A DNA stretch of 64,000 nucleotides from Candidatus Moraniibacteriota bacterium (GTDB lineage Bacteria; Patescibacteriota; Minisyncoccia; Moranbacterales; GWC2-37-73). The notes beneath the pieces were generated by a model. It made no database searches. It was not told where the DNA came from and saw nothing but the letters and a program-made list of their open reading frames with translations. Below are positions 1 through 64,000 of the stretch, in pieces. The position numbers and the translations under genes were made by a program. The stretch spans positions 76,395 through 140,394 of the forward strand of contig DNVR01000019.1 of assembly GCA_003507445.1 (NCBI GenBank). The letters run 5' to 3'. How positions within the stretch are numbered: position 1 is the stretch's first letter; each line of letters begins with the position of its first letter.

Positions 1-2
1 AA

Positions 3-179
3 CGCAGACTTCGCATTGGATATTCCAGAGCAGCTCGACTCATTGATATTTTAGAGGAACGTGGTATTGTCGGCGAAGCAGATGGTGCAAAGCCCAGAGA
101 AATACTTGTCGCTGCTGGTCAGCCAGAATATGAAGACGCAATGACGGATCAAGTAGTAAGAGATAAATGGCAAATGTAG
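3..179 (+). CDS. ftsK: DNA translocase FtsK, C-terminal gamma (winged-helix) domain; 5' end lies outside the window
   Basis: Frame-3 translation reads ...[39 protein letters not shown]..., ending at TAG 177-179. It matches the FtsK gamma-domain motif (IGYxRAARLID.LE..GIVG). Confidence 0.6.
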
Positions 180-185
180 CACGCA

Positions 186-318
186 AAGCGTGAAAGTTAA
201 AAGTCTAAGGTCTAAGTACTGAATCAAATCTAAAGTTTAAAATATAAAGTTGGCGGATACTTTTTACTTTGTAATTTAGAATTGAATTAGTCTTTAAAAT
301 TTAGTCTTTAGAATTTCA
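186..318. repeat. ~120-bp intergenic MITE-like element (copy A; a second copy lies at 5141-5258)
   Basis: Shares a core with 5141-5258 (aaatcaaatctaaa...tttaaa...tactttttt-actttagaattg), roughly 75% identity by eye. The termini are ctaaggtctaag-type inverted repeats. It fills the ftsK-rodZ spacer. Confidence 0.5.
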
Positions 319-324
319 GAAAGT

Positions 325-1329
325 ATGGTTCGATTTACTACCAAAAAAATAGATTCTTTGACGCTTGGTGAGCGAATGAAGAAGCTTAGGGATGAGCGCA
401 GATTGAGCTTAAGCGAAATATCCAAAAGCACCAAGATCCAAACGAAATATTTGGAATATCTTGAAGATGGTGTGTATATGAAACTTCCTGCTGATGTGTA
501 TGTCAAAGGTTTCCTCAGAAGCTATGCTATTTTTATGGGTCTTAATGAATTGGCGTTGATTAAGCAATTTGAAAGAGAAAAAGGAATTCATAAAAACATT
601 AAAAAAGTTGTTGAAAATGACGGGACATCACTACCTTTGGGTTTTTCAAGTCTTGTGATCACACCAAAAATGATAATTGTCAGTGCGATTTTGCTAGTTG
701 TTGTTTCAAGTTTTATTTATCTGTATATGGAGGTAAATAATTTTGTTTCAAAGCCGCGTCTGAATGTCATTAAGCCCGCTGATGGCTCCACAGTAATTGG
801 AAGTTCAACACATGTGACAGGTGTGGCTGAAAAGGGAGCTTTGATTTTTATCAATGAACAACCTGTCTTGGTTAATGAAAAAGGAGAATTTAGCGAGGAC
901 GTGGGCTTGAAACCAGGTTTAAATGTGATCAATGTTAAGGCTAGGAGCAAATTTAACAAAGAAGATGTTAAATCTGTTTCAGTAAATGCTGATTTCCAAA
1001 GTGTCGTTAATGAACAAGTAAATTCTGAAGATGTGAATCAAGTTGATCAAGCAGCACCTATTAATCCAATTGCATTGGAAATATATGTAAGTCCAAATCC
1101 AACTTGGATGTCAATTGAGGCTGATGGTAATTTGGTTTATAGTGGGGTTTTGCTTCCAGAGTCGGTGCAAACTTTCAACGCTAATGAAAAAATCAGTGTA
1201 ACCTCTGGAAAAGGCAATGAGACTTTTGTAAAAATAAATGGAAAAGACCTTGGAATATTGAGCAGTGATAATGGTGTCGTCAGAGACATTGTGTATGATG
1301 CAAATGGAAAAATTGAGGATAAAAAATAA
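325..1329 (+). CDS. rodZ: RodZ-like cytoskeleton protein (N-terminal XRE-type HTH, one TM helix, C-terminal beta domain)
   Basis: ORF track 334 aa. HTH motif [22 protein letters not shown], followed by a TM segment ([18 protein letters not shown]) and a C-terminal DUF4115-like region. Confidence 0.55.
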
Positions 1330-1335
1330 AATTAA

Positions 1336-1415
1336 ATAACAAACAACTTACAACTTACAACTCGCAACTCACAACTCATCGTTTGTTATTAGTTGATTGT
1401 TGTCAGTTGTTAGTT
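1336..1415. repeat. Hairpin-forming simple-repeat module (ACAACTY units followed by inverted AGTTGT units) in the recA leader
   Basis: aataacaaac at 1336-1345 is inverted to gtttgttatt at 1381-1390. These flank ACAACTTACAACTTACAACTCGCAACTCACAACTC, and agttgattgttgtcagttgttagtt is its imperfect inverse. Confidence 0.55.
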
Positions 1416-1424
1416 AAAAATTAT

Positions 1425-2468
1425 ATGGCGTACGCTGCAAAAGAAAAAAAACCAGCCAAGGAGGCGGTTGAAGAAATAAAAAATGCAGGAAAAAAAGAGA
1501 TTGATAAATTGGTGGATGATATGCAGGAAAAGTTTGGAGAGGGGATGCTGATGAAATTGGGAGATGTGAAAAGGGTTGATATCGAAGCTATTCCTACAGG
1601 TTCAATATCTCTGGATATTGCAACTGGAATTGGTGGAATGCCACGAGGAAGAATTGTGGAAATCTATGGGCCAGAATCTTCCGGAAAAACCACTCTGACA
1701 TTGCACGTTGTGGCTAATGCTCAAAAACAAGGTGGAACAGCTGCTTTTGTGGATGCGGAACACGCTCTTGATCCAGAATATGCCAAGAAGATTGGAGTGG
1801 ATATTAAGAACTTGTTGGTTTCGCAGCCAGACAATGGAGAACAAGCCTTAGACATAGTTGAATCTTTGGTGCGCTCAGGCGTGGTGGATGTTGTGGTTGT
1901 TGATTCAGTGGCTGCACTTGTACCAAAAGCTGAAATTGAAGGAGAGATGGGCGACCAGCACGTGGGAAGACAAGCACGTTTGATGTCTCAAGCTCTTAGA
2001 AAATTGACTGCAATTATTGCACGCTCAAACACAACCGTAATCTTCATCAATCAGATTCGTATGAAAATTGGTGTGATGTTTGGCAACCCAGAAACAACAA
2101 CTGGTGGACAAGCACTTAAATTTTATTCTTCAGTGCGCGTGGAAGTTCGTCGTGCTGCTCAGATTAAAAAAGGCGAGGACGTTGTTGGAAATCGCGTGAA
2201 GGTTAAAATTGTAAAAAATAAAGTTGCTCCACCATTCAAGACTGCAGAATTTGATATTATGTATAACGAAGGAATTTCAATGGCGGGAGATTTGCTTGAT
2301 GCTGGTGTGAAATTTGAGGTAGTTAAAAAATCTGGCAACTCACTTTCTTATGGCGACATTAAGCTTGGCGCAGGTCGCGAAAGTGCCAAGGCATTCTTGC
2401 GAGAAGACAAAAAGACTGCTGACAAAATCTTCAAGGAAATCGCTGAGAAAGCTAAAATAGCTGCTTAG
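1425..2468 (+). CDS. recA: Recombinase RecA
   Basis: Contains the [37 protein letters not shown] Walker A/RecA core and ...[21 protein letters not shown]. Start moved to the ATG at 1425 (MAYAAKEKK) because the first 14 codons of the ORF run through the upstream repeat. Confidence 0.93.
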
Positions 2469-2529
2469 GCTTTAGCTTGGGGAATCCCGTTTTCCCTAAA
2501 AAGTTAATGCCTGAGAAGCTGCTTGCTTG

Positions 2530-2558
2530 TTGACAAAAGTCCATTTTGGGTGTATAAT
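2530..2558 (+). promoter_or_regulatory. Consensus sigma70-type promoter (TTGACA-N17-TATAAT)
   Basis: TTGACA at 2530-2535, a 17-nt spacer, then TATAAT at 2553-2558. Lies directly downstream of the recA stop and upstream of the small ORF at 2646. Confidence 0.5.
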
Positions 2559-2566
2559 GGACATAT

Positions 2567-2600
2567 AAGGATAAAAAACGGGTGTCAAAGCCCGTTTTTT
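2567..2600 (+). terminator. Rho-independent terminator after recA
   Basis: aaaaacgggtgtcaaagcccgtttttt: a GC stem (acggg/cccgt) followed by a T-run. Confidence 0.6.
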
Positions 2601-2645
2601 CTTTAATTTAATTAAATTTTGCTCGGGGGAGCAACAAAAACAAAA

Positions 2646-2786
2646 ATGGAAAAAACCCACAAATGCGTACATTGCGCAAAAAGACACAAAGAAGAGTCGC
2701 AAAATGAGGAATTTAACTTCGCAGTGCTAATCGCACTAGTTCCACTTATGGTCTTTACCCTATTTGGACAAATCGGACTTATCTAA
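2646..2786 (+). CDS. Small 46-aa tail-anchored membrane protein (not in the ORF track because it is under 60 aa)
   Basis: ATG 2646 to TAA 2784-2786. Translation MEKTHKCVHCAKRHKEESQNEEFNFAVLIALVPLMVFTLFGQIGLI. GGGGGAG lies 14 nt upstream. Has a C-terminal hydrophobic helix and a CxxC motif, and is bracketed by the consensus promoter at 2530 and the terminator at 2806. Confidence 0.4.
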   Translation: MEKTHKCVHCAKRHKEESQNEEFNFAVLIALVPLMVFTLFGQIGLI

Positions 2787-2805
2787 AAATTGAATAAAAA
2801 TATAT

Positions 2806-2838
2806 ATAAAAAACCATCCTCTCGGATGGTTTTTTATT
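2806..2838 (+). terminator. Rho-independent terminator
   Basis: aaaaaccatcctctcggatggttttttatttttt: stem ccatcc/ggatgg followed by a T-run. Confidence 0.6.
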
Positions 2839-2842
2839 TTTT

Positions 2843-2962
2843 GTCATTCCTGCGGAGGCAGGAATCCAGGATCTTGCAAATCGATAGTAATAATAAAAAT
2901 AAAAGTTATTATTTTGCGAATCGTGTGCTAAATCCTGGATTCCGGACTAAATCCGGAATGAC
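2843..2962. mobile_element. GTCAT...ATGAC palindromic MITE-like element (P1 family), intergenic copy 1
   Basis: Left arm gtcattcctgcggaggcaggaatccaggat, right arm atcctggattccggactaaatccggaatgac. Each arm is itself a hairpin, with an AT-rich core between them. Near-identical arms occur at 15062-15176 and 26871-26985. Confidence 0.6.
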
Positions 2963-2971
2963 ACGGTGTGT

Positions 2972-3529
2972 TTAGGCTCTGGAAACATAGGCTCCTTTTT
3001 CTGTATTGACGATGATTTTGTCTCCTTCGTTAACGAAAAGGGGAGTTGTAACTTTGAGTCCTGTTTCGAGGGTTACAACTTTGTCTCCGCCTGAAGATGT
3101 GTCGCCCTTGGTTCCGGGTGGAGCTTCAGTGACAACGAGAGTAACCTTAATTGGTAGTTCGATGTTCACTGGAATTTCATTGAAGTTAAGCACGCTTACC
3201 TCAGTTCCTTCAAGCAAATATAAATATGCATCGCCAATAACATCTTTGGCCAACGAAAATTGGTCATAGGTATTCATATCCATAAAAACATAGCCATCTT
3301 GCTCAGCGTAAAGATATTGAGCTTTGGATTTTGACATATCAGCTTCGTCAGCTTTGTCTGATCCATTGAAGGTTTTTTCAAGCACGCTTCCATTAAGAAG
3401 GTTTTTCAACTTTGTTCGAAGCACTGCTCCTGCGCGTCCCGTCTTGGAATGCTCGGCAGACAGTACAACATATGGAGAACCTTCCCAGAGAATATTTTTT
3501 CCTGCTTTGATATCACTTATTCCTAACAT
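2972..3529 (-). CDS. efp: Elongation factor P
   Basis: MLGISDIKAGKNILWEGSPYVVLSAEHSKTGRAGAVLRTKLKNLLNGSVLEKTF... matches the EF-P KOW/OB fold. Start moved to the ATG at 3529; the longer ORF N-terminus (MQCSFCMLHVTCYMLHES) reads through the heptamer repeat. Confidence 0.9.
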   Translation of the reverse strand: MLGISDIKAGKNILWEGSPYVVLSAEHSKTGRAGAVLRTKLKNLLNGSVLEKTFNGSDKADEADMSKSKAQYLYAEQDGYVFMDMNTYDQFSLAKDVIGDAYLYLLEGTEVSVLNFNEIPVNIELPIKVTLVVTEAPPGTKGDTSSGGDKVVTLETGLKVTTPLFVNEGDKIIVNTEKGAYVSRA

Positions 3530-3622
3530 GGATTCATGTAGCATGTAGCATGTAACATGTAGCATGCAAAAACTGCATTGCATTTTTGTTATATGTTATA
3601 TGTTTTATGTTATATGATTTGT
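3527..3622. repeat. Composite heptamer-repeat cassette E1: (CATGTAGC)n - spacer - (TATGTTA)n, abutting the efp start
   Basis: catgtagcatgtagcatgtaacatgtagcatgc ... tttgttatatgttatatgttttatgttatatga. Near-identical to 4437-4542 and related to 57332-57406, 58868-58958 and 62256-62356. Confidence 0.7.
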
Positions 3623-3829
3623 TTATTTTACTACGAAAGGTGCTAATGCCATCACGCGAGCGCGCTTAATTGCTTGAGCAAGTGTTCGCTGATGTTTTGT
3701 GCAAATCCCGTGTCTTTTTGGTGGGTAAATTTTTCCTTGTGAGTTCATAAATCTGCGAATTAGATAAGCATCTTTGTAGTCGATCTTATCCATTTTTTCA
3801 TCGCAGAAATAACATTGTTTTCTTTCCAT
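3623..3829 (-). CDS. rpsR: 30S ribosomal protein S18
   Basis: MERKQCYFCDEKMDKIDYKDAYLIRRFMNSQGKIYPPKRHGICTKHQRTLAQAIKRARVMALAPF is a typical S18. Start taken at the internal Met, since the upstream ORF extension is low-complexity. Confidence 0.85.
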   Translation of the reverse strand: MERKQCYFCDEKMDKIDYKDAYLIRRFMNSQGKIYPPKRHGICTKHQRTLAQAIKRARVMALAPFVVK

Positions 3830-3956
3830 ATTGGGAACACGAATATTCACAGATAATAAACTAATTTTCACGAATAACAAATTTTAATTTTAAAAATTCG
3901 TGTTGATTAGTGATTAGTGTGAATTCGTTTTAAATTAGTGCAAATTAGTTGATTTA

Positions 3957-4451
3957 TTAAAATGGCACGTCTTCAAGTCTTACTTCGTCCTGTTCTTCAT
4001 CAAGGTTGATGGTTGGAATTTCTTCAGCCATAGGTGTTTGTTGTTGAGCGGTTGGACGAGGTGTTGCAGCTGCTGCTCCCATTGCCATTGGCGCTGGTCT
4101 TGGTCCTGATGAACCTTGTGCGCGTTGTCCCATTTGCATATTTTCAGCCACGATGTCAGTTGTTTTTCTTTCAACTCCGTCTTTGCCAGTGTAAGAACGT
4201 GTTTCTAATCTTCCCTCAAAATATACTTCTTGCCCTTTGGTTAGATATTGTCCAGCGATTTCAGCTAGACGCCCCCAAATTACAATGTTGTGAAATTCTG
4301 ATTTCTCTTGTTTTTGTCCAGCTTTGTCATTCCAAGTTCGGTTGGTAGCGATACCAACTGTGGTCACGGTTTGACCAGAAGGAGTGGTGCGCAATTCTGG
4401 GTCTCTAGTTAAGCGTCCGATGAGTTGAACTTTGTTAAGATTCATGTTCAT
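3957..4451 (-). CDS. ssb: Single-stranded DNA-binding protein
   Basis: MNMNLNKVQLIGRLTRDPELRTTPSGQTVTTVGIATNRTW...: an OB-fold SSB with a Gly/Pro/Ala-rich linker and an acidic tail ending ...EDVPF. Confidence 0.88.
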   Translation of the reverse strand: MNMNLNKVQLIGRLTRDPELRTTPSGQTVTTVGIATNRTWNDKAGQKQEKSEFHNIVIWGRLAEIAGQYLTKGQEVYFEGRLETRSYTGKDGVERKTTDIVAENMQMGQRAQGSSGPRPAPMAMGAAAATPRPTAQQQTPMAEEIPTINLDEEQDEVRLEDVPF

Positions 4452-4542
4452 GTAGCATGTAGCATGTATCATGTAGCATCAGAAGAAAAAATCTATCTTT
4501 TGCATTTTTGTTACACGTTATATGTTTTATGTTATATGATTT
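4437..4542. repeat. Composite heptamer-repeat cassette E2 (copy of E1), between rpsF and ssb
   Basis: catgtagcatgtagcatgtatcatgtagcatc ... tttgttacacgttatatgttttatgttatatga. The ssb start codon lies inside the CATG-repeat part. Confidence 0.7.
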
Positions 4543-5103
4543 TTAAATGTTTAGCAGTTCATCAAGTTGCTTGTCGATATTTTTTGATTCTTCTTTGGCA
4601 GTTTCAACTTTTTTAACAGGAGCTGCTGGAGCTGGTGTTGTTGGTCGTTGAGTTGGTCGCTGCATTGTTGGACGTTGATTGTTGCCAGGTCTTTCAGTTC
4701 GTTGTTGTGGTCGTTGCGCAGGGCGTCCAGCATTGTTTGCAGCTTCTTTTGCTTTTCTTCGGTCTTTTGCTCCAAGTTCTGGAAGATCCTCGGTTTTTAC
4801 AATCAAGAAACGAAGAACATCATTGTTCAAATTCAATTTGTTAGTGATGGCTTGGATTCCAAATTCTTTTTCTGCGTTTGCTTCATCTGCCCAAAAATCA
4901 ATCTCGGGAAGTTCGAAGCGGCGAGTGATGTAGGTTCCTTTGTTCTGGTGTTTGATTTCATAAGCGAGTTTTCTTTTTTCGCTTAATTCTTCTCCAACCA
5001 TTGTTGCTTGCTCAAGAGCTAGAATTGCATTAACTCCTTCTTTGATCGCAGGCAGGTTTGCTTCTTGTCGTTCACCAACAAGGTAAAACAGTTCGTATTG
5101 CAT
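4543..5103 (-). CDS. rpsF: 30S ribosomal protein S6 with a basic/proline-rich C-terminal extension
   Basis: MQYELFYLVGERQEANLPAIKEGVNAILALEQ...LAYEIKHQNKGTYITRRFELP is an S6 fold. Forms the conserved rpsF-ssb-rpsR order. Confidence 0.85.
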   Translation of the reverse strand: MQYELFYLVGERQEANLPAIKEGVNAILALEQATMVGEELSEKRKLAYEIKHQNKGTYITRRFELPEIDFWADEANAEKEFGIQAITNKLNLNNDVLRFLIVKTEDLPELGAKDRRKAKEAANNAGRPAQRPQQRTERPGNNQRPTMQRPTQRPTTPAPAAPVKKVETAKEESKNIDKQLDELLNI

Positions 5104-5140
5104 ACGCGTTTTTTAAATTAGTTATTAAATGTTAATTAGC

Positions 5141-5258
5141 TTAATAATTCTAAAAGGCTAAGTATTAAAGTTTAAATCAAATCTAAATTTTAAAGTATAA
5201 ACTTTGTACTTTTTTACTTTAGAATTGTTTTAGTATTTAGACCTTAGATTTTAACCTT
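5141..5258. repeat. ~120-bp intergenic MITE-like element (copy B of the element at 186-318)
   Basis: ctaagtattaaagtttaaatcaaatctaaattttaaagtataaactttgtacttttttactttagaattgttttagtatttagaccttag. The terminal ctaaggtctaa-type inverted repeats match copy A. Confidence 0.5.
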
Positions 5259-5260
5259 AT

Positions 5261-5361
5261 AAAAAAAGCCACCAAACAAGAAAATCCTTGCTTTTAGTGG
5301 AGCATTCCAGCCTATCCACTTTTGGCTTAGTGGCGGGCTAGATTCGGACTTTCTTAGTTGT
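5261..5361 (-). ncRNA. Candidate ~100-nt small RNA (unclassified) with a consensus promoter and intrinsic terminator
   Basis: On the minus strand, TTGACC (plus 5391-5396), a 17-nt spacer, then TATAAT (plus 5368-5373). The transcript would end in a hairpin plus UUUUUUU (plus 5261-5300). No ORF is present. Confidence 0.35.
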
Positions 5362-5367
5362 AGATTG

Positions 5368-5396
5368 ATTATAGCAAGGTTTTTGGAATTGGTCAA
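5368..5396 (-). promoter_or_regulatory. Consensus sigma70-type promoter (TTGACC-N17-TATAAT) on the minus strand
   Basis: Plus-strand attata at 5368-5373 and ggtcaa at 5391-5396, with exactly 17 nt between them. Confidence 0.45.
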
Positions 5397-5480
5397 TGGC
5401 AGTGCAAGAACCTGTAGAGATGAGGCATTGCCTCGTCTCTACAAATTTAAATATATAAAAACAAAATATTATCATCCTCA

Positions 5481-5509
5481 TTGACATATGTCACCGCTTC
5501 CGCCATAAT
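5481..5509 (+). promoter_or_regulatory. Sigma70-type promoter (TTGACA-N17-CATAAT) for the M23 peptidase gene, with a 12-bp perfect palindrome TGACATATGTCA (5482-5493) over the -35 box
   Basis: TTGACA at 5481-5486 and CATAAT at 5504-5509. The palindrome tgacatatgtca overlaps the -35 box. Confidence 0.45.
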
Positions 5510-5628
5510 AAAATCCAGGTCTTTGACAAATTGAAAATGAAAGCGAGGTGAAAAAGGGAAATTGTTTTGGCAAGTGGGGAGATGTTTTCTGTTATTTTTG
5601 AAATCCAACAAGGAAAAAGGAACTAGGA

Positions 5629-6834
5629 ATGAGAAAGCTTATTCTGACAATCATGTTTTTGAATTTGTTCAGTTTTGTTTCAAATGTCTTTGCAGATGAA
5701 GATACTATTCCGCCATTTTCGGAAATTAATTGTTCAATTGGCGCATCAATGGTGCAACCGCCAGCAACACACACAGACAACGATACGCAACGGACCTTTA
5801 ATGATCTTGTTGTATGGATTAACACATACAACAATCAAAATGTTCTGAATTTTGCCTATTTCAATGATTCATATTTAACTGACTGGGTCTGTTCTGGTGA
5901 CTGCACCGGAACAGATGAGTATGCAATTATTTACACCAACTCCTGGGCTTTTGCTTATTGTGATACTGAAGGACAAAATTGTTATGGTGGGTACATGGAT
6001 CCATATATACGTGGTTTAATGGTTCGTGAAATTTTGTACTCAACTGCTCCTATACGGACTTTAAGCGGTGCAATTTATCGTCCTTCAGATTTACCTCAAC
6101 TCACTGTTGCACTAAACCCTCAAGCAGGCGGGACGGTAGCGAGTTCGCCGACATCTAACTTCTCTTGTGCAGACGGAACGTGCACGGGAAATTTCTCGGG
6201 GAATGTAACGTTGACTGCGAGTGTAAACAGTGGATATCAGCTCATTAATTGGTATGAAAATGGTACGATTATCACTAACAATTGCCCCACGACCATTTTA
6301 GACTTGACTGTGAATTGCACAAGATCAATATCGGCAGAATTCATACCAGTACTTAAATGGCCATTAACTGGAACAAAAAGTAGTAGGAGTGAGTCTTGGA
6401 ATTTTGGAAGCACATGGACTTATGGCGAATGCCCTACTGGTACATACAAAAAACATTCGGGAATCGATGTGAACGCAACCGCTGAAGAAGCTGTTTATGC
6501 AGCACATGATGGTGTGGTCAAAAAGATATTTACTGGTCAGCATTCCCAATGGGCTGACGCAATTGTTATCGAAAGCACGGATGGTCGATTTACAACAGTA
6601 TATTGGCACGTTATAAAATACGGGAGTCTATCGGAAAATGACACTGTAACAAAAGGTCAGCAGATAGCCACTATTGCAAACTTGGAAAGCAATACGCATT
6701 TTCATTTTGGTGTTCGCTTTTCATTATATAGCGATCCGGAATCATATGCTGGTGCATTGCCAGTCGCTGGTTGTGGTGGATACCTAGCGTACCCAGAAAA
6801 ATTCATTGATCCTGACGTGTTAACATACGAATAA
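5629..6834 (+). CDS. Secreted M23-family metallopeptidase with a Cys-rich N-terminal domain of unknown function
   Basis: Signal peptide MRKLILTIMFLNLFSFVSNVFA. C-terminal HSGIDVNA...AAHDGVV...HFHFGV matches the LytM/M23 motifs HxxxD and HxH. Visibly higher GC than the flanking genes, and preceded by an SD (aaggaaaaagg). Confidence 0.7.
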   Translation: MRKLILTIMFLNLFSFVSNVFADEDTIPPFSEINCSIGASMVQPPATHTDNDTQRTFNDLVVWINTYNNQNVLNFAYFNDSYLTDWVCSGDCTGTDEYAIIYTNSWAFAYCDTEGQNCYGGYMDPYIRGLMVREILYSTAPIRTLSGAIYRPSDLPQLTVALNPQAGGTVASSPTSNFSCADGTCTGNFSGNVTLTASVNSGYQLINWYENGTIITNNCPTTILDLTVNCTRSISAEFIPVLKWPLTGTKSSRSESWNFGSTWTYGECPTGTYKKHSGIDVNATAEEAVYAAHDGVVKKIFTGQHSQWADAIVIESTDGRFTTVYWHVIKYGSLSENDTVTKGQQIATIANLESNTHFHFGVRFSLYSDPESYAGALPVAGCGGYLAYPEKFIDPDVLTYE

Positions 6835-6902
6835 TCAGGTGTATTAAAAAATGGGAGTTCCTCAAAAGAGGACTCCCATTTTTTTCTTACTCGGTAATAT
6901 AG

Positions 6903-7949
6903 CTATTTTAATTTTCCTACAAATGTTGGTTCACCATCAAATCCACCAAGAATAAAAATATTGTTTGTTTTTAGATCAATTTTAAATTGTAATAAAATAT
7001 TTAAAAAATAAACACTATCCTTATAATCTGCATCCGTTGGATTTTGTTTATAAAATTTTACAGGAAGATTTTCTCCTGTTGAATTGGTATTAGTAATTAT
7101 GTTTTCACAAATTCTAAACTTATTATTTTGCGATAAAGCTGCTATTTTTTTAATAACATCTACATCGCTTAAAATAATTCTTTCTGTTTTATAAGTCTTT
7201 CCGCAAAAATTAACATCCTCCATTTTATTCGTAAATTTAAATGATTCTCCAATTTTGTTTAATTGTTCCCTATATTTTAATTGAAATTCTGAACGTAGCT
7301 TTTTCTCAATGGCAGATTGCTGCCCTCCCAAAAGATTTGTTTCATTCGACAAAAATAAGCCATTATAAGAAAGCTTATAAATAAATTTATCTTTAATAAA
7401 AACAATAAGATAGTCCGTATAGGGCATATTATATACAACTATTTTTTTTGCCTCAACACCATCAATATTTGTTTTTTCTTTTGATAAAATGGTTGGGGTA
7501 TTTATTTCAACACCTTCATAGGAATTTATTTGCTTTAGTTTATTTTGATAATCATTAAGCCATTCATCCACATTTTTAAATTTCGATTTTTCAACATAAA
7601 CAGAAAAGAATTCTGTTCCATCTTGTTTCAGTCTAATTCTTATCAATGAATCTTCATCTTCTTTTGGTCCTGCTGTTTTAAAATCAAAATCTGCTGGTAT
7701 ATATATACTATATCCATAGCTGGTATTTTCATAAGAGCTAGAACTCTCGATTGTTTCTTCTGTTTTGTTCTCACCCTGTATCTGTTGCTCCTGACTTTTC
7801 TCAACCAGCTTCGGTTGAACTGCAACACTCTGCGGCCCTTCCGCCACCTCCCGATTTTTAATAACCATCCACGCAAACGCTCCAACTGTGATTGCAATAA
7901 TCACAAGTACGATTGTCCCCAAGCTCGTGCCAACTTTTTGATTTTTCAT
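6903..7949 (-). CDS. Membrane-anchored hypothetical protein (N-terminal TM, large extracytoplasmic domain)
   Basis: ORF track 362 aa. Probable start MKNQKVGTSLGTIVLVIIAITVGAFAWMVI (TM helix). Very AT-rich, with no recognisable domain. Confidence 0.45.
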   Translation of the reverse strand: MKNQKVGTSLGTIVLVIIAITVGAFAWMVIKNREVAEGPQSVAVQPKLVEKSQEQQIQGENKTEETIESSSSYENTSYGYSIYIPADFDFKTAGPKEDEDSLIRIRLKQDGTEFFSVYVEKSKFKNVDEWLNDYQNKLKQINSYEGVEINTPTILSKEKTNIDGVEAKKIVVYNMPYTDYLIVFIKDKFIYKLSYNGLFLSNETNLLGGQQSAIEKKLRSEFQLKYREQLNKIGESFKFTNKMEDVNFCGKTYKTERIILSDVDVIKKIAALSQNNKFRICENIITNTNSTGENLPVKFYKQNPTDADYKDSVYFLNILLQFKIDLKTNNIFILGGFDGEPTFVGKLK

Positions 7950-8170
7950 TATTTTTTTTATTCTAATTTTTAGATGTCTAAATTGTACCATAGGAATTGA
8001 TATTTGGGAAAATTTTTGCGGTGGACATTTTTAGTTTTCAGTTGTAGTATTAATTATTATGAAATTTGAAATAAATTCAAAATGTAAACCAGCTGGTGAC
8101 CCCAGTAGCAGATCCGTCTGCTGACGGCTCGCTACGGGGCAAGCCAACCTCAATTTTATAAAATATTATT

Positions 8171-10129
8171 ATGAAATTTGTAATCGATAGTAAATTTAAG
8201 CCAAGTGGAGATCAACCAAGTGCAATTGAGGCTCTTATATATGGCTTGGAACATCGGGAGAAATTTCAGACGTTGTTGGGTGTGACGGGATCTGGGAAAA
8301 CATTCACGATGGCGAATGTGATTGAGCACGTGCAAAAACCGACTTTAGTGATTGCGCCGAACAAAACTTTGGCGGCACAGTTGGTGCAAGAGTTTCGAAC
8401 TTTTTTTCCAAAAAATGCAGTGGAATATTTTGTGTCGTATTATGATTATTATCAACCGGAAGCGTATATTTCTTCATCGGATACTTATATAGAAAAGGAA
8501 GTGCAGATAAACGAGGAAATTGATCGTTTGCGTCACGCTGCAACCAGTGGTCTTTTGTCGAGGAGAGATGTGATCATTGTGGCATCGGTTTCTTGTATCT
8601 ATGGTTTGGGCAGTCCGGATTATTATCGCGAAGGAACGGCTGAGGTTATTGTGGGCGAAAAGAAAAATCGTGAGGAATTGATGAAGGGAATGATCGATAT
8701 GCAATATCATCGAACGGATGTGTTGGCACGCGGAAAGTTTCGAGTAACAGGCGACACGATTGAGGTGATGACGCCGAGTCGAGAAATTGTGACTCGCATT
8801 GAATTGAAAAATGGCAAGGTTGCTCGCATTTACGAATATGATTTCTTGACCGGAGAAAAATTGGGCGAGCTTGAAAAAACTCTGATATATCCAGCCAAAC
8901 ATTTTGTGGTGCCGGAACCAGTGATGAAAGAGGCATTGGGCGAAATCGAAAAGGAAGCAAAAGAGCGCGTGAAATATTTCAGAGATAATAATAAATTATT
9001 GGAGGCTGAAAGAATTGAGAGGCGAACCAAACAGGATTTGGAAATGATGCGCGAAGTTGGATATTGTAATGGAATTGAAAATTATTCTCGCTATTTGACT
9101 GAGAGGGAAGCTGGCGAGCCGCCGTATACTTTGGTGGATTATTTCCCAAAAGATTTTTTGATGATTATTGATGAATCACACGTAACGATTCCGCAATTAA
9201 ATGCAATGTATGCTGGCGATCGTTCTCGAAAAAACGCACTTATTGAGAATGGTTTTCGTTTGCCAAGTGCATATGACAATAGACCGCTTAAGTTTGATGA
9301 ATTTGAAGAGCGCATCAATCAACTTATTTTTACCACAGCTACACCAGCTGCTTATGAAAAAGAGCATTCCAGTTCAACAGCGCAGCAGATAATCAGACCA
9401 ACTGGACTCCTTGATCCGGAAATTATTATTAAATCTGCCAAGGGACAAGTGAAAGATGTGCTGGCTGAAATTGAAAAAGTTGTTGCAAAAAAAGAAAGAG
9501 TCTTAATTACCGCACTTACAAAAAAGATGGCAGAAGATCTTTCAGAATTTTTGAAAGAAAATGGAGTGCGCTGCGAATATTTGCATTCGGATGTGGACAC
9601 GCTGGATCGCGTGCTTATTTTGCAGGGACTTCGCAAGGGAGATTTTGATGTTTTGGTTGGCGTTAATCTTTTGCGCGAAGGCTTGGATCTTCCTGAAGTT
9701 TCTTTGGTAGCAATTTTGGATGCTGACAAAGAGGGCTTTTTGCGCAGTGAAACATCGCTTATTCAAACAATCGGACGAGCTGCCAGAAATATTAATGGCC
9801 GCGTTATTTTGTATGCTGACAATATCACTGGCTCAATGAAGCGCGCTATTGATGAGACAAATCGTAGACGCACTTTGCAGACAGCATACAATAAAAAACA
9901 TCATATTACTCCAAAAACTATCGAAAAAAATATTAAATCAATTGTGGATCATGAAATTAATCCTGAAGTACCACTTGATTTTTCTAAGCTGGAATCACTC
10001 GAAGACATTGCAGGTTATATCAAGCAAAAAGAAAAAGAAATGAAAAACGCTGCTCGCTCAATGGAATTTGAAAAAGCCGCCCTTATCCGCGATGAGATTT
10101 CCACCCTGCGAAAACTGCAGTTGAAATAG
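8171..10129 (+). CDS. uvrB: Excinuclease ABC subunit B
   Basis: GVTGSGKTF Walker A, helicase motifs, and a C-terminal UVR domain (MEFEKAALIRDEISTLRKLQ). 652 aa. Confidence 0.95.
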   Translation: MKFVIDSKFKPSGDQPSAIEALIYGLEHREKFQTLLGVTGSGKTFTMANVIEHVQKPTLVIAPNKTLAAQLVQEFRTFFPKNAVEYFVSYYDYYQPEAYISSSDTYIEKEVQINEEIDRLRHAATSGLLSRRDVIIVASVSCIYGLGSPDYYREGTAEVIVGEKKNREELMKGMIDMQYHRTDVLARGKFRVTGDTIEVMTPSREIVTRIELKNGKVARIYEYDFLTGEKLGELEKTLIYPAKHFVVPEPVMKEALGEIEKEAKERVKYFRDNNKLLEAERIERRTKQDLEMMREVGYCNGIENYSRYLTEREAGEPPYTLVDYFPKDFLMIIDESHVTIPQLNAMYAGDRSRKNALIENGFRLPSAYDNRPLKFDEFEERINQLIFTTATPAAYEKEHSSSTAQQIIRPTGLLDPEIIIKSAKGQVKDVLAEIEKVVAKKERVLITALTKKMAEDLSEFLKENGVRCEYLHSDVDTLDRVLILQGLRKGDFDVLVGVNLLREGLDLPEVSLVAILDADKEGFLRSETSLIQTIGRAARNINGRVILYADNITGSMKRAIDETNRRRTLQTAYNKKHHITPKTIEKNIKSIVDHEINPEVPLDFSKLESLEDIAGYIKQKEKEMKNAARSMEFEKAALIRDEISTLRKLQLK

Positions 10130-10157
10130 TTTCAATTTTACATCTTTGACAAATGGT

Positions 10158-10177
10158 CTGTAATTGATATATTACAG
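10158..10177 (+). promoter_or_regulatory. Inverted repeat CTGTAAT-N6-ATTACAG inside a TTGACA-N17 promoter upstream of the orphan gene at 10252
   Basis: ctgtaattgatatattacag, with TTGACA at 10146-10151. A candidate operator site. Confidence 0.35.
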
Positions 10178-10251
10178 TTGTTATGGTTATTTTAAAAAGC
10201 AGCTTCATATGAACGTGCGAATAGGGAGTATCTAACCGAGAGGAGGAGGAC

Positions 10252-10686
10252 ATGACTGAGAATAAGAATGCGATAAATTGTGCTGGTGTTCCGCTTGTTC
10301 CTGGAGGTATGACGCTTAAAGAGCATGTTGAAGGTGGTATTTTGGTTTGGAATCCAGCCATAATAAAGCCATTTCTTTTCGAGGAACAAAAAAGGCCTGG
10401 AGGAATTCTTGGCAGAAACTTGCTTGAATTGCATCCACTGTACTCAATCCCAGTTGCCTATGGCAACATTCTCGATTTTCTACTGGAAAACCCCGCACAT
10501 ATTCGCGTGGAATGGGATGGATTGGTTTTTTTAGATCCCGTTTTTAAAGCATATGACAAGAGTCTTCATGTGCGGCAGTTAATTCGGGAGATAAATGGAC
10601 AATATCATGCCAGCTCGCTATGGTTGGATGTTAGTATGTGCGAGATTCATCCAATAGCACTTTTGAATGGGAATGTTCCAATGTAG
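10252..10686 (+). CDS. Hypothetical protein (orphan, GC-richer)
   Basis: 144-aa ORF with a strong SD (gagaggaggaggac ATG), its own promoter-like region and a strong downstream terminator. No recognisable motif. Confidence 0.45.
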   Translation: MTENKNAINCAGVPLVPGGMTLKEHVEGGILVWNPAIIKPFLFEEQKRPGGILGRNLLELHPLYSIPVAYGNILDFLLENPAHIRVEWDGLVFLDPVFKAYDKSLHVRQLIREINGQYHASSLWLDVSMCEIHPIALLNGNVPM

Positions 10687-10692
10687 AGGCCT

Positions 10693-10761
10693 GTTGAACC
10701 ACCTTCAGCGTTCAACAAAAAGCGACCCTGAGCTATAGAAATAGTAAGGGGTCTTTTTTTT
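10693..10761 (+). terminator. Tandem hairpins ending in T8 (rho-independent terminator)
   Basis: gttgaaccaccttcagcgttcaac and gaccctgagctatagaaatagtaaggggtc, followed by tttttttt. Confidence 0.6.
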
Positions 10762-10854
10762 GTTGTCTTGTGTTATTTTGAATAGCCTTGTAAAATGGAT
10801 TAAGTGTAAAAATGTATTGTTTTTAATAAAAATTAAGTATTAATATAAATATCT

Positions 10855-11961
10855 ATGGAGGGAGAAAACAAAGTAGAAGACAAAATATTGGAAGCGTCAG
10901 AAACAAAAGTTGATTCATCTGTCGGGGAGGCAGGAAAAAAGGTTTCTTTTGTTGAAAAAATGAAAAAGGTGTGTTGTAATGATGGATCTTGCAAAATTAA
11001 TTGCAAAAACAAAGGCCTTATAGTTGCTGCTGTTATTTTGTTGCTGTTGGTTGCGGGTAGTTATGGATATAAACAATATCGACAGAAGATAGATCTTGGT
11101 TCAGATGCTGTGAAAACTAAGGTAGAGAAATTCTTGAGTGAAAATGTTCCAGCAACAGCAAAGACTGGAATTAAAGATATAACCAAGGATGGAGATTTGT
11201 ATAAAATTACAGTTACTGTTGATAAGCAAGAAATTCCAATATTTGTGACTCGTGATGGGAAAAAGCTTATCCAAGCACAAGGTGTTATCGATTTGGACCA
11301 AAAACCAGCCGATCCAAATGCTCAAGCGCAAGCTCCTGAAAAAACAGAAGCTGAAAACAAAACCGATGTGCCAGTTGTTGATTTGTTTGTGATGAGTTAC
11401 TGCCCATATGGACTTCAAATGGAAAGAGGTGTTTTGCCAGCAGTTGAAGCGCTTGGAGCAAAAATAAAATTCAATGTAAAATTTGTTGATTATACTTTGC
11501 ACGGACAAAAAGAAGTTACTGAAAATGTTAATCAATATTGCATTGGAAAAACACAGCCAACTAAGTTGAATAATTATCTAAAATGTTTTTGGAAAGACAG
11601 CAAAGGTACAGCGGCTGCTTGTATGAAAACTGCAGGGGTTAATGCTGCTAGTGTCGCAACTTGTGTTGCTGATACCAACAAGGAATTTAATCCAACAGAA
11701 AAAGCGATGGGATTGAACAAGGAAGAAACTGTGAAATTTGGAGTGCAAGGATCTCCAACACTTGTGATTAATGGAACAACTGTTTCATCTAGCCGCGATA
11801 GCGCAAGTGTTTTGAAAGCTATTTGCTCAGGATTCACAACTCAGCCTAAGGAATGTGAGGCGAAATTGTCTACCACAGCTCCTGCAGCTGGATTTGATGA
11901 TGAAGCTGCTGCAGCAGGAGGAGCAGCATCTGCTGCATCTTGCGCAACACCAACAAACTAA
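10855..11961 (+). CDS. Membrane-anchored thioredoxin-fold thiol:disulfide oxidoreductase (DsbA-like)
   Basis: N-terminal TM (LIVAAVILLLLVAGSYGY), a CxxC active site (SYCPYG), and an Ala-rich C-terminal tail. Confidence 0.6.
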   Translation: MEGENKVEDKILEASETKVDSSVGEAGKKVSFVEKMKKVCCNDGSCKINCKNKGLIVAAVILLLLVAGSYGYKQYRQKIDLGSDAVKTKVEKFLSENVPATAKTGIKDITKDGDLYKITVTVDKQEIPIFVTRDGKKLIQAQGVIDLDQKPADPNAQAQAPEKTEAENKTDVPVVDLFVMSYCPYGLQMERGVLPAVEALGAKIKFNVKFVDYTLHGQKEVTENVNQYCIGKTQPTKLNNYLKCFWKDSKGTAAACMKTAGVNAASVATCVADTNKEFNPTEKAMGLNKEETVKFGVQGSPTLVINGTTVSSSRDSASVLKAICSGFTTQPKECEAKLSTTAPAAGFDDEAAAAGGAASAASCATPTN

Positions 11962-12041
11962 TAACATCCTACAAAATTGATTTCTTCTTAAAAGCGTAGT
12001 ACTATGTATTACGCTTTTAAATTTATGATTTAATTTTAAAT

Positions 12042-14936
12042 ATGCAGGAAGACAAGATAATTATAAAGGGTGCGCGCGAGCACAATTTAAAAAATATTGA
12101 TCTGGAATTGCCTCGGAACAAGTTCATTGTTTTTACGGGTCTTTCGGGCAGTGGAAAATCAACTTTGGCATTTGATACTATTTTTGCTGAAGGGCAAAGA
12201 CGATATCTGGAAAGTTTGTCGAGTTATGCGCGTCAATTTTTGGGACAGATGGATAAGCCAGATGTTGATTATATCCAAGGTCTTTCGCCTGCAATTTCTA
12301 TTGATCAAAAATCAACCTCACACAATCCTCGTTCAACAGTGGGAACGGTAACTGAAATCAATGATTACCTGAGGCTTCTTTTTGCTAAAATTGGCGTTCC
12401 TCATTGCAGTGTTTGTGGGCGTGAAATTTCAAAACTTTCCACCGATGAAATTGTGGATAGAATTTTGGATATGGGCGGAAAAAAGAAATCACAAACAATT
12501 GAAATTTCTTCGCCAATTGTGCGCGAGCGAAAAGGCGAATATTTGGCAATGTTGGATGATATGTGGAAGCGTGGTTATTCAGAGGCGATTGTGGATGGAA
12601 AACTGGAAAGATTGGAAAATTTTAAAGATATAAAATTAGGAAGATATAACAAGCATAGTATCGATATTATTGTTGATACGGTTGTTATTAATGAAGAAAA
12701 TCTTAGTAGGATTTTTGAAGGAGTTGAAAAAGCGCTCAGGCTTTCGCACGGAATTGTAAAAGTGAAATGCGTAAAAGAGTTGAAAGTTGAAAGTAGCAAG
12801 TCGAAAGAAATTGGATGTGTTGAACAGATTTTTAATCAGAATTTGTCTTGTCCGATTCACGATATTGAATTTCCAGAAATGGAGCCGCGCCTTTTTTCTT
12901 TTAATTCTCCTTATGGTGCCTGCGAGGGTTGCGAAGGTCTGGGTATGAAAAAAGAAATTGATCCTGCGCGAGTGATGCCAGATATGAATAAAACTATTGG
13001 CGAAGGAGGGATTATGCCTTGGAGTTTTAAACCTAATAATTATCAAGGAACGGTGCTAAAAGCAGTAGCTCAATATTATAGTATTCCTGACAATAAACGC
13101 TTGCGGGATTTGCCAAAAGATAAGATTGATATTTTGATGTATGGAACTGAGGACGAAGATTTGATAAAAGTTAAATATCATTTTAAAAGTGGCAGCGGTC
13201 ATTATAATGTGCGTTGGAAAGGTGTGGTGGCGTGGCTGCAGGAAAGATATCGCACGACAACCTCAGATGCAGTGCGCACAGACATTGAAAAATATATGTC
13301 GCAAAAACCTTGTTCGACTTGCGGAGGAAGCAGATATAAAAGTGACGTGCTTCTCGTTAGTGTTGGGGGTAAAAATATTTATGAAATTTCGGCGCTTAGT
13401 ATTTGGCAGTGTATCGAATTTTTTAAAAATTTAAAATTAACTGCCCGAGAGGAATTGATTGCTGGCAGAATTTTAAAAGAAATTGTTGCGCGCTTGGTTT
13501 TTCTTAATAACGTTGGTCTGGATTATTTGACTCTTGGGCGAGCAGCGTATTCTCTTTCTGGTGGAGAATCACAGCGCATACGTTTGGCTTCTCAGATTGG
13601 TTCACAACTGGTTGGAGTTTTGTATATTTTAGATGAGCCATCTATTGGTCTTCATGCTCGCGATAATGCAAAACTCATTGAAACATTAAGGCAGTTGCAA
13701 CAAATCGGCAACACATTAATTGTGATTGAACACGATGAAGAAATGATGCGCTCTGCTGACTGGCTGGTTGATATTGGTCCGGGAGCAGGAAAGCACGGCG
13801 GCGAAATTGTGGCGCAAGGATTGCCCGAAGATGTTATTAATAATCCAAAGTCACTTACTGGAAAATACCTTCGAAATGAGCTTGAAATTGAAATTCCAAA
13901 ATTCAGAAGACAAATGAAAAGAAAGAAGAGTATCACAGTGCGAGGAGCTTCTGAGCATAATTTGAAAAATGTGACAGTGGAATTTCCACTTAAAGTTTTC
14001 ACTTGCGTGACTGGAGTTTCTGGATCTGGAAAATCAACATTGGTAGAAGAAACTTTATACAAGGCGTTGGCTAATAAATTGCATCGCGCGCTTGATGTGC
14101 CTGCAAAGCATAATGAAATTATTGGCATTGAAAATATCAACAAGGTTATTATGATTGATCAATCTCCAATTGGGAGAACGCCGCGCTCAAACCCTGCCAC
14201 TTATACTGGTCTTTTTACGCATATTCGCGAGCTGTTTGCGCAAACAAAAGACGCCAAGCTTAGGGGATATGGTCCTGGCAGATTCTCATTTAACGTGGCT
14301 GGCGGGCGCTGCGACAATTGCTCTGGCGAGGGATATCTTAAAATCGAAATGCAGTTTATGCCCGATGTGTATTTGCCGTGCGATGTTTGTAATAGTAAAA
14401 GATATAACAGTGAAACTTTGCAAGTTAAATATAAGGGTAAAAATATTTCAGAGGTGCTGGCGATGACAGTTTCTGAAGGCGTTGAATTTTTTGGCGCACT
14501 TTCAAAAATATACGAACCACTTAAAGTTTTGGAGGAAGTTGGTTTGGGGTATATTGAACTTGGTCAAAGCGCCACCACACTTTCTGGTGGAGAAGCGCAG
14601 CGTATAAAACTTGCCAGCGAACTTTCGCGTCGCGCGACTGGAAATACTTTATATATTTTGGATGAGCCAACCACAGGTCTTCATTTTGATGACATCAAAA
14701 AACTTTTAACAGTGCTCAATCGTCTTGTGGATGCGGGAAACACCGTTGTTGTTATTGAACACAATATGGACGTGATTAAAACTGCAGATTGGATCATCGA
14801 TATGGGACCGGAGGGTGGCGACGGCGGCGGAAAAGTTGTTGTCACTGGTCCACCAGAAGAAGTTATCAAATATCACAAAGAAAGTTATACCGCTAAATAT
14901 TTGCGACAAGTCCTGAAGCCGAAAAGCATACAATAA
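12042..14936 (+). CDS. uvrA: Excinuclease ABC subunit A (copy 1)
   Basis: Two ABC ATPase modules ([10 protein letters not shown] and [10 protein letters not shown]), Zn-finger Cys pairs, LSGGE signatures. 964 aa. Confidence 0.95.
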   Translation: MQEDKIIIKGAREHNLKNIDLELPRNKFIVFTGLSGSGKSTLAFDTIFAEGQRRYLESLSSYARQFLGQMDKPDVDYIQGLSPAISIDQKSTSHNPRSTVGTVTEINDYLRLLFAKIGVPHCSVCGREISKLSTDEIVDRILDMGGKKKSQTIEISSPIVRERKGEYLAMLDDMWKRGYSEAIVDGKLERLENFKDIKLGRYNKHSIDIIVDTVVINEENLSRIFEGVEKALRLSHGIVKVKCVKELKVESSKSKEIGCVEQIFNQNLSCPIHDIEFPEMEPRLFSFNSPYGACEGCEGLGMKKEIDPARVMPDMNKTIGEGGIMPWSFKPNNYQGTVLKAVAQYYSIPDNKRLRDLPKDKIDILMYGTEDEDLIKVKYHFKSGSGHYNVRWKGVVAWLQERYRTTTSDAVRTDIEKYMSQKPCSTCGGSRYKSDVLLVSVGGKNIYEISALSIWQCIEFFKNLKLTAREELIAGRILKEIVARLVFLNNVGLDYLTLGRAAYSLSGGESQRIRLASQIGSQLVGVLYILDEPSIGLHARDNAKLIETLRQLQQIGNTLIVIEHDEEMMRSADWLVDIGPGAGKHGGEIVAQGLPEDVINNPKSLTGKYLRNELEIEIPKFRRQMKRKKSITVRGASEHNLKNVTVEFPLKVFTCVTGVSGSGKSTLVEETLYKALANKLHRALDVPAKHNEIIGIENINKVIMIDQSPIGRTPRSNPATYTGLFTHIRELFAQTKDAKLRGYGPGRFSFNVAGGRCDNCSGEGYLKIEMQFMPDVYLPCDVCNSKRYNSETLQVKYKGKNISEVLAMTVSEGVEFFGALSKIYEPLKVLEEVGLGYIELGQSATTLSGGEAQRIKLASELSRRATGNTLYILDEPTTGLHFDDIKKLLTVLNRLVDAGNTVVVIEHNMDVIKTADWIIDMGPEGGDGGGKVVVTGPPEEVIKYHKESYTAKYLRQVLKPKSIQ

Positions 14937-15061
14937 CTTTCTTCCTTATCTTTCTCTCCTCAGATGAGGAGAGATGTCATGTACTCGTGACAGAGAGGTT
15001 TGAGCATTGCATGACCCACAAATCTACAAATCTGCTACGAATCTACAAATACATCAATCTT

Positions 15062-15176
15062 GTTATTCCGGGCTTGACCCGGAATCTAGGTTTAGCACAT
15101 CATGCTCTATGTTGTAGTTGATTATAATTGGCTAATTAAGTGCTAGATCCTAGATTCCCACCTACGCGGGAATGAC
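15062..15176. mobile_element. GTCAT...ATGAC palindromic MITE-like element (P1 family), intergenic copy 2
   Basis: gttattccgggcttgacccggaatctaggtttagcac ... gtgctagatcctagattcccacctacgcgggaatgac. Upstream is an (ATCTACAA)3 repeat at 15010-15050. Confidence 0.55.
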
Positions 15177-15217
15177 ATAATAAAAAATATAGTTTTTTGG
15201 TGTTGATATTTTGAGAT

Positions 15218-15267
15218 AAAAAAAGAGGACGGAAGTTTTTCTAGCGATGCTAGTAAACTTCCGTCCT
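15218..15267 (-). terminator. Rho-independent terminator for the minus-strand gene 15287-15616
   Basis: 12-bp stem aggacggaagttt...aaacttccgtcct, with a U-run on the minus strand (plus-strand aaaaaaa at 15218-15224). Confidence 0.65.
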
Positions 15268-15286
15268 TGGTACAGTCTGGCAGTGG

Positions 15287-15616
15287 TTATTTTTTTCTGG
15301 GTTCGTGATCAATCCAGAGAAACATGAAACTGCCACGATCGTATGTTTCATGCCATCCAGTTATTTTTAATTCCGGATGTTTTTCCATGAAGGCATTTTT
15401 TATTTCCAGAATTGTTTTTGCAATTTTGAGGTCATCTTGATTGGATAATCCAACTCTTACGCTGTGATCATTATAAAGTGGAATGCTCGTTGTGTTTCCA
15501 ACTGTTATGGCATTCGCCAAGTTTCTTGTTACTGTTGTCCCATACCTTTCAGCGCGGACATCTAATGAAGCAAAAAATATGCTTGCCATTATCAATGTCA
15601 CCAATATTTTTTTCAT
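15287..15616 (-). CDS. Small secreted hypothetical protein
   Basis: 109 aa with signal peptide MKKILVTLIMASIFFASLDVRA. No known domain. Confidence 0.45.
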   Translation of the reverse strand: MKKILVTLIMASIFFASLDVRAERYGTTVTRNLANAITVGNTTSIPLYNDHSVRVGLSNQDDLKIAKTILEIKNAFMEKHPELKITGWHETYDRGSFMFLWIDHEPRKK

Positions 15617-15724
15617 TGTTGTCTCCCAGCCTCTTTTTTGAGGTCTTTGTTTTATTGCCTAAAATAGGCGTTTGATTGTAATATATAATTGTTCAGGTAC
15701 AATAGTATATTATATTCCTAAATT

Positions 15725-17212
15725 ATGAAAAAGTCAAGATTACAGCGGAAAGTAGCTGAGCTGCCTCAAAATCCGGGGGTGTATTTTTTTCGTGATCAAG
15801 AGGGTAAGATTTTATATATTGGCAAGGCGACAAACCTTCGTTCCAGAGTTCAGTCGTATTTTCGCAATGTCATCCCGAACTCGTTTCAGGATCTAGATGA
15901 GCCTAGCGAGATGCTGAAACAAGTTCAGCATGACACAAAGGGATTCTTGAGCGTTCCTGGGCGGAGTGAATGGATTGGGTTGATGGTGGCTCAAGTTGTG
16001 GATATTGATTTTGAGCAGACGGATTCAGTTTTGGAAGCGCTGATTTTGGAAAGCAATTTAATTAAAAAATATCAGCCAAAATATAATACTCTGGAGAAAG
16101 ATGATAAATCATTTTCGTATTTTGTTGTCACTAAAGAAGAATTTCCAAAAGTTTTGATTGTGAGAAAAACAGATTTAGTTTGTCATCCCGCACTTGATGC
16201 GGGTTCCAGTCACACGCACAAATCTGGCTCAGCTCTGGATTCCCGCCTACGCGGGAATGACAAGGCCTCAAAGCCTTGTAAAAAAATACAAAATACCAAA
16301 TACCAGATACCATATACCAAGACCTTCGGTCCTTATACGAGCAAGCAACAAATGCAGACCGCGCTGAAAATTATCCGTCGCATTTTCCCGTTTCATGCTG
16401 GGAAACAAAAAACTGAAAAAGGCTGTTTGGATTTTCAAATCGGTCTTTGTCCTGGGCCGTACGCTGATGCAATTTCAAAAACTGATTATAAAAAAAATAT
16501 TCGAGGGATTGAAATGATTTTGCAGGGGAAGAAAAAAAGCTTGATTTCAAAAATGGAAAAAGAAATGCAAGTTTTTTCCAAAAAAAATGAATTTGAAAAA
16601 GCGGCAGTTCTCCGAAATAAAATTTTTGCATTGCAGCACATTCGCGATGTGGCACTGATGACAAGGGAGATGGAACATGGAGCATGGAACATGGAGCATG
16701 AAATACAAGATACAAAATACCAAATACCAAATACCAGAATCGAGGCTTATGATATCTCCAACATCTCTGGACAATATGCTGTTGGTTCAATGGTGGTTTT
16801 TGAAAATGGTATGCCGAATAAATCGCAGTATCGCAAGTTTAAAATAAAAACTGTTGATGGCAGTAATGATGTGGCGATGATGAAAGAAGTTTTGTCGCGA
16901 AGATTTAATAATGATTGGTCAATGCCAGATTTGATTTTGCTGGATGGCGGACAGGGACACGTTAATATGGCAGGGGATTTGGTGCGCGAATTAGGACTAG
17001 ATTTGTTGATTGTCGGTGTGGCTAAAGGTAAGACGCGTAAAAATCTCAATTTCCAATTTCCAATTTCCAATAAAATCCCAATGTCTCAATTTCCAAAAGA
17101 AATGCAAGAGTTTTTAAATGATAAGAATCTGGTTAAATCTATTATGGATGAGGCTCACCGCTTTGCAATTGCTTATCATCGAAAATTACGCAGTAAAAAC
17201 GCCTTAAAATAA
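15725..17212 (+). CDS. uvrC: Excinuclease ABC subunit C (GIY-YIG, UVR and RNase H-like endonuclease domains, no C-terminal HhH), carrying several in-frame repeat/MITE insertions
   Basis: GVYFFRDQEGKILYIGKATNLRSRVQSYFR (GIY-YIG), EFEKAAVLRNKIFALQ (UVR), and a DISNISGQ...LLDGGQGH endonuclease core. Inserted peptides: SFQDLDEPSEMLKQVQHD, CHPALDAGSS...DSRLRGNDK, NTKYQIPYTK, MEHGAWNMEHEIQDTKYQIPNT and NFQFPISN. Confidence 0.85.
   Translation: MKKSRLQRKVAELPQNPGVYFFRDQEGKILYIGKATNLRSRVQSYFRNVIPNSFQDLDEPSEMLKQVQHDTKGFLSVPGRSEWIGLMVAQVVDIDFEQTDSVLEALILESNLIKKYQPKYNTLEKDDKSFSYFVVTKEEFPKVLIVRKTDLVCHPALDAGSSHTHKSGSALDSRLRGNDKASKPCKKIQNTKYQIPYTKTFGPYTSKQQMQTALKIIRRIFPFHAGKQKTEKGCLDFQIGLCPGPYADAISKTDYKKNIRGIEMILQGKKKSLISKMEKEMQVFSKKNEFEKAAVLRNKIFALQHIRDVALMTREMEHGAWNMEHEIQDTKYQIPNTRIEAYDISNISGQYAVGSMVVFENGMPNKSQYRKFKIKTVDGSNDVAMMKEVLSRRFNNDWSMPDLILLDGGQGHVNMAGDLVRELGLDLLIVGVAKGKTRKNLNFQFPISNKIPMSQFPKEMQEFLNDKNLVKSIMDEAHRFAIAYHRKLRSKNALK
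15869..15934. mobile_element. P2-family palindromic MITE inserted in-frame in uvrC (66 bp)
   Basis: gtcatcccgaactcgtttcaggatctag atgagc ctagcgagatgctgaaacaagttcagcatgac. The same GCTGAAAC/GTTCAGC arms occur twice in the elp3-like gene. Confidence 0.6.
16182..16262. mobile_element. P1-family palindromic MITE inserted in-frame in uvrC (~81 bp)
   Basis: gtcatcccgcacttgatgcgggttccag ... ctggattcccgcctacgcgggaatgaca. Same termini and arms as the intergenic P1 copies. Confidence 0.6.
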
Positions 17213-17311
17213 TTGAAAGACAGTTTGAGTTGTTGCGTATGAATATATACAAATCAAGACTGAGTTTCGAAATGATAGGCGAACTCAGTTTTGTGCAATG
17301 GGAATGGAAAT

Positions 17312-17683
17312 ATGATGAAAAAAATAACACGAAAAACTTTATCAAGCTTTCTTTTGATAGTTGCAATTCTTTTGATTGCAGGTGGTTTTTCTGATGGTAT
17401 GATTGCTTCAGCTGATATGAATTCAATGGAGGATTCATCAATAGTTTTACACCAGAGTGTGCCAGTCAATGATAATGCATTAAAGCCTTGCTGTGAGGAT
17501 AAACAAGGTGGTGCGTCGGCAATTCAGTTTTCAGTTTTTACTCAAAACATAAAATTTTTACCACTTGGCTTTGCTGAAAATATTTCTGGCAGCAATTCAA
17601 TTTTTGAACATAAAATTATAGAATTATCTTCTGCTTCGCCACCGAAGCCGGATATCATTTCTTCCGTTTTCCTGAAGGAATAA
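17312..17683 (+). CDS. Small secreted/membrane hypothetical protein upstream of the copper genes
   Basis: MMKKITRKTLSSFLLIVAILLIAGG signal/TM region. Contains a CC pair and Met-rich stretches. Followed by the hairpin ccctttttaaataaggg with a T-run at 17701-17727. Confidence 0.4.
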   Translation: MMKKITRKTLSSFLLIVAILLIAGGFSDGMIASADMNSMEDSSIVLHQSVPVNDNALKPCCEDKQGGASAIQFSVFTQNIKFLPLGFAENISGSNSIFEHKIIELSSASPPKPDIISSVFLKE

Positions 17684-17746
17684 ATCTTTTCTCTTGTTTG
17701 CCCTTTTTAAATAAGGGTGGTTTTTGGTATACTTAAAAAATAAAAA

Positions 17747-17880
17747 TTAGGACTTACGCATTTTCTCAACTATTTCTTATTTGGCACGCTTTTGGATGAA
17801 TACTCAATATCCAAAAGCTCAAAGAGTTGCTGTCGCCAACTATTGGCCAAAAAAGAAATGTTTCGAAATGTGTAACTTCT
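17747..17880 (+). promoter_or_regulatory. ~135-bp leader/operator region, copy 1 (upstream of the HMA-domain permease), containing an 11-bp perfect inverted repeat GCTTTTGGATA/TATCCAAAAGC
   Basis: About 93% identical by eye to 19428-19555. Also contains the GTTTCGAAAC and TTGGCCAA palindromes. Confidence 0.55.
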
Positions 17881-17892
17881 TACTTATATAAT

Positions 17893-19413
17893 ATGCAAAA
17901 AATAACAGTTCCAATCATTGGAATGCATTGCAAATCTTGTGAAATTCTTGTTGAAAATAAGCTTTCTGAAATCAGCAAGATCAAAAAAATAGACGTCAAT
18001 TGTAAGAAAGGAACAGCTGATATTTATTACGAATCTCAAAAACCCAATATGGTGGAAATAGAAAAAGCCATCAGGGAAGCGGGTTATGCGGTTGGAGTGG
18101 CAGAAAAAAAACCGTTGTTCAGTCGGAATATAAATGAATATAAAGATTTGGGGATCGCCTTTTTGTTTCTGTTTGGTATTTATTTGATTGCAAAAAATTT
18201 AGGGCTAGCTGACATTGGAGTAAGTTCCGCATCAAATCCATCGAGCTTGGGCGTGGTTTTCTTGGTGGGGATTACGGCTGGGATTTCAACTTGTATGGCG
18301 TTGGTGGGAGGTTTAATTTTGGGAATTTCTGCTCGTCATTCTGAGAAACATCCTGAGGCTACTGCCGCGCAAAAGTTTCGTCCGCATTTATTTTTCAATG
18401 CCGGCAGGATTGTGATTTACGCCTTGTTGGGTGGACTGCTTGGTTTGATCGGTTCTTCATTTCAATTGTCGGGAGTGACTTTGGGAATTCTGACAATTGC
18501 AGTAGGAGTTGTGATGTTGTCACTTGGACTAAAATTGATTGGAATTTTTCCTCGTTTGGAAAATGGTGGAATAGCTTTGCCGAAAAGCATCAGCAGTGCG
18601 TTGGGCATTCACCCTGTTAAATCCTGCGAAGCAGGTGCTCGCAGTAGCGAGCAATTTAACAGGGTAAAAAATAATACCAAAGAATATAGTCATAAAAATT
18701 CATTCGTTATGGGTGGACTGACATTTTTCTTGCCCTGTGGCTTCACGCAAGCGATGCAACTTTATGCTGTGAGCAGTGGAAGTTTCACTCAGGGTGCAAT
18801 GATTATGGGTATTTTTGCACTTGGAACAGCTCCTGGACTCTTGGGTATTGGCGGTCTGGCTAGTGTGGTGCGCGGAATTTTTGCTCAAAGATTTTTTAAG
18901 TTCGCTGGAATCCTCGTGATATTTTTGGCGATGTTTAATATTGCCAATGGATATAATCTGACTGGCTGGCAAGTGTCGAAAGTTGAAAGTCGAAAGTTGA
19001 AAGTTGAAAGTGTGATTGATCCTAATGTGACAATGGAAAACGGCGTGCAGGTTGTTAGAATGAAGGAAATTGCCAGTGGATATTCTCCGAACAAATTCAC
19101 AATCAAAAAAGACGTGCCAGTGAAATGGATTATTGATGCTCAGGCTCCGTATTCTTGTGCCAGCAGTCTTGTGGTTTCAAGTTTGAAAATTCAAAAAACT
19201 TTAAAGGCAGGCGAAAACATTATTGAATTTACACCAACAAAAACAGGTAAAATCCCATTTTCTTGTTCTATGGGTATGTATACTGGCGCATTCACAGTTA
19301 TTGATGAAAATAGTGATGAGGTGGTGGTTGAAGACGACCTGGTTGAAAAGCAGGCTTCTGGTGGAATATGCAATAAGCAAGGATGTAATATAAATAAAGA
19401 TCGAATTAAATAA
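17893..19413 (+). CDS. HMA-domain membrane protein (N-terminal MxCxxC metal-binding domain, multi-TM permease-like domain with conserved Cys, C-terminal cupredoxin-like domain)
   Basis: GMHCKSCE heavy-metal-associated motif, several TM helices (FLVGITAGISTCMALVGG and FFLPCGFTQAM), and a C-terminal beta domain with conserved Cys. An in-frame (GAAAGTT)n repeat lies at 18975-19012. Confidence 0.6.
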   Translation: MQKITVPIIGMHCKSCEILVENKLSEISKIKKIDVNCKKGTADIYYESQKPNMVEIEKAIREAGYAVGVAEKKPLFSRNINEYKDLGIAFLFLFGIYLIAKNLGLADIGVSSASNPSSLGVVFLVGITAGISTCMALVGGLILGISARHSEKHPEATAAQKFRPHLFFNAGRIVIYALLGGLLGLIGSSFQLSGVTLGILTIAVGVVMLSLGLKLIGIFPRLENGGIALPKSISSALGIHPVKSCEAGARSSEQFNRVKNNTKEYSHKNSFVMGGLTFFLPCGFTQAMQLYAVSSGSFTQGAMIMGIFALGTAPGLLGIGGLASVVRGIFAQRFFKFAGILVIFLAMFNIANGYNLTGWQVSKVESRKLKVESVIDPNVTMENGVQVVRMKEIASGYSPNKFTIKKDVPVKWIIDAQAPYSCASSLVVSSLKIQKTLKAGENIIEFTPTKTGKIPFSCSMGMYTGAFTVIDENSDEVVVEDDLVEKQASGGICNKQGCNINKDRIK

Positions 19414-19427
19414 TTTATAGGACTTAC

Positions 19428-19555
19428 GCATTTTCTCAACAATTTCTTATTTGGCACGCTTTTGGATAAATATTCAATATCCAAAAGCTCAAAGAGTCGC
19501 TGTCGCCGACTATTGGCCAAAAAAGAAATGTTTCGAAACGCGTAATTTGTGAATT
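19428..19555 (+). promoter_or_regulatory. ~130-bp leader/operator region, copy 2 (upstream of copA)
   Basis: A direct repeat of 17747-17880 that includes the same GCTTTTGGATA-N9-TATCCAAAAGC palindrome. Confidence 0.55.
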
Positions 19556-19564
19556 AAAAAATAT

Positions 19565-22351
19565 ATGAAAAGAATAAACCTGTCTCTTTCTGGAATGCAC
19601 TGTGCTTCCTGTGCAATGTTGATTGAAAAAGTGCTTGCAAAAACTCCTGGTGTACAAAAAGCCAGTGTGAATTTTTCTGCAGAAAAAGTTTTGATTGATT
19701 TTGATGAAAATATAACCGATCCGCAAAAACTTATTGCTGCAATAGTTAAAGGTGGATATGGTGCTGAAGAAATTGATGCTAAAGATAGTGAATTTGAAAA
19801 GAAAAAAAGGGATCATGAGATCTCAGAATATTTTTCAAAATTTATGTTTAGCGCTTTGCTTAGTGTGCCGATGTTGTATTTTATGCTTTTGGATTTTTTT
19901 AAATGGCTTCCAGGGGAAAAAACTTTTGCGCCATACATTGGTGTGTTTTCATTGCTTTTGACAATTCCTGTGCAGTTTGTGATTGGTTCAGGCTTTTACA
20001 AGGGAATGTGGTCATCGCTAAGGATGAAGACGTTTAATATGGACAGCTTGATTGCAATTGGAACTTCGACTGCTTTTTTCTTCAGTTTGTATAACTATGT
20101 GACATATGTCATTGCTAATAATTCCTTGATCGGAGTTGGTGGTATGAAAATTCCTGATCTGTATTTTGAAACAGCAGCTTATTTGATCACATTTGTGATT
20201 CTTGGAAAATGGTTGGAAATTAGAACAAAGGGAAAGACATCTGATGCGATCAAAAAATTGATGGGGCTGCAAGCGAAAACAGCCCGCGTGATTCGTGGTG
20301 GCGAGACGCTTGATATTGCAATTGATGACGTGATTCATGGTGATATCATTATTGTTCGCCCTGGAGAAAAAGTTCCTGTTGATGGAAAAATTACCAAGGG
20401 AACATCTGCCGTGGATGAATCTATGATTACAGGAGAAAGCTTGCCAGTAGAAAAAAATATCGGAAGTATGGTTGTTGGTGGAACTATTAATAAGACAGGA
20501 AGCTTTGAGTTTGAAGCTACAAAAATTGGTTCAGAAACAACATTAGCTCAAATCATTCGCTTGATTGAAGAAGCGCAAGGATCAAAAGCACCGATTCAAA
20601 ATTTTGCCGACAGTATTTCTGCTTGGTTTGTTCCAGCTGTGATTGGAGTTGCAATTTTGACTTTCATTGTCTGGTATTTTTTCTTGGGAGCAACTTTAGC
20701 TTTTGCTTTGTTGGCATTTACTTCGGTAATTGTGATTGCATGCCCATGTGCACTTGGTTTGGCAACCCCGACATCATTAATGGTTGGAACAGGTAAGGGC
20801 GCTGAATATGGCGTGCTTGTAAAAGGTGGAGAAGCGCTTGAAGCTGCAAGCAATATTTCAGCTGTAGTCTTTGACAAGACTGGAACGCTTACCAAAGGAA
20901 AGCCTGAGGTGGTAAAAATAATTTCAAATCCTGCTTTTGATTTTGATGAGGATAAGATTTTAAAAATATCATCAAGCATTGCAAAACATTCCAATCATCC
21001 CTTGTCTCAAGCTGTTGTAAGATATGGCGAAAAACAAAATATTCAACTAGCTGATTTTGGAGATTTTCAAGAAGTCCCTGGAAAAGGAATAATTGCAAAA
21101 TGCTTAACACATAATAAGGAAATAGTTTTGGGTAATATTAGAATTCTAGAGCAAGTAGGAGTCCAAACTTCTTGGGCAAAAAATCTTCTGGAAAATGAAT
21201 CTGTAAGCGCTGGGACATTACTTTTTGTGGTGCATAATGGCGATGTTGTGGGGGCAATTTCAATTGCTGATGAAGTAAAAGAAGAATCAAAAAAAGTGGT
21301 GGCAAAACTTCAAAAAATGGGTATTGAGGTTTGGATGATTACTGGAGACAATGCGCGCACAGCAAAAGCTATTGGCTTGCAGGTTGGAATCACAAATATT
21401 TTGGCAGAAGTTTTACCAGAAGATAAAGCTAACGAAGTTAAGAAACTTCAAGCTCAAAAAATAAAAAAACATTTCCATTTGTTTGGAAATTGGAAATTAG
21501 AAATTGGAAATTCCACCCGCAGGGTGGCTATGGTTGGAGATGGAATTAATGACGCTCCTGCACTAGCTCAAGCTAATGTAGGAATCGCAATGGGATCAGG
21601 AACTGATGTGGCAATGGAGGCAGGCGACATTGTTATAATGAAAAGTGATCTGAATGATGTGGTAACTTCATTTGAACTTTCAAAAGAAACGATGGGTAAA
21701 ATAAGACAAAATATGTTTTTTGCTTTATTTTACAATGTGATTGGAATTCCAATTGCTGCTCGTGTTTTCTTTGGAATCGGCTTGGTGTTAAAACCAGAAC
21801 TAGCAGGACTTGCTATGGCGATGAGTTCTATTTCAGTAGTTGGAAATTCATTGCTTCTTAAATTATTCAAGCCTGGCAAGAGAAACTATATTTCTTTGGT
21901 TGCGCCAATTATTATGATGGTAGTTTTCACGTTCGGATTTTATGAATTTGCAAAATTCAGCAGTGGAATGGAGAATACAGTTATTAATGAGGAGCAAATA
22001 AGGGTTGAATTTAATAAATTGAATTTGAATGCCCAAATAGAAATCATAAGTGAAGAGGCTGGAGTAAAGGCATTTTATTTTACTGATGAAAATAATGTTC
22101 CAAAAGAATTGCGGGAAGAAATAAACAGCAAAAGTTTCACGCCTGAAATAATCAATGGAAAAAAATATCAGAAAGTTTATATTGGTTGGGTAGAGGCGCA
22201 GATGATGATTGAAAAAGAACTTATCCAAAAATCAGGGGACAGAGCGGATGATTTTTTTGGAAACAGTGTCATCATTGAAATCTTGCCCAAAACCAAAACC
22301 ATTCTCGACAATTTCCATTTTGTCGGAGCTGATTTTCAGATCAAGAAATAG
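19565..22351 (+). CDS. copA: Copper-translocating P-type ATPase (CopA-like) with an N-terminal HMA domain, a ~170-aa C-terminal extension, and an in-frame heptamer-repeat insertion
   Basis: [11 protein letters not shown] ([12 protein letters not shown]), DKTGTLT, and [17 protein letters not shown]. The insertion [18 protein letters not shown] (21470-21514) falls just before the GDGINDAP hinge. Confidence 0.88.
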
Positions 22352-22536
22352 TTTTAAAAAATACACTAAGGCGGGTTCATATTTGATGGGTCTGCTTTTT
22401 TGTATCTGTTAATATTGAGTGACGATCAGAAGGGTTTTGACAATTATCCTGTTTGTGATAATGTGTAATATCCAATAAATTATTTTTTTGGAGCAGTTAT
22501 TTGTCAATAAAATCAACGAACAAAAGGAGAGATACA

Positions 22537-23829
22537 ATGAAAAAGGCGAATGTGAAGTTAGATGCTATCGAAGGTCATATTGGTGATCAGCTTGAAATTG
22601 AAGAATTACTCAGTAAGGGTGGAACAATCTATGAACATATGCTGGAAGCTTTGCCTGATTGTCCGCAAAGAGTCCAATATGCCCGTCTTTCTTATGAGAA
22701 TGCTATGAAATCAGGCATGTATTTTACTGGTGTTTATACGGTAAAATTTTTGCCAGAGGATGAGATGATTGCATGTCTCGAGGAAGTTATCCAGAAAAGT
22801 ATAAAAGCTGGTCGTGAAAACTGGGCAGATAATGCTATTAAAGCTTTTCCTCGAACAGGAAAATGGAATAACAGAAGGATTGAGTTACTGGAAGCGGTTA
22901 TAAAAAGGCACCTTGATGAAGGAATTGCAAATTGGGCAAAAGATGCCGCAATGGAAATTCCGAGAGATCTTACTTCGGCCGAGTTGGAAAGAATAATTTC
23001 TCAGCAACTGGAAAATGATTTTCCTCGAGCAGAAACGGCGGCTGGTATTCTGCGTAGATCGTTTACACTTGATGAGCTTAGAATTGCCGCCAACGGTGCA
23101 AAGAAGAAACAGTGGTGGGAATTGCTCATCAAAATCGCGCAGATGTTTCCAAAAGAAAATCAGAAAGAATGCGAATTGCTCATCAGTGAGGCGCATAAGG
23201 CTGTTGTCAAAAAAGGTGATGCAAGCGGCATAGATAAAATTTGCAAAGCTCAAGGGAATCGGAAAAAAACAACTGATGAGCTGAAAATTGTTTTTGAAAA
23301 GGCGTGCAAAGATTCAGGCGTGTTTCATAATAATGTTTCGTATTATGCTGAGGAGCTTGCAAAAGATCCTGCAAACATCGCTTATCTTGAAGATAAAGCA
23401 AAAATGCTTGTGGATGAATTTGCAGAAAATGCGCTTGATATTGCTCTGAAATTGCCAGGTACAAGTGTTGAAAGATGCAACATTATCGAAGTCATTGCCC
23501 TTAAAGCTCTTAAGCAAAAGCGGCAGAATCTTATCAAAAAATGCGCGCCTGCTTTGCCTGAAGGAAATGAGGCGCGTACAAAGTTGGCACAATATCTCGT
23601 AACTGAAGTGCGAAAAAAAGTGGGAAAATTCGATTCCATTAAAAGAGGAGAGGATGTTGAATTTGCAGTTGAGGCGGTAAAGCTTCTTCCTAAAGTTGCC
23701 GAGAAAACAAATCACTTATTGGATCTTTACAAATCTGCAAAGAGGATAGAGGATAGTCTCGATCGTCGAGATGATCGGAGCCCATCAGGATTTTACGAGG
23801 TCAAGATGGAGCTTAATCGCTGCGGGTAA
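22537..23829 (+). CDS. Hypothetical alpha-helical protein with internal ~30-aa repeats (orphan, GC-richer)
   Basis: Strong SD (aaaaggagag). Repeated motifs: NWADNAIKAFPRTGKW, ANWAKDAAMEIPRDL and DFPRAETAAGILRRS. Has its own terminator. Confidence 0.45.
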   Translation: MKKANVKLDAIEGHIGDQLEIEELLSKGGTIYEHMLEALPDCPQRVQYARLSYENAMKSGMYFTGVYTVKFLPEDEMIACLEEVIQKSIKAGRENWADNAIKAFPRTGKWNNRRIELLEAVIKRHLDEGIANWAKDAAMEIPRDLTSAELERIISQQLENDFPRAETAAGILRRSFTLDELRIAANGAKKKQWWELLIKIAQMFPKENQKECELLISEAHKAVVKKGDASGIDKICKAQGNRKKTTDELKIVFEKACKDSGVFHNNVSYYAEELAKDPANIAYLEDKAKMLVDEFAENALDIALKLPGTSVERCNIIEVIALKALKQKRQNLIKKCAPALPEGNEARTKLAQYLVTEVRKKVGKFDSIKRGEDVEFAVEAVKLLPKVAEKTNHLLDLYKSAKRIEDSLDRRDDRSPSGFYEVKMELNRCG

Positions 23830-23853
23830 ACTATGGAAAAATATTAAATAATA

Positions 23854-23884
23854 GGGCGACACTGAAACAGTGTCGCCCTTTTTT
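23854..23884 (+). terminator. Rho-independent terminator
   Basis: gggcgacactgaaacagtgtcgccc followed by tttttt. Confidence 0.7.
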
Positions 23885-23906
23885 GTTACGTAACAGGTTA
23901 CGTAAC
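23885..23906 (+). promoter_or_regulatory. Two tandem perfect 10-bp palindromes GTTACGTAAC (candidate operator upstream of uvrA2)
   Basis: gttacgtaac at 23885-23894 and again at 23897-23906. Confidence 0.35.
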
Positions 23907-24067
23907 ACTCAAATATTGATAGGCTTTACATTTCGGGTTTTTGCTGATACAATTATCTCCAGTATAAATTTGAAATCTGGACTTGAAACAAAGAAAAATA
24001 TGATTTAGAGAAAGACCTGTTTTAATGCCTAAAACCTAATACCTAATACCTAATATCTTCTTAAACT

Positions 24068-26860
24068 ATGGCTTCCAAAAAAGAAACTTCGAAACAAACA
24101 AATGAGATTGTAATCAAGGGTGCGCGAGTTAATAATCTCAAAAACATCGACGTTAACATCCCGAGGGATAAGTTCGTGGTGATTACGGGACTTTCTGGCT
24201 CGGGTAAATCATCGCTGGCTTTTGACACGATTTATGCCGAAGGTAATCGTCGATATATGGAAGGCCTTTCTTCGTATGCGCGAAATTTTTTGGATCCATC
24301 AGATAAGCCTGACGTGGATAAAATTGAAAATCTTTCCCCTCCAATTTCTATTGATCAAAAAAGCATTTCTCGTTCTCCGCGATCAACTGTTGGAACACTG
24401 ACTGAGGTTTATGATTATTTGCGTATTATGTATGCAAAAATCGGAGTGCTGCATTGCCCGGAGTGTGGGACATCAATGCAAAAAAGAAGCAATCAGGAAA
24501 TTTTGGATGAAATTTTAACATTTTCTCATCACACTCAGATTGCTATTTTGGCAAAGCCGAAGGATATTGCTGTTGGAAAAGAATTATTAAAACACATTGC
24601 GCAAATGGGCTATGCTCGTGTGCGTTTTAATGGAAAAATGTTTACGGTAGCGGAAGCTATGATGCTCAGCGAAAGTGAAATTGAAACTGATATTGAAATG
24701 GTTATTGATAGAATTGTGCTCGACAAGAAAAAACCTGATGTGGAAAGAATGTTAGACTCTATTGAAACAGCGATGAAAAACGGTGGCAATTCAATGAAGA
24801 TCTTGTTTGATAATGTTGAAGAACGTAATTATAACCAAGATTTCTTTTGCAGCGAATGCGGTGTGAAAATCAAAGAAGTGACGCCGCGTCATTTTTCTTT
24901 TAATAGTCCAGAGGGTGCTTGCGACCTGTGCTCCGGTTTAGGTTACACCTTAAAAGTAAATGAAGAACTTATTATTCCCAATAAAAATCTTTCTTTAATG
25001 GAAGGTGCAATTCAGCCCTGGAGCAAATCTGGTGGAAAAATAAGTGGACAGAGTGTGCAACTTTTGACGCTTAAAGATGTTGCAAAAAAATATAAGTTTT
25101 CAATGAACGTTCCGGTTAAAAAATTAACAGCTGATCAACTCAAAATTGTTTTACATGGTAATGATGGATTTGAAGGTGTAATTCCGGCATTAGAAAAAAA
25201 ATATCAAGAAACAAAATCTGATTATGTGCGCAGTGAAATTGAAAAATATATGACCGCACACACTTGTCCATCTTGCGATGGCAAGCGTCTTAAAAAAGAA
25301 TTTTTGGCGGTGGAAGTTCAAGGAAAAACAATAGATGTGATGGTCTCAATGAGTATAACTCATCTGAGAGAATTTTTTGAGAATGTTGAAAATTGGACAC
25401 AAACAACACAAGAGAAAAGCATAGGCAAACCTATTGTGCGAGAAATTTTGCAGCGTCTTAGTGCACTTGAAAACGTGGGATTGGAATATTTAAATTTGGG
25501 ACGATCAGCTCAAACAATTTCTGGTGGGGAAGCTCAACGTATCAGACTGGCTGCGCAACTCAATTCTCAATTGATGGGAATTGTATATGTTTTGGATGAA
25601 CCTTCCATCGGACTTCATTCTCGCGACACAGAAAAACTTATTAATACTATTAAAGCCTTGCAAAACGTTGGAAATTCATTGATTGTGGTTGAACACGATG
25701 AAAGCATCATTAAAGCTGCTGACTGGATTGTTGATATGGGTCCAGGGGCAGGAGAAGAAGGCGGAATCGTCGTTTTTGAAGGTGATTATAATCAACTTAT
25801 TAAATCTAAAAATCTTACTGCACAATATATATCTAAAAAGAAAAAGGTTTCAGAAAAGAAAAAAAATAGAGCTGGAAACGGTAAATTTATTGAAATTATC
25901 GGAGCTGAAGAAAATAATTTAAAAAATGTTGATATAAAAATACCATTGGAAAAATTTGTGGTTATTTGTGGAGTTTCAGGCAGTGGAAAATCAACTTTGG
26001 TAAAAAATATTTTAGCCAAAGCATTGTCGCGACATTTTTATAACACACGAGATCTTCCTGGTAAACACAAAAAAATCAAAGGATTTGAGCATATTAAAAA
26101 GGTTATTAGTATAAATCAAAATCCAATCGGACGCACTCCACGCTCAAATGCAGCAACGTATACTGGAGTGTTCTCACACATTCGCGACCTGTTTGCTGGA
26201 GTGGAGGAAGCAAAGAACAGAAATTATACTGCTAGTCGCTTTAGTTTTAATATGAAAGGTGGGCGCTGTGAAGTGTGCCAAGGGGAAGGCTCAAAGAAAA
26301 TAGAAATGCATCTGCTTCCTGATATGTATGTGAAATGCGAAGCTTGCGGAGGAACGAGGTTTAGCAAAAAAACCTTAGAGATTGAATATAAAGGCTTTAA
26401 TGTTGCACAGATTTTGGATATGGATGTGCGCTTGGCTCTGCGTTTTTTTGCAAGGCATCCGCTTATTGCTGAAAAACTTAAAACCATGGAAGATGTTGGT
26501 CTTGGATATTTGAAGCTCGGACAAAGTGCAACAAATCTTTCTGGTGGAGAAGCTCAGCGTATTAAACTTGCCACGGAGCTTGCACGAAAATCAACAGGCA
26601 GCACTTTGTATATTTTGGATGAGCCAACTGCAGGACTTCATTTTGATGATATCAGAAAATTGTTAAGCGTTCTTAATGCCTTGGTTGATAAAGGTAATAC
26701 AGTGATTGTGGTTGAACATAATCTTGATGTTGTTCGTGATGCTGATTGGGTGATTGAACTTGGACCGGATGGTGGCGACCTTGGTGGTTATCTCACTTTT
26801 GCTGGCACACCAGATCAACTTAAAAAAGACAAGAAAAGTTGGACCGCGAAATATTTGTAG
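24068..26860 (+). CDS. uvrA: Excinuclease ABC subunit A paralog (copy 2, full length)
   Basis: [34 protein letters not shown]... Has two ABC modules and Zn-finger Cys pairs. 930 aa; the domain order matches copy 1. Confidence 0.9.
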
Positions 26861-26870
26861 AGATGTCTGT

Positions 26871-26985
26871 GTCATTCCGGACTTGATCCGGAATCCAGGA
26901 TTTAACGCACTATTTTTTCTATTATAATATTCGTAATTTAATACTTGAGATATTAATCCTGGATTCCTGCCTACGCAGGAATGAC
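26871..26985. mobile_element. GTCAT...ATGAC palindromic MITE-like element (P1 family), intergenic copy 3
   Basis: gtcattccggacttgatccggaatccaggatttaacgcac ... atcctggattcctgcctacgcaggaatgac. Confidence 0.6.
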
Positions 26986-27001
26986 AAAGAAAAAAGTAAA
27001 G

Positions 27002-27460
27002 TTATAATGATAGCAAAATAATTGCTATCACTGAAAAAATAATATCGTTCGCTGCATTTCGGAGTGTCCAGAGTCTTTCTTTTGAGTCATCTGGAAATTT
27101 GTGAACTCGTTGGTGGAATTTATATATTTTTTCTAAAAATTTGAAATTAAGTTTCCAATAGAGTACTGTTAACAAATCAGGAAACATTGAGATGAGCGCA
27201 CCTGTTATTATTGAGATGGAAATTACTGACGGTATGTTTTTGGCATAAATTGCAAAAAGAATAATCACACCGCCGACAAGAAGATCAAGAATCACTTTCC
27301 AAGTTGTATTTTTGAAAGTTGATTTTTTTCCTAAATATTCTCCGTGGCGAAAAGTATCTAAAATGTAATGAAGGGGGATCAGGACTGCTGTTAATGCTAT
27401 TGGATTGTGAATGTACTTTCCAATGGCAGCGCCGACAAGGGCGTGAGTGGTAAGGATCAT
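27002..27460 (-). CDS. Small polytopic membrane protein, possibly of the DUF457 (YdjM-like membrane-bound metal-dependent hydrolase) family
   Basis: MILTTHALVGAAIGKYIH start, three to four TM helices. Weak family assignment. Confidence 0.35.
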   Translation of the reverse strand: MILTTHALVGAAIGKYIHNPIALTAVLIPLHYILDTFRHGEYLGKKSTFKNTTWKVILDLLVGGVIILFAIYAKNIPSVISISIITGALISMFPDLLTVLYWKLNFKFLEKIYKFHQRVHKFPDDSKERLWTLRNAANDIIFSVIAIILLSL

Positions 27461-27464
27461 AGGG

Positions 27465-27600
27465 GTAAGAATTTCTAATGTCTAATTTCTAATATCTAAT
27501 AAAAAATTTAATGACAAAATGTCCAAAAGTTTCGTGCATTAGGAATTGGAAATTGATTAGAAATTGGTAATTAGGAATTAGAAATTAAAGATAAATTTAG
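27465..27600. repeat. Hairpin-forming (TTAGAAAT / AATTTCC)n repeat module in the divergent promoter region
   Basis: aatttctaatgtctaatttctaatatctaat ... attaggaattggaaattgattagaaattggtaattaggaattagaaatt (inverted halves). Confidence 0.55.
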
Positions 27601-27637
27601 ATTCAAAAATTTTTATATTAAAAACAGGTTTAACTTT

Positions 27638-28342
27638 ATGGAGAAAATCGGAAAATTATATATCGTTGCTACCCCAATTGGTAATCTCGAGGACATTACT
27701 CTTCGCGCACTGCGTGTTTTGAAAGAGGTTGATATGGTGGCGTGCGAAGACACTAGGGTTACTCGAAAACTTCTAAATCATTATAACATAGAGACACAAG
27801 CAATTGTGTATCATCAACATACAAAAGACGATAAAATTAAGAAAATTATTGATGAAATTTTGGTTGGCAAAAATGTCGCTGTGGTAACTGATGCTGGCAC
27901 CCCAGGAGTTTCTGATCCTGGAAATATCTTGGTAGCTGAAGCTATTGCTAACAATATTGTTGTCTTGCCAATTCCAGGGGCTTCAGCTTTGGCTTCAATT
28001 ATCAGTGTGGCTGGGATTGATATGCAGCAATTTACATTTTTGGGTTTTCCTCCGCACAAGAAAGGACGGGAGACATATTTTAAAAAAGTATCAGTTAGTG
28101 AGATTCCTTTTATTTACTATGAATCACCACATCGCGTGATCAAAAATCTGGAATTATTGAAAACAATCGTAGAGACGCAAAATTTTGCGTCTCTACCGCA
28201 AGGGGAGAAAAAAATCATTCTCGGTCGCGAACTGACCAAAATGTTTGAAGAAGTGGTGCGCGGCAATATTAATGAGGTCTTGGAATATTTTGCAGAAAAT
28301 CCTTCAAAAATAAAAGGAGAATTTGTGATTGTTGTGTATTGA
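27638..28342 (+). CDS. rsmI: 16S rRNA 2'-O-methyltransferase RsmI
   Basis: LYIVATPIGNLEDITLRALRVLKEVDMVACEDTRVTRKLL is the tetrapyrrole-methylase-like RsmI signature. Confidence 0.85.
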   Translation: MEKIGKLYIVATPIGNLEDITLRALRVLKEVDMVACEDTRVTRKLLNHYNIETQAIVYHQHTKDDKIKKIIDEILVGKNVAVVTDAGTPGVSDPGNILVAEAIANNIVVLPIPGASALASIISVAGIDMQQFTFLGFPPHKKGRETYFKKVSVSEIPFIYYESPHRVIKNLELLKTIVETQNFASLPQGEKKIILGRELTKMFEEVVRGNINEVLEYFAENPSKIKGEFVIVVY

Positions 28343-28429
28343 TAAATAGATTGTCATAATATTTGAAAAATCCCGCAAAAGCGGGTTTTTCTATTGCTCA
28401 AATCTATTTTATGGGGGTATAATAAAGGT

Positions 28430-30154
28430 ATGAAAAATGAAATTCAAAAATTAATAGAAAGTGCCTTAAATGAGGCAAAAAGGGCTAATGATTGGGTTGA
28501 TTTTGAGATGCCTGAAATTCTCGTTGAATATCCAAAAAGTGAACAATTTGGGGATTATACAACAAATGTTGCTATGATTTTAGCAAAAAAAGTTGGGAAA
28601 AATCCGATGGAAATAGCTGAGATTATTAACTTACAACTTACAACTTACAACTTACAACAATTTGAAAAAATAGAGGTGGCTCAGCCGGGATATATTAACT
28701 TTTATCTTTCCAAAAAGTATTTGCAAGAAATCGTTGAAAAAATAAATACTGAAAAAGAAAAATTTGGAAATTCTGATAAAAAAAATGAGAAAGTATTGGT
28801 AGAATTTTCACAACCAAATACTCATAAAGAATTTCATATCGGCCATTTAAGGAATGTGTTTATTGGAGATGCGCTTGTTAAAACGATAAAGAAATCCGGC
28901 AGCGAGGTAGTTGCTGCAAATTATATCGGGGACACCGGGACACATATTGCAAAGTGTTTATGGGGAATTGTTAAATTTCATAATGGGGAAGATTTGGATA
29001 AGATATCAAACAAGGCTGAATTTCTAGGAAAGGTTTACAGTGAAGCTGCACAGGCTATTGAGAATAATCCTGAATTCGAAGAAGAATTTAAAAATGTCCA
29101 AAAAGAATTTGAAAATGGTGATCAGGAATTGGTTCAATTGTGGAGCAAGACAAAAAAATGGTCGTTGGATGAATTTCAAAAGATTTATGAAAAACTCGGA
29201 GTATCTTTTGACGTTTACTTTTGGGAAAGCGAGGAAGAACTGAAAGGCAAGGAAATGCTAAAAGAATTGATGGGGGTATCCTGTATTAAGGAAAGTCAGG
29301 GAGCTATCGTGGCAGATCTTGAAAAATATGACTTAGGAGTTCTAGTGCTGGTCAGAAAGGACGGTAGCGCCTTGTATGGATTGAAAGATATACCTCTGGC
29401 TGTGAAAAAATTCAAAGAATTTTCCATAGATCGTAGCATAGTGGTTGTTGATTTGCGTCAGAGTCTATATTTCAAACAGATATTCAAAATTCTTGAATGC
29501 ATGGGATTTCACAAAGATATGAAACACGTGGGCTACGAGTTTGTATCCCTGAAGGGAAGTGAGACGATGTCGTCCAGGAAAGGAAACATCATACCAGCAA
29601 CATATTTGATTGATGAAACCGTAAAGCGTGTAAAGGAAAAATTTCCCAATACCGATGTTGCTGAAGAAATTGGCATAGGTGCGTTGAAATTTTATATGCT
29701 GAAATATTCCTCACAGTCAAAAATAGAATACGATATTGAAGAGTCTGTAAGATTAGATGGCGCAACCGGACCGTATGTACAATATGCGCATGCGCGTATT
29801 TGCAATATCTTGGAAAAGGCAAAGGGAATAAAAGGATTAATGGGAGAAAAGGGAAAAATGGGCAATGTGGATTTGCAATTATTAATCCATGAGAAGGAAG
29901 TAAGTTTGATAAAAGAGCTTAATAAATTTCCGGAATTGGTTGCTGTGGTTGCTGAGGATTATGAAGTTCACAAGTTTGCCCATTATGCCATCAAATTGGC
30001 TGACAAATTTCACAGTTTTTATGATGCTTGTAAGGTGATTGATGAGGGCAATGAAGAACTGACAATCGCTAGACTTTCTCTGATAAATGCTGTTAGAATA
30101 GTATTAGCAGAAACCCTGGATTTGATAGGGGTGGATGCACCTGAAAAAATGTAG
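28430..30154 (+). CDS. argS: Arginine--tRNA ligase with an in-frame (ACAACTT)n insertion
   Basis: HIGH-like region (FSQPNTHKEFHIGHLRNVFIGD), with KMSSRKG in the KMSKS position. The insertion NLQLTTYNLQQ is encoded by aacttacaacttacaacttacaacttacaa at 28626-28660. Start uncertain (28394 or 28430). Confidence 0.88.
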   Translation: MKNEIQKLIESALNEAKRANDWVDFEMPEILVEYPKSEQFGDYTTNVAMILAKKVGKNPMEIAEIINLQLTTYNLQQFEKIEVAQPGYINFYLSKKYLQEIVEKINTEKEKFGNSDKKNEKVLVEFSQPNTHKEFHIGHLRNVFIGDALVKTIKKSGSEVVAANYIGDTGTHIAKCLWGIVKFHNGEDLDKISNKAEFLGKVYSEAAQAIENNPEFEEEFKNVQKEFENGDQELVQLWSKTKKWSLDEFQKIYEKLGVSFDVYFWESEEELKGKEMLKELMGVSCIKESQGAIVADLEKYDLGVLVLVRKDGSALYGLKDIPLAVKKFKEFSIDRSIVVVDLRQSLYFKQIFKILECMGFHKDMKHVGYEFVSLKGSETMSSRKGNIIPATYLIDETVKRVKEKFPNTDVAEEIGIGALKFYMLKYSSQSKIEYDIEESVRLDGATGPYVQYAHARICNILEKAKGIKGLMGEKGKMGNVDLQLLIHEKEVSLIKELNKFPELVAVVAEDYEVHKFAHYAIKLADKFHSFYDACKVIDEGNEELTIARLSLINAVRIVLAETLDLIGVDAPEKM

Positions 30155-30156
30155 AA

Positions 30157-30245
30157 ATAACTAATAACAAACAACTAACTACTAACAACAAGGGCTTAAC
30201 AAAGCATTTCTGTTATAAGTTGTAAGTAGTAAGTTGTCAGTTAAT
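30157..30245. repeat. Long imperfect hairpin built from ACAACTA / TAGTTGT repeat units (argS-glycosyltransferase spacer)
   Basis: caactaactactaacaac at 30167-30184 is inverted as gttgtaagtagtaagttg at 30225-30242. Confidence 0.55.
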
Positions 30246-30248
30246 TAT

Positions 30249-31412
30249 ATGAAAATTGGAATTGACGCTCGCTCGATTTTGAACCCCGAAAAAGGAGATG
30301 CAATTGGTGTTGGTCATTATACTTATCAATTGATTCGTCATCTGCTTAAAATAGACAAAGAAAATGAGTATGTTATTTTCTTTGATTTTCGTGTGCGCGA
30401 AAAAGATGTCAAAAAATTTGCTGGGCCGAATGTGAAAATAAAATTTTATCCCTATTCTGATTATAAAAAATATCTTCCGGGGGCTTATAGTGAAATTTTA
30501 GGAACAGCAACACTGCAAAAAGAAAAACTTGATGTGCTTCATTCCACTTCCGCTCTTAATCGTATTCCTATGGGATATAATGGAAAGACAGTGGTAACTT
30601 TTCATGATATGTCGATGTATAGTATTCCTCAATATTTGTCAGCTGTTAAAAGAACTCGCAACAAAACCATAGCTCGTTTGATGGGTCGCAAAGTAGACAA
30701 GATAATAGCTGTTTCATCTTCAATAAAAAATGATGTTGAAAAATTCATTGGTGTGCCAACAGAAAAAACACAGGTTGTTTATAGCGGTTTGGATCAACGT
30801 TTTTTTGAAGAATCAGAAATATCAGTAGCAAAAGTTTTGGGCAAATATGATATTACAAAAAAATACATTTTATTTTTGGGAACACTTGAACCATCCAAGA
30901 ATATAACACGCTTGCTGGAAGCTTTTGCAAAATTTAAAACACAGCAGAAACAGAAAAATTCTGGCAAGTTTGAATATCAATTAGTGCTAGCTGGAAAACG
31001 TGGTTGGCTTTCTCAAGAATATTTGCAAATCATTAAAGATTTAAGTTTAACAAAAGACGTTGTTTTCACTGGATATGTAATTGGGGATGAATTGGTACCA
31101 CTTTTTCGCAGTGCAGAATTCTTTGTGATGCCGTCATTGTATGAAGGATTTGGAATGACGGTGCTTGAGGCGTTTGCAACCAAAACACCTGCGATTTTGG
31201 CTAATGTTTCTTCTCTTCCTGAAATTGCCGGCGAAGCTGCATATTTTATAAATCCTCTTGATACTGCTGAGTTAGCTGAGGCTATTGGAAAATTTGCAAC
31301 AGATGAAAATTTGCGAGCAAGCTATATTGCAAAAGGACTGGAACAGGCCAAGAAATTTGATTGGGACAAAACTGCTCGCGAAACATTGGAGATTTACAAA
31401 AGTTTAAAATAG
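30249..31412 (+). CDS. Glycosyltransferase family 1 (GT4-like)
   Basis: MKIGIDARSI... and a C-terminal EGFGMTVLEAFA motif (E-x7-E region). Confidence 0.75.
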   Translation: MKIGIDARSILNPEKGDAIGVGHYTYQLIRHLLKIDKENEYVIFFDFRVREKDVKKFAGPNVKIKFYPYSDYKKYLPGAYSEILGTATLQKEKLDVLHSTSALNRIPMGYNGKTVVTFHDMSMYSIPQYLSAVKRTRNKTIARLMGRKVDKIIAVSSSIKNDVEKFIGVPTEKTQVVYSGLDQRFFEESEISVAKVLGKYDITKKYILFLGTLEPSKNITRLLEAFAKFKTQQKQKNSGKFEYQLVLAGKRGWLSQEYLQIIKDLSLTKDVVFTGYVIGDELVPLFRSAEFFVMPSLYEGFGMTVLEAFATKTPAILANVSSLPEIAGEAAYFINPLDTAELAEAIGKFATDENLRASYIAKGLEQAKKFDWDKTARETLEIYKSLK

Positions 31413-31439
31413 GCATATCATAGAAATATAAAAGCAATG

Positions 31440-31690
31440 GGGAGGTTATCACCTCGTCGCCCTGGTGAAATATTTACTTTGTAAATTTCACAGGGCAAGC
31501 TGCGAAAAGAAATCCTTTGGGAAAGTAGAATTCGTCGGGTAAGCCCGTTATAGCTGTAAAGAGAGCTTATTAGGCAGTAGCTTCTTAGCTTTTTAGGAAA
31601 TGCATTTTTCTAAGAAGCTAAGAAGCTAAAAAGCTAAGAAGCTAAATTAAGGTGGTACCACGTTGGAAGACGTCCTTATGCATTTATTTG
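31440..31690 (+). promoter_or_regulatory. T-box riboswitch leader (probably Ile-specific) upstream of ileS
   Basis: T-box sequence aaattaaGGTGGTACCACGttgg, a terminator-like hairpin plus U-run directly before ileS, and an AUC in the gaggttATCacctc hairpin. Contains an (AAGCTAAG)4 tandem/inverted repeat. Confidence 0.6.
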
Positions 31691-31724
31691 CATGGGGATT
31701 TTTATTATTTATTTTAAAAAATAT

Positions 31725-34676
31725 ATGGCATTCAAAAAAGTTGATCCGAAACAATCATTTCCAGAGATGGAAAAAGAAATTTTGAAATTTTGGGCTCAGG
31801 AGAAAATATTTGAAAAATCTTTGGAAATCCGAAAAGATTCACAGGAATATACTTTTTATGATGGGCCGCCTTTTGCAACAGGCACGCCACACTATGGTCA
31901 TTTGGTTGGATCCACAATGAAAGATGTGGTGCCGCGTTATTGGACGATGCGTGGATTTCACGTGGAAAGAAAATGGGGATGGGATTGTCATGGGCTGCCG
32001 ATTGAAAATATCGTGGAAAAAGAATTAGGTTCAAAAGCTAAAAGTGAAATTGAAAAATTGGGCGTGGAAAAATTTAACGAACTTTGTCGTAGTAAAGTTC
32101 TGGAATATGTTGACGTCTGGAAAGTTGTCATCAATCGTTTGGGACGCTGGGCTGATATGGAAAATGCTTACAAGACGATGGATTTGCCGTATATGGAATC
32201 TGTCTGGTGGGTCTTTAAGGAGCTTTGGAATAAGGGTCTTATTTATGAAGGTTATCGTTCGATGCACGTTTGTCCTCGCTGCGAGACTACACTTTCTCAG
32301 CAAGAGGTTAGTGAAGGATATATTGATGTGAAAGATTTATCAGTTATTGCGAAATTCGAACTTATTGACCCCGTAAAATCCTCGCAAGACTCGGATCACG
32401 GGGCAGGTGAACCGAAGACTTTCATTTTGGCCTGGACAACAACTCCTTGGACTTTGATTGGTAATGTGGCGCTAGCTGTTAATCCAGAAATGGAATATGT
32501 CTATGTGGAAACAATAAACTCGGAAAAAGATGGAACATTTTCGGAAGAAGTTTTTATTGTGGCTAAAGATAGAGTGGGTGATTTATTTAAAGATAAAAAA
32601 ATTGAAATCGTGCGTGAAGTTTTAGGTTCACAATTGGTTGGCAAAAAATATAAACCAGTTTTTGATTATTACGCTACGTTTGATATTGAAAATTTTGAGA
32701 ATGGTTGGAAAGTTGTGGGCGCAGATTTTGTGGGAGCTGAAGACGGAACAGGCGTTGTGCATATTGCTCCGGCCTTCGGAGAGGACGATTTAAATTTGGG
32801 CAAAGAAAAGAATTTGCCGTTTGTGCAGCACGTTGGAATGGATGGAATCATAAAAAGCCAAGCTGGCGAATTTGCTGGACTGCATATAAAACCAACTGAT
32901 GATCGCACTGCAACTGACGTGGAAATTATAAAATATCTGGCTAAAAGCGGAACTCTTTTTGCCAAAGAAAAATATGAGCATAGTTATCCTCATTGTTGGA
33001 GATGTGACACTCCACTAATGAATTATGCAACCAGCTCTTGGTTTGTGAAAGTTGCTGATATAAAATCAGATGCAATTGATTTGGCCAAAGAAATTCGTTG
33101 GTCTCCTGAACATATTAAGGAGGGACGTTTTGGAAAGTGGCTGGAAGGTGCACGCGATTGGTCAATTTCACGTCAGCGTTTTTGGGCTTCTGTTATACCA
33201 ATTTGGAAATGTGAGTGCGGAGAAATGAAGGTGTTTGGATCCGTGATGGAGCTCGAGGCTGCTAGTGGAGAAAAAATAACAGACCTGCATAAACACATTG
33301 TCGATAAAATTGTGCTTAAATGTGATTCTTGCGGCAAGGATATGCATCGAGTGCCAGATGTCTTGGACACTTGGTTCGATTCTGGTTCAATGCCATATGC
33401 GCAACAACATTATCCTTTTGAAAATGCTGAGCAATTTGAAAAGAATTTTCCAGCTGAATTCATTGCGGAAGGTGTGGATCAAACACGCGCTTGGTTTTAT
33501 TATTTGCATATTATTGCAAGTGCAATTAAAAAAGCTCCTGCTTATAAAAATGTAATTGTGAACGGAACAGTTTTGGCAGAGGATGGAAAGAAAATGAGTA
33601 AGCGTCTTTCGAATTATCCTGATCCAATGGAAATGTTTGAAAAATATGGTGCAGATTCAGTTAGATTTTATTTGATGAGCTCACCAGTGGTGGCTGCACA
33701 AAATTTGAATTTTTCAGAAAAAGATGTGGCAGAAATTGTGCGTGGAATGATGCGAATGTTTTGGAATTCGTATTCCTTTTTTGTGCTGTATGCAAATATT
33801 GATAAATGGGAACATAAAGACCAATTCACACATTCAACTGCAACGAATTTATTGGATCGTTGGATTCTTTCTGAGCTTAACACTTTGGTAATTTCAGTGC
33901 ATAGCGGAATGGAAAACTATGAATTGCATCGAGCTGCTCGAGCATTTCCAAAATTTATTGATGATATGTCCAACTGGTATGTTCGAAGATCGCGCAAGCG
34001 TTTTTGGAAAAGTGAAAATGATGGCGACAAAAGCCAGGCATATGCAACACTTCATCACGTGCTTGTGACACTGACTAAAATGATGGCACCGTTTTCACCT
34101 TTTATCGCTGAAGAAATTTATAAAAATCTTACTGGCAAGGAGTCTGTGCATTTGGCTGATTTGCCGACAGGGGATTATCATCACGTCGATGAGCTTTTGA
34201 ATGATCAAATGCACAAAGTTCGTGAGATTGTGACTCAAGGTTTGCAACTTCGCTCTCAAGCTAAAATCAAAGTTCGTCAACCGCTGGCTAAATTTTCAAT
34301 TTTCGATTTTCAATTTCCGAATGAATTGGTTGAGATAATCAAGGATGAATTGAATGTGAGAGAAATTATTATGGATCGGGAAGATAAAAATGAAATGATT
34401 TTGGATACAGAAATCACAGAAGATCTTGCGCAAGAAGGTGTGGCACGTGAGATTGTGCGGCACATTCAAGAGATGCGTAAAGAAGCAGGCTATGATGTTG
34501 ACAATCGCATTAAAGTGTGCTATAATGGAAAATCAGAGGAATTTGAGAAGTTTAATGCTCTGATTGCCAAAGAAACCCTTGCTGACGCCATTACTGAAGG
34601 TGTTTGCCAAGACGCTGATTTGACCAAGGAACTTAAATTAGACGAAAAAGTGCTAGTAATTTCTATTAAAAGATGA
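31725..34676 (+). CDS. ileS: Isoleucine--tRNA ligase
   Basis: PPFATGTPHYGHL (HIGH), KMSKRL (KMSKS), and a CP1 editing domain. A possible in-frame repeat-derived segment KFSIFDFQFPNE lies at 34290-34319. Confidence 0.93.
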   Translation: MAFKKVDPKQSFPEMEKEILKFWAQEKIFEKSLEIRKDSQEYTFYDGPPFATGTPHYGHLVGSTMKDVVPRYWTMRGFHVERKWGWDCHGLPIENIVEKELGSKAKSEIEKLGVEKFNELCRSKVLEYVDVWKVVINRLGRWADMENAYKTMDLPYMESVWWVFKELWNKGLIYEGYRSMHVCPRCETTLSQQEVSEGYIDVKDLSVIAKFELIDPVKSSQDSDHGAGEPKTFILAWTTTPWTLIGNVALAVNPEMEYVYVETINSEKDGTFSEEVFIVAKDRVGDLFKDKKIEIVREVLGSQLVGKKYKPVFDYYATFDIENFENGWKVVGADFVGAEDGTGVVHIAPAFGEDDLNLGKEKNLPFVQHVGMDGIIKSQAGEFAGLHIKPTDDRTATDVEIIKYLAKSGTLFAKEKYEHSYPHCWRCDTPLMNYATSSWFVKVADIKSDAIDLAKEIRWSPEHIKEGRFGKWLEGARDWSISRQRFWASVIPIWKCECGEMKVFGSVMELEAASGEKITDLHKHIVDKIVLKCDSCGKDMHRVPDVLDTWFDSGSMPYAQQHYPFENAEQFEKNFPAEFIAEGVDQTRAWFYYLHIIASAIKKAPAYKNVIVNGTVLAEDGKKMSKRLSNYPDPMEMFEKYGADSVRFYLMSSPVVAAQNLNFSEKDVAEIVRGMMRMFWNSYSFFVLYANIDKWEHKDQFTHSTATNLLDRWILSELNTLVISVHSGMENYELHRAARAFPKFIDDMSNWYVRRSRKRFWKSENDGDKSQAYATLHHVLVTLTKMMAPFSPFIAEEIYKNLTGKESVHLADLPTGDYHHVDELLNDQMHKVREIVTQGLQLRSQAKIKVRQPLAKFSIFDFQFPNELVEIIKDELNVREIIMDREDKNEMILDTEITEDLAQEGVAREIVRHIQEMRKEAGYDVDNRIKVCYNGKSEEFEKFNALIAKETLADAITEGVCQDADLTKELKLDEKVLVISIKR

Positions 34677-34709
34677 TATAATTTTTCTATAGAGTTAGTT
34701 CTTTTTATA

Positions 34710-35015
34710 GTGGTTTTGTTAATGGTGACTGTTTTTTTTCAAACCAATCCTGAGGAAATCAGGAGAAAGGAGATTGTCGTGGAGAGCGCACCGTACACAC
34801 CATATTATGATGCAGGGGATGAGCCGATAAATATTTTCCTCAACGCTGAGGGTAAAGAAGAAATTCAGCCCGAAAACGTTGAGAGATCATATGCTCTAAG
34901 TCAAGAATTCGAAAATCCAACCCCTTGGTTTGAAGGAAAAGAAAGACGAGGTATAGCTATTGTGCTTTTTTTAGTAGTTGTATTTTTAATTGTCTTTTTT
35001 TCTTTTCGAGTTTAA
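34710..35015 (+). CDS. Small hypothetical protein with a C-terminal TM anchor
   Basis: 101 aa ending in the hydrophobic stretch IAIVLFLVVVFLIVFFSF. Confidence 0.4.
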   Translation: MVLLMVTVFFQTNPEEIRRKEIVVESAPYTPYYDAGDEPINIFLNAEGKEEIQPENVERSYALSQEFENPTPWFEGKERRGIAIVLFLVVVFLIVFFSFRV

Positions 35016-35020
35016 ATTTA

Positions 35021-35058
35021 GGTCACACAGGCAATTGCTTGTGTGACCTTTTATTTTC
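35021..35058 (+). terminator. Rho-independent terminator
   Basis: ggtcacacaggcaattgcttgtgtgacc followed by ttttatttt. Confidence 0.7.
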
Positions 35059-35082
35059 TTTAAAACTCCGTATAATTCATAT

Positions 35083-35802
35083 ATGGAATACAAATATACC
35101 GGGATTATCTTGAATAAGAGGAATGTGGGAGAAACGGATAGGATTTATACAATCTATACTCTTGAAGGTGGAAAAGTTCGTTCGCTTGCCAAGGGTGTGC
35201 GCAAATCGCATGCTAAATTGGCGGCTTCACTTGAAAACATTACTTTGGCTGACATTACGATTGTTAGAACTCGTGGACTTGGAAAAATTACCGGTTCGAT
35301 TGTTGAAAATAATTTCAGTTCACTTAAGCGAGATTGCGATGCACTTTTGGAAACTTTTGCCGGACTGAGTATTTTTGAGAAGCTGGTTGATTTTGAAAGT
35401 CCTGACAAAAAAGTTTTCTTATTGCTTAAGGAATATTTGGAAGCAGTTAATGAATGTTCATTAAATGAAAACATAGAAAAACATATCATAATAAGATTGG
35501 GGTTTATTGTAAAACTTTTGGATGCGCTGGGGTATACTATTGAAGTGGACAACTGTGTTTCTTGCGGAAAAAAATTAGCGCAAGATTTTCTTTGTTTCAG
35601 TTCTCAGCAAGGTGGCGCAATATGTCAGCATTGCGCCAGTGGCAATGACAGTTGTGTTTTGTCTGTGCGTACAAACACCATAAAAATGCTCAGATTATTT
35701 TTGAAAAACAAAATTCAATCTTTAACCAAAATTAAAGCTACGCAAGATGATTGTGACGGTGTGCGTTTGGTTGTCGATGATTTTTTAAGATGGACACTTT
35801 AG
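35083..35802 (+). CDS. recO: DNA repair protein RecO
   Basis: N-terminal OB fold (TGIILNKRNVGETDRIYTIYTLEGGKVRSLAKGVRK) and a C-terminal Zn finger (CVSCGKK...CQHC). Confidence 0.8.
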   Translation: MEYKYTGIILNKRNVGETDRIYTIYTLEGGKVRSLAKGVRKSHAKLAASLENITLADITIVRTRGLGKITGSIVENNFSSLKRDCDALLETFAGLSIFEKLVDFESPDKKVFLLLKEYLEAVNECSLNENIEKHIIIRLGFIVKLLDALGYTIEVDNCVSCGKKLAQDFLCFSSQQGGAICQHCASGNDSCVLSVRTNTIKMLRLFLKNKIQSLTKIKATQDDCDGVRLVVDDFLRWTL

Positions 35803-35874
35803 GATTGCAAAGTATTTTTTTGAATAAATAATAGCTATATGTAAATATTGAATTTTGTAATGTTTATTAAGTTA

Positions 35875-36000
35875 TCAAATTTCCAATTTCAAATTTCCAA
35901 TTTCCAATAAAATCATAATGACTAAATTTTAAATGACCAAACTTGAGTTCATAATTGAAAATTTAATGAGAATTGAGAACTGAAAATTGAAAATTATGGA
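35875..36000. repeat. Hairpin-forming (AATTTCC)n / (GAAAATT)n repeat module
   Basis: aaatttccaatttcaaatttccaatttccaat ... ttgaaaatttaatgagaattgagaactgaaaattgaaaatt. Confidence 0.55.
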
Positions 36001-36073
36001 CACTATCATTTCAGCAATGTTCCATTTTGTGGTACAATAGTATTAAATATAAAACTAATATAGAAACAAAAGT

Positions 36074-37984
36074 ATGCCGCTTAATGATCTTAATAGGGAG
36101 TTGTATAATCCAAATTCCGAGGATTTGGTTAATAGAAATCATGAACAAAGTGGTTATGACCCAAGTGCGAGCGTTGGTCAGCGCTTGAGTCCTTTTGAGC
36201 AGGAGCAGCAATGGAGCCAGCCGCAAAAGGGTCTTTCTCCTTCGCAAAAAAAGAAACTCTGGATAGGGGCGTCTATTTTTGCATTGATTTTACTTATAAT
36301 CGGAGGCATCTTTTTTTATCGATGGTGGACCAAAAATGCTTTTCATCAAGATCGCGTGAGTATTTCTTTTGAAGGTCCGACGGAAACTGACAGCACTCAA
36401 ATAACAAAATATATCATTCACTACACCAACAATAATCGCGCTACACTTAAGAACGCTGAAATTCAGCTTAGTTATCCTGAAAATTTTCAACCCACTGATA
36501 ATCTCAATTTGAAATATGTGAGTCCTTCTGCTAGCAAGATATTTATTGGCGACATCAAACCAAATGTTAGTGGGCAAGTTGAATTGAAGGGAATTTTTTA
36601 TGCACCCAAGGATTTTCCGGTGTATTTGCGCGGCGAGATTCATTTTGTTCCTTCAAATGGAACTGCTGAACTTTCAATGAGCAATCAAATAGGTGTGAAT
36701 ATTACTGCGGCACCAGTGTTTCTGGGTGTTGCTGCACCTCAGCAGGCAGTCGATGGAGATGGTTTGGAATATGTTATCGATTATAAAAATCTTGATGTTA
36801 GAAGAATCGGCGATGTGCAAATTCGTGTTACATTCCCACAAGGTTTTGAAATGGGCAGTTCTCAGCCAGCATCATCTGAAAAAAATTCTTATTGGTATAT
36901 TGGAAATTTGGAACCAAATCAAGGAGGAAAGATAACTATTCAAGGAAAAATCAAAGGAAACACCAACGAGGCAAAAGGTATCATTGTTTCACTTGGGCAT
37001 ATGGGTAATGAGAATGAGTTCATTGTTTATAATAAACAGGAATTAACAACTCGTATTGTTTCCCCGGTTTTGTCTTTGGTGCAAACATTGGATGGAAAAA
37101 GTGGCAATGTTGTTGTGGCAGGGGAACTTCTTAAATATGTAGTAACATATCAAAACACTGGCGACATTGGCTTGAGAGATGCAATTGTGACTGCAGAAAT
37201 AAAGGGAAGTGCGCTGGATTTTTCCAAAATAAATATAGAGAAAGGATCGTATGATAGTGCAAAAAATCTTATAATCTGGAAAGCTTCGGACGTGCCTGAA
37301 TTGGCAAACATTAATCCAAAAGCCAAGGGATCTGTGTATTTCACAATACCAGTAAAAGCGGTTATCCCAGTTGAAAATAAATTGGATAAAAACTTTGTCA
37401 TTTCTTCGCTTGCGAAAATTGATAGTCCTGACATTCCAACACCTATAGACTCAAATAAAATCATCGGAAGCAATAAGCTTGAATTGAAAGTTGCTTCAAA
37501 AGTAATTTTTGAAACTAATGGCTATTATTCTGATGCTAAAATAAAAAACTCCGGACCAATTCCGCTTGAAACCGGAAAAGAAACAACTTTCACAATTCAT
37601 TGGCAAATCATCAATGTTTCTAATGATATTTCTGATGCTAAAGTTGTTTCTGCTTTGCCATCTGGTGTGCGCTGGGTGGAGCAAGTTTTTCCTCCGAATG
37701 AAAAAATTTCGTATAATGCTAGAACCAATCAGCTTGTTTGGGAGGCTGGAAAAATCTTGGCAGGAACTGGAGTTCTTGGTTTGCCGCGAGAAGTTGCATT
37801 TCAGGTTGGCGTGACACCTCAGACCAGTCAAATTGGCAATGCGCTAGACTTGCTTAAGGAATCTGTTTTCACTGCGAAAGATGACTTTGTCGAACAGGAA
37901 GTAACACTTAAAGGCAATATGAAAAATACAATATTGCCAGAAGACAAAACTGTAGGTTTTATGAATGGGAAAGTGATTAAGTAA
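36074..37984 (+). CDS. Membrane-anchored surface protein with repeated DUF11/CARDB-like beta domains
   Basis: N-terminal cytoplasmic region, TM helix (IGASIFALILLIIGGIFFY), then ~550 aa of repetitive beta-rich sequence. Confidence 0.5.
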   Translation: MPLNDLNRELYNPNSEDLVNRNHEQSGYDPSASVGQRLSPFEQEQQWSQPQKGLSPSQKKKLWIGASIFALILLIIGGIFFYRWWTKNAFHQDRVSISFEGPTETDSTQITKYIIHYTNNNRATLKNAEIQLSYPENFQPTDNLNLKYVSPSASKIFIGDIKPNVSGQVELKGIFYAPKDFPVYLRGEIHFVPSNGTAELSMSNQIGVNITAAPVFLGVAAPQQAVDGDGLEYVIDYKNLDVRRIGDVQIRVTFPQGFEMGSSQPASSEKNSYWYIGNLEPNQGGKITIQGKIKGNTNEAKGIIVSLGHMGNENEFIVYNKQELTTRIVSPVLSLVQTLDGKSGNVVVAGELLKYVVTYQNTGDIGLRDAIVTAEIKGSALDFSKINIEKGSYDSAKNLIIWKASDVPELANINPKAKGSVYFTIPVKAVIPVENKLDKNFVISSLAKIDSPDIPTPIDSNKIIGSNKLELKVASKVIFETNGYYSDAKIKNSGPIPLETGKETTFTIHWQIINVSNDISDAKVVSALPSGVRWVEQVFPPNEKISYNARTNQLVWEAGKILAGTGVLGLPREVAFQVGVTPQTSQIGNALDLLKESVFTAKDDFVEQEVTLKGNMKNTILPEDKTVGFMNGKVIK

Positions 37985-38064
37985 TATACAACATATAAAA
38001 TACAAAATGCAACAAAAAAGAGAAGGTATGTCTTTACATTACTTCTCTTTTTTGATAGAGTGAT

Positions 38065-39261
38065 GTGATGTTTGAATTATTATCACAAAAAAATAATAGA
38101 CGTATTGGAAAACTGCACACTAAAAGCGGAGTTATTGAAACACCGTTTTTTATGCCGATTGCAACCAAAGGTGCAGTAAAAAATGTTTCGCCCGAGGATT
38201 TGATTGCTATTGGGGCGCAGATTGTGCTTGGAAACACTTATCATCTTTGGCTTAGGCCGGGAGATGAGCTTATTGCTAAGGCTGGTGGACTTCATAGATT
38301 TATGAATTGGGATGGCCCTATTTTGACAGACTCGGGAGGATATCAAGTTTTTTCTTTGGGTGCGCGCGCCAAGGAAAAATATGGATCAAGTGGAGTTTCA
38401 CTTGATGAAAAAGGCGTTAGTTTTGTTGATCCAACCAATGGTAGTAAACACTTTATGTCGCCAGAAAAATCCATTGATATTCAACTTAATCTTGGTAGTG
38501 ATATTGTTATGGTGCTGGATGAATGCCCACCCTTTCCTTGTTCTCACGAGGATGCAAAAAAATCTTTGGAGCTTACAACAAGGTGGGCAGCTCGTTGTTT
38601 CAAGCATTTTCATAAAAAGGTCGCTGAAAATTCGGAAAAATATGCAAAGGGCAGACCGCTTTTGTTCTGTATAGTGCAGGGAAGTATATATGAAGACTTG
38701 AGGAAAGAGAGCGTGCATCAATTGATGAATATTGAATTTTCCGCTTTGGGCGGACCAGTCTCAGGTTGGGATGGATATGCCATCGGGGGTGTGGCAGTAG
38801 GAGAGCCTAGAAAACATCTTTATGATATTTTGCAGTGGGTGGTTCCATTTTTGCCAACTGACAAACCTCGCTATTTGATGGGCCTGGGTAAACCAGAAGA
38901 ATTGGTGGCTGCAGTAGAAGCGGGAATGGATATGTTTGATTGCGTTATTCCTACACGCGAAGGAAGACATGGGCGCCTCTTCCAGTGGAAGAGAATTTCC
39001 AATTTCCAATTTCCAATTTCCAATGACAAGGAATGCGTTGATTTGCAAGGTGATTTTTATGAAACTATAAACATCAATAATGAACAATTCAAGGAAGATT
39101 TTACCCCTATAGATTCGCAGTGTGATTGTTATGCTTGTAAAAACTTCACTAAGGCTTATCTTAATCACTTGCTTAGGACTGATGAGCCATTCTTTTTGAA
39201 ACTTGCTTCGGTGCATAACCTGAGATTTTATCATAGACTAATGGAACTTCTTCGTAAATAA
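38065..39261 (+). CDS. tgt: Queuine tRNA-ribosyltransferase with an in-frame (AATTTCC)4 insertion
   Basis: TPFFMPIATKGAV, LGNTYHLWLRPG, DSGGYQVFSLG, and a C-terminal Zn site (CDCYACKNF). The inserted peptide NFQFPISN is encoded at 38994-39023. Confidence 0.9.
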   Translation: MMFELLSQKNNRRIGKLHTKSGVIETPFFMPIATKGAVKNVSPEDLIAIGAQIVLGNTYHLWLRPGDELIAKAGGLHRFMNWDGPILTDSGGYQVFSLGARAKEKYGSSGVSLDEKGVSFVDPTNGSKHFMSPEKSIDIQLNLGSDIVMVLDECPPFPCSHEDAKKSLELTTRWAARCFKHFHKKVAENSEKYAKGRPLLFCIVQGSIYEDLRKESVHQLMNIEFSALGGPVSGWDGYAIGGVAVGEPRKHLYDILQWVVPFLPTDKPRYLMGLGKPEELVAAVEAGMDMFDCVIPTREGRHGRLFQWKRISNFQFPISNDKECVDLQGDFYETININNEQFKEDFTPIDSQCDCYACKNFTKAYLNHLLRTDEPFFLKLASVHNLRFYHRLMELLRK

Positions 39262-39376
39262 TAACAATGAGTATTGTATATGTTAAATTGTGAAATATTT
39301 TCAATTGATGTTGCGTATAAGTGATAGAAGTGCCTCTAATTAACAAAAATAACAAAAAATAATTATTAAAAGCAGG

Positions 39377-39474
39377 CATTTTAACAATTTTACTACCTTT
39401 TAATTGGTAGGAGCGAATTAATTTAAAAAGCCATTTTGGCAATTTTACTACCTTTTAATTGGTAGGAGCGAATT
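39377..39474 (+). promoter_or_regulatory. Two tandem ~44-bp direct repeats, each with a TACC-N8-GGTA hairpin (candidate ArsR-family operators)
   Basis: cattttaacaattttactaccttttaattggtaggagcgaatt and ccattttggcaattttactaccttttaattggtaggagcgaatt, immediately upstream of the ArsR-family gene. Confidence 0.5.
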
Positions 39475-39498
39475 GACAGGGTCGGTTAATAAAAAAGT

Positions 39499-39810
39499 AT
39501 GAAAAAAGCAGTTAAAAAAAATGGTAAGCAGCCAGACAAGCAGTTTTTGGAGGTTAACAAATTTTTAAAAATAGTTTCTGATGAAAATAGGTTGAGAATT
39601 TTGGTGTTACTTGAAAAAGGTTCTTTGAATGTAACTGATATTCATAGTAAATTAAAACTTCCTCAGAATTTAACATCTCATCATATTTCTAAGTTGAAAA
39701 GTGTTGATCTTTTGGTGGAAAAAAGAGAGGGAACATTCAGACACTATAGCGTTAATGCAAAGAAAATCAAGGAATACAATCAAATGTTTTTGAAACTTAT
39801 GAATGTGTAA
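39499..39810 (+). CDS. ArsR/SmtB-family transcriptional regulator
   Basis: LKIVSDENRLRILVLLEKGSLNVTDIHSKLKLPQNLTSHHISKLKSVDLL is a winged HTH of the ArsR family. Confidence 0.8.
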   Translation: MKKAVKKNGKQPDKQFLEVNKFLKIVSDENRLRILVLLEKGSLNVTDIHSKLKLPQNLTSHHISKLKSVDLLVEKREGTFRHYSVNAKKIKEYNQMFLKLMNV

Positions 39811-40034
39811 TATTTGATTCTTTCGCATTTCAAATTAAACGAACTACTTATCCACAGTAGTTCGTTTTTTTGTGAATAATTTGTGTACTGTTTTGGTTTT
39901 TTATGTTAATATTATATTAATTAAATGCGCTGAAATTGTGCAAGCTGTTTTGTGGATTTAAAAGAAACATAAAAATAAAATAACCCCAGTGAAATAGTAT
40001 TTTGAGTACAAAATAATTTCACGGGGCAAGAAAA

Positions 40035-41345
40035 ATGATCGAGCCATGCATAAAGGTTGACCAGCTCAGGGTTATATACAACAAAGGAAAGTCTAATGAA
40101 GTTCGTTCATTGGATGGTGTTAGCGTTGAAATTTATCCCGAAGAATATATTATCATTTATGGACCTTCCGGTTGTGGGAAGTCGACTTTGCTGTATGGGA
40201 TTTCGGGACTTCAAGCTCCGACATATGGCGATGTGATTGTGCAGGGAAAAAATCTTGCACAAATGACAAAACGTGAAACAGTGGAGTTTCATCAAACGCA
40301 AGTAGGAATGGTTTTTCAAGCCTTTTATCTTATTGAAACGCTGACTGTTTTGGACAACGTTTGTTTGCCTAAGGTTTTTCGTGGTGAAGGTTTGAAAGAA
40401 AGGCGTGAAAAAGCAATGGAGCTTTTGAGACGTTTTAGTATTTCTGAGCAGGCTGACAAATTTCCAGCGCAACTTTCCGGTGGTCAAAAACAACGCGTTT
40501 CTATTGCTCGAGCCCTGGTAAACAATCCAGAGATCATTTTGGCTGATGAGCCGGTGGGAAATTTGGACTCTGAATCTGCGCAAAATGTGTTGGATATTTT
40601 CAAAGAAATCAATGAAATTGACAAGAAAACTTTGATTATGGTTACTCATAATCCAGAGCACCTTATTTATGCCGATCGCATCATTCATATGAAGGACGGA
40701 AAGAAAGTTAGTGAGGAAGTGAATCACGACAAGCGTCCTAAGGAAGCATTGATCAAGGATGTGGCTGCGACGCCAGATGAAATTTCTAGTGAGCTTAAGC
40801 TTTTGATGCGCACATTTAAAAATTTGTCATTACAACAAGTTGGAGTTTTGCTTATTCCTTTTAAGGCAAAGCAATTGCTTACTCATATTATTTCGGAACT
40901 TAATGAGGAACAGGTTGGTGCTGCTGAAAATTTGTTGAAAGAATTTTTGTTTAAAAATATCGATAGCACGGGACTTTCAGAAAAATTGGATTTGGATTTT
41001 GACAAAGGTGGCGCTGGCTGGAACAAAATAAGGGCAATGTCATTTACTGATCGCACGAAAAAAATCTTGTCGCAAGCCGAAATTTTAAACAGCGATCAAG
41101 AAACAAACATCGTTACATTTTCAGATTATTTGGCAGACTTGTATCATTTGAAACTTGATGATGAGATAATGCTTCGATTCAGGTCATTTATAAAATTGCG
41201 AGTGGAAAACAGGATTGATCGATTTGGACTTCAGCAACGACTTGATACATCAAAGAAACTGGGTGGTGCAGGATTATACAAGGGCAGTGCTGAAAAAGTT
41301 GTTCGCGAGGTTGAGCTTATAATGCTTTTGAAATATTCAGCGTAA
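40035..41345 (+). CDS. ABC transporter ATP-binding protein (MacB/FtsE-like) with a ~200-aa C-terminal extension of unknown function
   Basis: GPSGCGKSTL Walker A, LSGGQKQRVSIARAL signature, and ILADEP Walker B. Residues ~230-436 have no recognisable domain. Confidence 0.85.
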   Translation: MIEPCIKVDQLRVIYNKGKSNEVRSLDGVSVEIYPEEYIIIYGPSGCGKSTLLYGISGLQAPTYGDVIVQGKNLAQMTKRETVEFHQTQVGMVFQAFYLIETLTVLDNVCLPKVFRGEGLKERREKAMELLRRFSISEQADKFPAQLSGGQKQRVSIARALVNNPEIILADEPVGNLDSESAQNVLDIFKEINEIDKKTLIMVTHNPEHLIYADRIIHMKDGKKVSEEVNHDKRPKEALIKDVAATPDEISSELKLLMRTFKNLSLQQVGVLLIPFKAKQLLTHIISELNEEQVGAAENLLKEFLFKNIDSTGLSEKLDLDFDKGGAGWNKIRAMSFTDRTKKILSQAEILNSDQETNIVTFSDYLADLYHLKLDDEIMLRFRSFIKLRVENRIDRFGLQQRLDTSKKLGGAGLYKGSAEKVVREVELIMLLKYSA

Positions 41346-41397
41346 GTCTGCAAATATAAAAAATTTACAAAAGTACGAAATTACAAAAAAATAAAAT

Positions 41398-42627
41398 ATG
41401 AGATTTATAGATTTGTTCAAATTATCAACCAGAATGTTTAAAGCGAGAACCTCTCGAACGCTTTTGACTGTTTTGGGTATGAGTATTGGTATCGGTGCTA
41501 TTTTGTTTTTGGTTTCATTGGGTTATGGACTTCAAAAAACTTTGTTGGAAAGAATCACAACATCAGACTCTCTTTTGACTCTGGATATTTCTGAAGCAAA
41601 ATCAGGAATCGTTTCTTTGGATAATGAGATGATCAAAAAAATTGAAGCTATGCCAGGAGTTGAAGATGTAAGTCCTGCCTTTCAAATTACTACACAAGGA
41701 CATTTGGATGATCTTTCTGCTGATTTGGTTACTATTGGTTCCAAACCTTCATTTTTGAAATTAGGCGGATACAAGCCAAGCAAGGGAGTGCTGCTTAGCG
41801 ACGATAATCAAAACGGAATTGTTATAAGCAGCGCAGTAGGACAAGTTTTTGGTAAAACCGTTGATGAAATGCTTGGAAAGGATATGACATTTTCGTTTTT
41901 TGTGCCAAGAGCTGCTGCTACTGTTGATGACGCGGGCAACACTTCTGATGCTCAATCGCAAAGTGATTTTGAAAAGGTTGACAGTGAAATACGATACAAA
42001 ATTATTGGAGTTATTGAGGGCGAGGACAATGTTGTATACGTCAATAAAGCATCTCTTAATGATTTGAAAATTGATAAATATGGACAAGTTAAGGTTAAGA
42101 CAAAATCAAACGGGGAAATGGGTATTATCCGAGATGCAATTTTGGAATATGGTCTATTGGTTTCATCTCTTTCTGATACTGTTGATCAAGCAAATCAAAT
42201 TTTCAAAGTTGTGCAGATAATCTTGATGCTTTTTGGAATCATTGCTTTGGTTGTTTCCGCTATTGGTATGTTTAACACAATGACAATAACATTGCTTGAA
42301 AGAACGGAAGAAATTGGGATTATGAAGTCAATCGGAGCTTCTGATATGGGTATCTCCGTTATGTTTTTTATGGAATCTGCAATTATGGGATTCTTGGGTG
42401 GTTGCGCCGGAGTTGCGATTGGTTGGCTTGGAGGACAAGGATTCAACATTATTATCAATATGGTTGCTGTCAGGTTTGGTGGACAATCAGTAAGTCTTTT
42501 TTATAGTCCTACTTGGTTTATTCTTGCAATCCTAGCCTTTTCTGGAATTGTCGGATTCTTCACTGGGCTTGTCCCAGCGCGTCGTGCCAGCAAAATCGAT
42601 CCACTGGACGCACTTCGTTATAAATAA
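41398..42627 (+). CDS. ABC transporter permease, FtsX/MacB-type, with a large extracytoplasmic domain
   Basis: TM1 (LLTVLGMSIGIGAILFLVSLGYGL), a ~230-aa extracytoplasmic domain, then three C-terminal TM helices of the FtsX fold. Confidence 0.8.
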   Translation: MRFIDLFKLSTRMFKARTSRTLLTVLGMSIGIGAILFLVSLGYGLQKTLLERITTSDSLLTLDISEAKSGIVSLDNEMIKKIEAMPGVEDVSPAFQITTQGHLDDLSADLVTIGSKPSFLKLGGYKPSKGVLLSDDNQNGIVISSAVGQVFGKTVDEMLGKDMTFSFFVPRAAATVDDAGNTSDAQSQSDFEKVDSEIRYKIIGVIEGEDNVVYVNKASLNDLKIDKYGQVKVKTKSNGEMGIIRDAILEYGLLVSSLSDTVDQANQIFKVVQIILMLFGIIALVVSAIGMFNTMTITLLERTEEIGIMKSIGASDMGISVMFFMESAIMGFLGGCAGVAIGWLGGQGFNIIINMVAVRFGGQSVSLFYSPTWFILAILAFSGIVGFFTGLVPARRASKIDPLDALRYK

Positions 42628-42769
42628 GTATCCATTTTTGCAGTTTGTTTTTTTTGAGATGACTCTTGAATATGACAACGTTTGATTGTGTGGTACAATG
42701 AATATATTAATCTGTACTAATTTATAGTTTCAGATTGATTAAATATTTTCGCATAACTTTCCTGCTAAT

Positions 42770-45700
42770 ATGAAAAAATATATAATACTTTTTTCTCTCA
42801 ATAAATCTTTTAAATTTAAAAATAATTTAAATTCATTAACATTTGTTTTTCTTTTTGCAATTCTGTCTGCAGAATTGTTTTTTGGTTTTAGTGATAATGC
42901 TCGCGCTGCAACAATAACAACAGCACAAACAGGTGACTATTCGGCAACTTCAACATGGGTTGGTGGCGTTTTGCCAGATCCAGCTTTAGACACAGTGGTT
43001 GTTGCTGTTGGGCACACACTTACACTTGATGACACTCGTTCTATTCCGGCGACCACCATTGAAGGATCATTAACTCAGGGGACCGGTGTAGTAACAACAC
43101 TTGCTGGTGTGCTTACTATTGGTAACGGCACAGGTAAAAATGGTACGTTTACCTTCGGTGCTGGCTCCACATTAGCGATGGAAACATTTAATGTGGCATT
43201 AAATAATTGTAATTTACGATCAAATTCTGTTAGCGACAATTGGGCAGTTGTTACAGGGACTGGAGCATGGCTGACGGGTGCAATTACTGGGCCAACCCAA
43301 GATGTTCAATTATCTTACGTGTCATTTCAACATACTGGAGTATTCACGTTATCATTACGTACAACAACTGGATCACTGACAAATCTAGTAGATTTGTCTC
43401 ACGCTGCATTTATTGGCACTGGGGCTATAACAATAGGCACGGCAGGGTGGACATCACCGACTGTGCCTGTAACTATTGAATACTCAGATTTTCGCAACAC
43501 CAGTACGATCATTTTTTATAATACAAGTACTGATCCAGTTACATCCAGAGTTTCGATAGAATATAACACGTTCTCTGTAACATCTAGCATAGCATTTCCA
43601 CGAAAAGCCACTGTTCAATATAATGTATTTGATCAGTCTGCTGTTATTAATGCAAATGCTGGTATTAATATGTTAGTACGAGATAATCTTTTTATTCAGA
43701 GAAATGTAGCATCTGGGTCTTCTGCTTATACAATAACATCAACGACTCTTGCGAGTGATAATTATTTTTATAGTCCATCATCCCAATTGAATTCACATGC
43801 AATTCAAACATCTACTGGTACAGCTACAGCATCCAATAACATTTTTGAATTTTGGGGCACAGAACCTAATATAATAAATTATCAACCTAATTCTAATTTG
43901 ACAGTGAATAACAATATTGCATTTGGTGCTGGTAACATTTCCCTTGTAACTGTTGGCAGTAATAGCACGAGCGGGTTTTTGACGATAACTAATAATACTC
44001 AAAAATGCAATAATGCTGCTGCGTCTGGTTTGTTATTGGTTGAAAACACGAGCCATACTGGAAGTATCACAACTGTAAAAAATAATTTAGTCATTCCTGT
44101 CACTTCTAATCCTTATCTGATAGTCGCAAATGTTCCTACAAATACTATTAATATTGCATCTAGTGATTATAATGCAATGCCAGGAACACAATTAAGCTCG
44201 TATAAAGAAATTGATAGTGTGGGCGACAGAACTCATGAAATTTATGATTTTATTCCAACATTGTTAGATTCAACTAGATCTTTTGCTACTTGGGGTTCTG
44301 CGATTGCAGGTACTGATGGCACAGATATTGCTTTGATTGATAAATTTCTCGCCATTAATGGTTATAATTCCACAACAAAAATCCAAAGCAATCAGCCCTC
44401 TGGCCTAAGCATTATTGGCACACCAACATCACTGATTGATTGGGTGCGTTATGGATTTACCCCTACTAGCACAGAACTCAAAGCCGCAGGTGAGGGTGGT
44501 GTTGATATCGGTGCAGTCTCAGTAGCTGACACTGCTGCGCCAACTGACACGACAATCTCAATTAATTCAAACGCAACTGCAACCAATTCTGCAACAGTAA
44601 CACTTACTCTTTCAGCAACAGACTCTTTCGGTGTTACTCAAATGAAATTTAGCAACGATAATATTACATATGCTGATCCAGTTGCATATGCAACCGAAGC
44701 AAGTCACACTTTATCAGCAGGAAATGGAACAAAAACTGTATACGTGAAATATGGCGATGCAGCAAACAATTGGTCAAACGCAGTTTCTGATGAAATAATA
44801 TTAGACACAATTTCCCCAACCACATCTGCCAATATTTCAACTGGAACATTTAACGTAGCTCAAGATGTCACACTGACTTGCGATGATGGCACTGGCAGCG
44901 GTTGCGACAAAATATATTATACAACTGACAATTCTGACCCAACCACATCCTCAACTCAATATACAGCCCCAATTAATATTCCAACTACCACCACTTTAAA
45001 ATATTTTTCGCAAGATTTGGCAACAAATTCGGAAACAATTAATTCTCAAACATATACCATTGATACTGCAGCTCCAAACACAACAATAACCGACGGTCCT
45101 GAAGCATTAACAAATGCTGTGGCCGCAACATTTCAATTTGATGCAACTGAAACCGCTACTTTCCAATGTAAAATAGATGGCGAGACTTTTGCCTCTTGCG
45201 AAAGTCCCAAAGAATACACAAGTCTTGCTGAGGGAGAACACACCTTTTATGTCAAAGCAATTGACAGTGCAACTAACGAAGATCTGACCCCTGCTAGTTT
45301 TACTTGGAATATTGATATTACAGCTCCAACAACCACTCCAAGTATAGAAGGTGGTACATTTGATTTGGCTCAAAGTCTGACACTTTCTTGCGCTGACAAT
45401 TTAGCAGATTGCGACAAAATATATTATACAACTGATGGCTCGATCCCAACTACCAGCTCGCAAGTTTTTTCTGGCACACTTGTCATAAATGCAACCACCA
45501 CACTTAAATTTTTCTCGCAGGATCTTTTGGGAAATTCTGAGACTCCAAAAACGCAGATATATACCATAAACACCCAGCAAACAGATGATAATCAAACAAT
45601 TTTAATTCCAACTCCCAAGCTTTTCAGTAATGATAATAGAAAATCTTTTTCTACCATACTTAAATCAAACAAGGTAAAACTTTCCAGCACAATTGTTGAT

Positions 45701-46132
45701 TTGAGAGGAGGAAACATCAAAATTACTAACGGTTCAAAAACAATAAAAGAAGTTTCCATCGATGAATTTGGCAAATGGAATGCTAATTTTAAGGCTAAGA
45801 AATTTAGAATTCATTATCTAAACGCCAGTGGAGAGGAAGTTTCAATTTCAAAACAATACAAACTTAAGATAGATGATGAAAAACCAGAAATTAAACCATT
45901 AGCTCCTCTTTACATTAAACATCGAGGCTCAATCATTTCTTGGCAAGCTTCTGATAACAGAGGAGTTCATCATTTCAGCATTGCTTTTGGTAATAAGAAA
46001 ATCAAAACCAAAAAATCTCAAGTTACCGTGCCTTCTTCTGTCAAAAAAGGACTTCAAACTTTTACCATCACAGCCTATGACAAAGCAGGGAACAAGACCA
46101 GTCAGAAAGGAAATTTGGTTGTGACTTGGTAG
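42770..46132 (+). CDS. Large secreted surface protein: right-handed beta-helix region plus repeated chitobiase/hexosaminidase-C-like (CHB_HEX_C) domains
   Basis: 1120 aa with an N-terminal signal/anchor. Long T/S/N-rich beta-helix-like region, then repeats such as CDKIYYTTDNSDPTTSSTQYTAPINIPTTTTLKYFSQDLATNSE. Confidence 0.6.
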   Translation: MKKYIILFSLNKSFKFKNNLNSLTFVFLFAILSAELFFGFSDNARAATITTAQTGDYSATSTWVGGVLPDPALDTVVVAVGHTLTLDDTRSIPATTIEGSLTQGTGVVTTLAGVLTIGNGTGKNGTFTFGAGSTLAMETFNVALNNCNLRSNSVSDNWAVVTGTGAWLTGAITGPTQDVQLSYVSFQHTGVFTLSLRTTTGSLTNLVDLSHAAFIGTGAITIGTAGWTSPTVPVTIEYSDFRNTSTIIFYNTSTDPVTSRVSIEYNTFSVTSSIAFPRKATVQYNVFDQSAVINANAGINMLVRDNLFIQRNVASGSSAYTITSTTLASDNYFYSPSSQLNSHAIQTSTGTATASNNIFEFWGTEPNIINYQPNSNLTVNNNIAFGAGNISLVTVGSNSTSGFLTITNNTQKCNNAAASGLLLVENTSHTGSITTVKNNLVIPVTSNPYLIVANVPTNTINIASSDYNAMPGTQLSSYKEIDSVGDRTHEIYDFIPTLLDSTRSFATWGSAIAGTDGTDIALIDKFLAINGYNSTTKIQSNQPSGLSIIGTPTSLIDWVRYGFTPTSTELKAAGEGGVDIGAVSVADTAAPTDTTISINSNATATNSATVTLTLSATDSFGVTQMKFSNDNITYADPVAYATEASHTLSAGNGTKTVYVKYGDAANNWSNAVSDEIILDTISPTTSANISTGTFNVAQDVTLTCDDGTGSGCDKIYYTTDNSDPTTSSTQYTAPINIPTTTTLKYFSQDLATNSETINSQTYTIDTAAPNTTITDGPEALTNAVAATFQFDATETATFQCKIDGETFASCESPKEYTSLAEGEHTFYVKAIDSATNEDLTPASFTWNIDITAPTTTPSIEGGTFDLAQSLTLSCADNLADCDKIYYTTDGSIPTTSSQVFSGTLVINATTTLKFFSQDLLGNSETPKTQIYTINTQQTDDNQTILIPTPKLFSNDNRKSFSTILKSNKVKLSSTIVDLRGGNIKITNGSKTIKEVSIDEFGKWNANFKAKKFRIHYLNASGEEVSISKQYKLKIDDEKPEIKPLAPLYIKHRGSIISWQASDNRGVHHFSIAFGNKKIKTKKSQVTVPSSVKKGLQTFTITAYDKAGNKTSQKGNLVVTW

Positions 46133-46187
46133 GAAAAAATAATATATACGCTTGCGAATAGCCCAAAATTGGGCTATTGTTATATTT

Positions 46188-47030
46188 ATGAAACTTTTAT
46201 ATGGAAAACTGGTGGCGCAAATATTATTAAGTCGTTTGAAAAACGATATTTTAATGCTGGATAAAAAACCAGGGTTGGCAGTTGTCTTGGTGGGAAATGA
46301 CTCCGCATCGAAGTTGTATGTTGATCTTAAAGAAAAAAAAGCTGAGGAAATTGGAATAAATTTTTCCCGCTATGATTTTCCTGAAAATGTTTCCCAAGAT
46401 GAAATTTTATCTCAAATTGAAAAACTTAATGCTGATGAAAAAATCAATGGGATTATTGTGCAACTTCCTTTGCCGAAAAATTTTGATACGCAAAAAATCA
46501 TATCAAGTATTGATCCAAAAAAAGATGTTGATGGATTTCATCCTGAAAATACCCAGCTTTTTTTAAAAGGAGAAGCTGGAATGTCTCCAGTTTTTCCGCG
46601 TGCTATTGCGCAGTTGATCAAAAGTGTTGGAGAAAATTTGAATGGCAAAACTGGCATTGTGATTGCAAATTCAGACGAATTTGGGCAAATAATGAGCACA
46701 ATGCTGTCGCGTGAAAACGTGATCGCACAATATGTTTTGACTGAGAACATACCCTCGAAACTCGGGGAAATTAAGGTCTCAGACATCGTGGTAAGCGCTG
46801 TGGGCTCGCCAGGGCTTCTTGGGGGTCAAATGTTTAAAGATGGCTCTATTATTATTGATGGTGGTATTGAAAAAGTGGGCGACAGTGTTCTGGGAGATGT
46901 TGATTTTGCCTCAACAGAGGCTCTTTCTGGCTGGATCACGCCTGTTCCGGGTGGAGTTGGACCACTCACAATCGCTTGTCTCTTGGAAAACACATTTTTG
47001 GCCTTTGAGGCTCAACAAAAGGAAAAATAG
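46188..47030 (+). CDS. folD: Bifunctional methylenetetrahydrofolate dehydrogenase/cyclohydrolase
   Basis: PGLAVVLVGNDSASKLYV, GIIVQLPLP, DVDGFHPEN, and TPVPGGVGPLTIA motifs. Confidence 0.88.
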   Translation: MKLLYGKLVAQILLSRLKNDILMLDKKPGLAVVLVGNDSASKLYVDLKEKKAEEIGINFSRYDFPENVSQDEILSQIEKLNADEKINGIIVQLPLPKNFDTQKIISSIDPKKDVDGFHPENTQLFLKGEAGMSPVFPRAIAQLIKSVGENLNGKTGIVIANSDEFGQIMSTMLSRENVIAQYVLTENIPSKLGEIKVSDIVVSAVGSPGLLGGQMFKDGSIIIDGGIEKVGDSVLGDVDFASTEALSGWITPVPGGVGPLTIACLLENTFLAFEAQQKEK

Positions 47031-47062
47031 TATTGATCTTGCATATATTGTGTGATATTATA

Positions 47063-47095
47063 AAAACAACTTAAGAAGGGTTGTTTTTATTTTTG
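47063..47095 (+). terminator. Rho-independent terminator after folD
   Basis: aaaaacaacttaagaagggttgttttt followed by atttttg. Confidence 0.6.
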
Positions 47096-47119
47096 TATAA
47101 ATTTGTAACTTTTAGATAT

Positions 47120-49615
47120 ATGAAATACGAACCAAAAGAAATTGAACCAAAATGGCAAAATAGATGGGAAAAATCTGGTTCTTTCAAGATTGACAAGGAT
47201 GATGAGTCTAAAGAAAAATTTTATATTCTTGATATGTTTCCATATCCCTCTGGAACAGGACTTCATATGGGGCATACGGAAAGCTATACTGCTAGCGATG
47301 TTTTTTATCGTTTCAAAAAAATCCAAGGTTACAATGTTTTGCATCCACAAGGCTTTGATTCATTTGGTCTTCCAGCAGAAAATTATGCCATTAAAACAGG
47401 GGTAAAGCCAGCTGAAACAACTCAAAAAAATATTGCTACCTATATTGAACAAATGAAGTCTTTGGGTTTTGATTATGATTTTAATGAAAAGGTAATAACT
47501 TCTGATCCTTCGTATTATAAATGGACACAATGGATCTTTGGAAAATTTTTTGAAAATGGTTTGGTTTATAAAAAAACACAAAAAACCAATTGGTGCTCAT
47601 CTTGTCAAACTGTTATTGCTAATGAACAAGTGGTGGATGGTAAGTGTGAGAGATGTGGAACTGAAATAATACAAAAAGAGGTTCCAGGATGGTTTTTCAA
47701 AATCACGGATTTTTCCGACGAGCTGATTGCTGGGTTGGGAAAAGTTGATTGGCCAGAATATACCAAAAAAAATCAAATAAATTGGATTGGAAAATCGCAG
47801 GGTGCTCTTTTGAAATTTGAAATTAAAAATTCGGAAAAATATATTGAAGTGTTCACAACGCGACCCGACACTTTGTTTGGAGCGACTTATATGGTGTTGG
47901 CGCCTGAACATAAATTAGTAAATGAATTGAAAGATGAAATTTCTAACTGGAATGATGTTGAAAAATATATAATTCAAACTCAAAATAAAACAGAGTTGGA
48001 CAGAATGGAAGCCAAGGAAAAGACGGGGGAAAAATTGGAAGGTGTGATGGCTATAAATCCAGCAACAGGCGGTGAAATTCCAATTTTTATTGCTGATTAT
48101 GTTTTGGCTGGATATGGAACTGGAGCTATTATGGCAGTGCCGGCTCACGATGAGCGCGACTTTGAATTTGCAAAAAAATATAACATTCCAATTGTGGAAG
48201 TTATCTCTGGAGGGAATATTGAAGAAAAAGCTTACACTGAAAATGGGGAGCTGGTTAATTCTGGAAAATTTAATGGAATGTCAGTTGAGGATGCTAAAAG
48301 GGGAATCACTGAATTTGTTGGTGGAAAAATGACAGCAACATATCGTTTGCGTGACTGGTCTTTTTCTAGGCAGCGTTATTGGGGTTGTCCGATTCCGATT
48401 GTGTATTCTCCAGAAGGCGAAGCTAAAATGGTTCCCGAAAAATATTTGCCATGGAAACTTCCTGAAGATGTTGATTTTGTTCCAACCGGAGTGGCTCCAC
48501 TTTCCAAATCAGAAGAATTAAAAAAACGTGTTGAAGATATTTTTGGTCAGGGATGGACGGCTGAATATGACACAATGGACACATTCGTGGATTCTTCTTG
48601 GTATTTCTTGCGCTATCCTGATTCGCATAATGAAAAGGAATTTTGTTCAAAAGAAAGGCTTGCGAAATGGATGCCGGTAGATTTGTACATTGGAGGAGCA
48701 GAGCATACCTATATGCATCTTTTGTATGCCAGATTTTTTACAAAAGCGATGCATAAGATTGGTTTGATCAATTTTGATGAACCTTTTCTTAAGCTTCGCC
48801 ATCAAGGAATGGTGCTGGACAAGGAGGGTAAAAAAATGTCCAAGTCTAAAGGCAATGTTATTAATCCTGATAGTATGGTGGAAAAATTCGGCGCTGACAG
48901 CGTTCGAACATATATGCTTTTTGCAGCACCATTGGAAGATGAGGTGATGTGGAATGAAGACAATATTGTTGGTGTTCGAAGATTTTTGGACAGAATTTGG
49001 GAATTTATAGTTAAAGACAAGGAGCGAGATCCGGAATGGTTTAAGTTGTGGCTCAATATAGATGAATGGAACAAATCTAAAGGACCTACGCCCACTTCAT
49101 TAAAGATATTATTAAACAAAACAATAAAAAAAGTTACTGAGGATATGGAAAATTTTAGGTTTAATACTGCTATAAGTCAGTTAATGATTTTTAGAAATGC
49201 TTTTTATAAAATAGATCAGGGAGATGCTAATGATATTTATAAAACAGGCATGGAATCTAAATTATCAACATTGATAACGGTGGATGATTTTGAAAAATTT
49301 TTAATTTTGCTAGCTCCTTTTGCTCCACACATTGCTGAAGAGATCTGGCAGGAAATATTAGAACATAAAGAATCCATATTTTTACAAGATTGGCCAGAAG
49401 TTGATGAAAAATATTTGCAGGATGAAGAAGTTGAAATGGTGGTGCAGGTGAATGGAAAAGTTCGCGATCGTTTGATGGTGGCGCATGATGTCACTGAAGA
49501 CGAGGTAAAAGAAACAGTTCTTGAAAGTGGAAAAGTTAAGGTTTTTACTGATGGAAAAGAAATAAAGAAAATTATTTTTGTTCCAGGGAAACTTATTAAT
49601 ATCGTTGCTGTTTAA
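47120..49615 (+). CDS. leuS: Leucine--tRNA ligase
   Basis: FPYPSGTGLHMGH (HIGH), KMSKSKGN (KMSKS), and a CP1 editing domain. Confidence 0.93.
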   Translation: MKYEPKEIEPKWQNRWEKSGSFKIDKDDESKEKFYILDMFPYPSGTGLHMGHTESYTASDVFYRFKKIQGYNVLHPQGFDSFGLPAENYAIKTGVKPAETTQKNIATYIEQMKSLGFDYDFNEKVITSDPSYYKWTQWIFGKFFENGLVYKKTQKTNWCSSCQTVIANEQVVDGKCERCGTEIIQKEVPGWFFKITDFSDELIAGLGKVDWPEYTKKNQINWIGKSQGALLKFEIKNSEKYIEVFTTRPDTLFGATYMVLAPEHKLVNELKDEISNWNDVEKYIIQTQNKTELDRMEAKEKTGEKLEGVMAINPATGGEIPIFIADYVLAGYGTGAIMAVPAHDERDFEFAKKYNIPIVEVISGGNIEEKAYTENGELVNSGKFNGMSVEDAKRGITEFVGGKMTATYRLRDWSFSRQRYWGCPIPIVYSPEGEAKMVPEKYLPWKLPEDVDFVPTGVAPLSKSEELKKRVEDIFGQGWTAEYDTMDTFVDSSWYFLRYPDSHNEKEFCSKERLAKWMPVDLYIGGAEHTYMHLLYARFFTKAMHKIGLINFDEPFLKLRHQGMVLDKEGKKMSKSKGNVINPDSMVEKFGADSVRTYMLFAAPLEDEVMWNEDNIVGVRRFLDRIWEFIVKDKERDPEWFKLWLNIDEWNKSKGPTPTSLKILLNKTIKKVTEDMENFRFNTAISQLMIFRNAFYKIDQGDANDIYKTGMESKLSTLITVDDFEKFLILLAPFAPHIAEEIWQEILEHKESIFLQDWPEVDEKYLQDEEVEMVVQVNGKVRDRLMVAHDVTEDEVKETVLESGKVKVFTDGKEIKKIIFVPGKLINIVAV

Positions 49616-49623
49616 TAATCTTT

Positions 49624-50304
49624 ATGCAAATAGTAATTTTGGCTGCTGGTCGCGGAACAAGAATGAATGAACTTGCTGATGAAGTTCCTAAACCAATGTT
49701 GGAAATAAACGGTAAACCAATTCTGGCTTATAAACTTGAAGCGCTTCCTGCTGAAACTAAGGAGGTTATTTTTGTTATTGGATATCTGGGAAATCAAATC
49801 CAGCAATATTTTGGAGATTCGTATGCTGGTAAAAAAATTTCTTATGTCGTGCAAGAGCAACTGAATGGCACTGGTGGCGCGGTGCAACTTGTGAAAGATT
49901 TAATAGAGAATGATTTTTTGGTAATGATGGGCGATGATTTGTATGTGAAAGAGGACATTAAGAATTGTATAAAAAACGACTTAGCTGTTCTGGGGGTGGA
50001 GGTTGATAATCCAAACAAATTTGGAATTATAGTATCAGACGAAAATAAAAAACTTTTGGAAATAATAGAAAAACCTGAAATTGCGGGTCCAGCATTGGCC
50101 AATATCGGTCTTTATAAATTAAACAAAAAATTTTTTGATTACCCATTGGTTTTTATTGGAAATGGGGAGTATGGCTTGCCTCAAACATTAGCAATGATGG
50201 CAAAAGATTATCCTGTGAAAGTGATAAAAGCAACAGATTGGTTTCCGATCGGGAATCCTGACGACTTGGAAAAGGCACAAGAGGAGATTTATAAATTTAT
50301 TTAA
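49624..50304 (+). CDS. Sugar-phosphate nucleotidyltransferase
   Basis: MQIVILAAGRGTRMNELADEVPKPML is the G-x-G-T-R nucleotidyltransferase fold (GlmU/RmlA N-terminal-like). Confidence 0.75.
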   Translation: MQIVILAAGRGTRMNELADEVPKPMLEINGKPILAYKLEALPAETKEVIFVIGYLGNQIQQYFGDSYAGKKISYVVQEQLNGTGGAVQLVKDLIENDFLVMMGDDLYVKEDIKNCIKNDLAVLGVEVDNPNKFGIIVSDENKKLLEIIEKPEIAGPALANIGLYKLNKKFFDYPLVFIGNGEYGLPQTLAMMAKDYPVKVIKATDWFPIGNPDDLEKAQEEIYKFI

Positions 50305-50311
50305 TATCATA

Positions 50312-51346
50312 TTGTATATGCAAAGAAAAAAAGTTGTTACAATTGGTGGTGGAACTGGAAGTTTTATGCTTCTTAGTGGACTGAAAAAATATCCAGTGGA
50401 TATTTCAGCGATTGTTTCAATGGCAGACGACGGTGGTTCAACCGGAGTTTTGCGAGACGAGTTGGGAGTTCTTCCTCCAGGAGATGTGCGGCAATGCTTG
50501 GTAGCACTTAGTGATTCATCTGAGGCATTGCGGGAATTGATGAATTATCGTTTTGAAGAAGGTGGGCTCAAAGGTCATAGTTTTGGAAACCTATTTTTAT
50601 CTGCTTTGGAAAAAACAAGTGGAAATTTCAGTAAAGGAGTTGAAGAGGCTATAAAAATTTTAAACGTGAAGGGGCAAGTTATTCCTGTAACAAATCAAGA
50701 TACCAATTTATTTGTGGAGCTGAAAAATGGAGAACTGCTTAAGGGGGAAAATGAAATTAATCATAATCATAAAATTGAAACAATTGGTATTGAAAAAAAT
50801 TTTTTAATGCCAACGGCTCAGGCAAATAAAAAAGCAATTAAGAGTATCTTGGAAGCAGATTTAATCGTTATTGGTCCAGGGAATCATTATTGTAGTATCA
50901 TCCCTAATTTGTTGGTGAAAGGAATCTCTCAGGCAATTTGCAAATCAAAAGCAACTGTTGTATATAATTGCAACTTGGTTAATAAACATGGTCATACAGA
51001 GATGTTTTCTTTGGATGAATATGTTGATTCAATAAATCATTATTTAGGCAAAAAAAGAGTTGATTTTGTTACATATAATTCCAAAAAACCAAACGCTAAT
51101 TTGATTAAGCGATATGAGAACCAAAAAGAATTATTGATTCCATTTGATGTTAATTTGCGATCAAAAAGAGCATATCGTATTTTGCGTAGCGATATTTTAA
51201 ATAGCAAAAAAATCAGTTTCAGTCCTAGCGATATTTTAGCAAAACAGCGTGCCTTCATTCGTCATGATAGTGACAAGTTGGCTAAAGTGCTTATGATGAT
51301 TTTGGAGCTTGGAGAATATGAAAATATAATAAAAGAAATAATCTAG
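50312..51346 (+). CDS. yvcK: YvcK/CofD-family protein (gluconeogenesis factor, UPF0052)
   Basis: VVTIGGGTGSFMLLSGLKKYPVDISAIVSMADDGGSTGVLRDELGVLPPGDVRQCLVAL. Confidence 0.8.
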   Translation: MYMQRKKVVTIGGGTGSFMLLSGLKKYPVDISAIVSMADDGGSTGVLRDELGVLPPGDVRQCLVALSDSSEALRELMNYRFEEGGLKGHSFGNLFLSALEKTSGNFSKGVEEAIKILNVKGQVIPVTNQDTNLFVELKNGELLKGENEINHNHKIETIGIEKNFLMPTAQANKKAIKSILEADLIVIGPGNHYCSIIPNLLVKGISQAICKSKATVVYNCNLVNKHGHTEMFSLDEYVDSINHYLGKKRVDFVTYNSKKPNANLIKRYENQKELLIPFDVNLRSKRAYRILRSDILNSKKISFSPSDILAKQRAFIRHDSDKLAKVLMMILELGEYENIIKEII

Positions 51347-51370
51347 TTTTTAAAATATAAATTAAAAATT

Positions 51371-52837
51371 GTGGATGAGCTAAAGCAAGAAACAAAAATA
51401 ACTTCGCGGCAAAATTTGCCAGAAAAAATGTTGACTCTTTCTGAGTTTCGAAGAGAGCTTGGCATTCCTTTGGTTTTGGCGAAAAAATTGATTATCTGGG
51501 GCGAGATTGAGGCAGTGAAAGCAATTGATGGAACACTTCGCATTGCAGCTCCAGAAGTTGCGGTTGCGAAAATACTTATTGGAACGCCGATTAAAAAAGC
51601 GTATTTGTTTGTGAGGGCATTGGGTCCGGGATTGATTACGGGAGCATCCGATGATGATCCAGGTGGAATTGGAACGTATAGTGCAGTTGGTGCAAAATTT
51701 GGTCTGAGCATTTTGTGGATGGCTGCTTGGCTTTTGCCGATGATGTTGGCCATTCAAGAAACTTGTGCGCGAATTGGTATTGTTACAAACAAGGGTTTGG
51801 CTGCAGTGCTTAAAAAATATTTCAGAAGAAGAACAGTTATGTCTGCAGTTCTTCTTTTGATGATTGCAAATGTTGTGAACATTGGAGCTGATCTTGGTGC
51901 AATGGCAGCATCTCTTGAAATGGTAACGAATATCAATTATGCCGTTGGCGCAATATTTTTTGCTGCTGTGATAATATTGCTGGAAGTTTTTGTGAAATAT
52001 CACACCTATGTGAAAGTTTTGAAATGGCTGACACTTTCTGTTTTCGCATACATCGTTGCAGGTTTTATGACTCATCCGAATTGGTCTATTATTTTTAAAA
52101 ACTCTCTTATACCACAAATATCTTTTTCCAAAGAATATATTTTTGCTATGATTGCAGTTTTCGGAACCACTATTACCCCGTATCTTTTTTTCTGGCAAGC
52201 CTCAGAAGAAGTCGAAGATGGAAAAATGAATCATAATGGGTACAAGAAAAAATTTGTTCATTCAAGGGTTTCTAATATGCGCACCGATGTTAATGCTGGA
52301 ATGATTTTGGCTAATATTGTTTTTTTCTTTATTGTCCTTACAACGGCAAATGTTCTTTTTGCAAATGGCATAACCAATATTGATTCAGCGCAAGATGCAG
52401 CACTAGCACTTCGTCCATTGGCAGGGGATTGGGCGTTTTTGCTTTTTGCAATCGGCATTATTGGCACGGGATTGCTGGCAGTTCCAATTTTGGCAGGAAG
52501 TGGAGCATATGCTCTCAGTGAGCTTATGAGTTGGAATAGTGGTTTGGAAGAAAAATTTTCCAAGGCTAGAGGTTTTTATTTAGTTATTATTATTTCAATT
52601 TTTGTTGGTCTTGCAATGAATTTCTTGGGCATTAATCCTATTTCTGCCTTGTATTGGTCGGCATTTTTAAATGGGGTTATTGCGTTGCCACTTCTTGCAA
52701 TCATAATGAAAATAGGAGGCGACAAGAAAATAATGGGAAGTGAGACAAATCCATTTTGGGTAAAAATATTTGGATGGTTGGCGATAATAGCTATGGCTCT
52801 GGCTCTTGTCGGGATGATAATTGTAAATGTGATTTAA
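51371..52837 (+). CDS. NRAMP-family divalent metal cation transporter (MntH-like); start uncertain
   Basis: GPGLITGASDDDPGGIGTYSAVGAKFGLSILW is a DPGN-type NRAMP motif, with 10-11 predicted TM helices. Confidence 0.7.
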   Translation: MDELKQETKITSRQNLPEKMLTLSEFRRELGIPLVLAKKLIIWGEIEAVKAIDGTLRIAAPEVAVAKILIGTPIKKAYLFVRALGPGLITGASDDDPGGIGTYSAVGAKFGLSILWMAAWLLPMMLAIQETCARIGIVTNKGLAAVLKKYFRRRTVMSAVLLLMIANVVNIGADLGAMAASLEMVTNINYAVGAIFFAAVIILLEVFVKYHTYVKVLKWLTLSVFAYIVAGFMTHPNWSIIFKNSLIPQISFSKEYIFAMIAVFGTTITPYLFFWQASEEVEDGKMNHNGYKKKFVHSRVSNMRTDVNAGMILANIVFFFIVLTTANVLFANGITNIDSAQDAALALRPLAGDWAFLLFAIGIIGTGLLAVPILAGSGAYALSELMSWNSGLEEKFSKARGFYLVIIISIFVGLAMNFLGINPISALYWSAFLNGVIALPLLAIIMKIGGDKKIMGSETNPFWVKIFGWLAIIAMALALVGMIIVNVI

Positions 52838-52841
52838 AATT

Positions 52842-53372
52842 ATGTTTGAAATAAAAATCGTACAATATTTCAACAGGATTGGCTCAAGGAAGTTTGATAA
52901 TTTTTTGGCACTGATAAATTCCATAAGATTTCTTGCGATTTTTTGGGTCGCAATTATTATAATTGCGATAATTAAACATCCTGAAATAACAAATTCTTTT
53001 CTTGTAGCTGTTGGAATTGTTACAATTTTGCATTTTGGAATTACAGAGGGAATTATAAAGCACCTGCTTTTATATATTATTCCTAAGAGAAAGCGTCCGT
53101 ATGTTGCATATCCGGATTTGATAAAATCAATTGGAAAAAAATTTAGCGACTCTTCATTTCCATCAAGCCATATGGCAAGCACCGTGGCGATGCTTTTTGT
53201 TGTCATTGCTTTTTATCCATCCTTGCTTTTGTTGTCTGTTATCTTTGTTTTGATTATGGCATTTTCGCGCTTGCACAGTGGAATGCATTATCCAACTGAT
53301 ATCATTGCAGGAATTTTATTGGGGCTAGTATATGGCCGGACAGCATTATATGCGCTGAGATTTTTATTTTAA
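52842..53372 (+). CDS. PAP2-family phosphatase (BcrC/PgpB-like)
   Basis: KRKRPY, PSSH and SRLHSGMHYPTDI are PAP2 motifs C1-C3. Confidence 0.75.
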   Translation: MFEIKIVQYFNRIGSRKFDNFLALINSIRFLAIFWVAIIIIAIIKHPEITNSFLVAVGIVTILHFGITEGIIKHLLLYIIPKRKRPYVAYPDLIKSIGKKFSDSSFPSSHMASTVAMLFVVIAFYPSLLLLSVIFVLIMAFSRLHSGMHYPTDIIAGILLGLVYGRTALYALRFLF

Positions 53373-53378
53373 AATTAT

Positions 53379-54029
53379 ATGAAAGTATTTATTGATTTTG
53401 ATGATGTCATTTTTAATACAAAAAAATTCAGAGAAGATTTGGAGGCGCTTTTTGATTCAAATGGCGTATCGAAAGAAATTTTTCAAAAATATTACACTGA
53501 TCCGAAAGACCAGAGAGCTATTAAGACATTCAATCCATGGTTGCAGGCAGAGCGCATAAGCAGGGTTATGGATTTTGATGTAAATAAATTAACGGAGGCA
53601 ATTAATGAATTTATTTTTGATATTTCTAGATATGTGTTCGTGGATGTTTTAGATTTTGTAAATATGCTTGGATCCAAAAATATATACGTTGTTTCCTATG
53701 GAGATTTGGAATTTCAACATAAAAAAATTAATGGTTCTATGGTGGATAAATATTTGGATAATATTATTGTTACTGAAAATCTTAAATCTGAAATTATAAG
53801 CAAGATAATTGCAGAAGATGATATGGAAAAGAATGAAAAGATTTTTTTTCTGGATGATCGCATTGAGCAAATTCGGGATGTAAAAGAAAAATTTCCTAAT
53901 ATTGTCACTATCTTAGTAAAACGTCCGGAAGGTCGTTATCAGGAAATGCAGAAAGAAGATTGCTGTGATTATGAAGTGCATAATTTGAAAGAAGCTGAAA
54001 AGATAATTAAAAATATTGAGAAAAATTAA
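53379..54029 (+). CDS. HAD-superfamily hydrolase-like protein
   Basis: N-terminal FIDFDDVIF (DxD motif I). Confidence 0.45.
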   Translation: MKVFIDFDDVIFNTKKFREDLEALFDSNGVSKEIFQKYYTDPKDQRAIKTFNPWLQAERISRVMDFDVNKLTEAINEFIFDISRYVFVDVLDFVNMLGSKNIYVVSYGDLEFQHKKINGSMVDKYLDNIIVTENLKSEIISKIIAEDDMEKNEKIFFLDDRIEQIRDVKEKFPNIVTILVKRPEGRYQEMQKEDCCDYEVHNLKEAEKIIKNIEKN

Positions 54030-54035
54030 TTTTGT

Positions 54036-55094
54036 ATGGATATTAAGAAACTGCAGCAATTTTTGCAAGAAAATAATTTGCCTAAGTTTCGTTTGGGGCA
54101 AATTCAAAAAGCCATCTTTACTGATGGCGTTTCTTCGTTTGGGGAAATAACAACACTTTCCAAGGATTTGCGAGAAAAAATGGAAAAGGAAATGCGGTTG
54201 CTTTCTTTTGATGTTGAAAAAGTTTTAGTGGCTAAGGATGGACAATCAATAAAAGCTTTGTTAAAACTTTCTGATGGAGAGTTGATTGAAACTGTTTTGA
54301 TTTCGCCTAAGCCAGAAATTTGGTCAGCTTGCATTTCTTGCCAAGTCGGCTGTGCGATGGGTTGCAGGTTTTGCGCGACTGGCAAGATGGGGTTCAAGCG
54401 TGACCTTACCGCTGAAGAAATTACTGATCAAATTTTATTTTGGAAACAATATCTTAAAAAAAATTCTTCTGCTTTGTTTGGAAATTGGAAATTGGAAATT
54501 GGAAATTGCGATGTTGATAACATCGTCTATATGGGTATGGGAGAGCCATTTAATAATTGGAAAAATGTTGCTGAGAGTATAAAAGTTTTGACTGATGAAA
54601 AGTTATTTGGATTTGGCTCACGTTCTTTGTCTGTTTCCACTTCGGGCATCGCCGACGGCATTGAAAGAATGGCTAATGAATTTCCGCAAGTTAATTTGGC
54701 AATTTCCCTTCATTTTGCGAGCGACGAAAAACGCGACCGATTTATGCCAGTCAATAAAAAAGATAATCTGGAAAATTTGCGACAAGCGCTGAAAAAATAT
54801 TTTCAAATTACAACGCGTAAAGTTTTTTTGGAGTATATTATGTTGGATGGAATAAACGACACTGCCCTTGATGCAAAGTTGCTGGCTGATTTTATATATT
54901 CAATTGGTAACACCCATCTTCTTCATATGAATCTCATTCGATACAATATGACAAGCGAGGACCTAAAGCCATCTTCAAAAACTCGCACGCAACTTTTCAA
55001 ACAAGAACTTGAAAAACACAACATTAACGCTACCATAAGAAAAAGTCTCGGCGAAGAAATCGAAGCCGCCTGCGGACAACTTGCTGGTAAGTAG
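54036..55094 (+). CDS. rlmN: 23S rRNA (adenine2503-C2)-methyltransferase RlmN (radical SAM) with an in-frame (GGAAATT)3 insertion
   Basis: CISCQVGCAMGCRFCATG (CxxxCxxC), MGMGEP, and a conserved C-terminal Cys. The inserted peptide GNWKLEIGN is encoded at 54477-54502. Confidence 0.9.
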   Translation: MDIKKLQQFLQENNLPKFRLGQIQKAIFTDGVSSFGEITTLSKDLREKMEKEMRLLSFDVEKVLVAKDGQSIKALLKLSDGELIETVLISPKPEIWSACISCQVGCAMGCRFCATGKMGFKRDLTAEEITDQILFWKQYLKKNSSALFGNWKLEIGNCDVDNIVYMGMGEPFNNWKNVAESIKVLTDEKLFGFGSRSLSVSTSGIADGIERMANEFPQVNLAISLHFASDEKRDRFMPVNKKDNLENLRQALKKYFQITTRKVFLEYIMLDGINDTALDAKLLADFIYSIGNTHLLHMNLIRYNMTSEDLKPSSKTRTQLFKQELEKHNINATIRKSLGEEIEAACGQLAGK

Positions 55095-55235
55095 TAGAAA
55101 GTATTTTGTAAAACGTATAATGTATAAAAATAAAAAAGCCTTCTTGTGAAGGCTTTTCATGATTATACCAAAACAATGCGGTCGTCTAGTTTTGGTATAA
55201 TTGGTTTGTTGTGGTTGCTGTTTGTAAGATAATCT

Positions 55236-55625
55236 TTAGATAACCTTAAAGTGTTTTAGGGTTGGGATGATGTTGGGTGCAAGATTTTCTGGAAGGTTAT
55301 TGAGATCTAGCCATGCGTATTCATGGACTTGTTCGTGTGGAATTATTTTTCCTGTAAAGTTAGCAAGGAAATGCACAAGGACGACATCGAAAATTTCGCC
55401 ATCCTTTTCTTTTGTTGTGTGAAACAAAAAAGGTTCAGTATTTGTGATTTTTATATTAATTCCCATTTCTTCATATGCTTCTCGAGTCGCAGTTTCAATA
55501 AGATTTTCATTTTCTTCAACTATGCCGCCACAGAATTTCCAAAAGGTATCTTTACCTGAAATGTTTAGAAGTACTTTATTATTTTCGACAATAACTGGTC
55601 CTGATGCGATAATTATTTTGTTCAT
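55236..55625 (-). CDS. NUDIX hydrolase
   Basis: GGIVEENENLIETATREAYEEMGI is a Nudix box. Confidence 0.8.
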   Translation of the reverse strand: MNKIIIASGPVIVENNKVLLNISGKDTFWKFCGGIVEENENLIETATREAYEEMGINIKITNTEPFLFHTTKEKDGEIFDVVLVHFLANFTGKIIPHEQVHEYAWLDLNNLPENLAPNIIPTLKHFKVI

Positions 55626-57331
55626 ATTTTTTTAACTAAATAAGTTTGACTTAGTTTGTATCCTTGTTTTCTGTAGTATCCTCTCACTCCCACTCCTGAA
55701 ATTACTACAATTTTTTTGAGGTCGTATTCTTCTTTGGCAATTCTTTCAGCTTCTAATAATAATTTTTTGCCAAGGCCGATGTGTTGTGGGGAAGTTGAAT
55801 CTAGCGTGTCTATTTTTGTTAGTTTTCCGTAAGTGTGAACTTCTCTAATGATGGCTGCATTTTTTAGAACTGGAAGCATATCATGAAGTTTGTCATGCTG
55901 AACTTGTTTCAGCATCTCGTTTGGCATATTGACTTTGCTGGATCCTGAAACAAGTTCAGCATGACACGTTGAACTTGGGATGCGTAGACGCAATAATGCA
56001 AACAATTTTTTCTTGTCCGGTGAAACATATTGCAGAAATATTTCCTTGCCGTCTGAGGCAGCATAATCAATGCGATCTAAAACAATTTTTTCTTTTACAA
56101 TATATCCTGCACCAACTTCACGACAACGAATGCAAGGACAATTGGACTTAGGAATAATAATTTGTCTAAGATTGGAAACTGTCGGACCGGCCACAATGGA
56201 TGGAGTAGGAACATCGCGAATAAGGCGAGCAATGCGCACATATGGCGTGATTGCTTCGTTTTTTATCTTCACTACAAGCCTCTCAAACGCTTGATTTGTC
56301 AGTGGGACATACTTTTTCTTCTTCCAGATGTCATACAGCTCACTGTTTTTTAAAACGACTGTAGGGTATATCTTGAGCATATCAGGTTGAAATCTGGGAC
56401 CTTCAAAAAGGGCCTTAAACATCTCAAAATCGCGTTTTGGGGTGCTTCCCGGAAGTCCCGGCATCATATGATAGTTTATCTTAAAACCACTATCCTTGAG
56501 CATTTTGGTAGCATCTATGGTGCTTTGGATGAGGTGTCCACGCTTGTTTAATTCGAGTACATCATCATAAAGACTTTGCACACCAAGTTCAACTCTCGTG
56601 CAACCAAGTTGACGAAAGTTCAAAATTTCTTTTTCATCAATATAATCCGGCCGCGTCTCCAAAGTGAGCCCAATAATTCTATGTTTCGCTTTTTCGTTTC
56701 TCTTTTGCTCGCGCAGTAGTTTGTCATGCTGAACTTGTTTCAGCATCTCGCCAAGCTGTTTGGCACTTCTGGATCCTGAAATGAATTCAGGATGACAACG
56801 CGGATAATCGTTGGCAGCCTTAAAGCACCCGTAAATAAATTTTTTCTGATACGCCTTTGGCAGAAAAGAAAATGTTCCACCCATCACAATTAATTCAATT
56901 TTATCTGTGCGATGACCGTTGAGCTCCAATGAGCGCAAGCGGTTTTGAACTTGTCTATATGGATCAAACTGAGAATCAATTGCGCGCATCACAGCTGGTT
57001 CATTGGAGAGATAACTCTTAGGCATATCTTTCTCACTAGGACAATAAATGCATTTACCGGGGCAGGGATATGACTTGGTAAGCACTGCCACCACAGCCAC
57101 ACCGGATTGGGTGCGAATCAAGCGACTCATCAAGGCTTCTTCAAATTTTTCACTGCGTTTGATTTTCTTTTGCTCAACTAATTTATTATATCTATCTCGC
57201 AAATCAGCATTGGTAGGCATTGCAACTCCGAATTTTTTACAAAGACTTTTTTTGAGTTTGCCAAAATCTCCCTGATTTTCAGAAAGTTCGTTTATTGCGG
57301 AGATTATATAATTGTCGTAAGATTGGCTCAT
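55622..57331 (-). CDS. Elp3-like radical SAM/GNAT protein (tRNA wobble-uridine modification family) carrying two in-frame P2-MITE insertions
   Basis: CPGKCIYCP radical-SAM cluster and C-terminal GNAT motifs (HIGLGKKLLLEAERIA). Insertion peptides ...EMLKQVQHDKLL... and ...TCHAELVSGSS...EMLKQVQHDKLHDM... Start moved to 57331 out of the repeat. Confidence 0.75.
   Translation of the reverse strand: MSQSYDNYIISAINELSENQGDFGKLKKSLCKKFGVAMPTNADLRDRYNKLVEQKKIKRSEKFEEALMSRLIRTQSGVAVVAVLTKSYPCPGKCIYCPSEKDMPKSYLSNEPAVMRAIDSQFDPYRQVQNRLRSLELNGHRTDKIELIVMGGTFSFLPKAYQKKFIYGCFKAANDYPRCHPEFISGSRSAKQLGEMLKQVQHDKLLREQKRNEKAKHRIIGLTLETRPDYIDEKEILNFRQLGCTRVELGVQSLYDDVLELNKRGHLIQSTIDATKMLKDSGFKINYHMMPGLPGSTPKRDFEMFKALFEGPRFQPDMLKIYPTVVLKNSELYDIWKKKKYVPLTNQAFERLVVKIKNEAITPYVRIARLIRDVPTPSIVAGPTVSNLRQIIIPKSNCPCIRCREVGAGYIVKEKIVLDRIDYAASDGKEIFLQYVSPDKKKLFALLRLRIPSSTCHAELVSGSSKVNMPNEMLKQVQHDKLHDMLPVLKNAAIIREVHTYGKLTKIDTLDSTSPQHIGLGKKLLLEAERIAKEEYDLKKIVVISGVGVRGYYRKQGYKLSQTYLVKKI
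55892..55966. mobile_element. P2-family palindromic MITE inserted in-frame in the elp3-like gene (copy 1)
   Basis: gtcatgctgaacttgtttcagcatctcg ... gatcctgaaacaagttcagcatgac. Confidence 0.6.
56723..56797. mobile_element. P2-family palindromic MITE inserted in-frame in the elp3-like gene (copy 2)
   Basis: gtcatgctgaacttgtttcagcatctcg ... gatcctgaaatgaattcaggatgac. Confidence 0.6.
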
Positions 57332-57406
57332 GAAACATGAAACATGTAGCATGTAACAAAAAAGCTTTTTAATTCAGATTTGTTATATGTTGTATGTTAT
57401 ATGATA
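57332..57406. repeat. Composite heptamer-repeat cassette E3 in the divergent elp3/methyltransferase promoter region
   Basis: catgaaacatgaaacatgtagcatgtaac ... tttgttatatgttgtatgttatatgatatatg. Confidence 0.65.
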
Positions 57407-57407
57407 T

Positions 57408-58106
57408 ATGAAAATTGAAACTGCTAATAAAATTTTACAGGAGACTGAGCTGGGTTACGATCTGATTTCTAAGAAATTTTCCGAGACCCGGAAGCATTTT
57501 TGGCGTGGGCTGGAGTTCATAAAGGATTATACGCACAGCGGCGATAATGTTTTGGATTATGGCTGTGGCAATGGCCGCCTTTTGGAATTGTTGGCTGATA
57601 AAAATATAAATTATCAGGGAGTTGATGTTTCCCAGAAGCTCGTTGACCTTGCCAAAAGCAAATATACTGGAGAAAATATTGAGTTTTCCAAAATAAGCTC
57701 CAGTCAAATTAGCTTAGCATTTGAGACGGGATTTTTCAATACCGTTTATAGCATTGCGGTTTTTCATCATTTTCCTTCAAAAAAATATCGCGAGGATGTG
57801 GCAAGAGAACTTTATGAAAAAACAAAAGACGGTGGGTATATTGTGGTAACGGTTTGGTTTCTTTGGCAAAAAAAATATTTGAAAAATATTTTACAAAATT
57901 GGATTAATAAAATAAAAGGGAATAGCGCATTGGATTGGAATGATTGTTCAATTTCTTTTACGGATAACTCTGGAGCGCGGGTTGAAAGATTTCACCATGC
58001 CTTCACAAAGAGAGAACTGAAAAAACTTTTTGAACTAGTGGGGTTTAAAACAGAAAAATGTGAAGTTGTTGATGGAAGAAATATTTTGTACATAGGAAAA
58101 AAATAG
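57408..58106 (+). CDS. Class I SAM-dependent methyltransferase
   Basis: VLDYGCGNGRL is methyltransferase motif I. Confidence 0.75.
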   Translation: MKIETANKILQETELGYDLISKKFSETRKHFWRGLEFIKDYTHSGDNVLDYGCGNGRLLELLADKNINYQGVDVSQKLVDLAKSKYTGENIEFSKISSSQISLAFETGFFNTVYSIAVFHHFPSKKYREDVARELYEKTKDGGYIVVTVWFLWQKKYLKNILQNWINKIKGNSALDWNDCSISFTDNSGARVERFHHAFTKRELKKLFELVGFKTEKCEVVDGRNILYIGKK

Positions 58107-58211
58107 CCTAAAAATTTTGGTCTTGACGAGTTTTTTATTCTAGTGTAATATACCCCTAGAGGGTATTTACCATATAAGGTAGAATTTTTAATTTTTAATT
58201 CTTAATTTTCA

Positions 58212-58490
58212 ATGAAAAAAGAAGAAAAAGTTGCATCCGAAAAAGATGCGGCTGAAAAAATTGTGAATCGTATTTCTCGCATCGAAGGGCAACTTAGAGG
58301 TGTGCGAAAAATGGTTGAGGACAAAAAGCAATGCTTGGATGTGATCACTCAAATCACTGCCATTCGTGAGGCGGTTTCGATGTTGGGAATAGAACTTCTT
58401 AAAAACGATTTTGTTTGCAAATTTGATGGAAAGAAAAAAATAGATGAGAAATATCTTAAATCATTGTTTAAGATGTCAGCCAAAGGCTGA
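58212..58490 (+). CDS. CsoR/RcnR/FrmR-family metal-sensing transcriptional repressor
   Basis: 92 aa. RIEGQLRGVRKMVEDKKQCLDVITQITAIREAV is a DUF156 fold with Cys/His ligand positions. Confidence 0.7.
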   Translation: MKKEEKVASEKDAAEKIVNRISRIEGQLRGVRKMVEDKKQCLDVITQITAIREAVSMLGIELLKNDFVCKFDGKKKIDEKYLKSLFKMSAKG

Positions 58491-58537
58491 TCAGCCTTTG
58501 GCTGAAAATAATAATTAATAAATAATATTAAAAATTT

Positions 58538-58867
58538 ATGTCAAAAGTAATAGAACTTACAGACAAAACATTCAAAGAGGAAGTGCTTGAATCAAAAGAA
58601 ATTGTGTTGGTTGATTTTTGGGCACCTTGGTGTGGACCGTGTCGTATGATGGCTCCAATTTTGGATGAACTCGCAGTTGAGCTTGATGGAAAAGTAAAAA
58701 TTACAAAGCTTGATGTTGAGAATCCTGCTCATCAAGCATTGGCAATGGAATTTCAAATTCAAAGCATTCCTAATATGAAAGTTTTTAAGGATGGAAAAGT
58801 TATCAGGGAAATAATTGGTTTTAACGCCAAGGAAAAATTGAGAGAAGAAATAGAAATACTACTTTAA
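58538..58867 (+). CDS. trxA: Thioredoxin
   Basis: WAPWCGPC active site, 109 aa. Confidence 0.92.
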   Translation: MSKVIELTDKTFKEEVLESKEIVLVDFWAPWCGPCRMMAPILDELAVELDGKVKITKLDVENPAHQALAMEFQIQSIPNMKVFKDGKVIREIIGFNAKEKLREEIEILL

Positions 58868-58958
58868 CAGACGTATAACATAAAATATAAAACATGGAGC
58901 ATGGAACATGGAGCAAGAATTTTTGATCCAATGATCTATGCTGTATGATCCATGATTC
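58868..58958. repeat. Composite heptamer-repeat cassette E4 upstream of trxB
   Basis: gtataacataaaatataaaacatggagcatggaacatggagc ... atgatctatgctgtatgatccatgattcatg, abutting the trxB ATG. Confidence 0.65.
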
Positions 58959-59876
58959 ATGATTTACGATTTAGCGATAATTGGCAGTGGACCTGCGGGG
59001 CTTTCGGCTTCGGTGTATGCTTCACGTTATGGAATTTCCAATGTGGTGATTGGTGGAATTTCAGGGGGGCTCACAACGCAAACTCATGAGATTGGAAACT
59101 GGCTTGGAACTGAAAAGATTAGTGGTTTTGATTTTGCACAAAAAGCTGAAGCGCATTGCAAAAGTTATGACAAAGCCGAAGTCGTTAATACTTTGGTTGA
59201 TGAAATTACTGAAAATGAAAACGGATACATTTTGTTTTTGAGTAATGGAAGTAAAGTTGAAGCAAAAACAATTTTGTTAGCGATGGGAACCAAGCATCGA
59301 CACTTGGGCGTGCCTGGGGAAAAAGAATTTGCTGGCAAAGGTGTTTCATATTGCGCAACTTGTGATGGATTTTTTTATCGCGGAAAAACCGTGGCAGTGG
59401 TTGGCGGAAATGATAGTGCTGCAGGCGCCGCTGTGTATTTGGGAGATATTGCTGAAAAAGTTTATTTGATTTATCGCGGGGAAAAACTTAGATGCGAAAC
59501 TTTTTGGGGAGAGTCAATCGGGAAAAATCCAAAAATAGAAAGTATTTTTATGACAAACATCAAAGAAATTAAGGGCGAGCAGAAAGTGGAAGAATTAATT
59601 TTGGACAGTCCATATAAAAATAGTGAAACATTGAAAGTTGATGGTGTATTTGCTGAAATTGGTAGTGATCCAAATACTGAATTGATAAAAAATTTGGAAG
59701 TCGAGTTGGATGAGCAAGGTTATGTGAAGATAGATACTTCTGGTAGAACCAGTAAGAAAGGTGTTTGGGCAGCAGGGGACATCACAACTGGCTCCGATAA
59801 GTTTAAACAAATTATTACTGCCGCCGCCGAAGGCGCAGTCGCTGCACATAGTATTCAAGAATTTTTGAAAAAATAA
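58959..59876 (+). CDS. trxB: Thioredoxin-disulfide reductase
   Basis: DLAIIGSGPAG (FAD-binding), CATCDG redox-active disulfide, and GGGNSA (NADPH-binding). Confidence 0.92.
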   Translation: MIYDLAIIGSGPAGLSASVYASRYGISNVVIGGISGGLTTQTHEIGNWLGTEKISGFDFAQKAEAHCKSYDKAEVVNTLVDEITENENGYILFLSNGSKVEAKTILLAMGTKHRHLGVPGEKEFAGKGVSYCATCDGFFYRGKTVAVVGGNDSAAGAAVYLGDIAEKVYLIYRGEKLRCETFWGESIGKNPKIESIFMTNIKEIKGEQKVEELILDSPYKNSETLKVDGVFAEIGSDPNTELIKNLEVELDEQGYVKIDTSGRTSKKGVWAAGDITTGSDKFKQIITAAAEGAVAAHSIQEFLKK

Positions 59877-59897
59877 AAAACAAAAAAATATATTATC

Positions 59898-59927
59898 AGA
59901 GCCCGACGAATGTTTCCGTCGGGCTCT
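59898..59927. terminator. Bidirectional rho-independent terminator between trxB and the minus-strand gene
   Basis: agagcccgacgaatgtttccgtcgggctct, an 11-bp stem flanked by an A-run and a T-run. Confidence 0.65.
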
Positions 59928-59931
59928 AGTT

Positions 59932-60256
59932 TTACGTTTCCACTATACCGGGATAGGCAAATTCTGGATGTGGCGTTGCCCTGTGTCCGTTGTGTATCCA
60001 ACTTCGCACCTCTTCCTGACTAAGAGTCTTTTCTCCGTGCTTCTTCCTTATGAGATCGCTGAGTCCAGGTGTGGGACTCATATTACTTTCATCTTCCCTA
60101 AGGATGATTTTTGATCCTATGGCTGCAGGTTTTGCGCGAGCTTTTCTGGTTTCATCCGAGATGTTGTTTTTTAGGTCGCCTTCCTTGTCGTTATCTCTTT
60201 GAAGCGCCCTTTTTGCTCCGCGTAAAGCTTTTAGTCGTTTTCCATTTCTGCTCATG
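59932..60256 (-). CDS. Small basic hypothetical protein (GC-richer)
   Basis: MSRNGKRLKALRGAKRALQRDNDKEGDLKNNISDETRKARAKPAAIG... No known domain. Confidence 0.4.
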
Positions 60257-60467
60257 TTTCCTCCTGGTTTTGGAAAGAGTATTAGCACTAGAACGAGGAT
60301 TTTTTGATTTCACCTCCTTTATTTTTGGTTCTAGCGCATCAATTTGTAAGCTACTTCTAGCTTAATACTTTAACAATTAATGTCAAATGCAGTATATTTA
60401 ATGTTTGGATTCTCAGCTATGGACAAATATTTTCTTTTTGGTATAATTGTTTTTGTAGCTCAAATAT

Positions 60468-60543
60468 GGGCCGGTAGCTCACCTGGTAGAGCGCCTCACT
60501 TGCACTGAGGAGGTAGCGGGTTCAAGTCCTGTCCGGTCCACCA
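60468..60543 (+). tRNA. tRNA-Ala (anticodon TGC), CCA encoded
   Basis: GGGCCGGTAGCTCACCTGGTAGAGCGCCTCACTTGCACTGAGGAGGTAGCGGGTTCAAGTCCTGTCCGGTCCACCA. Cloverleaf folds with the G3:U70 alanine identity pair. Confidence 0.9.
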
Positions 60544-60620
60544 AACTAACTAACAACTCACAACTAGCAACTAACAACGTTCATTTGTTGATAGTTGTAT
60601 GTTATCAGTTATAAGTTATT
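60544..60620. repeat. Hairpin-forming ACAACT / AGTTGT repeat module between the two tRNAs
   Basis: caactcacaactagcaactaacaacg ... gttgatagttgtatgttatcagttataagtt (inverted halves). Confidence 0.5.
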
Positions 60621-60622
60621 TT

Positions 60623-60696
60623 GGGCTTATAGCTCAGCTGGTTAGAGCGCGTCACTGATAATGACGAGGTCTCAAGTTCGAATCTTGATAAGCCCA
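60623..60696 (+). tRNA. tRNA-Ile (anticodon GAT)
   Basis: GGGCTTATAGCTCAGCTGGTTAGAGCGCGTCACTGATAATGACGAGGTCTCAAGTTCGAATCTTGATAAGCCCA. Good cloverleaf; no encoded CCA. Confidence 0.9.
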
Positions 60697-60738
60697 CAGT
60701 TTTTTTATAAAATATTTTGCAGTAAAAAGGAGGCAGAA

Positions 60739-61143
60739 ATGATTTTCTTGGGCGTAGGAAGAGAATTATTGGAAGAGATAGGTATTGATGATAACTTCAG
60801 CTTGTTATTTTTAAAGGCCGGCATTGAGCTTGATTATTTCAGACTTAAAAAAAGTACTGACTTTCAAAATCGTGATAAGGTCTTGAGATTTATCTCTGCT
60901 GTTGTTCATAAAGATGCTCCCGAACTCGTAGATCCTTTCGTGGTTGTTTTCTTCAAGAAATCTTTACAGGTAGCCGGATATCTATCGAAGAGGGCTAGAT
61001 ACGTCATTGATTTATGTAATGATGTTGATGTTGTAAAAAAACAACTGGAAAAAATTGGCGAGTTGGATGATGAAAGCCTGAGAAAATTGATCAGGCTCAT
61101 GGCTATATTTTCAATGAATGCTGCAAATATTGAAAGAGGATAA
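60739..61143 (+). CDS. Hypothetical protein
   Basis: Perfect SD (aaaaggaggcagaa ATG). 135 aa: MIFLGVGRELLEEIGIDDNFSLLFLKAG... The ORF-track start at 60661 would overlap tRNA-Ile, so the start was moved. Confidence 0.5.
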   Translation: MIFLGVGRELLEEIGIDDNFSLLFLKAGIELDYFRLKKSTDFQNRDKVLRFISAVVHKDAPELVDPFVVVFFKKSLQVAGYLSKRARYVIDLCNDVDVVKKQLEKIGELDDESLRKLIRLMAIFSMNAANIERG

Positions 61144-61357
61144 TCTTTGTTGTTTCAATGTATTTTGACCCGTCGATGGTGGCGGGTCTTTAATTTGACA
61201 AAAAACCGCAGATAATGTACACTTTAAATAAAGAAAGCCCCAGGGGCTTTTTAAAAAACCTTAAAATCATATAGCATATAGCATATAGCATATAGCAAAA
61301 ATACCAATAAAGTTGCTGTTTGCCTAAAATTGTTACATGTTACATGTTACATGTTAA

Positions 61358-61543
61358 ATGAATAGTATTATACAGTTTTTCCTTGAAGCTAAGGCAGAAA
61401 TGCTGAAAGTGAATTGGCCAACAAAGAAGCAAACAGTGAATTATACATTGCTTGTGGTCGCAGTTAGTTTGGTTGTTGCAGGATTTCTTGGAGGATTGGA
61501 CTGGATTTTTAGTTACATCTTGAAGACATTTATCATAAAGTAA
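61358..61543 (+). CDS. secE: Preprotein translocase subunit SecE
   Basis: 61 aa. KVNWPTKKQTVNYTLLVVAVSLVVAGFLGGLDWIF. Located upstream of nusG. Confidence 0.8.
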   Translation: MNSIIQFFLEAKAEMLKVNWPTKKQTVNYTLLVVAVSLVVAGFLGGLDWIFSYILKTFIIK

Positions 61544-61707
61544 AAATATTGAGTGGCATCCCAGTCACGATTCCAAAGATAGTTTTCTGAAATTTGTAGT
61601 TATGCTCACGGAATCGCCTATGGCTTTGTCACATGTAGTTTAAGGATTAATTAAAGAATCGAGACGGGACGCTCATTTTTGTAGCTGCTCGTACCTCGCA
61701 GACAAAA

Positions 61708-62253
61708 ATGGCGAAACAGACACAACATCATGGGCGAGCTTGGTATGTGATTCACACATACTCTGGCTATGAAGACAATGTTACTCGAAATTTGAAGCAG
61801 CGTATTGAATCAATGGATATGCAAGACTTGATCTTCGATGTAATGGTGCCAAAGGAAAACAAGATTAAAATTAAGAATGGAAAAAGAACTGTTATTGAAG
61901 AACGAATTTACCCAGGATACGTATTGGTAAATATGGTGGTGACTGATGCATCTTGGTATGTTGTTCGAAACACGCCGAACGTGACTGGATTTATTGGGCT
62001 TGGAACAACACCAACGCCAGTTGATCCAAAGGAAATAGAAATGCTTAAAAAGAGAATGGGTGTTTCTGAACCAAAATACAAGATTGATCTTAAAAATGGT
62101 GATGCAGTTAAAATCAACGAAGGACCATTTAAAGATTTTGATGGAAAGGTTCAAGAATTTGATGAAGAGAAAGGTAAAGTTAAAGTGTTGGTTACAATTT
62201 TCGGACGTGAAACACCAGTTGAATTGGATTTCTTGCAGATTACTAAAATATAA
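61708..62253 (+). CDS. nusG: Transcription termination/antitermination factor NusG
   Basis: WYVIHTYSGYEDNV (NGN domain) and a C-terminal KOW (GDAVKINEGPFKDFDGKVQEFD). Confidence 0.9.
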   Translation: MAKQTQHHGRAWYVIHTYSGYEDNVTRNLKQRIESMDMQDLIFDVMVPKENKIKIKNGKRTVIEERIYPGYVLVNMVVTDASWYVVRNTPNVTGFIGLGTTPTPVDPKEIEMLKKRMGVSEPKYKIDLKNGDAVKINEGPFKDFDGKVQEFDEEKGKVKVLVTIFGRETPVELDFLQITKI

Positions 62254-62255
62254 AT

Positions 62256-62356
62256 TCATATAACATACAACATAGAACATAGAACAAGGGAATTCAGTAC
62301 TGCACGCTTCTGGCATATCTGCTCCATGTTCCATGCTCCATGTTCCATGAAGCATT
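62256..62356. repeat. Composite heptamer-repeat cassette E5 upstream of rplK
   Basis: catataacatacaacatagaacatagaaca ... ctccatgttccatgctccatgttccatgaagcatt, directly before the rplK ATG. Confidence 0.65.
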
Positions 62357-62785
62357 ATGGCGAAGAAAATTAAAACAGTTATTAAATTGCAAATAGTTGG
62401 TGGAAAAGCAAATCCAGCTCCTCCAGTCGGTCCAGTTTTGGGTCAACACGGCGTTGCTATTCAAGAATTTTGCGTGCGTTTCAATGACGCAACTCGCGAC
62501 AAAATGGGAGAAGTTGTGCCAGTTGAAATTACAGTTTTTGAAGATAGAACTTTTGATTTTATTATGAAGACTGCTCCAGCAGCAGAACTTTTGAAGAAAG
62601 CTGCAGGTGCTGAAAAAGGTGCTGGAAATCCTTTGAAAGATAAAGTTGGAAAACCTGTTACCAAGGCTCAATTGGAAGAAATTGCAAAAACTAAAATGGT
62701 TGATCTTAATGCAAATGATGTTGAGGGTGCAATGAAAATTGTGGCAGGAACTGCAAGATCAATGGGAATAAAGATAGAAAACTAG
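62357..62785 (+). CDS. rplK: 50S ribosomal protein L11
   Basis: [34 protein letters not shown] is canonical L11. Confidence 0.93.
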
Positions 62786-62789
62786 AACC

Positions 62790-62895
62790 CACAAATATAC
62801 AAATAGGCTACAAATCTACAAATAAAATACAAAACAAAAAAAGAGTCCATTTGTAGATTTGTAAGAGATTTGTAGATTCGTGGGGTATAAATAAT
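62790..62895. repeat. Long hairpin built from (ACAAATCT) / (AGATTTGT) repeat units in the rplA leader
   Basis: cccacaaatatacaaataggctacaaatctacaaat ... atttgtagatttgtaagagatttgtagattcgtgggg. Confidence 0.55.
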
Positions 62896-62951
62896 AATAT
62901 GTGGGAGAAGTAGGCGGTTATCGCAAACTTTGTTTGTACCACAATAAAAAG

Positions 62952-63629
62952 ATGAAAAGAGGAAAAAAGTACAAGGCTGTTGCCGAGAAAGTAGAAAAAA
63001 ACAAACTTTACACTGCCGAGGAAGCTTTGGCTCTTGTGAGAGAAACAAAGACTGCAAAGTTTGATGAAGCTGTTGAGGTTCATATCAGATTGGCTGTTGA
63101 TCCAAAAAAAGGTGACCAGCAAGTTCGTGGAGCTGTTGTTCTTCCACACGGAATCGGCAAAGCTGCCAGAATTGCAGTAATCACTTCAACCAAAGCAACT
63201 GAGGCAAAAGAAGCTGGTGCTGATTTTGTTGGAGCTGAAGATTTGATTGAAAAAATCAAACTTGGAAAAATGGAAGAAGTTGATGTGATCGTTGCTTCTC
63301 CTGAAATGATGCCAAAACTTGCAGCAGTAGCTAAGATACTTGGACCCCGTGGGCTTATGCCATCACCTAAGACTGAAACAGTAACAGACAAAATCAAAGA
63401 AGCTGTTGAAATGCTTAAAAAAGGAAAATTGAGTTTCAAAAACGACAATACTGGAAATGTTCACCAAGTTATTGGAAAAGTTTCTTTTGATGCTAAAAAG
63501 TTGGAAGAAAATTATGCAATGTTTGTTGATGCAATCCAAAAGGCTCGTCCATCTGGAATCAAGGGAAAATATGTGATGACAATCTCCATTTGCTCAACCA
63601 TGGGACCGGGAATCAAAATAGCTTTATAG
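62952..63629 (+). CDS. rplA: 50S ribosomal protein L1
   Basis: MKRGKKYKAVAEKVEKNKLYTAEEALALVRETKTAKFDEAVEVHIRL is canonical L1. Confidence 0.9.
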   Translation: MKRGKKYKAVAEKVEKNKLYTAEEALALVRETKTAKFDEAVEVHIRLAVDPKKGDQQVRGAVVLPHGIGKAARIAVITSTKATEAKEAGADFVGAEDLIEKIKLGKMEEVDVIVASPEMMPKLAAVAKILGPRGLMPSPKTETVTDKIKEAVEMLKKGKLSFKNDNTGNVHQVIGKVSFDAKKLEENYAMFVDAIQKARPSGIKGKYVMTISICSTMGPGIKIAL

Positions 63630-63802
63630 GCTTTAGCTTCTTAGAAGATACACACAAAAAAGACATTCACAGGAATGTCTTTTTTGTGTTGTAATATTTA
63701 TCCTGTTAAATTGCTTTAGGCAGTATTTAACGGGGAGGTATTTACTGGATTTGATTAAGTGTATATAATGAAAGAACCTAAGTAATTCCTTCATATAAAT
63801 TT

Positions 63803-64000
63803 ATGTCCAAATTAATTCTGGGTATTGTTGGGGAAATGGGAAGTGGTAAGGGTTCTGTGGCAAAACATATTGAACAAAATTATAATGCCGGCACGCACAA
63901 GTTTTCACAGATACTTCGAGATATTTTGGATCGTATTTATATCGAACAAAGTAGGGAAAGTATCACAACGTTGTCTCTTATTTTGAGAAAAAATTTCGGC
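63803..64000 (+). CDS. P-loop NTPase/kinase-like protein; 3' end lies outside the window
   Basis: MSKLILGIVGEMGSGKGSVAKHIE... is Walker A-like. Truncated by the window edge. Confidence 0.4.
   Translation, partial: MSKLILGIVGEMGSGKGSVAKHIEQNYNAGTHKFSQILRDILDRIYIEQSRESITTLSLILRKNFG

Follow-up and report, generated by a model that had tools for sequence, protein, structure and literature searches.

Spacers between genes in the window, by which we mean the whole 64-kb stretch of DNA analysed here, carry cassettes in which two arms, each of roughly four tandem 7-nt units (~30 nt), are inverted about a non-conserved loop of 10-35 nt. The DNA comes from a Candidatus Moranbacteria genome of the candidate phyla radiation, and quasi-palindromes of ~90-110 bp built from such units form a class that is genome-wide there and common in Candidatus Moranbacteria; the CATG/CATA cassette represents one of its families. 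The transcription units in which cassettes lie are served by consensus promoters and ordinary terminators of their own, and single arms are found in frame in variable protein loops. Our favoured explanation, held with balanced rather than firm confidence, is that the cassette is a dispersed, replaceable, heptamer-derived quasi-palindromic leader or spacer element of transcribed gaps, formed by the mechanism proposed below, and not a promoter.

Cassettes of the CATG family and related heptamer arrays

Arrays were called with Tandem Repeats Finder (TRF) and with our own scan, using shuffle controls for CATGNAG and TATAACA. Heptamer arrays are present at all five sites named in the first-pass annotation, which had also identified the genes correctly (efp, ssb, a radical-SAM Elp3-like gene, trxB and rplK). 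Two consecutive CATGNAG units, with up to two mismatches, gave 31 matches against 5.3 expected, a number that no shuffle reached, and two TATAACA units gave 23 against 0.7 expected. The two arrays of a cassette had been described as separate motifs; both are real, but they are imperfect inverted copies of one another (CATGTAG vs CATATAA), so each cassette reads as a quasi-palindrome that spans the gap between the preceding stop codon and the start codon that follows. A sixth copy, missed previously, lies before secE (61268-61360).

The efp cassette occupies the whole rpsR-efp spacer (3530-3622, minus strand), with a proximal arm at 3535-3566 (CATGTAG x4.6, plus strand), a loop at 3567-3586 and a distal arm at 3587-3616 (TGTTATA x4.3, plus strand). 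Its arms align with 24 Watson-Crick pairs, eight A.C mismatches (mRNA strand) and two transversions, and its antisense RNA is predicted to fold at -39.3 kcal/mol (z -6.7), the sense RNA at -14.1 (z -0.6). The copy that fills the rpsF-ssb spacer (4446-4542, minus strand; arms 4449-4479 and 4509-4538) had been called nearly identical to it over ~95 bp; the two share only 83% identity with 12 gap columns, the arms being alike and the loops different. Another cassette constitutes the entire divergent spacer between the Elp3-like radical-SAM gene (minus strand) and a methyltransferase gene (plus strand) at 57332-57407, with arms at 57329-57358 and 57381-57410 and both start codons in register with the adjoining array. 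On the plus strand, the whole nusG-rplK spacer (62254-62356) is a cassette with its distal arm at 62257-62286 and its proximal arm at 62320-62349, and the copy in the secE 5′ UTR (61268-61360), downstream of a promoter at 61195-61223, has a distal arm of CATATAG x4.3 (61268-61297) and a proximal arm of TGTTACA x4.3 as called by TRF (61331-61360; gene-strand unit TTACATG); the final ATG of this arm serves as the secE start codon. A uniform layout had been claimed for all sites, from which the atypical copy in the trxA-trxB spacer (58868-58963, plus strand) departs: it has three arrays, namely TATAACA-like units (58874-58892), a CATGGAG array (58893-58915) and an ATGATYC array (58924-58963), with the G-rich one distal and the proximal one entering the first codons of trxB. 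Its sense strand folds slightly better than its antisense strand (z -3.9 vs -2.4).

Arm-to-arm alignment of 11 CATG-family copies gave 253 Watson-Crick pairs, 66 A.C (mRNA strand), 22 G.U and 31 transversions, and the loops of the six copies in the window showed no conservation. The antisense strand reaches z values of -4 to -6.7 at the efp, ssb, Elp3-like and rplK cassettes, and the mRNA strand of the family stays at -0.6 to -2.2, barely beyond shuffled sequence. Often the start codon shares the register of the array's final ATG or coincides with it, as at secE, the Elp3-like gene, the methyltransferase gene, trxB and, in L113, murD.

The window holds 18 strict period-7 arrays in its 64 kb, against zero or one for every other period from 4 to 12, and several unit families coexist in its genome. 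Paired inverted arrays on the plus strand occur in the spacer between a RodZ-like gene and recA (ACAACTT/TAGTTGT, 1343-1413), in that between argS and a glycosyltransferase gene (AACTAAC/GTTGTAA, 30159-30242), and in the 79-nt gap between tRNA-Ala and tRNA-Ile, which a pair of the AACTAAC family fills (60548-60619). The first of these has 89% identity over 81 nt to the rpsR-efp spacer of L002, a different locus; the pair of arrays between the tRNA genes lies downstream of a promoter at 60420-60447 and is conserved in L209. Inverted 8-mer arrays (ACAAATNT/ATTTGTAG, 62791-62878, plus strand) follow the rplK stop codon upstream of a non-repeat leader that precedes rplA, and hence are not adjacent to a start codon. 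A further pair of inverted 8-mer arrays (31578-31645, plus strand) forms stem III of the ileS T-box leader. Of the covariance models of Rfam 15, only those of the two tRNAs matched the window at the gathering score; the T-box match (31428-31680, E = 1.5e-9) falls below it because the repeat occupies its stem.

Genes of the window, too, contain single in-frame arrays. One in tgt (38994-39024, plus strand; AATTTCC x4.4) is read in frame as ISNFQFPISN, and others lie at 12778-12807 (uvrA); 16283-16319, 16666-16736, 17047-17071 (uvrC); 18978-19011; 21483-21512 (copA); 28628-28658 (argS); 34291-34316 (ileS); and 54478-54508 (rlmN, a gene assigned from sequence motifs). In an alignment of Tgt homologues the site is a hot spot for insertions, with some relatives having none, and the uvrA loop holds different arrays in different relatives. 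Five AATTTCC copies have recurring phase and ends. A sliding-window free-energy scan of the whole window could not detect the elements and was too noisy for the purpose, because base composition dominates its signal.

Distribution and turnover among relatives

In about 30 relatives the equivalent spacers nearly always hold paired arrays with different unit sequences. Across 80 spacers of the rpsF-ssb-rpsR-efp operon (30 relatives and the window), 60 have z < -3, and a long inverted alignment is present in 54 of 77, with a median arm of 38 nt; the arms begin a median 6.5 nt past the stop codon and finish a median 7.5 nt before the start codon. The sense strand of the spacers is rich in A (0.39) and poor in G (0.13), and mismatches on the mRNA strand are skewed accordingly (A.C 237 vs G.T 108; A.A 124 vs T.T 65). 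Growth of the palindrome from the inside out would predict better pairing near the loop, which the alignments did not bear out: Watson-Crick pairs make up 0.72 of the outer third of the arms, 0.62 of the middle third and 0.68 of the inner third.

The first-pass annotation had proposed a genome-wide test for enrichment upstream of start codons. In counts from 31 Moranbacteria loci, co-directional spacers carry 7.0 arrays per 10 kb, divergent spacers 4.7, convergent spacers 0.72 and coding sequence 0.39; arrays are thus about ten times denser in gene-preceding than in convergent spacers. This scarcity in convergent spacers could reflect a function at the 5′ ends of genes. An inverted partner accompanies 39 of 65 intergenic arrays and none of 15 coding arrays, and array length is uniform in spacers and genes alike (median 27-31 nt).

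The same CATG family precedes rplQ, murG, rpmA and murD in other metagenomic contigs, and in L184 a whole cassette sits in frame within a cca gene. A metagenome scan with CATGNAGCATGNAGCATG returned mostly unrelated repeats from organisms of 29-69% GC, and orientation statistics over all matches are not meaningful; cassettes of the same kind came only from L088, L164, L184, L190 and L113, with a similar array in L117. The AT-rich unit AATTTCC recurs both in Peribacteria and in viral contigs with a GC content of 55-67%, and scans of viral contigs ruled out that the arrays are phage-specific. More distant relatives have an rpsR-efp spacer of just 24-28 nt, and on this comparison the element is therefore not essential.

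Close relatives provide evidence of replacement. At both efp and ssb the CATG family has replaced other families relative to genomes that are 91-96% identical, which at the rpsF-ssb site have a ATGCAAAT-type cassette instead. The window and these genomes disagree in all three operon spacers, which are identical within each haplotype group and are exchanged over the entire stretch from stop codon to start codon. Such replacement, with the recurrence in other contigs, bears out the earlier proposal of a portable, dispersed module beside gene starts. In the 93%-identical L209 the secE promoter and a small 5′ hairpin are kept and the cassette is absent, with no target-site duplication visible on comparing the filled site of the window with the empty one. 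The nusG-rplK copy of L209 and L211 has matched changes in both arms (CATAGAA/TTCCATG vs CATATAA/CTACATG). Between the window and L206/L207 the efp cassette shows 100% identity in a surrounding alignment of ~96%; orthologous copies can thus be conserved at least as well as their flanking genes, which could indicate constraint. Variation in unit copy number of the phase-variable type was absent among the two to six contigs per haplotype group, from different samples, and phase-variable contingency repeats were rejected on this identity within groups, a small sample.

Transcription, translation and structure at the cassettes

The cassette had been interpreted as a portable promoter in which the distal (TATAACA)n array supplies tandem -10 boxes, and TAACAT and TATAAC do resemble the -10 hexamer. 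Promoters were scanned for as two hexamers 16-18 nt apart, -35 and -10, the latter having A as its second base and T as its sixth. No site was found in any cassette on the gene strand, where the cassettes have neither a -35 box nor a TG extension, and consensus promoters of the TTGACA-17-TATAAT type are located upstream of the same operons. A sigma-70-type promoter, TTGACC-17-TATAAT with TG, lies upstream of the rpsF region (5368-5396, minus strand), and similar ones occur on the plus strand at 60420-60447, 61195-61223 and 58123-58151; the sites at 5396-5368, 60420-60447 and 61195-61223 match 10-12 of 12 promoter positions and stand upstream of operons. The cassettes lie between genes that are in all probability transcribed together, as in rpsF-ssb-rpsR-efp, nusG-rplK and trxA-trxB. 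An essential promoter conserved with its gene is also contradicted by L209, whose secE promoter region is otherwise conserved without the cassette; furthermore, members of the class are found between tRNA genes, within a T-box leader and within genes, and most unit families have no TATAAT-like unit. A promoter role for the cassette is therefore very unlikely. In its favour, the 76-nt Elp3-like/methyltransferase spacer is all cassette: some promoter must overlap it, because the scanned flanks contain no canonical one, and this copy may have weak, -10-only promoter activity.

Cassette genes had further been contrasted with others in the window for lacking a Shine-Dalgarno (SD) sequence. The contrast does not survive counting, since just five of 51 genes have an SD-like sequence, with or without a cassette; SD absence is thus not cassette-specific, and we rejected a role in SD avoidance or replacement particular to cassette genes, as ~90% of all genes lack one. 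The ATGs of the repeats do create spurious extensions of open reading frames, e.g. MQCSFCMLHVTCYMLHESM, as the first-pass annotation had suggested. EF-P is a 203-aa form in public gene calls, and the N-terminus MLGISDIK is conserved in relatives that bear other spacers. An exact-sequence look-up found no match for EF-P; S18 and L11 were matched. Spurious N-terminal extensions occur in public gene calls and are a hazard for annotation.

A broader functional reading is that start-adjacent arrays serve as translation-initiation leaders, bound by the ribosome (e.g. S1) or by an RNA-binding protein in place of the SD sequence, as was proposed for the TAACTGA repeats of Beggiatoaceae (MacGregor, 2015; PMC4679880). 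The enrichment before gene starts and depletion in convergent spacers, the median 7.5 nt between array and start codon, the ATGs in start-codon register at several copies and the A-rich, G-poor, weakly folded mRNA strand are all consistent with such a role, and CATG copies precede typically highly expressed housekeeping genes (rplK, rplQ, rpmA, efp, ssb and secE). However, most of the ~90% of genes without an SD sequence also have no array, and the units differ completely between loci and between genomes, which makes a sequence-specific binder unlikely. The cassette is missing at secE in L209, stands apart from the start at rplA, and occurs between tRNA genes and inside coding sequence, and out-of-frame upstream AUGs should reduce rather than raise initiation at the true start. 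We consider a dedicated initiation leader unlikely.

The cassette could alternatively act by its structure, as an RNase III-type intercistronic processing or stability element, for which Correia and ERIC elements offer a parallel, or, on the antisense or template strand, as a hairpin that halts antisense transcription. Predicted structure across the 80 operon spacers is strong (mean z -3.8 sense, -4.2 antisense), with the antisense strand the more stable in 57; the arm changes at nusG-rplK are matched, and paired arrays can exist as RNA helices, since they form the ileS T-box stem. The mRNA strand of the CATG family is nonetheless near the level of shuffled sequence, and the strand asymmetry is accompanied by an equal excess of A.A over T.T. 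This equality points to A-enrichment of the mRNA strand and not to selection for G.U on the other, and selection on antisense structure as the source of the A.C over G.U excess is disfavoured, A.A exceeding T.T by the same factor. A scan for intrinsic terminators, defined by a short G+C-rich stem, a loop of 3-8 nt and a T run after it, flagged no cassette (the stems are AT-rich and the loops 10-35 nt), and ordinary GC-rich terminators already occupy the convergent spacers. A structural role would also leave the construction from tandem 7-nt units unexplained, and in our judgement it is distinctly improbable.

Comparison with known repeats and proposed origin

Long simple sequence repeats are head-to-tail arrays of 5-11-nt units, most commonly of 7 nt, that are mostly intergenic and ascribed to polymerase slippage (Mrazek et al., 2007, as summarized in PMC4679880 and PMC4692102). 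The present arrays are heptanucleotide repeats of this kind, tandem and longer than expected, but differ in forming inverted pairs that make up a stop-to-start quasi-palindrome, in having several families per genome at a tight length of ~30 nt, and in being tolerated in frame within genes despite units that are not multiples of three. TAACTGA direct repeats occur in marine Beggiatoaceae, cyanobacteria and Bacteroidetes, with two to six copies a few nucleotides before the starts of SD-less genes, including ribosomal protein genes, and some within ORFs; they comprise one heptamer in one orientation, with a single inverted case among 170 sets (MacGregor, 2015; PMC4679880). Placement next to the start codons of SD-less genes, with some copies inside ORFs, fits membership in this group; the many units and, as a rule, the paired inverted arms do not. 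The G-rich, G-quadruplex-forming GGGAATC/GGGGAYT repeats of Xanthomonas and Nostoc are ~26-nt intergenic arrays between co-directional genes, whose position is kept among related genomes while their sequence and length change (Rehm et al., 2015; PMC4692102). Our arrays resemble them in length and setting but are palindromic and AT-rich, with little G on the mRNA strand. Borg tandem repeats are pervasive, rapidly replaced, located between genes and in frame, and of independent origin at the same sites; these belong to an archaeal extrachromosomal element, and their genic units are direct arrays of multiples of 3 nt (PMC9879509). The arrays described here share the fast replacement between and within genes, but they are paired inverted heptamers with units that are not multiples of three.

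Among mobile palindromes, REP, ERIC, Correia and MITE elements are ~100-bp imperfect palindromes scattered through transcribed intergenic regions, where they are transcribed together with genes, and Rickettsia palindromic elements also insert in frame in protein-coding genes. The cassettes are like these in size, imperfect symmetry, dispersal in transcribed gaps and in-frame copies; however, they have no conserved termini, target-site duplication or conserved interior, their arms are tandem-repetitive, and they favour the 5′ sides of genes, whereas REP elements favour 3′ sides. Assignment to the MITE/REP/Correia type was rejected given the unconserved loops of six copies, the lack of a duplication at secE and the replacement of whole spacers. 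The sequence features that define integron attC sites, diversity-generating retroelements, CRISPR repeats and telomerase-like synthesis are absent, and these were set aside. For attC sites, reading the sequence showed no R″/R′ cores (RYYYAAC ... GTTRRRY) at the cassette ends, and the flanking genes are core housekeeping genes, unlike the promoterless accessory gene cassettes of integrons. Searches of the literature for such repeats in Patescibacteria or Moranbacteria found nothing. Start-adjacent heptamer repeats have already been described in other phyla, and the paired inverted form in the Moranbacteria lineage appears to be undescribed.

Under the leader/spacer explanation, arrays would arise and be homogenized by replication slippage of ~7-nt units, the partner arm would arise and co-evolve through intrastrand (snap-back) template switching, and ectopic copying or recombination may carry copies to new spacers. 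Simple whole-element transposition does not fit, since the copies show no duplication and no conserved ends and their loops differ. Selection would set where copies persist and would shape them: mismatches biased to A on the mRNA strand may keep the leader G-poor and weakly folded, the distal arm would lose its ATGs (CATG to CATA), and the ATG register of the proximal arm would merge with the start codon or provide it. The element would then be a leader or spacer of SD-less genes that at most modulates translation initiation and provides no transcription start.

Several observations count against this account. Flipping the element in silico lowered the predicted accessibility of the start site in six of eight cases, the exceptions being secE and trxB; on such predictions the open-leader idea is only weakly supported. 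A purely selfish or mutational origin would be expected to fill convergent spacers too, yet arrays are about tenfold rarer there; and the near-uniform arm length of ~30 nt and the recurrence of AATTTCC in Peribacteria and GC-rich viral contigs are not accounted for by the leader/spacer explanation.

Uniform length (median 27-31 nt in spacers and genes), the recurring phase and ends of five AATTTCC copies and the recurrence of this AT-rich unit in other phyla and in GC-rich viral contigs might instead suggest a dedicated system, either an enzyme that writes or inserts ~30-nt tandem arrays or a protein that binds DNA in a 7-bp register, with the arrays as its footprint or its binding sites. The 64-kb window contains no candidate gene for it, the unit sequences are many and unrelated, and in many bacteria heptamers outnumber all other long simple repeats, which has been attributed to slippage according to the same two sources (PMC4679880; PMC4692102); we regard such a system as highly improbable. 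We likewise give little credence to the broader idea that an unknown activity of candidate-phyla-radiation bacteria and some phages writes or recognizes ~30-nt heptamer tracts and sets inverted pairs that bound SD-less genes; if true, this dedicated activity could be, for example, a new mechanism of cistron-start marking or translation initiation.

The genomes of the candidate phyla radiation are tiny, yet most of the ~100-nt gaps before genes here hold fast-changing heptamer quasi-palindromes, and essential proteins tolerate the same repeats. Should the elements be passive, they would be a clear case of repeat-driven turnover of spacers and protein loops in a streamlined genome. If they are functional, they would bear on how ribosomes find start codons where ~90% of genes have no SD sequence.

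Heptamer arrays and their inverted arms

The heptamer arrays that the first-pass annotation described at the start of five genes are real, but the description is incomplete. Reading the sequence confirmed arrays at all five sites, the identities of the genes (efp, ssb, an Elp3-like gene, trxB and rplK) and the proposed layout, in which about four TATAACA-like units are followed by a spacer and then by about four CATGNAG-like units abutting the start codon. Both motifs occur in the window far above chance, with 31 matches to doubled CATGNAG (5.3 expected) and 23 to doubled TATAACA (0.7 expected). The periodicity is specific to 7 nt: there are 18 strict arrays of period 7 and 0–1 of each other period from 4 to 12. 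Arrays were also called with Tandem Repeats Finder. A sixth copy of this CATG family lies 5′ of secE (61268-61360), and the trxB copy departs from the usual layout in having three arrays, the last extending into the coding sequence. For efp and ssb, whose copies had been called nearly identical, the arms are indeed alike, but the loops differ and overall identity is 83%.

The first-pass annotation missed that a cassette's two arrays are inverted repeats of each other, though imperfect: CATGTAG matches the reverse complement of TGTTATA (CATATAA) save for G-to-A differences. In RNA antisense to the gene, the arms are predicted to form a helix of ~30 bp including G·U pairs. Fold z-scores of the antisense strand are -6.7 (efp), -6.1 (ssb), -4.1 (Elp3-like gene) and -5.0 (rplK); at these genes the fold of the mRNA strand barely beats shuffled sequence. 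Arm-to-arm comparison of 11 CATG-family copies gave 253 Watson-Crick pairs, 66 A·C mismatches (mRNA strand), 22 G·U pairs and 31 transversions.

The paired inverted structure recurs at other spacers, built from other unit families. ACAACTT/AACTAAC pairs precede recA (1343-1413) and a glycosyltransferase gene (30159-30242) and also separate tRNA-Ala from tRNA-Ile (60548-60619). A weaker AATTTCC/TGAAAAT pair (35878-35995) separates recO from a DUF11 gene, and 8-mer units make up the pairs at 62791-62878, in the rplK-rplA spacer, and at 31578-31645, within the ileS leader. The cassettes matched no Rfam family. A T-box leader upstream of ileS (31428-31680, +; E = 1.5e-9) scored 47 bits, below the Rfam gathering score of 93, probably because of repeat insertion; its stem III is the inverted 8-mer array pair (31578-31596 and 31610-31645).

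Distribution, turnover and arrays inside genes

The window is 100% identical to contig DOKX01000004.1 (GCA_003510165.1), and its EF-P places it with Candidatus Moranbacteria/Moraniibacteriota. The rpsR-efp spacer of some 30 relatives nearly always holds an inverted pair of tandem 7–9-mers, with quite different unit sequences. Among spacers of the rpsF-ssb-rpsR-efp operon, 60 of 80 have z < -3 on at least one strand, and 54 of the 77 that measure 60–180 nt contain a long ungapped inverted alignment (median arm 38 nt), which begins a median 6.5 nt past the stop codon and ends 7.5 nt short of the start codon. The rpsR-efp spacer is only 24–28 nt in more distant relatives, so the element is not essential. 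Across 31 loci (~490 kb), the density of arrays in spacers (per 10 kb) is 7.0 where the flanking genes are co-directional, 4.7 where they diverge and 0.72 where they converge, against 0.39 in coding sequence; an inverted partner accompanies 39 of 65 intergenic arrays versus 0 of 15 coding arrays.

The earlier reading of the cassette as a portable, start-adjacent module is supported. Genomes 91–96% identical to the window form haplotype groups that differ in the cassettes of their three operon spacers, each exchange spanning exactly the interval from stop codon to start codon. Within one group these spacers are identical across samples, so copy number does not change in the manner of phase variation. 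The efp CATG cassette is common to the window and two other loci (L206 and L207), and the ssb cassette is confined to the window among the compared genomes of 91–96% identity. The ACAACTT element that precedes recA shares 89% identity with the rpsR-efp spacer of a relative (L002), the coding regions being ~75% identical. The nusG-rplK spacer of a 93%-identical relative also carries the CATG family, with changes matched in both arms (CATAGAA/TTCCATG versus CATATAA/CTACATG) and the CATA-versus-CATG difference between arms retained. On metagenomic contigs, CATG cassettes stand in unchanged orientation ahead of rplQ, murG, rpmA and murD, and an entire cassette lies in frame within a cca gene.

Inverted heptamer pairs, AATTTCC included, also occur in Peribacteria loci (53% GC) and viral contigs (55–67% GC). 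These AT-rich pairs are found in L270 (11098-11210), L272, L036 (9823-9950) and L037 (3829-3960 and 6753-6784); that in L270 is flanked by one gene's stop codon and the following gene's Shine-Dalgarno sequence and start codon. Published work describes heptanucleotide repeats as the most frequent long simple repeats of bacteria (PMC4679880, PMC4692102); also described are TAACTGA repeats that precede start codons in Beggiatoaceae (PMC4679880) and, from Xanthomonas and Nostoc, GGGAATC repeats (PMC4692102). We found no literature on such repeats in Patescibacteria or Moranbacteria.

Single in-frame arrays of the cassette unit families are found in uvrA, uvrC, copA, argS, ileS, tgt, rlmN and a DsbD-like gene, and recall both the palindromic elements that Rickettsia carries in frame and Borg tandem repeats. 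The loop with the uvrA array differs among relatives, each having its own tandem array there, and a distant relative lacks it. Two insertion hot spots make Moranbacterial Tgt homologues (P0002-P0116, alignment A1) vary in length from 371 to 466 aa; the one after GRHGRLFxWK is empty in some and in many others carries SNFQFPISN, from an AATTTCC array (38994-39024 in the window). Some also contain 'CHSGLDPES...LNQVQDD' peptides, resembling translated G+C-rich repeat elements. In addition to three heptamer arrays, uvrC has in-frame insertions (15900-16340) translating to 'MLKQVQHD' and 'LDSRLRGNDK', the latter in G+C-rich palindromic DNA (TTCCCGCCTACGCGGGAA, ~16180-16270); we take both to match small palindromic repeats known in many bacteria.

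Promoters and Shine-Dalgarno sequences

The suggestion that the cassettes are promoters was not borne out. The genome uses consensus promoters that lie elsewhere: TTGACC-17-TATAAT with TG upstream of the rpsF region (5396-5368, -), TGGACA-16-TATAAT ahead of tRNA-Ala, TTGACA-17-TACACT ahead of the secE cassette, and TTGACG-17-TAATAT with TG ahead of csoR-trxA-trxB (58123-58167, including an inverted repeat). A promoter scan found no promoter-like site on the gene strand of any cassette. At secE, a relative (L209) retains the promoter together with a small 5′ hairpin but has only a 35-nt leader in place of the window's 93-nt cassette; the cassettes thus belong to the transcribed portions of operons. 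Only the 76 nt that separate the divergent Elp3-like and methyltransferase genes, all of them cassette, leave room for promoter activity. Convergent spacers are occupied by G+C-rich intrinsic terminators.

Several regulatory features were observed alongside. The inverted repeat directly after the csoR promoter (ATACCCCTAGAGGGTAT) is a candidate operator, presumably resembling that of a CsoR-type repressor controlling csoR-trxA-trxB. A candidate small RNA of ~100 nt (5265-5396, -) would start from the promoter at 5396-5368 and end at an intrinsic terminator (CCACTAAAAGCAAGG...CTTGTTTGGTGG and a T run); it has no Rfam match, and is 98% identical in another genome (L027), where its flanks are 84–88% identical. 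The convergent recA/efp spacer contains a perfect consensus promoter, TTGACA-17-TATAAT (2530-2558, +), with a terminator-like hairpin (2573-2600) within ~15 nt after it.

Lack of a Shine-Dalgarno sequence, proposed as distinctive of cassette genes, proved to be the rule of the genome: only 5 of 51 genes, mostly encoding hypothetical proteins, have such a sequence. Strong examples (GAGGAGGAGG, AAGGAGA, CAGGAGG and AAGGAGG) occur at 10238-10251, 22520-22533, 59932-60270 (-) and 60725-60738, almost all with hypothetical proteins, and these genes may be recently acquired. ORF 60739-61143 is missing in L209.

Strand asymmetry and the nature of the element

On the mRNA strand, A·C mismatches outnumber G·U pairs in 44 of 54 spacers (the reverse in 5, ties in 5), and the antisense strand is the more stable in 57 of 80. 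Selection for antisense structure is disfavoured as the cause, since A·A exceeds T·T (124 versus 65) by the same factor as A·C exceeds G·T (237 versus 108). The simplest reading is A enrichment and G depletion in mRNA leaders; spacer mRNA strands have base fractions of 0.39 A and 0.13 G, with 0.21 G in coding sequence. In the CATG family, the A-for-G bias also strips AUGs out of the distal arm. When the element was inverted in silico, the start site was predicted to be less accessible in 6 of 8 cases, which lends weak support.

Four features make a functional or enzymatic origin of the cassettes possible and fall outside the explanation favoured here: arms of ~30 nt, the depletion in convergent spacers, the lasting complementarity of the arms, and AATTTCC recurring in different phyla. 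Our best explanation, to which we give about an even chance, is that the cassette is a dispersed, replaceable, heptamer-derived quasi-palindrome of leaders and intercistronic spacers, with a selected A-rich, weakly folded mRNA strand, that sometimes supplies the start codon.

Follow-up and report, generated by a model that had tools for sequence, protein, structure and literature searches.

A conserved RNA upstream of rpsF in Moranbacteria: a probable transcription-attenuating leader with S6:S18 as candidate effector

The window, i.e. the whole 64-kb stretch of Moranbacterial DNA analysed here, carries on its minus strand the operon rpsF-ssb-rpsR-efp, whose gene order S6-SSB-S18-EFP is kept in 60 of the 61 loci with enough DNA. 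The S6 protein is 186 aa long; past the Pfam S6 domain (residues 2-103) it continues for about 80 residues rich in proline and glutamine, and this C-terminal extension differs in length from relative to relative, with 150 to 225 aa for the whole protein. Upstream, an M23 peptidase gene is read in the opposite direction. The RNA under study lies between the rpsF start and this gene, where a sequence-only reading of the same DNA had located it and where the gene coordinates place it as well. Its features are collected in Table 1.

Table 1. Features of the rpsF leader and its surroundings (window positions).
Feature	Position	Strand	Remarks
M23 peptidase gene	5629-6834	+
-35 hexamer TTGACC	5391-5396	-	11/12 promoter match, both hexamers
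Extended -10 TGCTATAAT (TG + TATAAT at 5373-5368)	5368-5376	-
Strand A, CAACUAAGAAAGUCC, 5' strand of antiterminator helix P1	5346-5360	-	contains GAAAGUCC; MFE fold
Hairpin P2	5307-5341	-	candidate protein-binding site
P2 outer helix CUAGCC/GGCUGG	5341-5336 / 5312-5307	-
P2 internal loop, CG opposite AUA	5335-5334 / 5315-5313	-
P2 inner helix CCAC/GUGG	5333-5330 / 5319-5316	-
P3 mini-hairpin (UGCU...AGCA), linker + terminator 5' strand	5289-5304	-	forms only with P1; MFE fold
Intrinsic terminator, loop GAUUUU	5261-5300	-	stem 5300-5287 / 5280-5269, then C + U7 at 5268-5261
Strand A', GGAUUUUCUUGUUUG, 3' strand of P1	5273-5287	-	overlaps terminator loop + 3' half
AT-rich spacer, terminator to rpsF ATG, 157 nt	5104-5260	-	lineage-specific insertion in the 5' UTR, outside the conserved element
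Operon rpsF-ssb-rpsR-efp	2972-5103	-	Pfam
rpsF	4543-5103	-	Pfam S6
ssb	3957-4472	-
rpsR	3623-3880	-
efp	2972-3583	-
Heptamer arrays	1343-1409, 3535-3616, 4449-4551, 16284-16736, 21483-21512, 28628-28658, 30159-30242, 35878-35908, 38994-39024, 54478-54508, 61268-61360, 62257-62349, others

The RNA is preceded by a promoter whose -35 and -10 hexamers are separated by 17 nt (TTGACC-17-TGnTATAAT, minus strand, 5396-5368). It stands exactly where the sequence-only reading had put it, and the -10 element is additionally TG-extended. In relatives, the -35 hexamer reads TTGACN or TTGCCA at an unchanged distance from the RNA, and a TATAAT, TATACT or TAAACT hexamer is kept 6-8 nt 5' of ACAAC. Judging from these motifs, transcription would start near A5361 (ACAAC...), about 7 nt past TATAAT. 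Taken together, promoter-like sites show no enrichment in the AT-rich DNA of the window (37 vs 32.1 ± 5.9 in shuffles); the leader promoter is convincing only because relatives keep both hexamers at a fixed distance from the RNA.

At the other end, the transcript closes with an intrinsic terminator. Its stem (CCACUAAAAGCAAG/CUUGUUUGGUGG, 5300-5269) comprises 13 bp with a 2-nt bulge and has a ΔG of about -12 kcal/mol; a simple terminator scan missed it because the scan permits no bulge. In the lower stem, each of the eight modelled pairs has undergone compensatory change and pairing extends to 95% of cells, with a U-run behind the stem, which appears as CCAC/GUGG, CCGC/GCGG, CUACA/UGUAG or CCGUC/GACGG. 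Covariation confirms the stem of the hairpin that, together with U7, had been predicted earlier to end a ~100-nt transcript. The only ORF overlapping the leader is a 50-codon TTG frame that starts within the -35 hexamer, and the transcript itself holds just AUG-CUC-CAC-UAA, whose AUG is not conserved in homologs. The earlier description of the transcript as free of ORFs is therefore correct, with no conserved AUG or reading frame, and leader-peptide attenuation was rejected on the same grounds.

The spacers between terminator and rpsF are unrelated in sequence among relatives, the long ones consisting of lineage-specific AT-rich repeats. In the window, the spacer stretch 5210-5258 is 82% complementary over 49 nt to positions 194-242, upstream of a RodZ-like gene (325-1329). 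The spacer is absent or replaced in relatives, and the fold of its entire 157 nt is not significant compared with shuffles (z = -1.3). The "MITE copy B" reported next to the RNA corresponds to this repeat-like, AT-rich spacer downstream of the terminator (5104-5260). The RNA itself is not a repeat, and a repeat or MITE origin was rejected for it, as it occurs as a single copy per 64 kb and nowhere else in the 542 kb searched.

Several other observations concern the surrounding DNA. The DNA between the divergent promoters of the M23 peptidase gene and rpsF holds a near-perfect 31-nt palindrome (TGTAGAGATGAGGCA-T-TGCCTCGTCTCTACA, 5413-5443), immediately upstream of the -35 hexamer. The palindrome occurs once in the window, has no conserved counterpart in relatives and is followed by no U-tract on either strand. 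Dozens of intergenic tandem arrays have a period of 7 and about 4.4 copies (~31 nt each), for example (CATGTAG)n, (TGTTATA)n, (AATTTCC)n, (TTGGAAA)n and (AACTTAC)n. Two arrays close to each other are often reverse complementary, counting G:T as a pair; a hairpin between them would be possible only in plus-strand RNA or single-stranded DNA. Related genomes have other heptamer families at the same intergenic positions. The window also encodes two full-length UvrA paralogs 9 kb apart (12042-14936 and 24068-26860; 964 and 930 aa), both with UvrA DNA-binding and interaction domains, together with uvrB at 8171-10129.

The relationship between the RNA and rpsF was examined from both sides. An S6 protein profile gave 37 species-representative genome loci, all from Moranbacteria or Parcubacteria, with S6 identities from 91% to 35%; homologous elements were found by BLASTN and then with a covariance model (R1), which has a single match in the 64-kb window, at 124 bits. 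In 37/37 of these loci, the element occurs once, upstream of rpsF and in the same orientation. A second S6 subclade (MEYELxFF...), reached via the most divergent S6, has it directly before rpsF in 8/8 loci. In the converse test, metagenomes were scanned with a pattern derived from the RNA alone, and 65 loci were returned. Five were set aside owing to contig ends or too little downstream DNA, and eight without S6 proved to be chance matches in GC-rich coding DNA, rejected by the covariance model; all 52 genuine loci have an S6 gene 113-344 nt downstream on the same strand. Altogether, the element is found directly upstream of rpsF, on the same strand, in 97/97 informative loci.

The distance from element to ATG ranges from 24 nt to about 230 nt across relatives. 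In six genomes (L007, L032, L036, L038, L042 and L043), only 24-42 nt separate the U-tract from the rpsF ATG. There is consequently no room for a separate rpsF promoter, which makes the conserved promoter most likely that of the operon and the RNA its leader. Where the spacer is long, its AT-rich sequence may hide a further promoter. Two annotation issues were encountered among the relatives. In GCA_000995965.1 (L110), the S6 gene called at 1501-2076 (191 aa) begins inside the leader RNA (1464-1555); its start codon is probably mis-called, and the leader corrects the annotation. One contig carrying an S6 of the same CPR family (P0210) bears the NCBI label "Candidatus Bathyarchaeia archaeon" and is probably mis-binned.

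These data bear directly on what kind of RNA this is. The sequence-only reading had proposed a small RNA of unknown identity. As a conserved, structured, non-coding unit of ~100 nt with promoter and terminator, matching no Rfam family, the proposal stands; as an independent gene it does not, being fixed before rpsF in all relatives examined, with spacers down to 24-42 nt and a 5' end that can pair with the 3' half of its own terminator. The same features weigh against a stand-alone RNA acting in trans, with rpsF served by its own promoter and the linkage mere synteny. The strong promoter, the good terminator with U7 and the missing ORF would suit such an RNA, and the 157 nt of AT-rich DNA before rpsF in the window do contain a weak promoter-like site (5176-5147). 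The position of a free-standing sRNA would, however, be untied to one gene, and the element always stands before rpsF (97/97), leaves no space for another promoter in six genomes, and has no second copy in 542 kb; furthermore, its 5' end and its terminator are complementary and coevolve, which a trans-acting RNA would not need. A trans-acting sRNA is thus very unlikely, although the ~100-nt product of termination may serve a second function, and the element is in all likelihood a cis-acting terminator/antiterminator leader.

No known RNA family accounts for the element. Rfam 15 at gathering thresholds finds two tRNAs only in the whole 64-kb window (60468-60540 and 60623-60696), and at E≤10 the region 5050-5700 gives no RNase P, SRP, 6S or ribosomal leader. 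Homologs (20 loci at gathering thresholds; L042 at E≤10) likewise gave nothing relevant, and all these searches together returned only tRNAs, tmRNA and chance microRNA/snoRNA matches; riboswitch families match neither in the window nor in the homologs searched. A match to SRP RNA, 6S or another Rfam family, which the sequence-only reading had named as grounds for abandoning its proposal, was accordingly obtained neither at the gathering threshold nor at E≤10. As positive control, the rpsF leader of E. coli matches RF02893 at 110.1 bits (gathering threshold 37 bits), and it is this score that makes the missing RF02893 match meaningful. As a separate observation, two distantly related Moranbacteria carry a tmRNA gene (148-153 bits) some 2 kb beyond the downstream end of the rpsF operon (L032 5370-5764, L038 5430-5823), and Rfam finds no tmRNA in the window.

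RNase P, SRP and 6S RNA were rejected, having no model match and the wrong size. The transcript had been judged far too short for RNase P RNA, rightly so at ~100 nt and with no RNase P model match at E≤10. What the leader has in common with bacterial RNase P RNA is the octamer GAAAGUCC, which forms a P4 strand in RNase P; in the leader, it pairs with GGAYUUUC 60-70 nt downstream, and the likeness is coincidental. The stretch GAAAGUCCGAAUC is indeed present in the sequence, and the "RNase-P-like" GAAAGUCC belongs to the 5' strand of the predicted antiterminator helix.

The first structural unit of the RNA is hairpin P2. In alignments fitted to the structures under test, its helices are paired in 97-98% of cells, with compensatory changes in 9 of 10 pairs; P2 and the lower terminator stem taken together are 96.4% paired across 72 distinct sequences and show double-sided changes in 17/18 pairs, compared with 73% pairing in shuffles and 40-50% with slid partners. 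The 37 S6-ascertained sequences give the same picture. The comparative analysis of covariation, suggested as a check in the sequence-only reading, hence supports both P2 and the terminator stem. Alternative pairings between P2 and terminator strands (CCAC/GUGG vs GGUGG), assessed by eye, were rejected: they show no covariation, since the terminator keeps its sequence where the P2 inner helix turns into CCGU/ACGG.

Within P2, the apical part is variable, ranging from a tetraloop (4 nt) to about 90 nt of added hairpins. The internal loop is strongly conserved, with CG in 71-72 and AUA in 67-72 of the 72 sequences, a conservation that rests on the S6-ascertained loci, as CGC and GAYARG were imposed by the search pattern in the metagenome set. 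The S6-ascertained sets show the same loop, with four exceptions (L024, L029, L031 and L043). The pairs flanking the loop covary, the outer one being C-G or U-A and the inner C-G becoming U-A in L112 and L117; the base before the CG is C in 43 sequences and U in 29 (~40% U) and is paired with G or A.

The calculated minimum free energy fold of the window RNA is not the one with the terminator. At -34.3 kcal/mol (z = -3.0), it contains the helix P1 instead, formed by strand A at the 5' end of the transcript and strand A'. P1 shares the nucleotides of the terminator loop and most of the 3' strand, so that the two structures are mutually exclusive. Of the 37 sequences that were folded, most have P1 in their MFE structure, which lies 0-6 kcal/mol below the fold obtained when strand A is blocked, which is always P2 plus terminator. 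According to a second model (R2), whose alignments were likewise fitted to the structure under test, the 14 pairs of P1 are 90-92% paired in 34-67 distinct homologs. Covariation is modest, with double-sided changes at 5-6/14 pairs, and the covarying cells are few because the P1 sequence is highly conserved. Clear compensations are GUCC/GGAC to GCCC/GGC (U-A to C-G) in L036, L042 and L113-115, GAAAG/CUUUC to GAAAAG/CUUUUC in L020, L111 and L116, A-U to G-C in L074, and CAACUAAG/CUUGUUUG to AUCAAG/CUUGAU in another clade. Furthermore, cognate A:A' duplexes have a mean energy of -13.07 kcal/mol, against -12.14 ± 0.18 kcal/mol for re-paired partners, and 0/2000 permutations reach a value as low.

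In the P1 fold, the linker and the terminator 5' strand may form a third small hairpin, P3. A P3-like hairpin is seen in 55/67 distinct homologs, with pair sequences that differ by clade (UGCU/AGCA, CUUC/GAAG, UUCC/GGAA, UCC-GCAA-GGA and others), and confidence that it is real in the ON fold is weak to moderate. An H-type pseudoknot, in which strand A would pair with the loop of a retained lower terminator stem, was rejected as sterically unlikely, with only 3 nt to cross a 9-bp helix. Taken together, folding and covariation describe the leader as a predicted two-state element, which adopts either a P1/P2/P3 three-way junction or a free 5' tail followed by P2 and the terminator.

Such an architecture may be read in more than one way. 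An ON riboswitch-like element is conceivable, where P1/P2/P3 would be stabilised by an ion, a small molecule or some other factor of the cell, and the synthesis of ribosomal proteins, SSB and EF-P would follow a growth signal instead of free S6:S18. The arrangement resembles an aptamer plus expression platform, with P1 as closing helix and its 3' strand overlapping the terminator; the two folds are near in energy in most homologs, P3 is present in 55/67 sequences, and a junction-stabilising ligand would account for switching ON with no added assumption. The strands of the junction (J1/2, J2/3 and J3/1) are, however, variable in sequence and length, and the sole invariant unpaired bases sit in the P2 internal loop, a placement more usual for protein sites. 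The conserved junction bases and one-pathway genes of metabolite riboswitches are absent from the leader, which occurs only before rpsF-ssb-rpsR-efp, never before metabolic or transport genes, and matches no Rfam riboswitch. An ON riboswitch is distinctly unlikely on these grounds. It is quite improbable that the element represents a new class of ON switch with no ribosomal-protein mimic, its junction sensing a small molecule or other non-protein signal and thereby setting the output of ribosomal proteins, SSB and EF-P in ultra-small bacteria that depend on a host, or that the terminated 100-nt RNA also acts in trans.

The leader might also work with no ligand at all. Read-through would then be set by RNA polymerase speed, NTP/ppGpp or NusA/NusG, with P1 and the terminator as a kinetic valve and the P2 loop serving RNA stability or processing. 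The terminator and its competitor are both conserved, the U-rich sequence formed by A' and the terminator 3' strand (GGAUUUUCUUGUUUGG) is a plausible pause or UTP-sensitive site, and the reduced genomes of CPR bacteria contain few regulators. The ligand-free leader is nevertheless considered unlikely: the CG/AUA loop is invariant down to ~30% S6 identity while the P2 apex varies freely, which implies specific recognition, and the operon encodes a dimer known to bind leaders (PMC3854524).

That dimer, S6:S18, is the established ligand of rpsF leaders, where it reads a bulged CCG mimicking 16S C719-C720-G721 at the h22/h23a/h23b junction (PMC3854524, PMC3895269); in E. coli, it represses translation (PMC4647458). 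In the Moranbacterial RNA, (C/U)CG lies directly 5' of the P2 hairpin, which is followed by the return strand of the helix. From our own reading of the E. coli sequence, we take the 16S order to be CCG, h23a and then the h22 3' strand, i.e. the order seen in P2. K60 and R63 of S18 (IKRAR; E. coli numbering), which make the contacts to CCG, are conserved. The mimicry of CCG by the P2 loop is imperfect, because the base before CG is U in ~40% of sequences and is paired. Taking both sides into account, the chances that S6:S18 is the effector of the leader appear to be about even.

As for the level at which control would be exerted, no SD-like motif occurs within 20 nt of the rpsF ATG in any of 38 loci (0/38). 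With rpsF lacking an SD, occlusion of that site is unavailable, and control at the level of transcription makes sense. The interpretation favoured here, and regarded as probable, is that the RNA is a transcription-attenuating leader of rpsF-ssb-rpsR-efp in Moranbacteria (Patescibacteria/CPR), with S6:S18 as the most likely effector. In the putative OFF state, P2, the terminator hairpin and the U-tract would form while the first ~16 nt stay single-stranded, and RNA polymerase would release the ~100-nt RNA. In the ON state, strand A (~15 nt) would pair with the terminator loop and 3' half to give P1, the terminator 5' strand would pass into P3, and the resulting P1/P2/P3 three-way junction, devoid of a terminator, would allow read-through into rpsF. 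S6:S18 present beyond free 16S rRNA would bind the CG/AUA loop once P2 has been transcribed. P2 is located 3-6 nt from strand A, and a bound dimer would block P1, letting the terminator win. This last step is conjecture, as P2 is part of both folds; ligand binding at the three-way junction would instead turn expression ON.

Among the characterised systems that come closest is the RpsF leader (RF02893, S6S18CBM; PMC3895269, PMC3854524, PMC4647458). Both occupy the 5' UTR in operons that open with rpsF and include rpsR, often together with ssb; both have a hairpin interrupted by a loop, with a conserved C-G-containing trinucleotide between stem and hairpin that the Moranbacterial RNA would match imperfectly; and for both, S6:S18 feedback by mimicry of 16S C719-C720-G721 is presumed. 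In contrast to RF02893, the Moranbacterial leader carries its CG 5' of the inner hairpin, not 3', with a preceding base that is C or U and paired; it has no SD to sequester, lies 24-230 nt from the ATG, and its output is a predicted intrinsic terminator/antiterminator rather than translational repression. It also lacks similarity to the RF02893 model even at E≤10. Assignment to this family was therefore rejected after the E. coli positive control, given the missing model match, the absence of SD sequestration and the CG on the opposite side of the hairpin.

A lineage-restricted S6:S18 leader candidate has been reported in Chlorobi, upstream of rpsF-ssb-rpsR, where the widespread motif is absent and rpsF has no SD (Eckert & Weinberg 2020, PMC7247131); the motif was described as having no resemblance to rRNA (PMC7247131). 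Like the present element, it is a lineage-restricted alternative RNA before rpsF whose ligand is inferred from gene context only. The two differ in lineage, which is CPR here, and neither the leader in the window nor the homologs searched gave an Rfam family match.

With regard to mechanism, the relevant comparison is with attenuators such as the E. coli S10 leader, on which L4 acts by transcription attenuation. In B. subtilis, the rplJL leader is bound by L10(L12)4 and attenuation proceeds by termination (PMC4538822). These systems and the rpsF leader have in common a promoter-proximal intrinsic terminator opposed by an antiterminator, with the operon's own ribosomal protein thought to favour termination; as in other attenuation leaders, a conserved intrinsic terminator is found here between the promoter and the first ribosomal-protein gene. 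The protein and the RNA are different, and, unlike in rplJL/S10-type leaders, the antiterminator consists of the transcript 5' end paired with the loop and 3' half of the terminator, so that a three-way junction results; the leader showed no anti-antiterminator.

In the literature searched, no description of such an element in Patescibacteria was found, and neither that literature nor Rfam 15 yielded a ribosomal-protein feedback leader for the Candidate Phyla Radiation. If the interpretation is correct, the radiation would here gain its first described leader of this type. It would also be the third, structurally unrelated RNA before rpsF, after the widespread and the Chlorobi motifs (the latter judged by its description), and would add to the case for repeated leader evolution. 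Furthermore, it would be the first S6/S18 leader to use a terminator/antiterminator and not SD hiding, which fits an rpsF without SD. As a two-state RNA of compact size (~90-105 nt), represented in nature by 80 sequence variants, the element is convenient for studies of protein-controlled attenuation, and it may provide a native regulatory part for Patescibacteria, in which inducible expression tools are lacking (PMC11665869).

Follow-up and report, generated by a model that had tools for sequence, protein, structure and literature searches.

A modular, predicted secreted M23 peptidoglycan endopeptidase of Candidatus Moranbacteria, with a conserved promoter, leader and convergent partner gene

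The gene at 5629–6834 (+) of the window, the whole 64-kb stretch of DNA analysed here, encodes what its sequence predicts to be a secreted, catalytically competent zinc peptidoglycan endopeptidase of the LytM/lysostaphin type. Taken as a whole, the locus is probably best explained as a monocistronic chromosomal gene, inherited vertically in Candidatus Moranbacteria, for a modular M23 endopeptidase, with a conserved promoter, leader and partner gene and no operator. The protein would consist of a signal peptide, a fast-evolving, disulfide-containing orphan domain, one InlB-type B-repeat and a conserved C-terminal M23 domain; the last would cut peptidoglycan, and the orphan domain and B-repeat would position or restrain it, either by targeting it to the wall or surface or by serving as a latency pro-domain. 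A strong, conserved promoter of the sigma-70 type would drive transcription, a complement of the 16S anti-Shine-Dalgarno near the 5' end of the leader may act as a STAB-SD-like ribosome-binding stabiliser, and a membrane-anchored PsbP-like protein would be the conserved genomic partner. The parts are, in window coordinates:

5481–5509, + strand: sigma-70-type promoter, −35 TTGACA (5481–5486), 17-nt spacer, −10 CATAAT (5504–5509), 11 of 12 consensus positions
5482–5493, no strand: perfect 12-nt palindrome TGACATATGTCA, its left arm the −35 hexamer and its right arm the first spacer bases
5518–5529, + strand: conserved leader block GGTCTTTGACAA, homologue of GTTCTTTAACAA in orthologous leaders, from the promoter alignment
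5541–5551, + strand: Shine-Dalgarno-like element AAGCGAGGTGA, 9 of 11 positions as in AAAGGAGGTGA, 88 nt ahead of the ATG
5616–5622, + strand: likely true ribosome-binding site AAAGGAA, 6 nt upstream of the ATG, read from the sequence
5629–5694, + strand: predicted signal peptide, aa 1–22 (MRKLILTIMFLNLFSFVSNVFA, with DED after the cleavage point), from translation and inspection
5695–6096, + strand: orphan N-terminal domain, aa 23–156, five Cys, predicted beta-rich
6097–6354, + strand: InlB-type B-repeat (PF18998, Flg_new_2), aa 157–242, from Pfam and AF2
6355–6834, + strand: M23 metallopeptidase domain, aa 243–401, and stop codon, from Pfam, alignment and Foldseek
6846–6884, no strand: bidirectional intrinsic terminator, common to the M23 gene and its convergent partner
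6903–7949, − strand: partner gene, 348 aa, with an N-terminal TM anchor, a PsbP-like ectodomain (aa ~70–240) and a C-terminal domain (aa ~243–348)

Active site and domain architecture

The ORF is real and encodes 401 aa. Its Peptidase_M23 match (PF01551) spans residues 275–363 (E = 1.1e-15; 58.1 bits against a cut-off of 28.7), and the HxxxD motif (H276, D280), H327 and the HxH motif (H357, H359) are invariant across 14 homologues; sequence matches to M23 chains of the PDB align with HxxxD and HxH as well. The AF2 model has the beta-rich M23 fold, with pLDDT mostly 64–96 at residues 280–370, and Foldseek matches it to ShyA, LytM, DipM, lysostaphin and Csd3 (E 2e-7 to 1e-5, probability 1.0, target-normalised TM up to 0.74). 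Among these fold matches is 1qwy, the latent form of LytM. The C-terminal extension of the domain is family-specific and has conserved Cys (C268; C381). No NCBIfam equivalog applies to the protein, every match falling far under its cut-off.

Some other assignments were considered and set aside. A degenerate LytM amidase activator (EnvC/NlpD/ActS) does not fit a protein that has all catalytic residues and neither LysM nor coiled coil, and that scores 25.9 bits with the ActS model against a cut-off of 375. A lysostaphin/zoocin-type bacteriocin locus does not fit either: the protein carries its non-catalytic modules at the N-terminus, and the gene sits in a housekeeping context, with rpsF and the gene for a PsbP-like membrane protein as neighbours.

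By inspection, the predicted signal peptide comprises MRK, a hydrophobic stretch and VFA/DED, and is SPase I-like without a lipobox Cys; AF2 models a helix at aa 2–15, and similar signal peptides open the homologues too. The protein holds 11 Cys. C180 and C185 of the B-repeat are an invariant pair in homologues, and the presence of DsbA-like and DsbD-like genes in the window is consistent with disulfide formation in secreted proteins. The B-repeat itself is a Pfam match to PF18998 (Flg_new_2, the divergent InlB B-repeat) at residues 159–238, with 25.2 bits against a cut-off of 23.6, and has a confident beta fold in the AF2 model (pLDDT ~85–93). When residues 23–241 were used as the query, the representative library returned 942 proteins at E ≤ 0.001; among the matches listed, nearly all cover the B-repeat segment only, and many are arrays of up to 27 copies.

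The orphan domain that precedes the B-repeat, a putative targeting domain or pro-domain, has no Pfam match even at E ≤ 10. A dedicated homology search among 5.8 billion proteins found one relative, P0043 (54% identity), and the 1.84-billion representative library yielded P0043 and, as a partial match, P0047, with no others. With an alignment of 18 sequences, AF2 gives pLDDT 27–47, at which no fold can be assigned.

How does this compare with the first-pass annotation? Its secreted, M23-type cell-wall lytic enzyme with a Cys-containing N-terminal part agrees with the PF01551 match and the complete set of catalytic residues, its signal peptide is borne out by the inspected sequence and the modelled helix, and its three Cys motifs are all present. 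Its ~250 aa of novel, Cys-rich sequence need trimming: by sequence comparison the novel stretch is ~130 aa (residues ~23–156), since residues 159–238, which hold two of the three motifs, belong to PF18998.

Relatives and turnover of the N-terminal module

At least 47 relatives of the M23 gene were found, the named ones in Moranbacteria/Parcubacteria, with a few bins labelled otherwise. The window itself matches the Candidatus Moranbacteria MAG GCA_003510165.1, and eight assemblies of the same organism are 99.9–100% identical across the locus, which also occurs in the read sets SRR6487546 and SRR3309375. There is one orthologue per locus across many Moranbacteria, and tblastn found no M23 paralogue within the window. 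The gene is a further secreted M23 wall hydrolase of the CPR, whose genomes have many such annotations already.

Identity among the relatives falls off by domain: it is 52–84% in M23 and 26–71% in the B-repeat, where that is present at all, and BLAST detects the N-domain in a single one of the 47 family members. The N-module of even the closest relative has been replaced or is unrecognisable. In P0047 and P0048 a homologous B-repeat is joined to a CHAP hydrolase instead of M23, and in P0047 the match runs on from the B-repeat into part of the N-domain.

Whose wall would the enzyme cut?

The complete turnover of the N-module, set against an M23 domain kept at 52–84% and taken together with the B-repeat-CHAP fusions, leads us to favour, at a little under even confidence, a target that lies beyond the division machinery of the producer itself, for example the wall of a host cell or of a neighbour at a contact site. 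Because the organism belongs to the CPR (Moranbacteria), an episymbiotic context for the enzyme is plausible, and action of Patescibacteria M23 peptidases on host walls has already been speculated on in genome papers (PMC9530719, PMC11393006).

Remodelling of the producer's own wall is less likely, yet it is the strongest competitor and a real possibility. The gene would then encode a housekeeping autolysin with which the cell cuts its own peptidoglycan as it grows, splits its septum or inserts surface machines, with the variable N-terminus as a weakly constrained pro-domain or spacer. The chromosomal housekeeping neighbourhood and typical codon usage fit this reading, as do the single orthologue per locus in many Moranbacteria and the highly conserved catalytic domain, and the conserved membrane-anchored partner could tether or regulate the enzyme at the cell's own envelope. 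N-terminal regions are poorly conserved in latent M23 enzymes such as LytM too, and poor conservation of the N-domain may just mean that it is under little constraint, or that it is a pro-peptide like those of LytM and lysostaphin. Against an autolysin, Pfam detects neither of the known wall-binding modules LysM and SH3b in the protein, and complete N-module turnover between close relatives, with the pairing of B-repeat and CHAP, is more typical of variable external targets.

The convergent partner gene

The M23 gene forms a conserved monocistronic unit that ends at the bidirectional terminator (dG −23.3 kcal/mol on the + strand and −24.4 on the −; z −5.8 and −6.1), with U-runs past the stem on both strands. 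Beyond it lies the convergent partner, which has 69% identity with its counterpart facing P0002 in locus L001, despite the differing upstream context there. By tblastn, about 15 distinct loci encode one or both of the partner's ectodomains convergently and shortly after the M23 gene, and the content varies: the PsbP-like domain only, the C-terminal domain only, or both. The partner's AF2 pLDDT is ~90 at aa 70–240; Foldseek matches it to PsbP at 2.9e-6 and, with PF18933, the value is 6e-5, and Eag chaperones are also among its structure matches. The C-terminal domain (257–362 in the numbering of the 362-aa ORF 6903–7991) was assigned no known fold. Adjacency is what links the two genes, and the partner may dock with, inhibit or protect against the M23 enzyme.

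Could the pair be an antibacterial effector with its immunity protein? The M23 enzyme would then be a bacteriocin-like exolysin aimed at competitors or hosts, with the PsbP-like protein as its immunity factor or inhibitor. We consider this unlikely. The pair is kept in about 15 loci even where other synteny is lost, and the partner is predicted to be extracytoplasmic and membrane-anchored, as are the T6SS/T7SS immunity proteins against wall-degrading effectors; the PsbP/DUF1795-like fold is, moreover, one that effector-binding Eag chaperones also use. However, the genes are convergent and not co-transcribed, an orientation unusual for effector-immunity pairs, the domain content of the partner varies, and no secretion-system genes lie nearby. 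Immunity to M23 bacteriocins (lysostaphin Lif, zoocin Zif) is conferred by a cytoplasmic FemABX-type enzyme, and there is none here.

Origin, promoter and palindrome

The first-pass annotation had seen in this locus a horizontally acquired gene of visibly higher GC under a palindromic operator, and had proposed GC and codon deviation as the check. The higher GC is seen only against the immediate surroundings (intergenic region 0.35–0.37, downstream gene 0.295); across the 49 ORFs of the window the comparison is 0.408 against 0.376 ± 0.033. GC3 is close to that of these ORFs (0.333 against 0.310 ± 0.039; z about +0.6) and GC2 is higher (0.455 against 0.337 ± 0.056); the excess sits at codon position 2 and therefore reflects amino-acid composition. 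Synonymous codon usage is typical for the window (rank 22 of 43), so that both parts of the check come out ordinary and speak against acquisition. GC in recA, ssb, rpsF and efp equals or exceeds that of the M23 gene, and in uvrB it is about equal (0.405).

The neighbourhood is one of housekeeping genes (recA, efp, ssb, rpsF, uvrABC and tRNA synthetases), with no mobility genes flanking the M23 gene. A horizontally acquired island gene was rejected on GC3 and codon usage, both compared within the 64-kb window, on the lack of flanking mobility genes and on the named relatives, and a phage origin was rejected too: no close relatives were found in the viral contigs of IMG/VR, and PHROGs yields generic M23/endolysin similarity only.

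The promoter of the first-pass annotation, TTGACA-N17-CATAAT, stands. It is the best plus-strand match within 4400–8300, and the orthologues lend it support, having at the equivalent place a promoter of their own, TTGACA-17/18-TAnnCT, about 115–175 nt upstream of the ATG. The promoter alignment has clear −35/−10 pairs in ten orthologous sequences and weaker ones in two. In the window, transcription of the M23 gene is predicted to start near 5516.

The palindrome is indeed perfect and overlaps the −35 box, but the operator role given to it does not hold up, since its right arm is kept in none of the orthologous promoters (the −35 position, which is its left arm, is kept in all) and its occurrence is not beyond chance. 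A search for the motif elsewhere, which the first-pass annotation had suggested, yields one further exact copy in the window, at 20100 within the copA CDS, and 34 variants with at most three mismatches against 36.6 expected, so that no regulon appears in the window by enrichment at either ≤1 or ≤3 mismatches. Perfect 12-nt palindromes are about one per 2 kb (31 in the 64-kb window, against 21 ± 4.6 in shuffles), and no regulator gene adjoins the M23 gene. On this sequence evidence a repressor operator over the promoter was rejected, and we judge the palindrome coincidental, a product of the −35 hexamer and its neighbouring bases.

A horizontally acquired lytic enzyme whose repressor binds TGACATATGTCA over the −35 box is accordingly largely refuted and very improbable: overlap with the −35 is a classic repressor position, the gene is richer in GC than its flanks and the motif has its second copy, but that copy is intragenic, the right arm is missing from all orthologous promoters, composition and near-match counts are ordinary, and the named relatives belong to the CPR.

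The leader

Outside the −35, the only invariant or near-invariant columns of the promoter alignment are those of block GGTCTTTGACAA, which lies at or just past the point where the mRNA is predicted to begin. The TTGACA at 5523 was rejected as a second promoter, the hexamer belonging to this block.

The Shine-Dalgarno-like element AAGCGAGGTGA follows about 25 nt past the predicted start of transcription, itself inferred from the promoter. Of 15 family leaders, 13 have such an element at −75 to −103, with 11 of 11 positions matching in eight loci and 8–10 of 11 in five more, the window copy included; a second, perfect copy lies in another long leader of the window, at 60320–60310 (−). In many orthologues a mini-ORF of 3–5 codons comes after the element, and the window copy has none. 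The position is that expected of a STAB-SD: an anti-SD complement within the 5' UTR, a long way from the start codon and close to the predicted mRNA 5' end. We regard the element as a putative STAB-SD-type stabiliser of the mRNA 5' end or a ribosome landing site, degenerate in this copy.

The leader is ~110 nt long, purine-rich and unstructured, folding no better than shuffles (z +1.28), and Rfam gives nothing at gathering score in the whole window, with a spurious miRNA match at E ≤ 1 only (5100–5700); a riboswitch or structured leader was rejected on these grounds. A general 5' stem-loop pairing with the Shine-Dalgarno-like element was also rejected: it occurs in L001 and (by eye) in L012, and is absent from the window leader and, by eye, from L008 and L026.

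Homopolymer runs in orthologous promoters

Most orthologous promoters have a run of C7–9 or G7–8 in the spacer, of a kind otherwise rare in these AT-rich genomes; counted as at least seven identical bases between −35 and −10, there are ten such orthologous or related promoters. The window promoter has no such run (spacer TATGTCACCGCTTCCGC / CACCGCTTCCGCC), nor is there a C/G run of seven or more anywhere in the 64-kb window. Tract length is constant per orthologue in 13 independent assemblies (P0002 C8 in four, P0013 C9 in four, P0004 C9 in two, P0010 C7 in three), at the level of consensus assemblies, which hide minority tract-length variants.

It is conceivable, if rather doubtful, that the secreted M23 genes of Moranbacteria, and some other genes, share a dedicated, conserved cassette made up, in this order, of TTGACA, the C7–9/G7–8 spacer run, TAnnCT, GTTCTTTAACAA and a perfect anti-SD complement, often with the mini-ORF, in which the run would act as a stochastic switch or tuner through slipped-strand changes of the spacer, and the Shine-Dalgarno-like/mini-ORF element would load ribosomes and stabilise the mRNA. 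The window copy, with its 17-nt spacer and no tract, would on this reading be a "locked" variant. If true, it would be the first description of phase variation in a surface or lytic function among CPR bacteria.

Significance and comparison with known systems

With its intact predicted active site, domain boundaries, promoter, leader, terminator and partner, the M23 gene offers a well-delimited candidate for the idea of action on host walls. Of more interest than the original claims is what the comparison brought to light besides: the turnover of N-modules, the convergent PsbP-like partner and the promoter-leader cassette. All may be relevant to the expression and targeting of lytic enzymes in ultra-small episymbionts, two of the three being weak or absent in the window copy.

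Phase variation by homopolymers in promoter spacers is known from Neisseria opc/porA and Bordetella fim (reviewed in PMC2831843 and PMC5084427). Orthologous Moranbacteria promoters resemble these in the C7–9 or G7–8 run between −35 and −10, whereas the window promoter lacks a run and the four orthologues have no length polymorphism, at consensus level, in the 13 assemblies.

For cry3A of Bacillus thuringiensis, the STAB-SD is described as a stabiliser of the mRNA at its 5' end (PMC12970973, citing Agaisse & Lereclus 1996), and the hbs mRNA of B. subtilis is ribosome-protected (PMC5737220). Like these, the leader has an SD-complementary sequence of the GAAAGGAGG type that lies in the 5' UTR well away from the start codon, near the (predicted) transcript 5' end, and that would be unneeded for initiation at the main ORF. 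Unlike them, it comes from a CPR phylum, has in many orthologues a mini-ORF after the putative element and the GTTCTTTAACAA block before it, and matches at 9 of 11 positions in the window copy.

With M23 enzymes of the LytM/lysostaphin/ShyA type (MEROPS M23B; PF01551) the protein shares the fold, the HxxxD, conserved His and HxH residues, secretion and an attached non-catalytic domain. Its similarity to solved M23 members is low (best E 6.7e-7, 12–27% identity), the attached modules are an orphan Cys-containing N-terminal domain and an InlB B-repeat in place of SH3b, LysM or coiled coil, and the C-terminal extension SDPESYAGALPVA.C..YLA.PE.FIDP, with its conserved Cys, is specific to the family. 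Nearest are the Moranbacteria/Parcubacteria proteins that NCBI names "peptidoglycan DD-metalloendopeptidase family protein" (P0009, P0014, P0035). The window copy differs from these homologues in an N-domain common to P0043 only, in lacking the C/G run and in its degenerate Shine-Dalgarno-like element; it shares with them the signal peptide, a variable N-region, the B-repeat and the M23 domain (52–84% identity), the layout of promoter and leader, and the convergent partner gene.

A secreted M23 peptidase with a changing N-terminal module

That this CPR bacterium encodes a secreted M23 lytic enzyme, as the first-pass annotation proposed, is supported at the level of sequence by a signal peptide, a C-terminal LytM/M23 domain and relatives in Moranbacteria and Parcubacteria. 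The locus and its product are laid out as follows.

5481 / 5509 (+): promoter TTGACA-17-CATAAT, 11/12
5518-5529: conserved 5' leader block, GGTCTTTGACAA (orthologue form GTTCTTTAACAA)
5541-5551: SD-like element, AAGCGAGGTGA, 9/11 to AAAGGAGGTGA, the complement of the 16S anti-SD
5629-6834 (+): M23 gene, 401 aa
Residues 23-156: orphan N-domain, ~134 aa
Residues 159-238: divergent InlB B-repeat, PF18998 (Pfam, 25.2 bits against a curated threshold of 23.6)
Residues 275-363: Peptidase_M23 (Pfam E 1.1e-15, 58 bits against a cut-off of 28.7)
6846-6884: bidirectional terminator
6903-7949 (-): partner gene; TM anchor, PsbP-like ectodomain and a C-terminal domain without assignment

By inspection the N-terminus has the usual form of a secretory signal (MRK, then hydrophobic residues, then VFA/DED), modelled by AF2 as a helix over residues 2-15. 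The product is predicted to be an active-type M23 peptidoglycan endopeptidase, because the zinc ligands and catalytic residues H276, D280, H327, H357 and H359 are invariant in the 14 homologues compared and, in Foldseek, the model of the C-terminal half pairs with ShyA, DipM, LytM, lysostaphin and Csd3 at probability 1.0; in solved M23 enzymes these positions correspond to the HxxxD and HxH motifs. A degenerate activator of the EnvC/NlpD type is rejected, since the catalytic residues are intact. Every NCBIfam equivalog scored far under its cut-off. Elsewhere in the window are genes for thiol-disulfide machinery that works outside the cytoplasm: a DsbA-like thioredoxin-fold protein (10855-11961) and a DsbD_2 (CcdA-like) membrane protein that also carries fused HMA and cupredoxin domains (17827-19413). 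Their presence is in keeping with disulfide bonds in secreted proteins, the M23 enzyme among them.

The region before the catalytic domain had been described as about 250 aa of novel Cys-rich sequence. Some 134 aa of it (23-156) is indeed orphan; the rest is the PF18998 repeat domain, which holds CADGTCTG and NNCPTT, two of the three Cys motifs that had been quoted. When residues 23-241 were run exhaustively with HMMER against 1.84 billion representatives, 942 matches came up at E<=0.001; among the matches listed, nearly all cover segment 157-241 alone, and many belong to very large proteins holding as many as 27 repeat copies. The N-domain has no Pfam match even at E<=10, an AF2 confidence of 27-47, and a sole relative among 5.8 billion proteins, the family member P0043 (54% identity).

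The locus is present in eight assemblies at 99.9-100% identity, among them GCA_003510165.1 contig DOKX01000004.1. The protein has at least 47 relatives; the source-named ones are Moranbacteria or Parcubacteria, a few bins are labelled otherwise, and no close relative was found in the viral contigs searched. Conservation differs by module: the M23 domain is 52-84% identical in 44 of 47 relatives, the B-repeat (26-71%) is undetected in about half, and BLAST detects the N-domain in P0043 only. P0002 is the closest relative by catalytic domain (84%), yet its N-region is unrelated. In P0047 and P0048 a homologous B-repeat is attached to a CHAP hydrolase in place of M23, the P0047 match reaching into the N-domain, and in P0044 a B-repeat of 71% identity is attached to a different M23 subtype. 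A conserved catalytic module joined to a shuffled, fast-evolving one would fit a targeting or latency role for the latter, and because of this pairing we give a slight preference to an external target over a role in the core divisome. The idea is not new: a host-directed guess for Patescibacteria M23 peptidases already appears in published genome papers (PMC9530719, PMC11393006).

In 6 of the family's 15 genome loci (L004, L005, L007, L009, L016 and L017, on GTDB genome contigs) the contig stops within the gene near the B-repeat/N-domain boundary, which suggests assembly breaks from repeated B-repeat sequence or strain-variable N-regions.

Composition and origin

Horizontal acquisition, the origin first suggested for the gene, is not supported. 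Its visibly higher GC holds against its flanks, and it looks GC-rich only because these are unusually AT-rich (the intergenic region, and the downstream gene at 0.295); against the window's ORFs its GC stands about one sd above the mean.

Composition of the M23 gene against 49 ORFs from the window (mean +/- sd)
GC: M23 gene 0.408; window ORFs 0.376 +/- 0.033; z about +1
GC3: M23 gene 0.333; window ORFs 0.310 +/- 0.039; z about +0.6
GC2: M23 gene 0.455; window ORFs 0.337 +/- 0.056; z about +2.1

The GC2 excess arises because the protein is rich in Thr, Ser, Ala, Gly and Cys. GC in recA, ssb, rpsF and efp equals or exceeds that of the M23 gene, with uvrB about equal (0.405), and for synonymous codon usage it ranks 22nd of 43 genes (z 1.6, tested against simulations). 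Its neighbourhood is one of housekeeping genes: RodZ-like, recA, efp, ssb, rpsF, uvrB, two uvrA, uvrC, copA and tRNA synthetases. The first-pass annotation was partly confirmed in what it observed and partly supported in how it read it.

Three other features of the window touch on composition or gene content. High GC2 with low GC3 recurs in another large, secreted and probably surface-exposed protein (42770-46132; 1120 aa, Fn3_assoc and CHB_HEX_C_1 domains). The partner gene (6903-7991 (-) in its 362-aa version) has the lowest GC among the larger genes (0.295; GC3 0.212) and deviates more than the M23 gene, yet is kept beside it in relatives. Two full-length UvrA paralogues lie less than 12 kb apart (12042-14936 and 24068-26860), with uvrB at 8171-10129 and uvrC at 15725-17212.

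The promoter and its palindrome

The promoter is supported as real by comparison: in other Moranbacteria, TTGACA-17/18-TAnnCT stands at the matching position of orthologous genes, 115-175 nt upstream of the ATG. What of the operator said to overlap it? The palindrome TGACATATGTCA exists and overlaps the -35; an operator role is rejected on four grounds. The -35 hexamer itself makes up the left arm, and none of the aligned promoters keeps the right arm. A single further copy occurs in the window, within the copA coding sequence. Near-matches number 34 where 36.6 +/- 5.9 are expected, which is no enrichment, and perfect 12-nt palindromes are common (31 against 21 +/- 4.6 in shuffles, about one every 2 kb). 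The genes next door include no regulator.

A far stronger dyad lies at 5413-5443, in the stretch that separates the M23 promoter from the divergent promoter on the rpsF side: an almost perfect inverted repeat whose 15-nt arms are 93% complementary and stand 1 nt apart (RNA hairpin dG -23.7, z -7.8), single-copy in the window and terminating no obvious gene. A related arm sequence, GACGAGGCAATGCCTCGTC, occurs at 4213-4240 of the family locus L008, upstream of its partner gene. On the minus strand, the rpsF start (5103) is preceded at ~265 nt by a promoter-like site, 5396-5368 (-), which reads TTGACC-17-TATAAT, scores 11/12 and has a TG upstream; between them is a hairpin with a U-run at about 5262-5300 (z -0.5 against shuffles, not significant). 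The 5262-5396 (-) region has no Rfam match, and its layout points to rpsF-ssb-rpsR having a long leader or an attenuator.

A conserved convergent partner

The M23 gene is monocistronic, parted from the convergent gene by the strong terminator (dG -23 to -24 kcal/mol, z about -6). The partner's ectodomain is modelled at an AF2 pLDDT of ~90 and matches PsbP (Foldseek 2.9e-6; PF18933, 6e-5); the protein shares 100% identity with one annotated as hypothetical in a 'Candidatus Moranbacteria bacterium' MAG. It is also 69% identical to the gene convergent to P0002, where the upstream context differs (rpoB in place of rpsF), and one or both partner ectodomains occupy the same convergent position at about 15 distinct loci. 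The two genes form a conserved pair that may be linked in function.

Promoter spacers and leaders across the family

Ten related promoters (loci L001, L006, L007 (second gene), L008, L011, L012, L019, L026, L027 and L032) carry a C7-9 or G7-8 run between -35 and -10, in genomes of 32-45% GC and in loci where C/G runs are otherwise rare. Such runs are absent from the 64-kb window, the M23 promoter included; its spacer, CACCGCTTCCGCC, has the look of a C-rich remnant with interruptions. Of the spacers that do bear a tract, most measure 18 nt. The runs resemble promoter-spacer phase variation in Neisseria and Bordetella, although switching is not shown, because tract length is the same in every independent assembly examined (13, for four genes: P0002 C8 in four, P0013 C9 in four, P0004 C9 in two, P0010 C7 in three). 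Among the papers listed by a literature search, none connected Parcubacteria with phase variation and homopolymeric tracts. The family's promoter-leader cassette is where novelty may lie, though it is weak or absent in the window's copy.

The M23 leader (~110 nt) is purine-rich, no more structured than shuffles (z +1.28) and without an Rfam match. Its SD-like element recurs at -75 to -103 in 13 of 15 family leaders, matching 11/11 in eight, and in six to nine leaders is followed after 7-14 nt by a mini-ORF of 3-5 codons (for example MEIV, MSTF, MIAC, MIAKN or MLVGN). A second leader of the same design, at 60386-60255 (-), combines TTGACA-16-TAAGCT, the common ACAAATTGA block and, 65 nt upstream of an ATG (60255), a perfect AAAGGAGGTGA; the gene behind it codes for a basic protein of 107 aa without a Pfam or NCBIfam match. 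From this second case we conclude that the element is a leader type of the organism, not a gene-specific switch.

Close by, at 60468-60697, is a tRNA-Ala(TGC) and tRNA-Ile(GAT) pair. Such pairs usually sit in the 16S-23S spacer; Rfam detected no rRNA anywhere in the window.

The closest known analogues of the SD-like leader come from Bacillus: the cry3A STAB-SD stabiliser in B. thuringiensis and, in B. subtilis, the ribosome-protected hbs mRNA (PMC12970973, PMC5737220). By analogy the element in the M23 leader may play a STAB-SD-like role.
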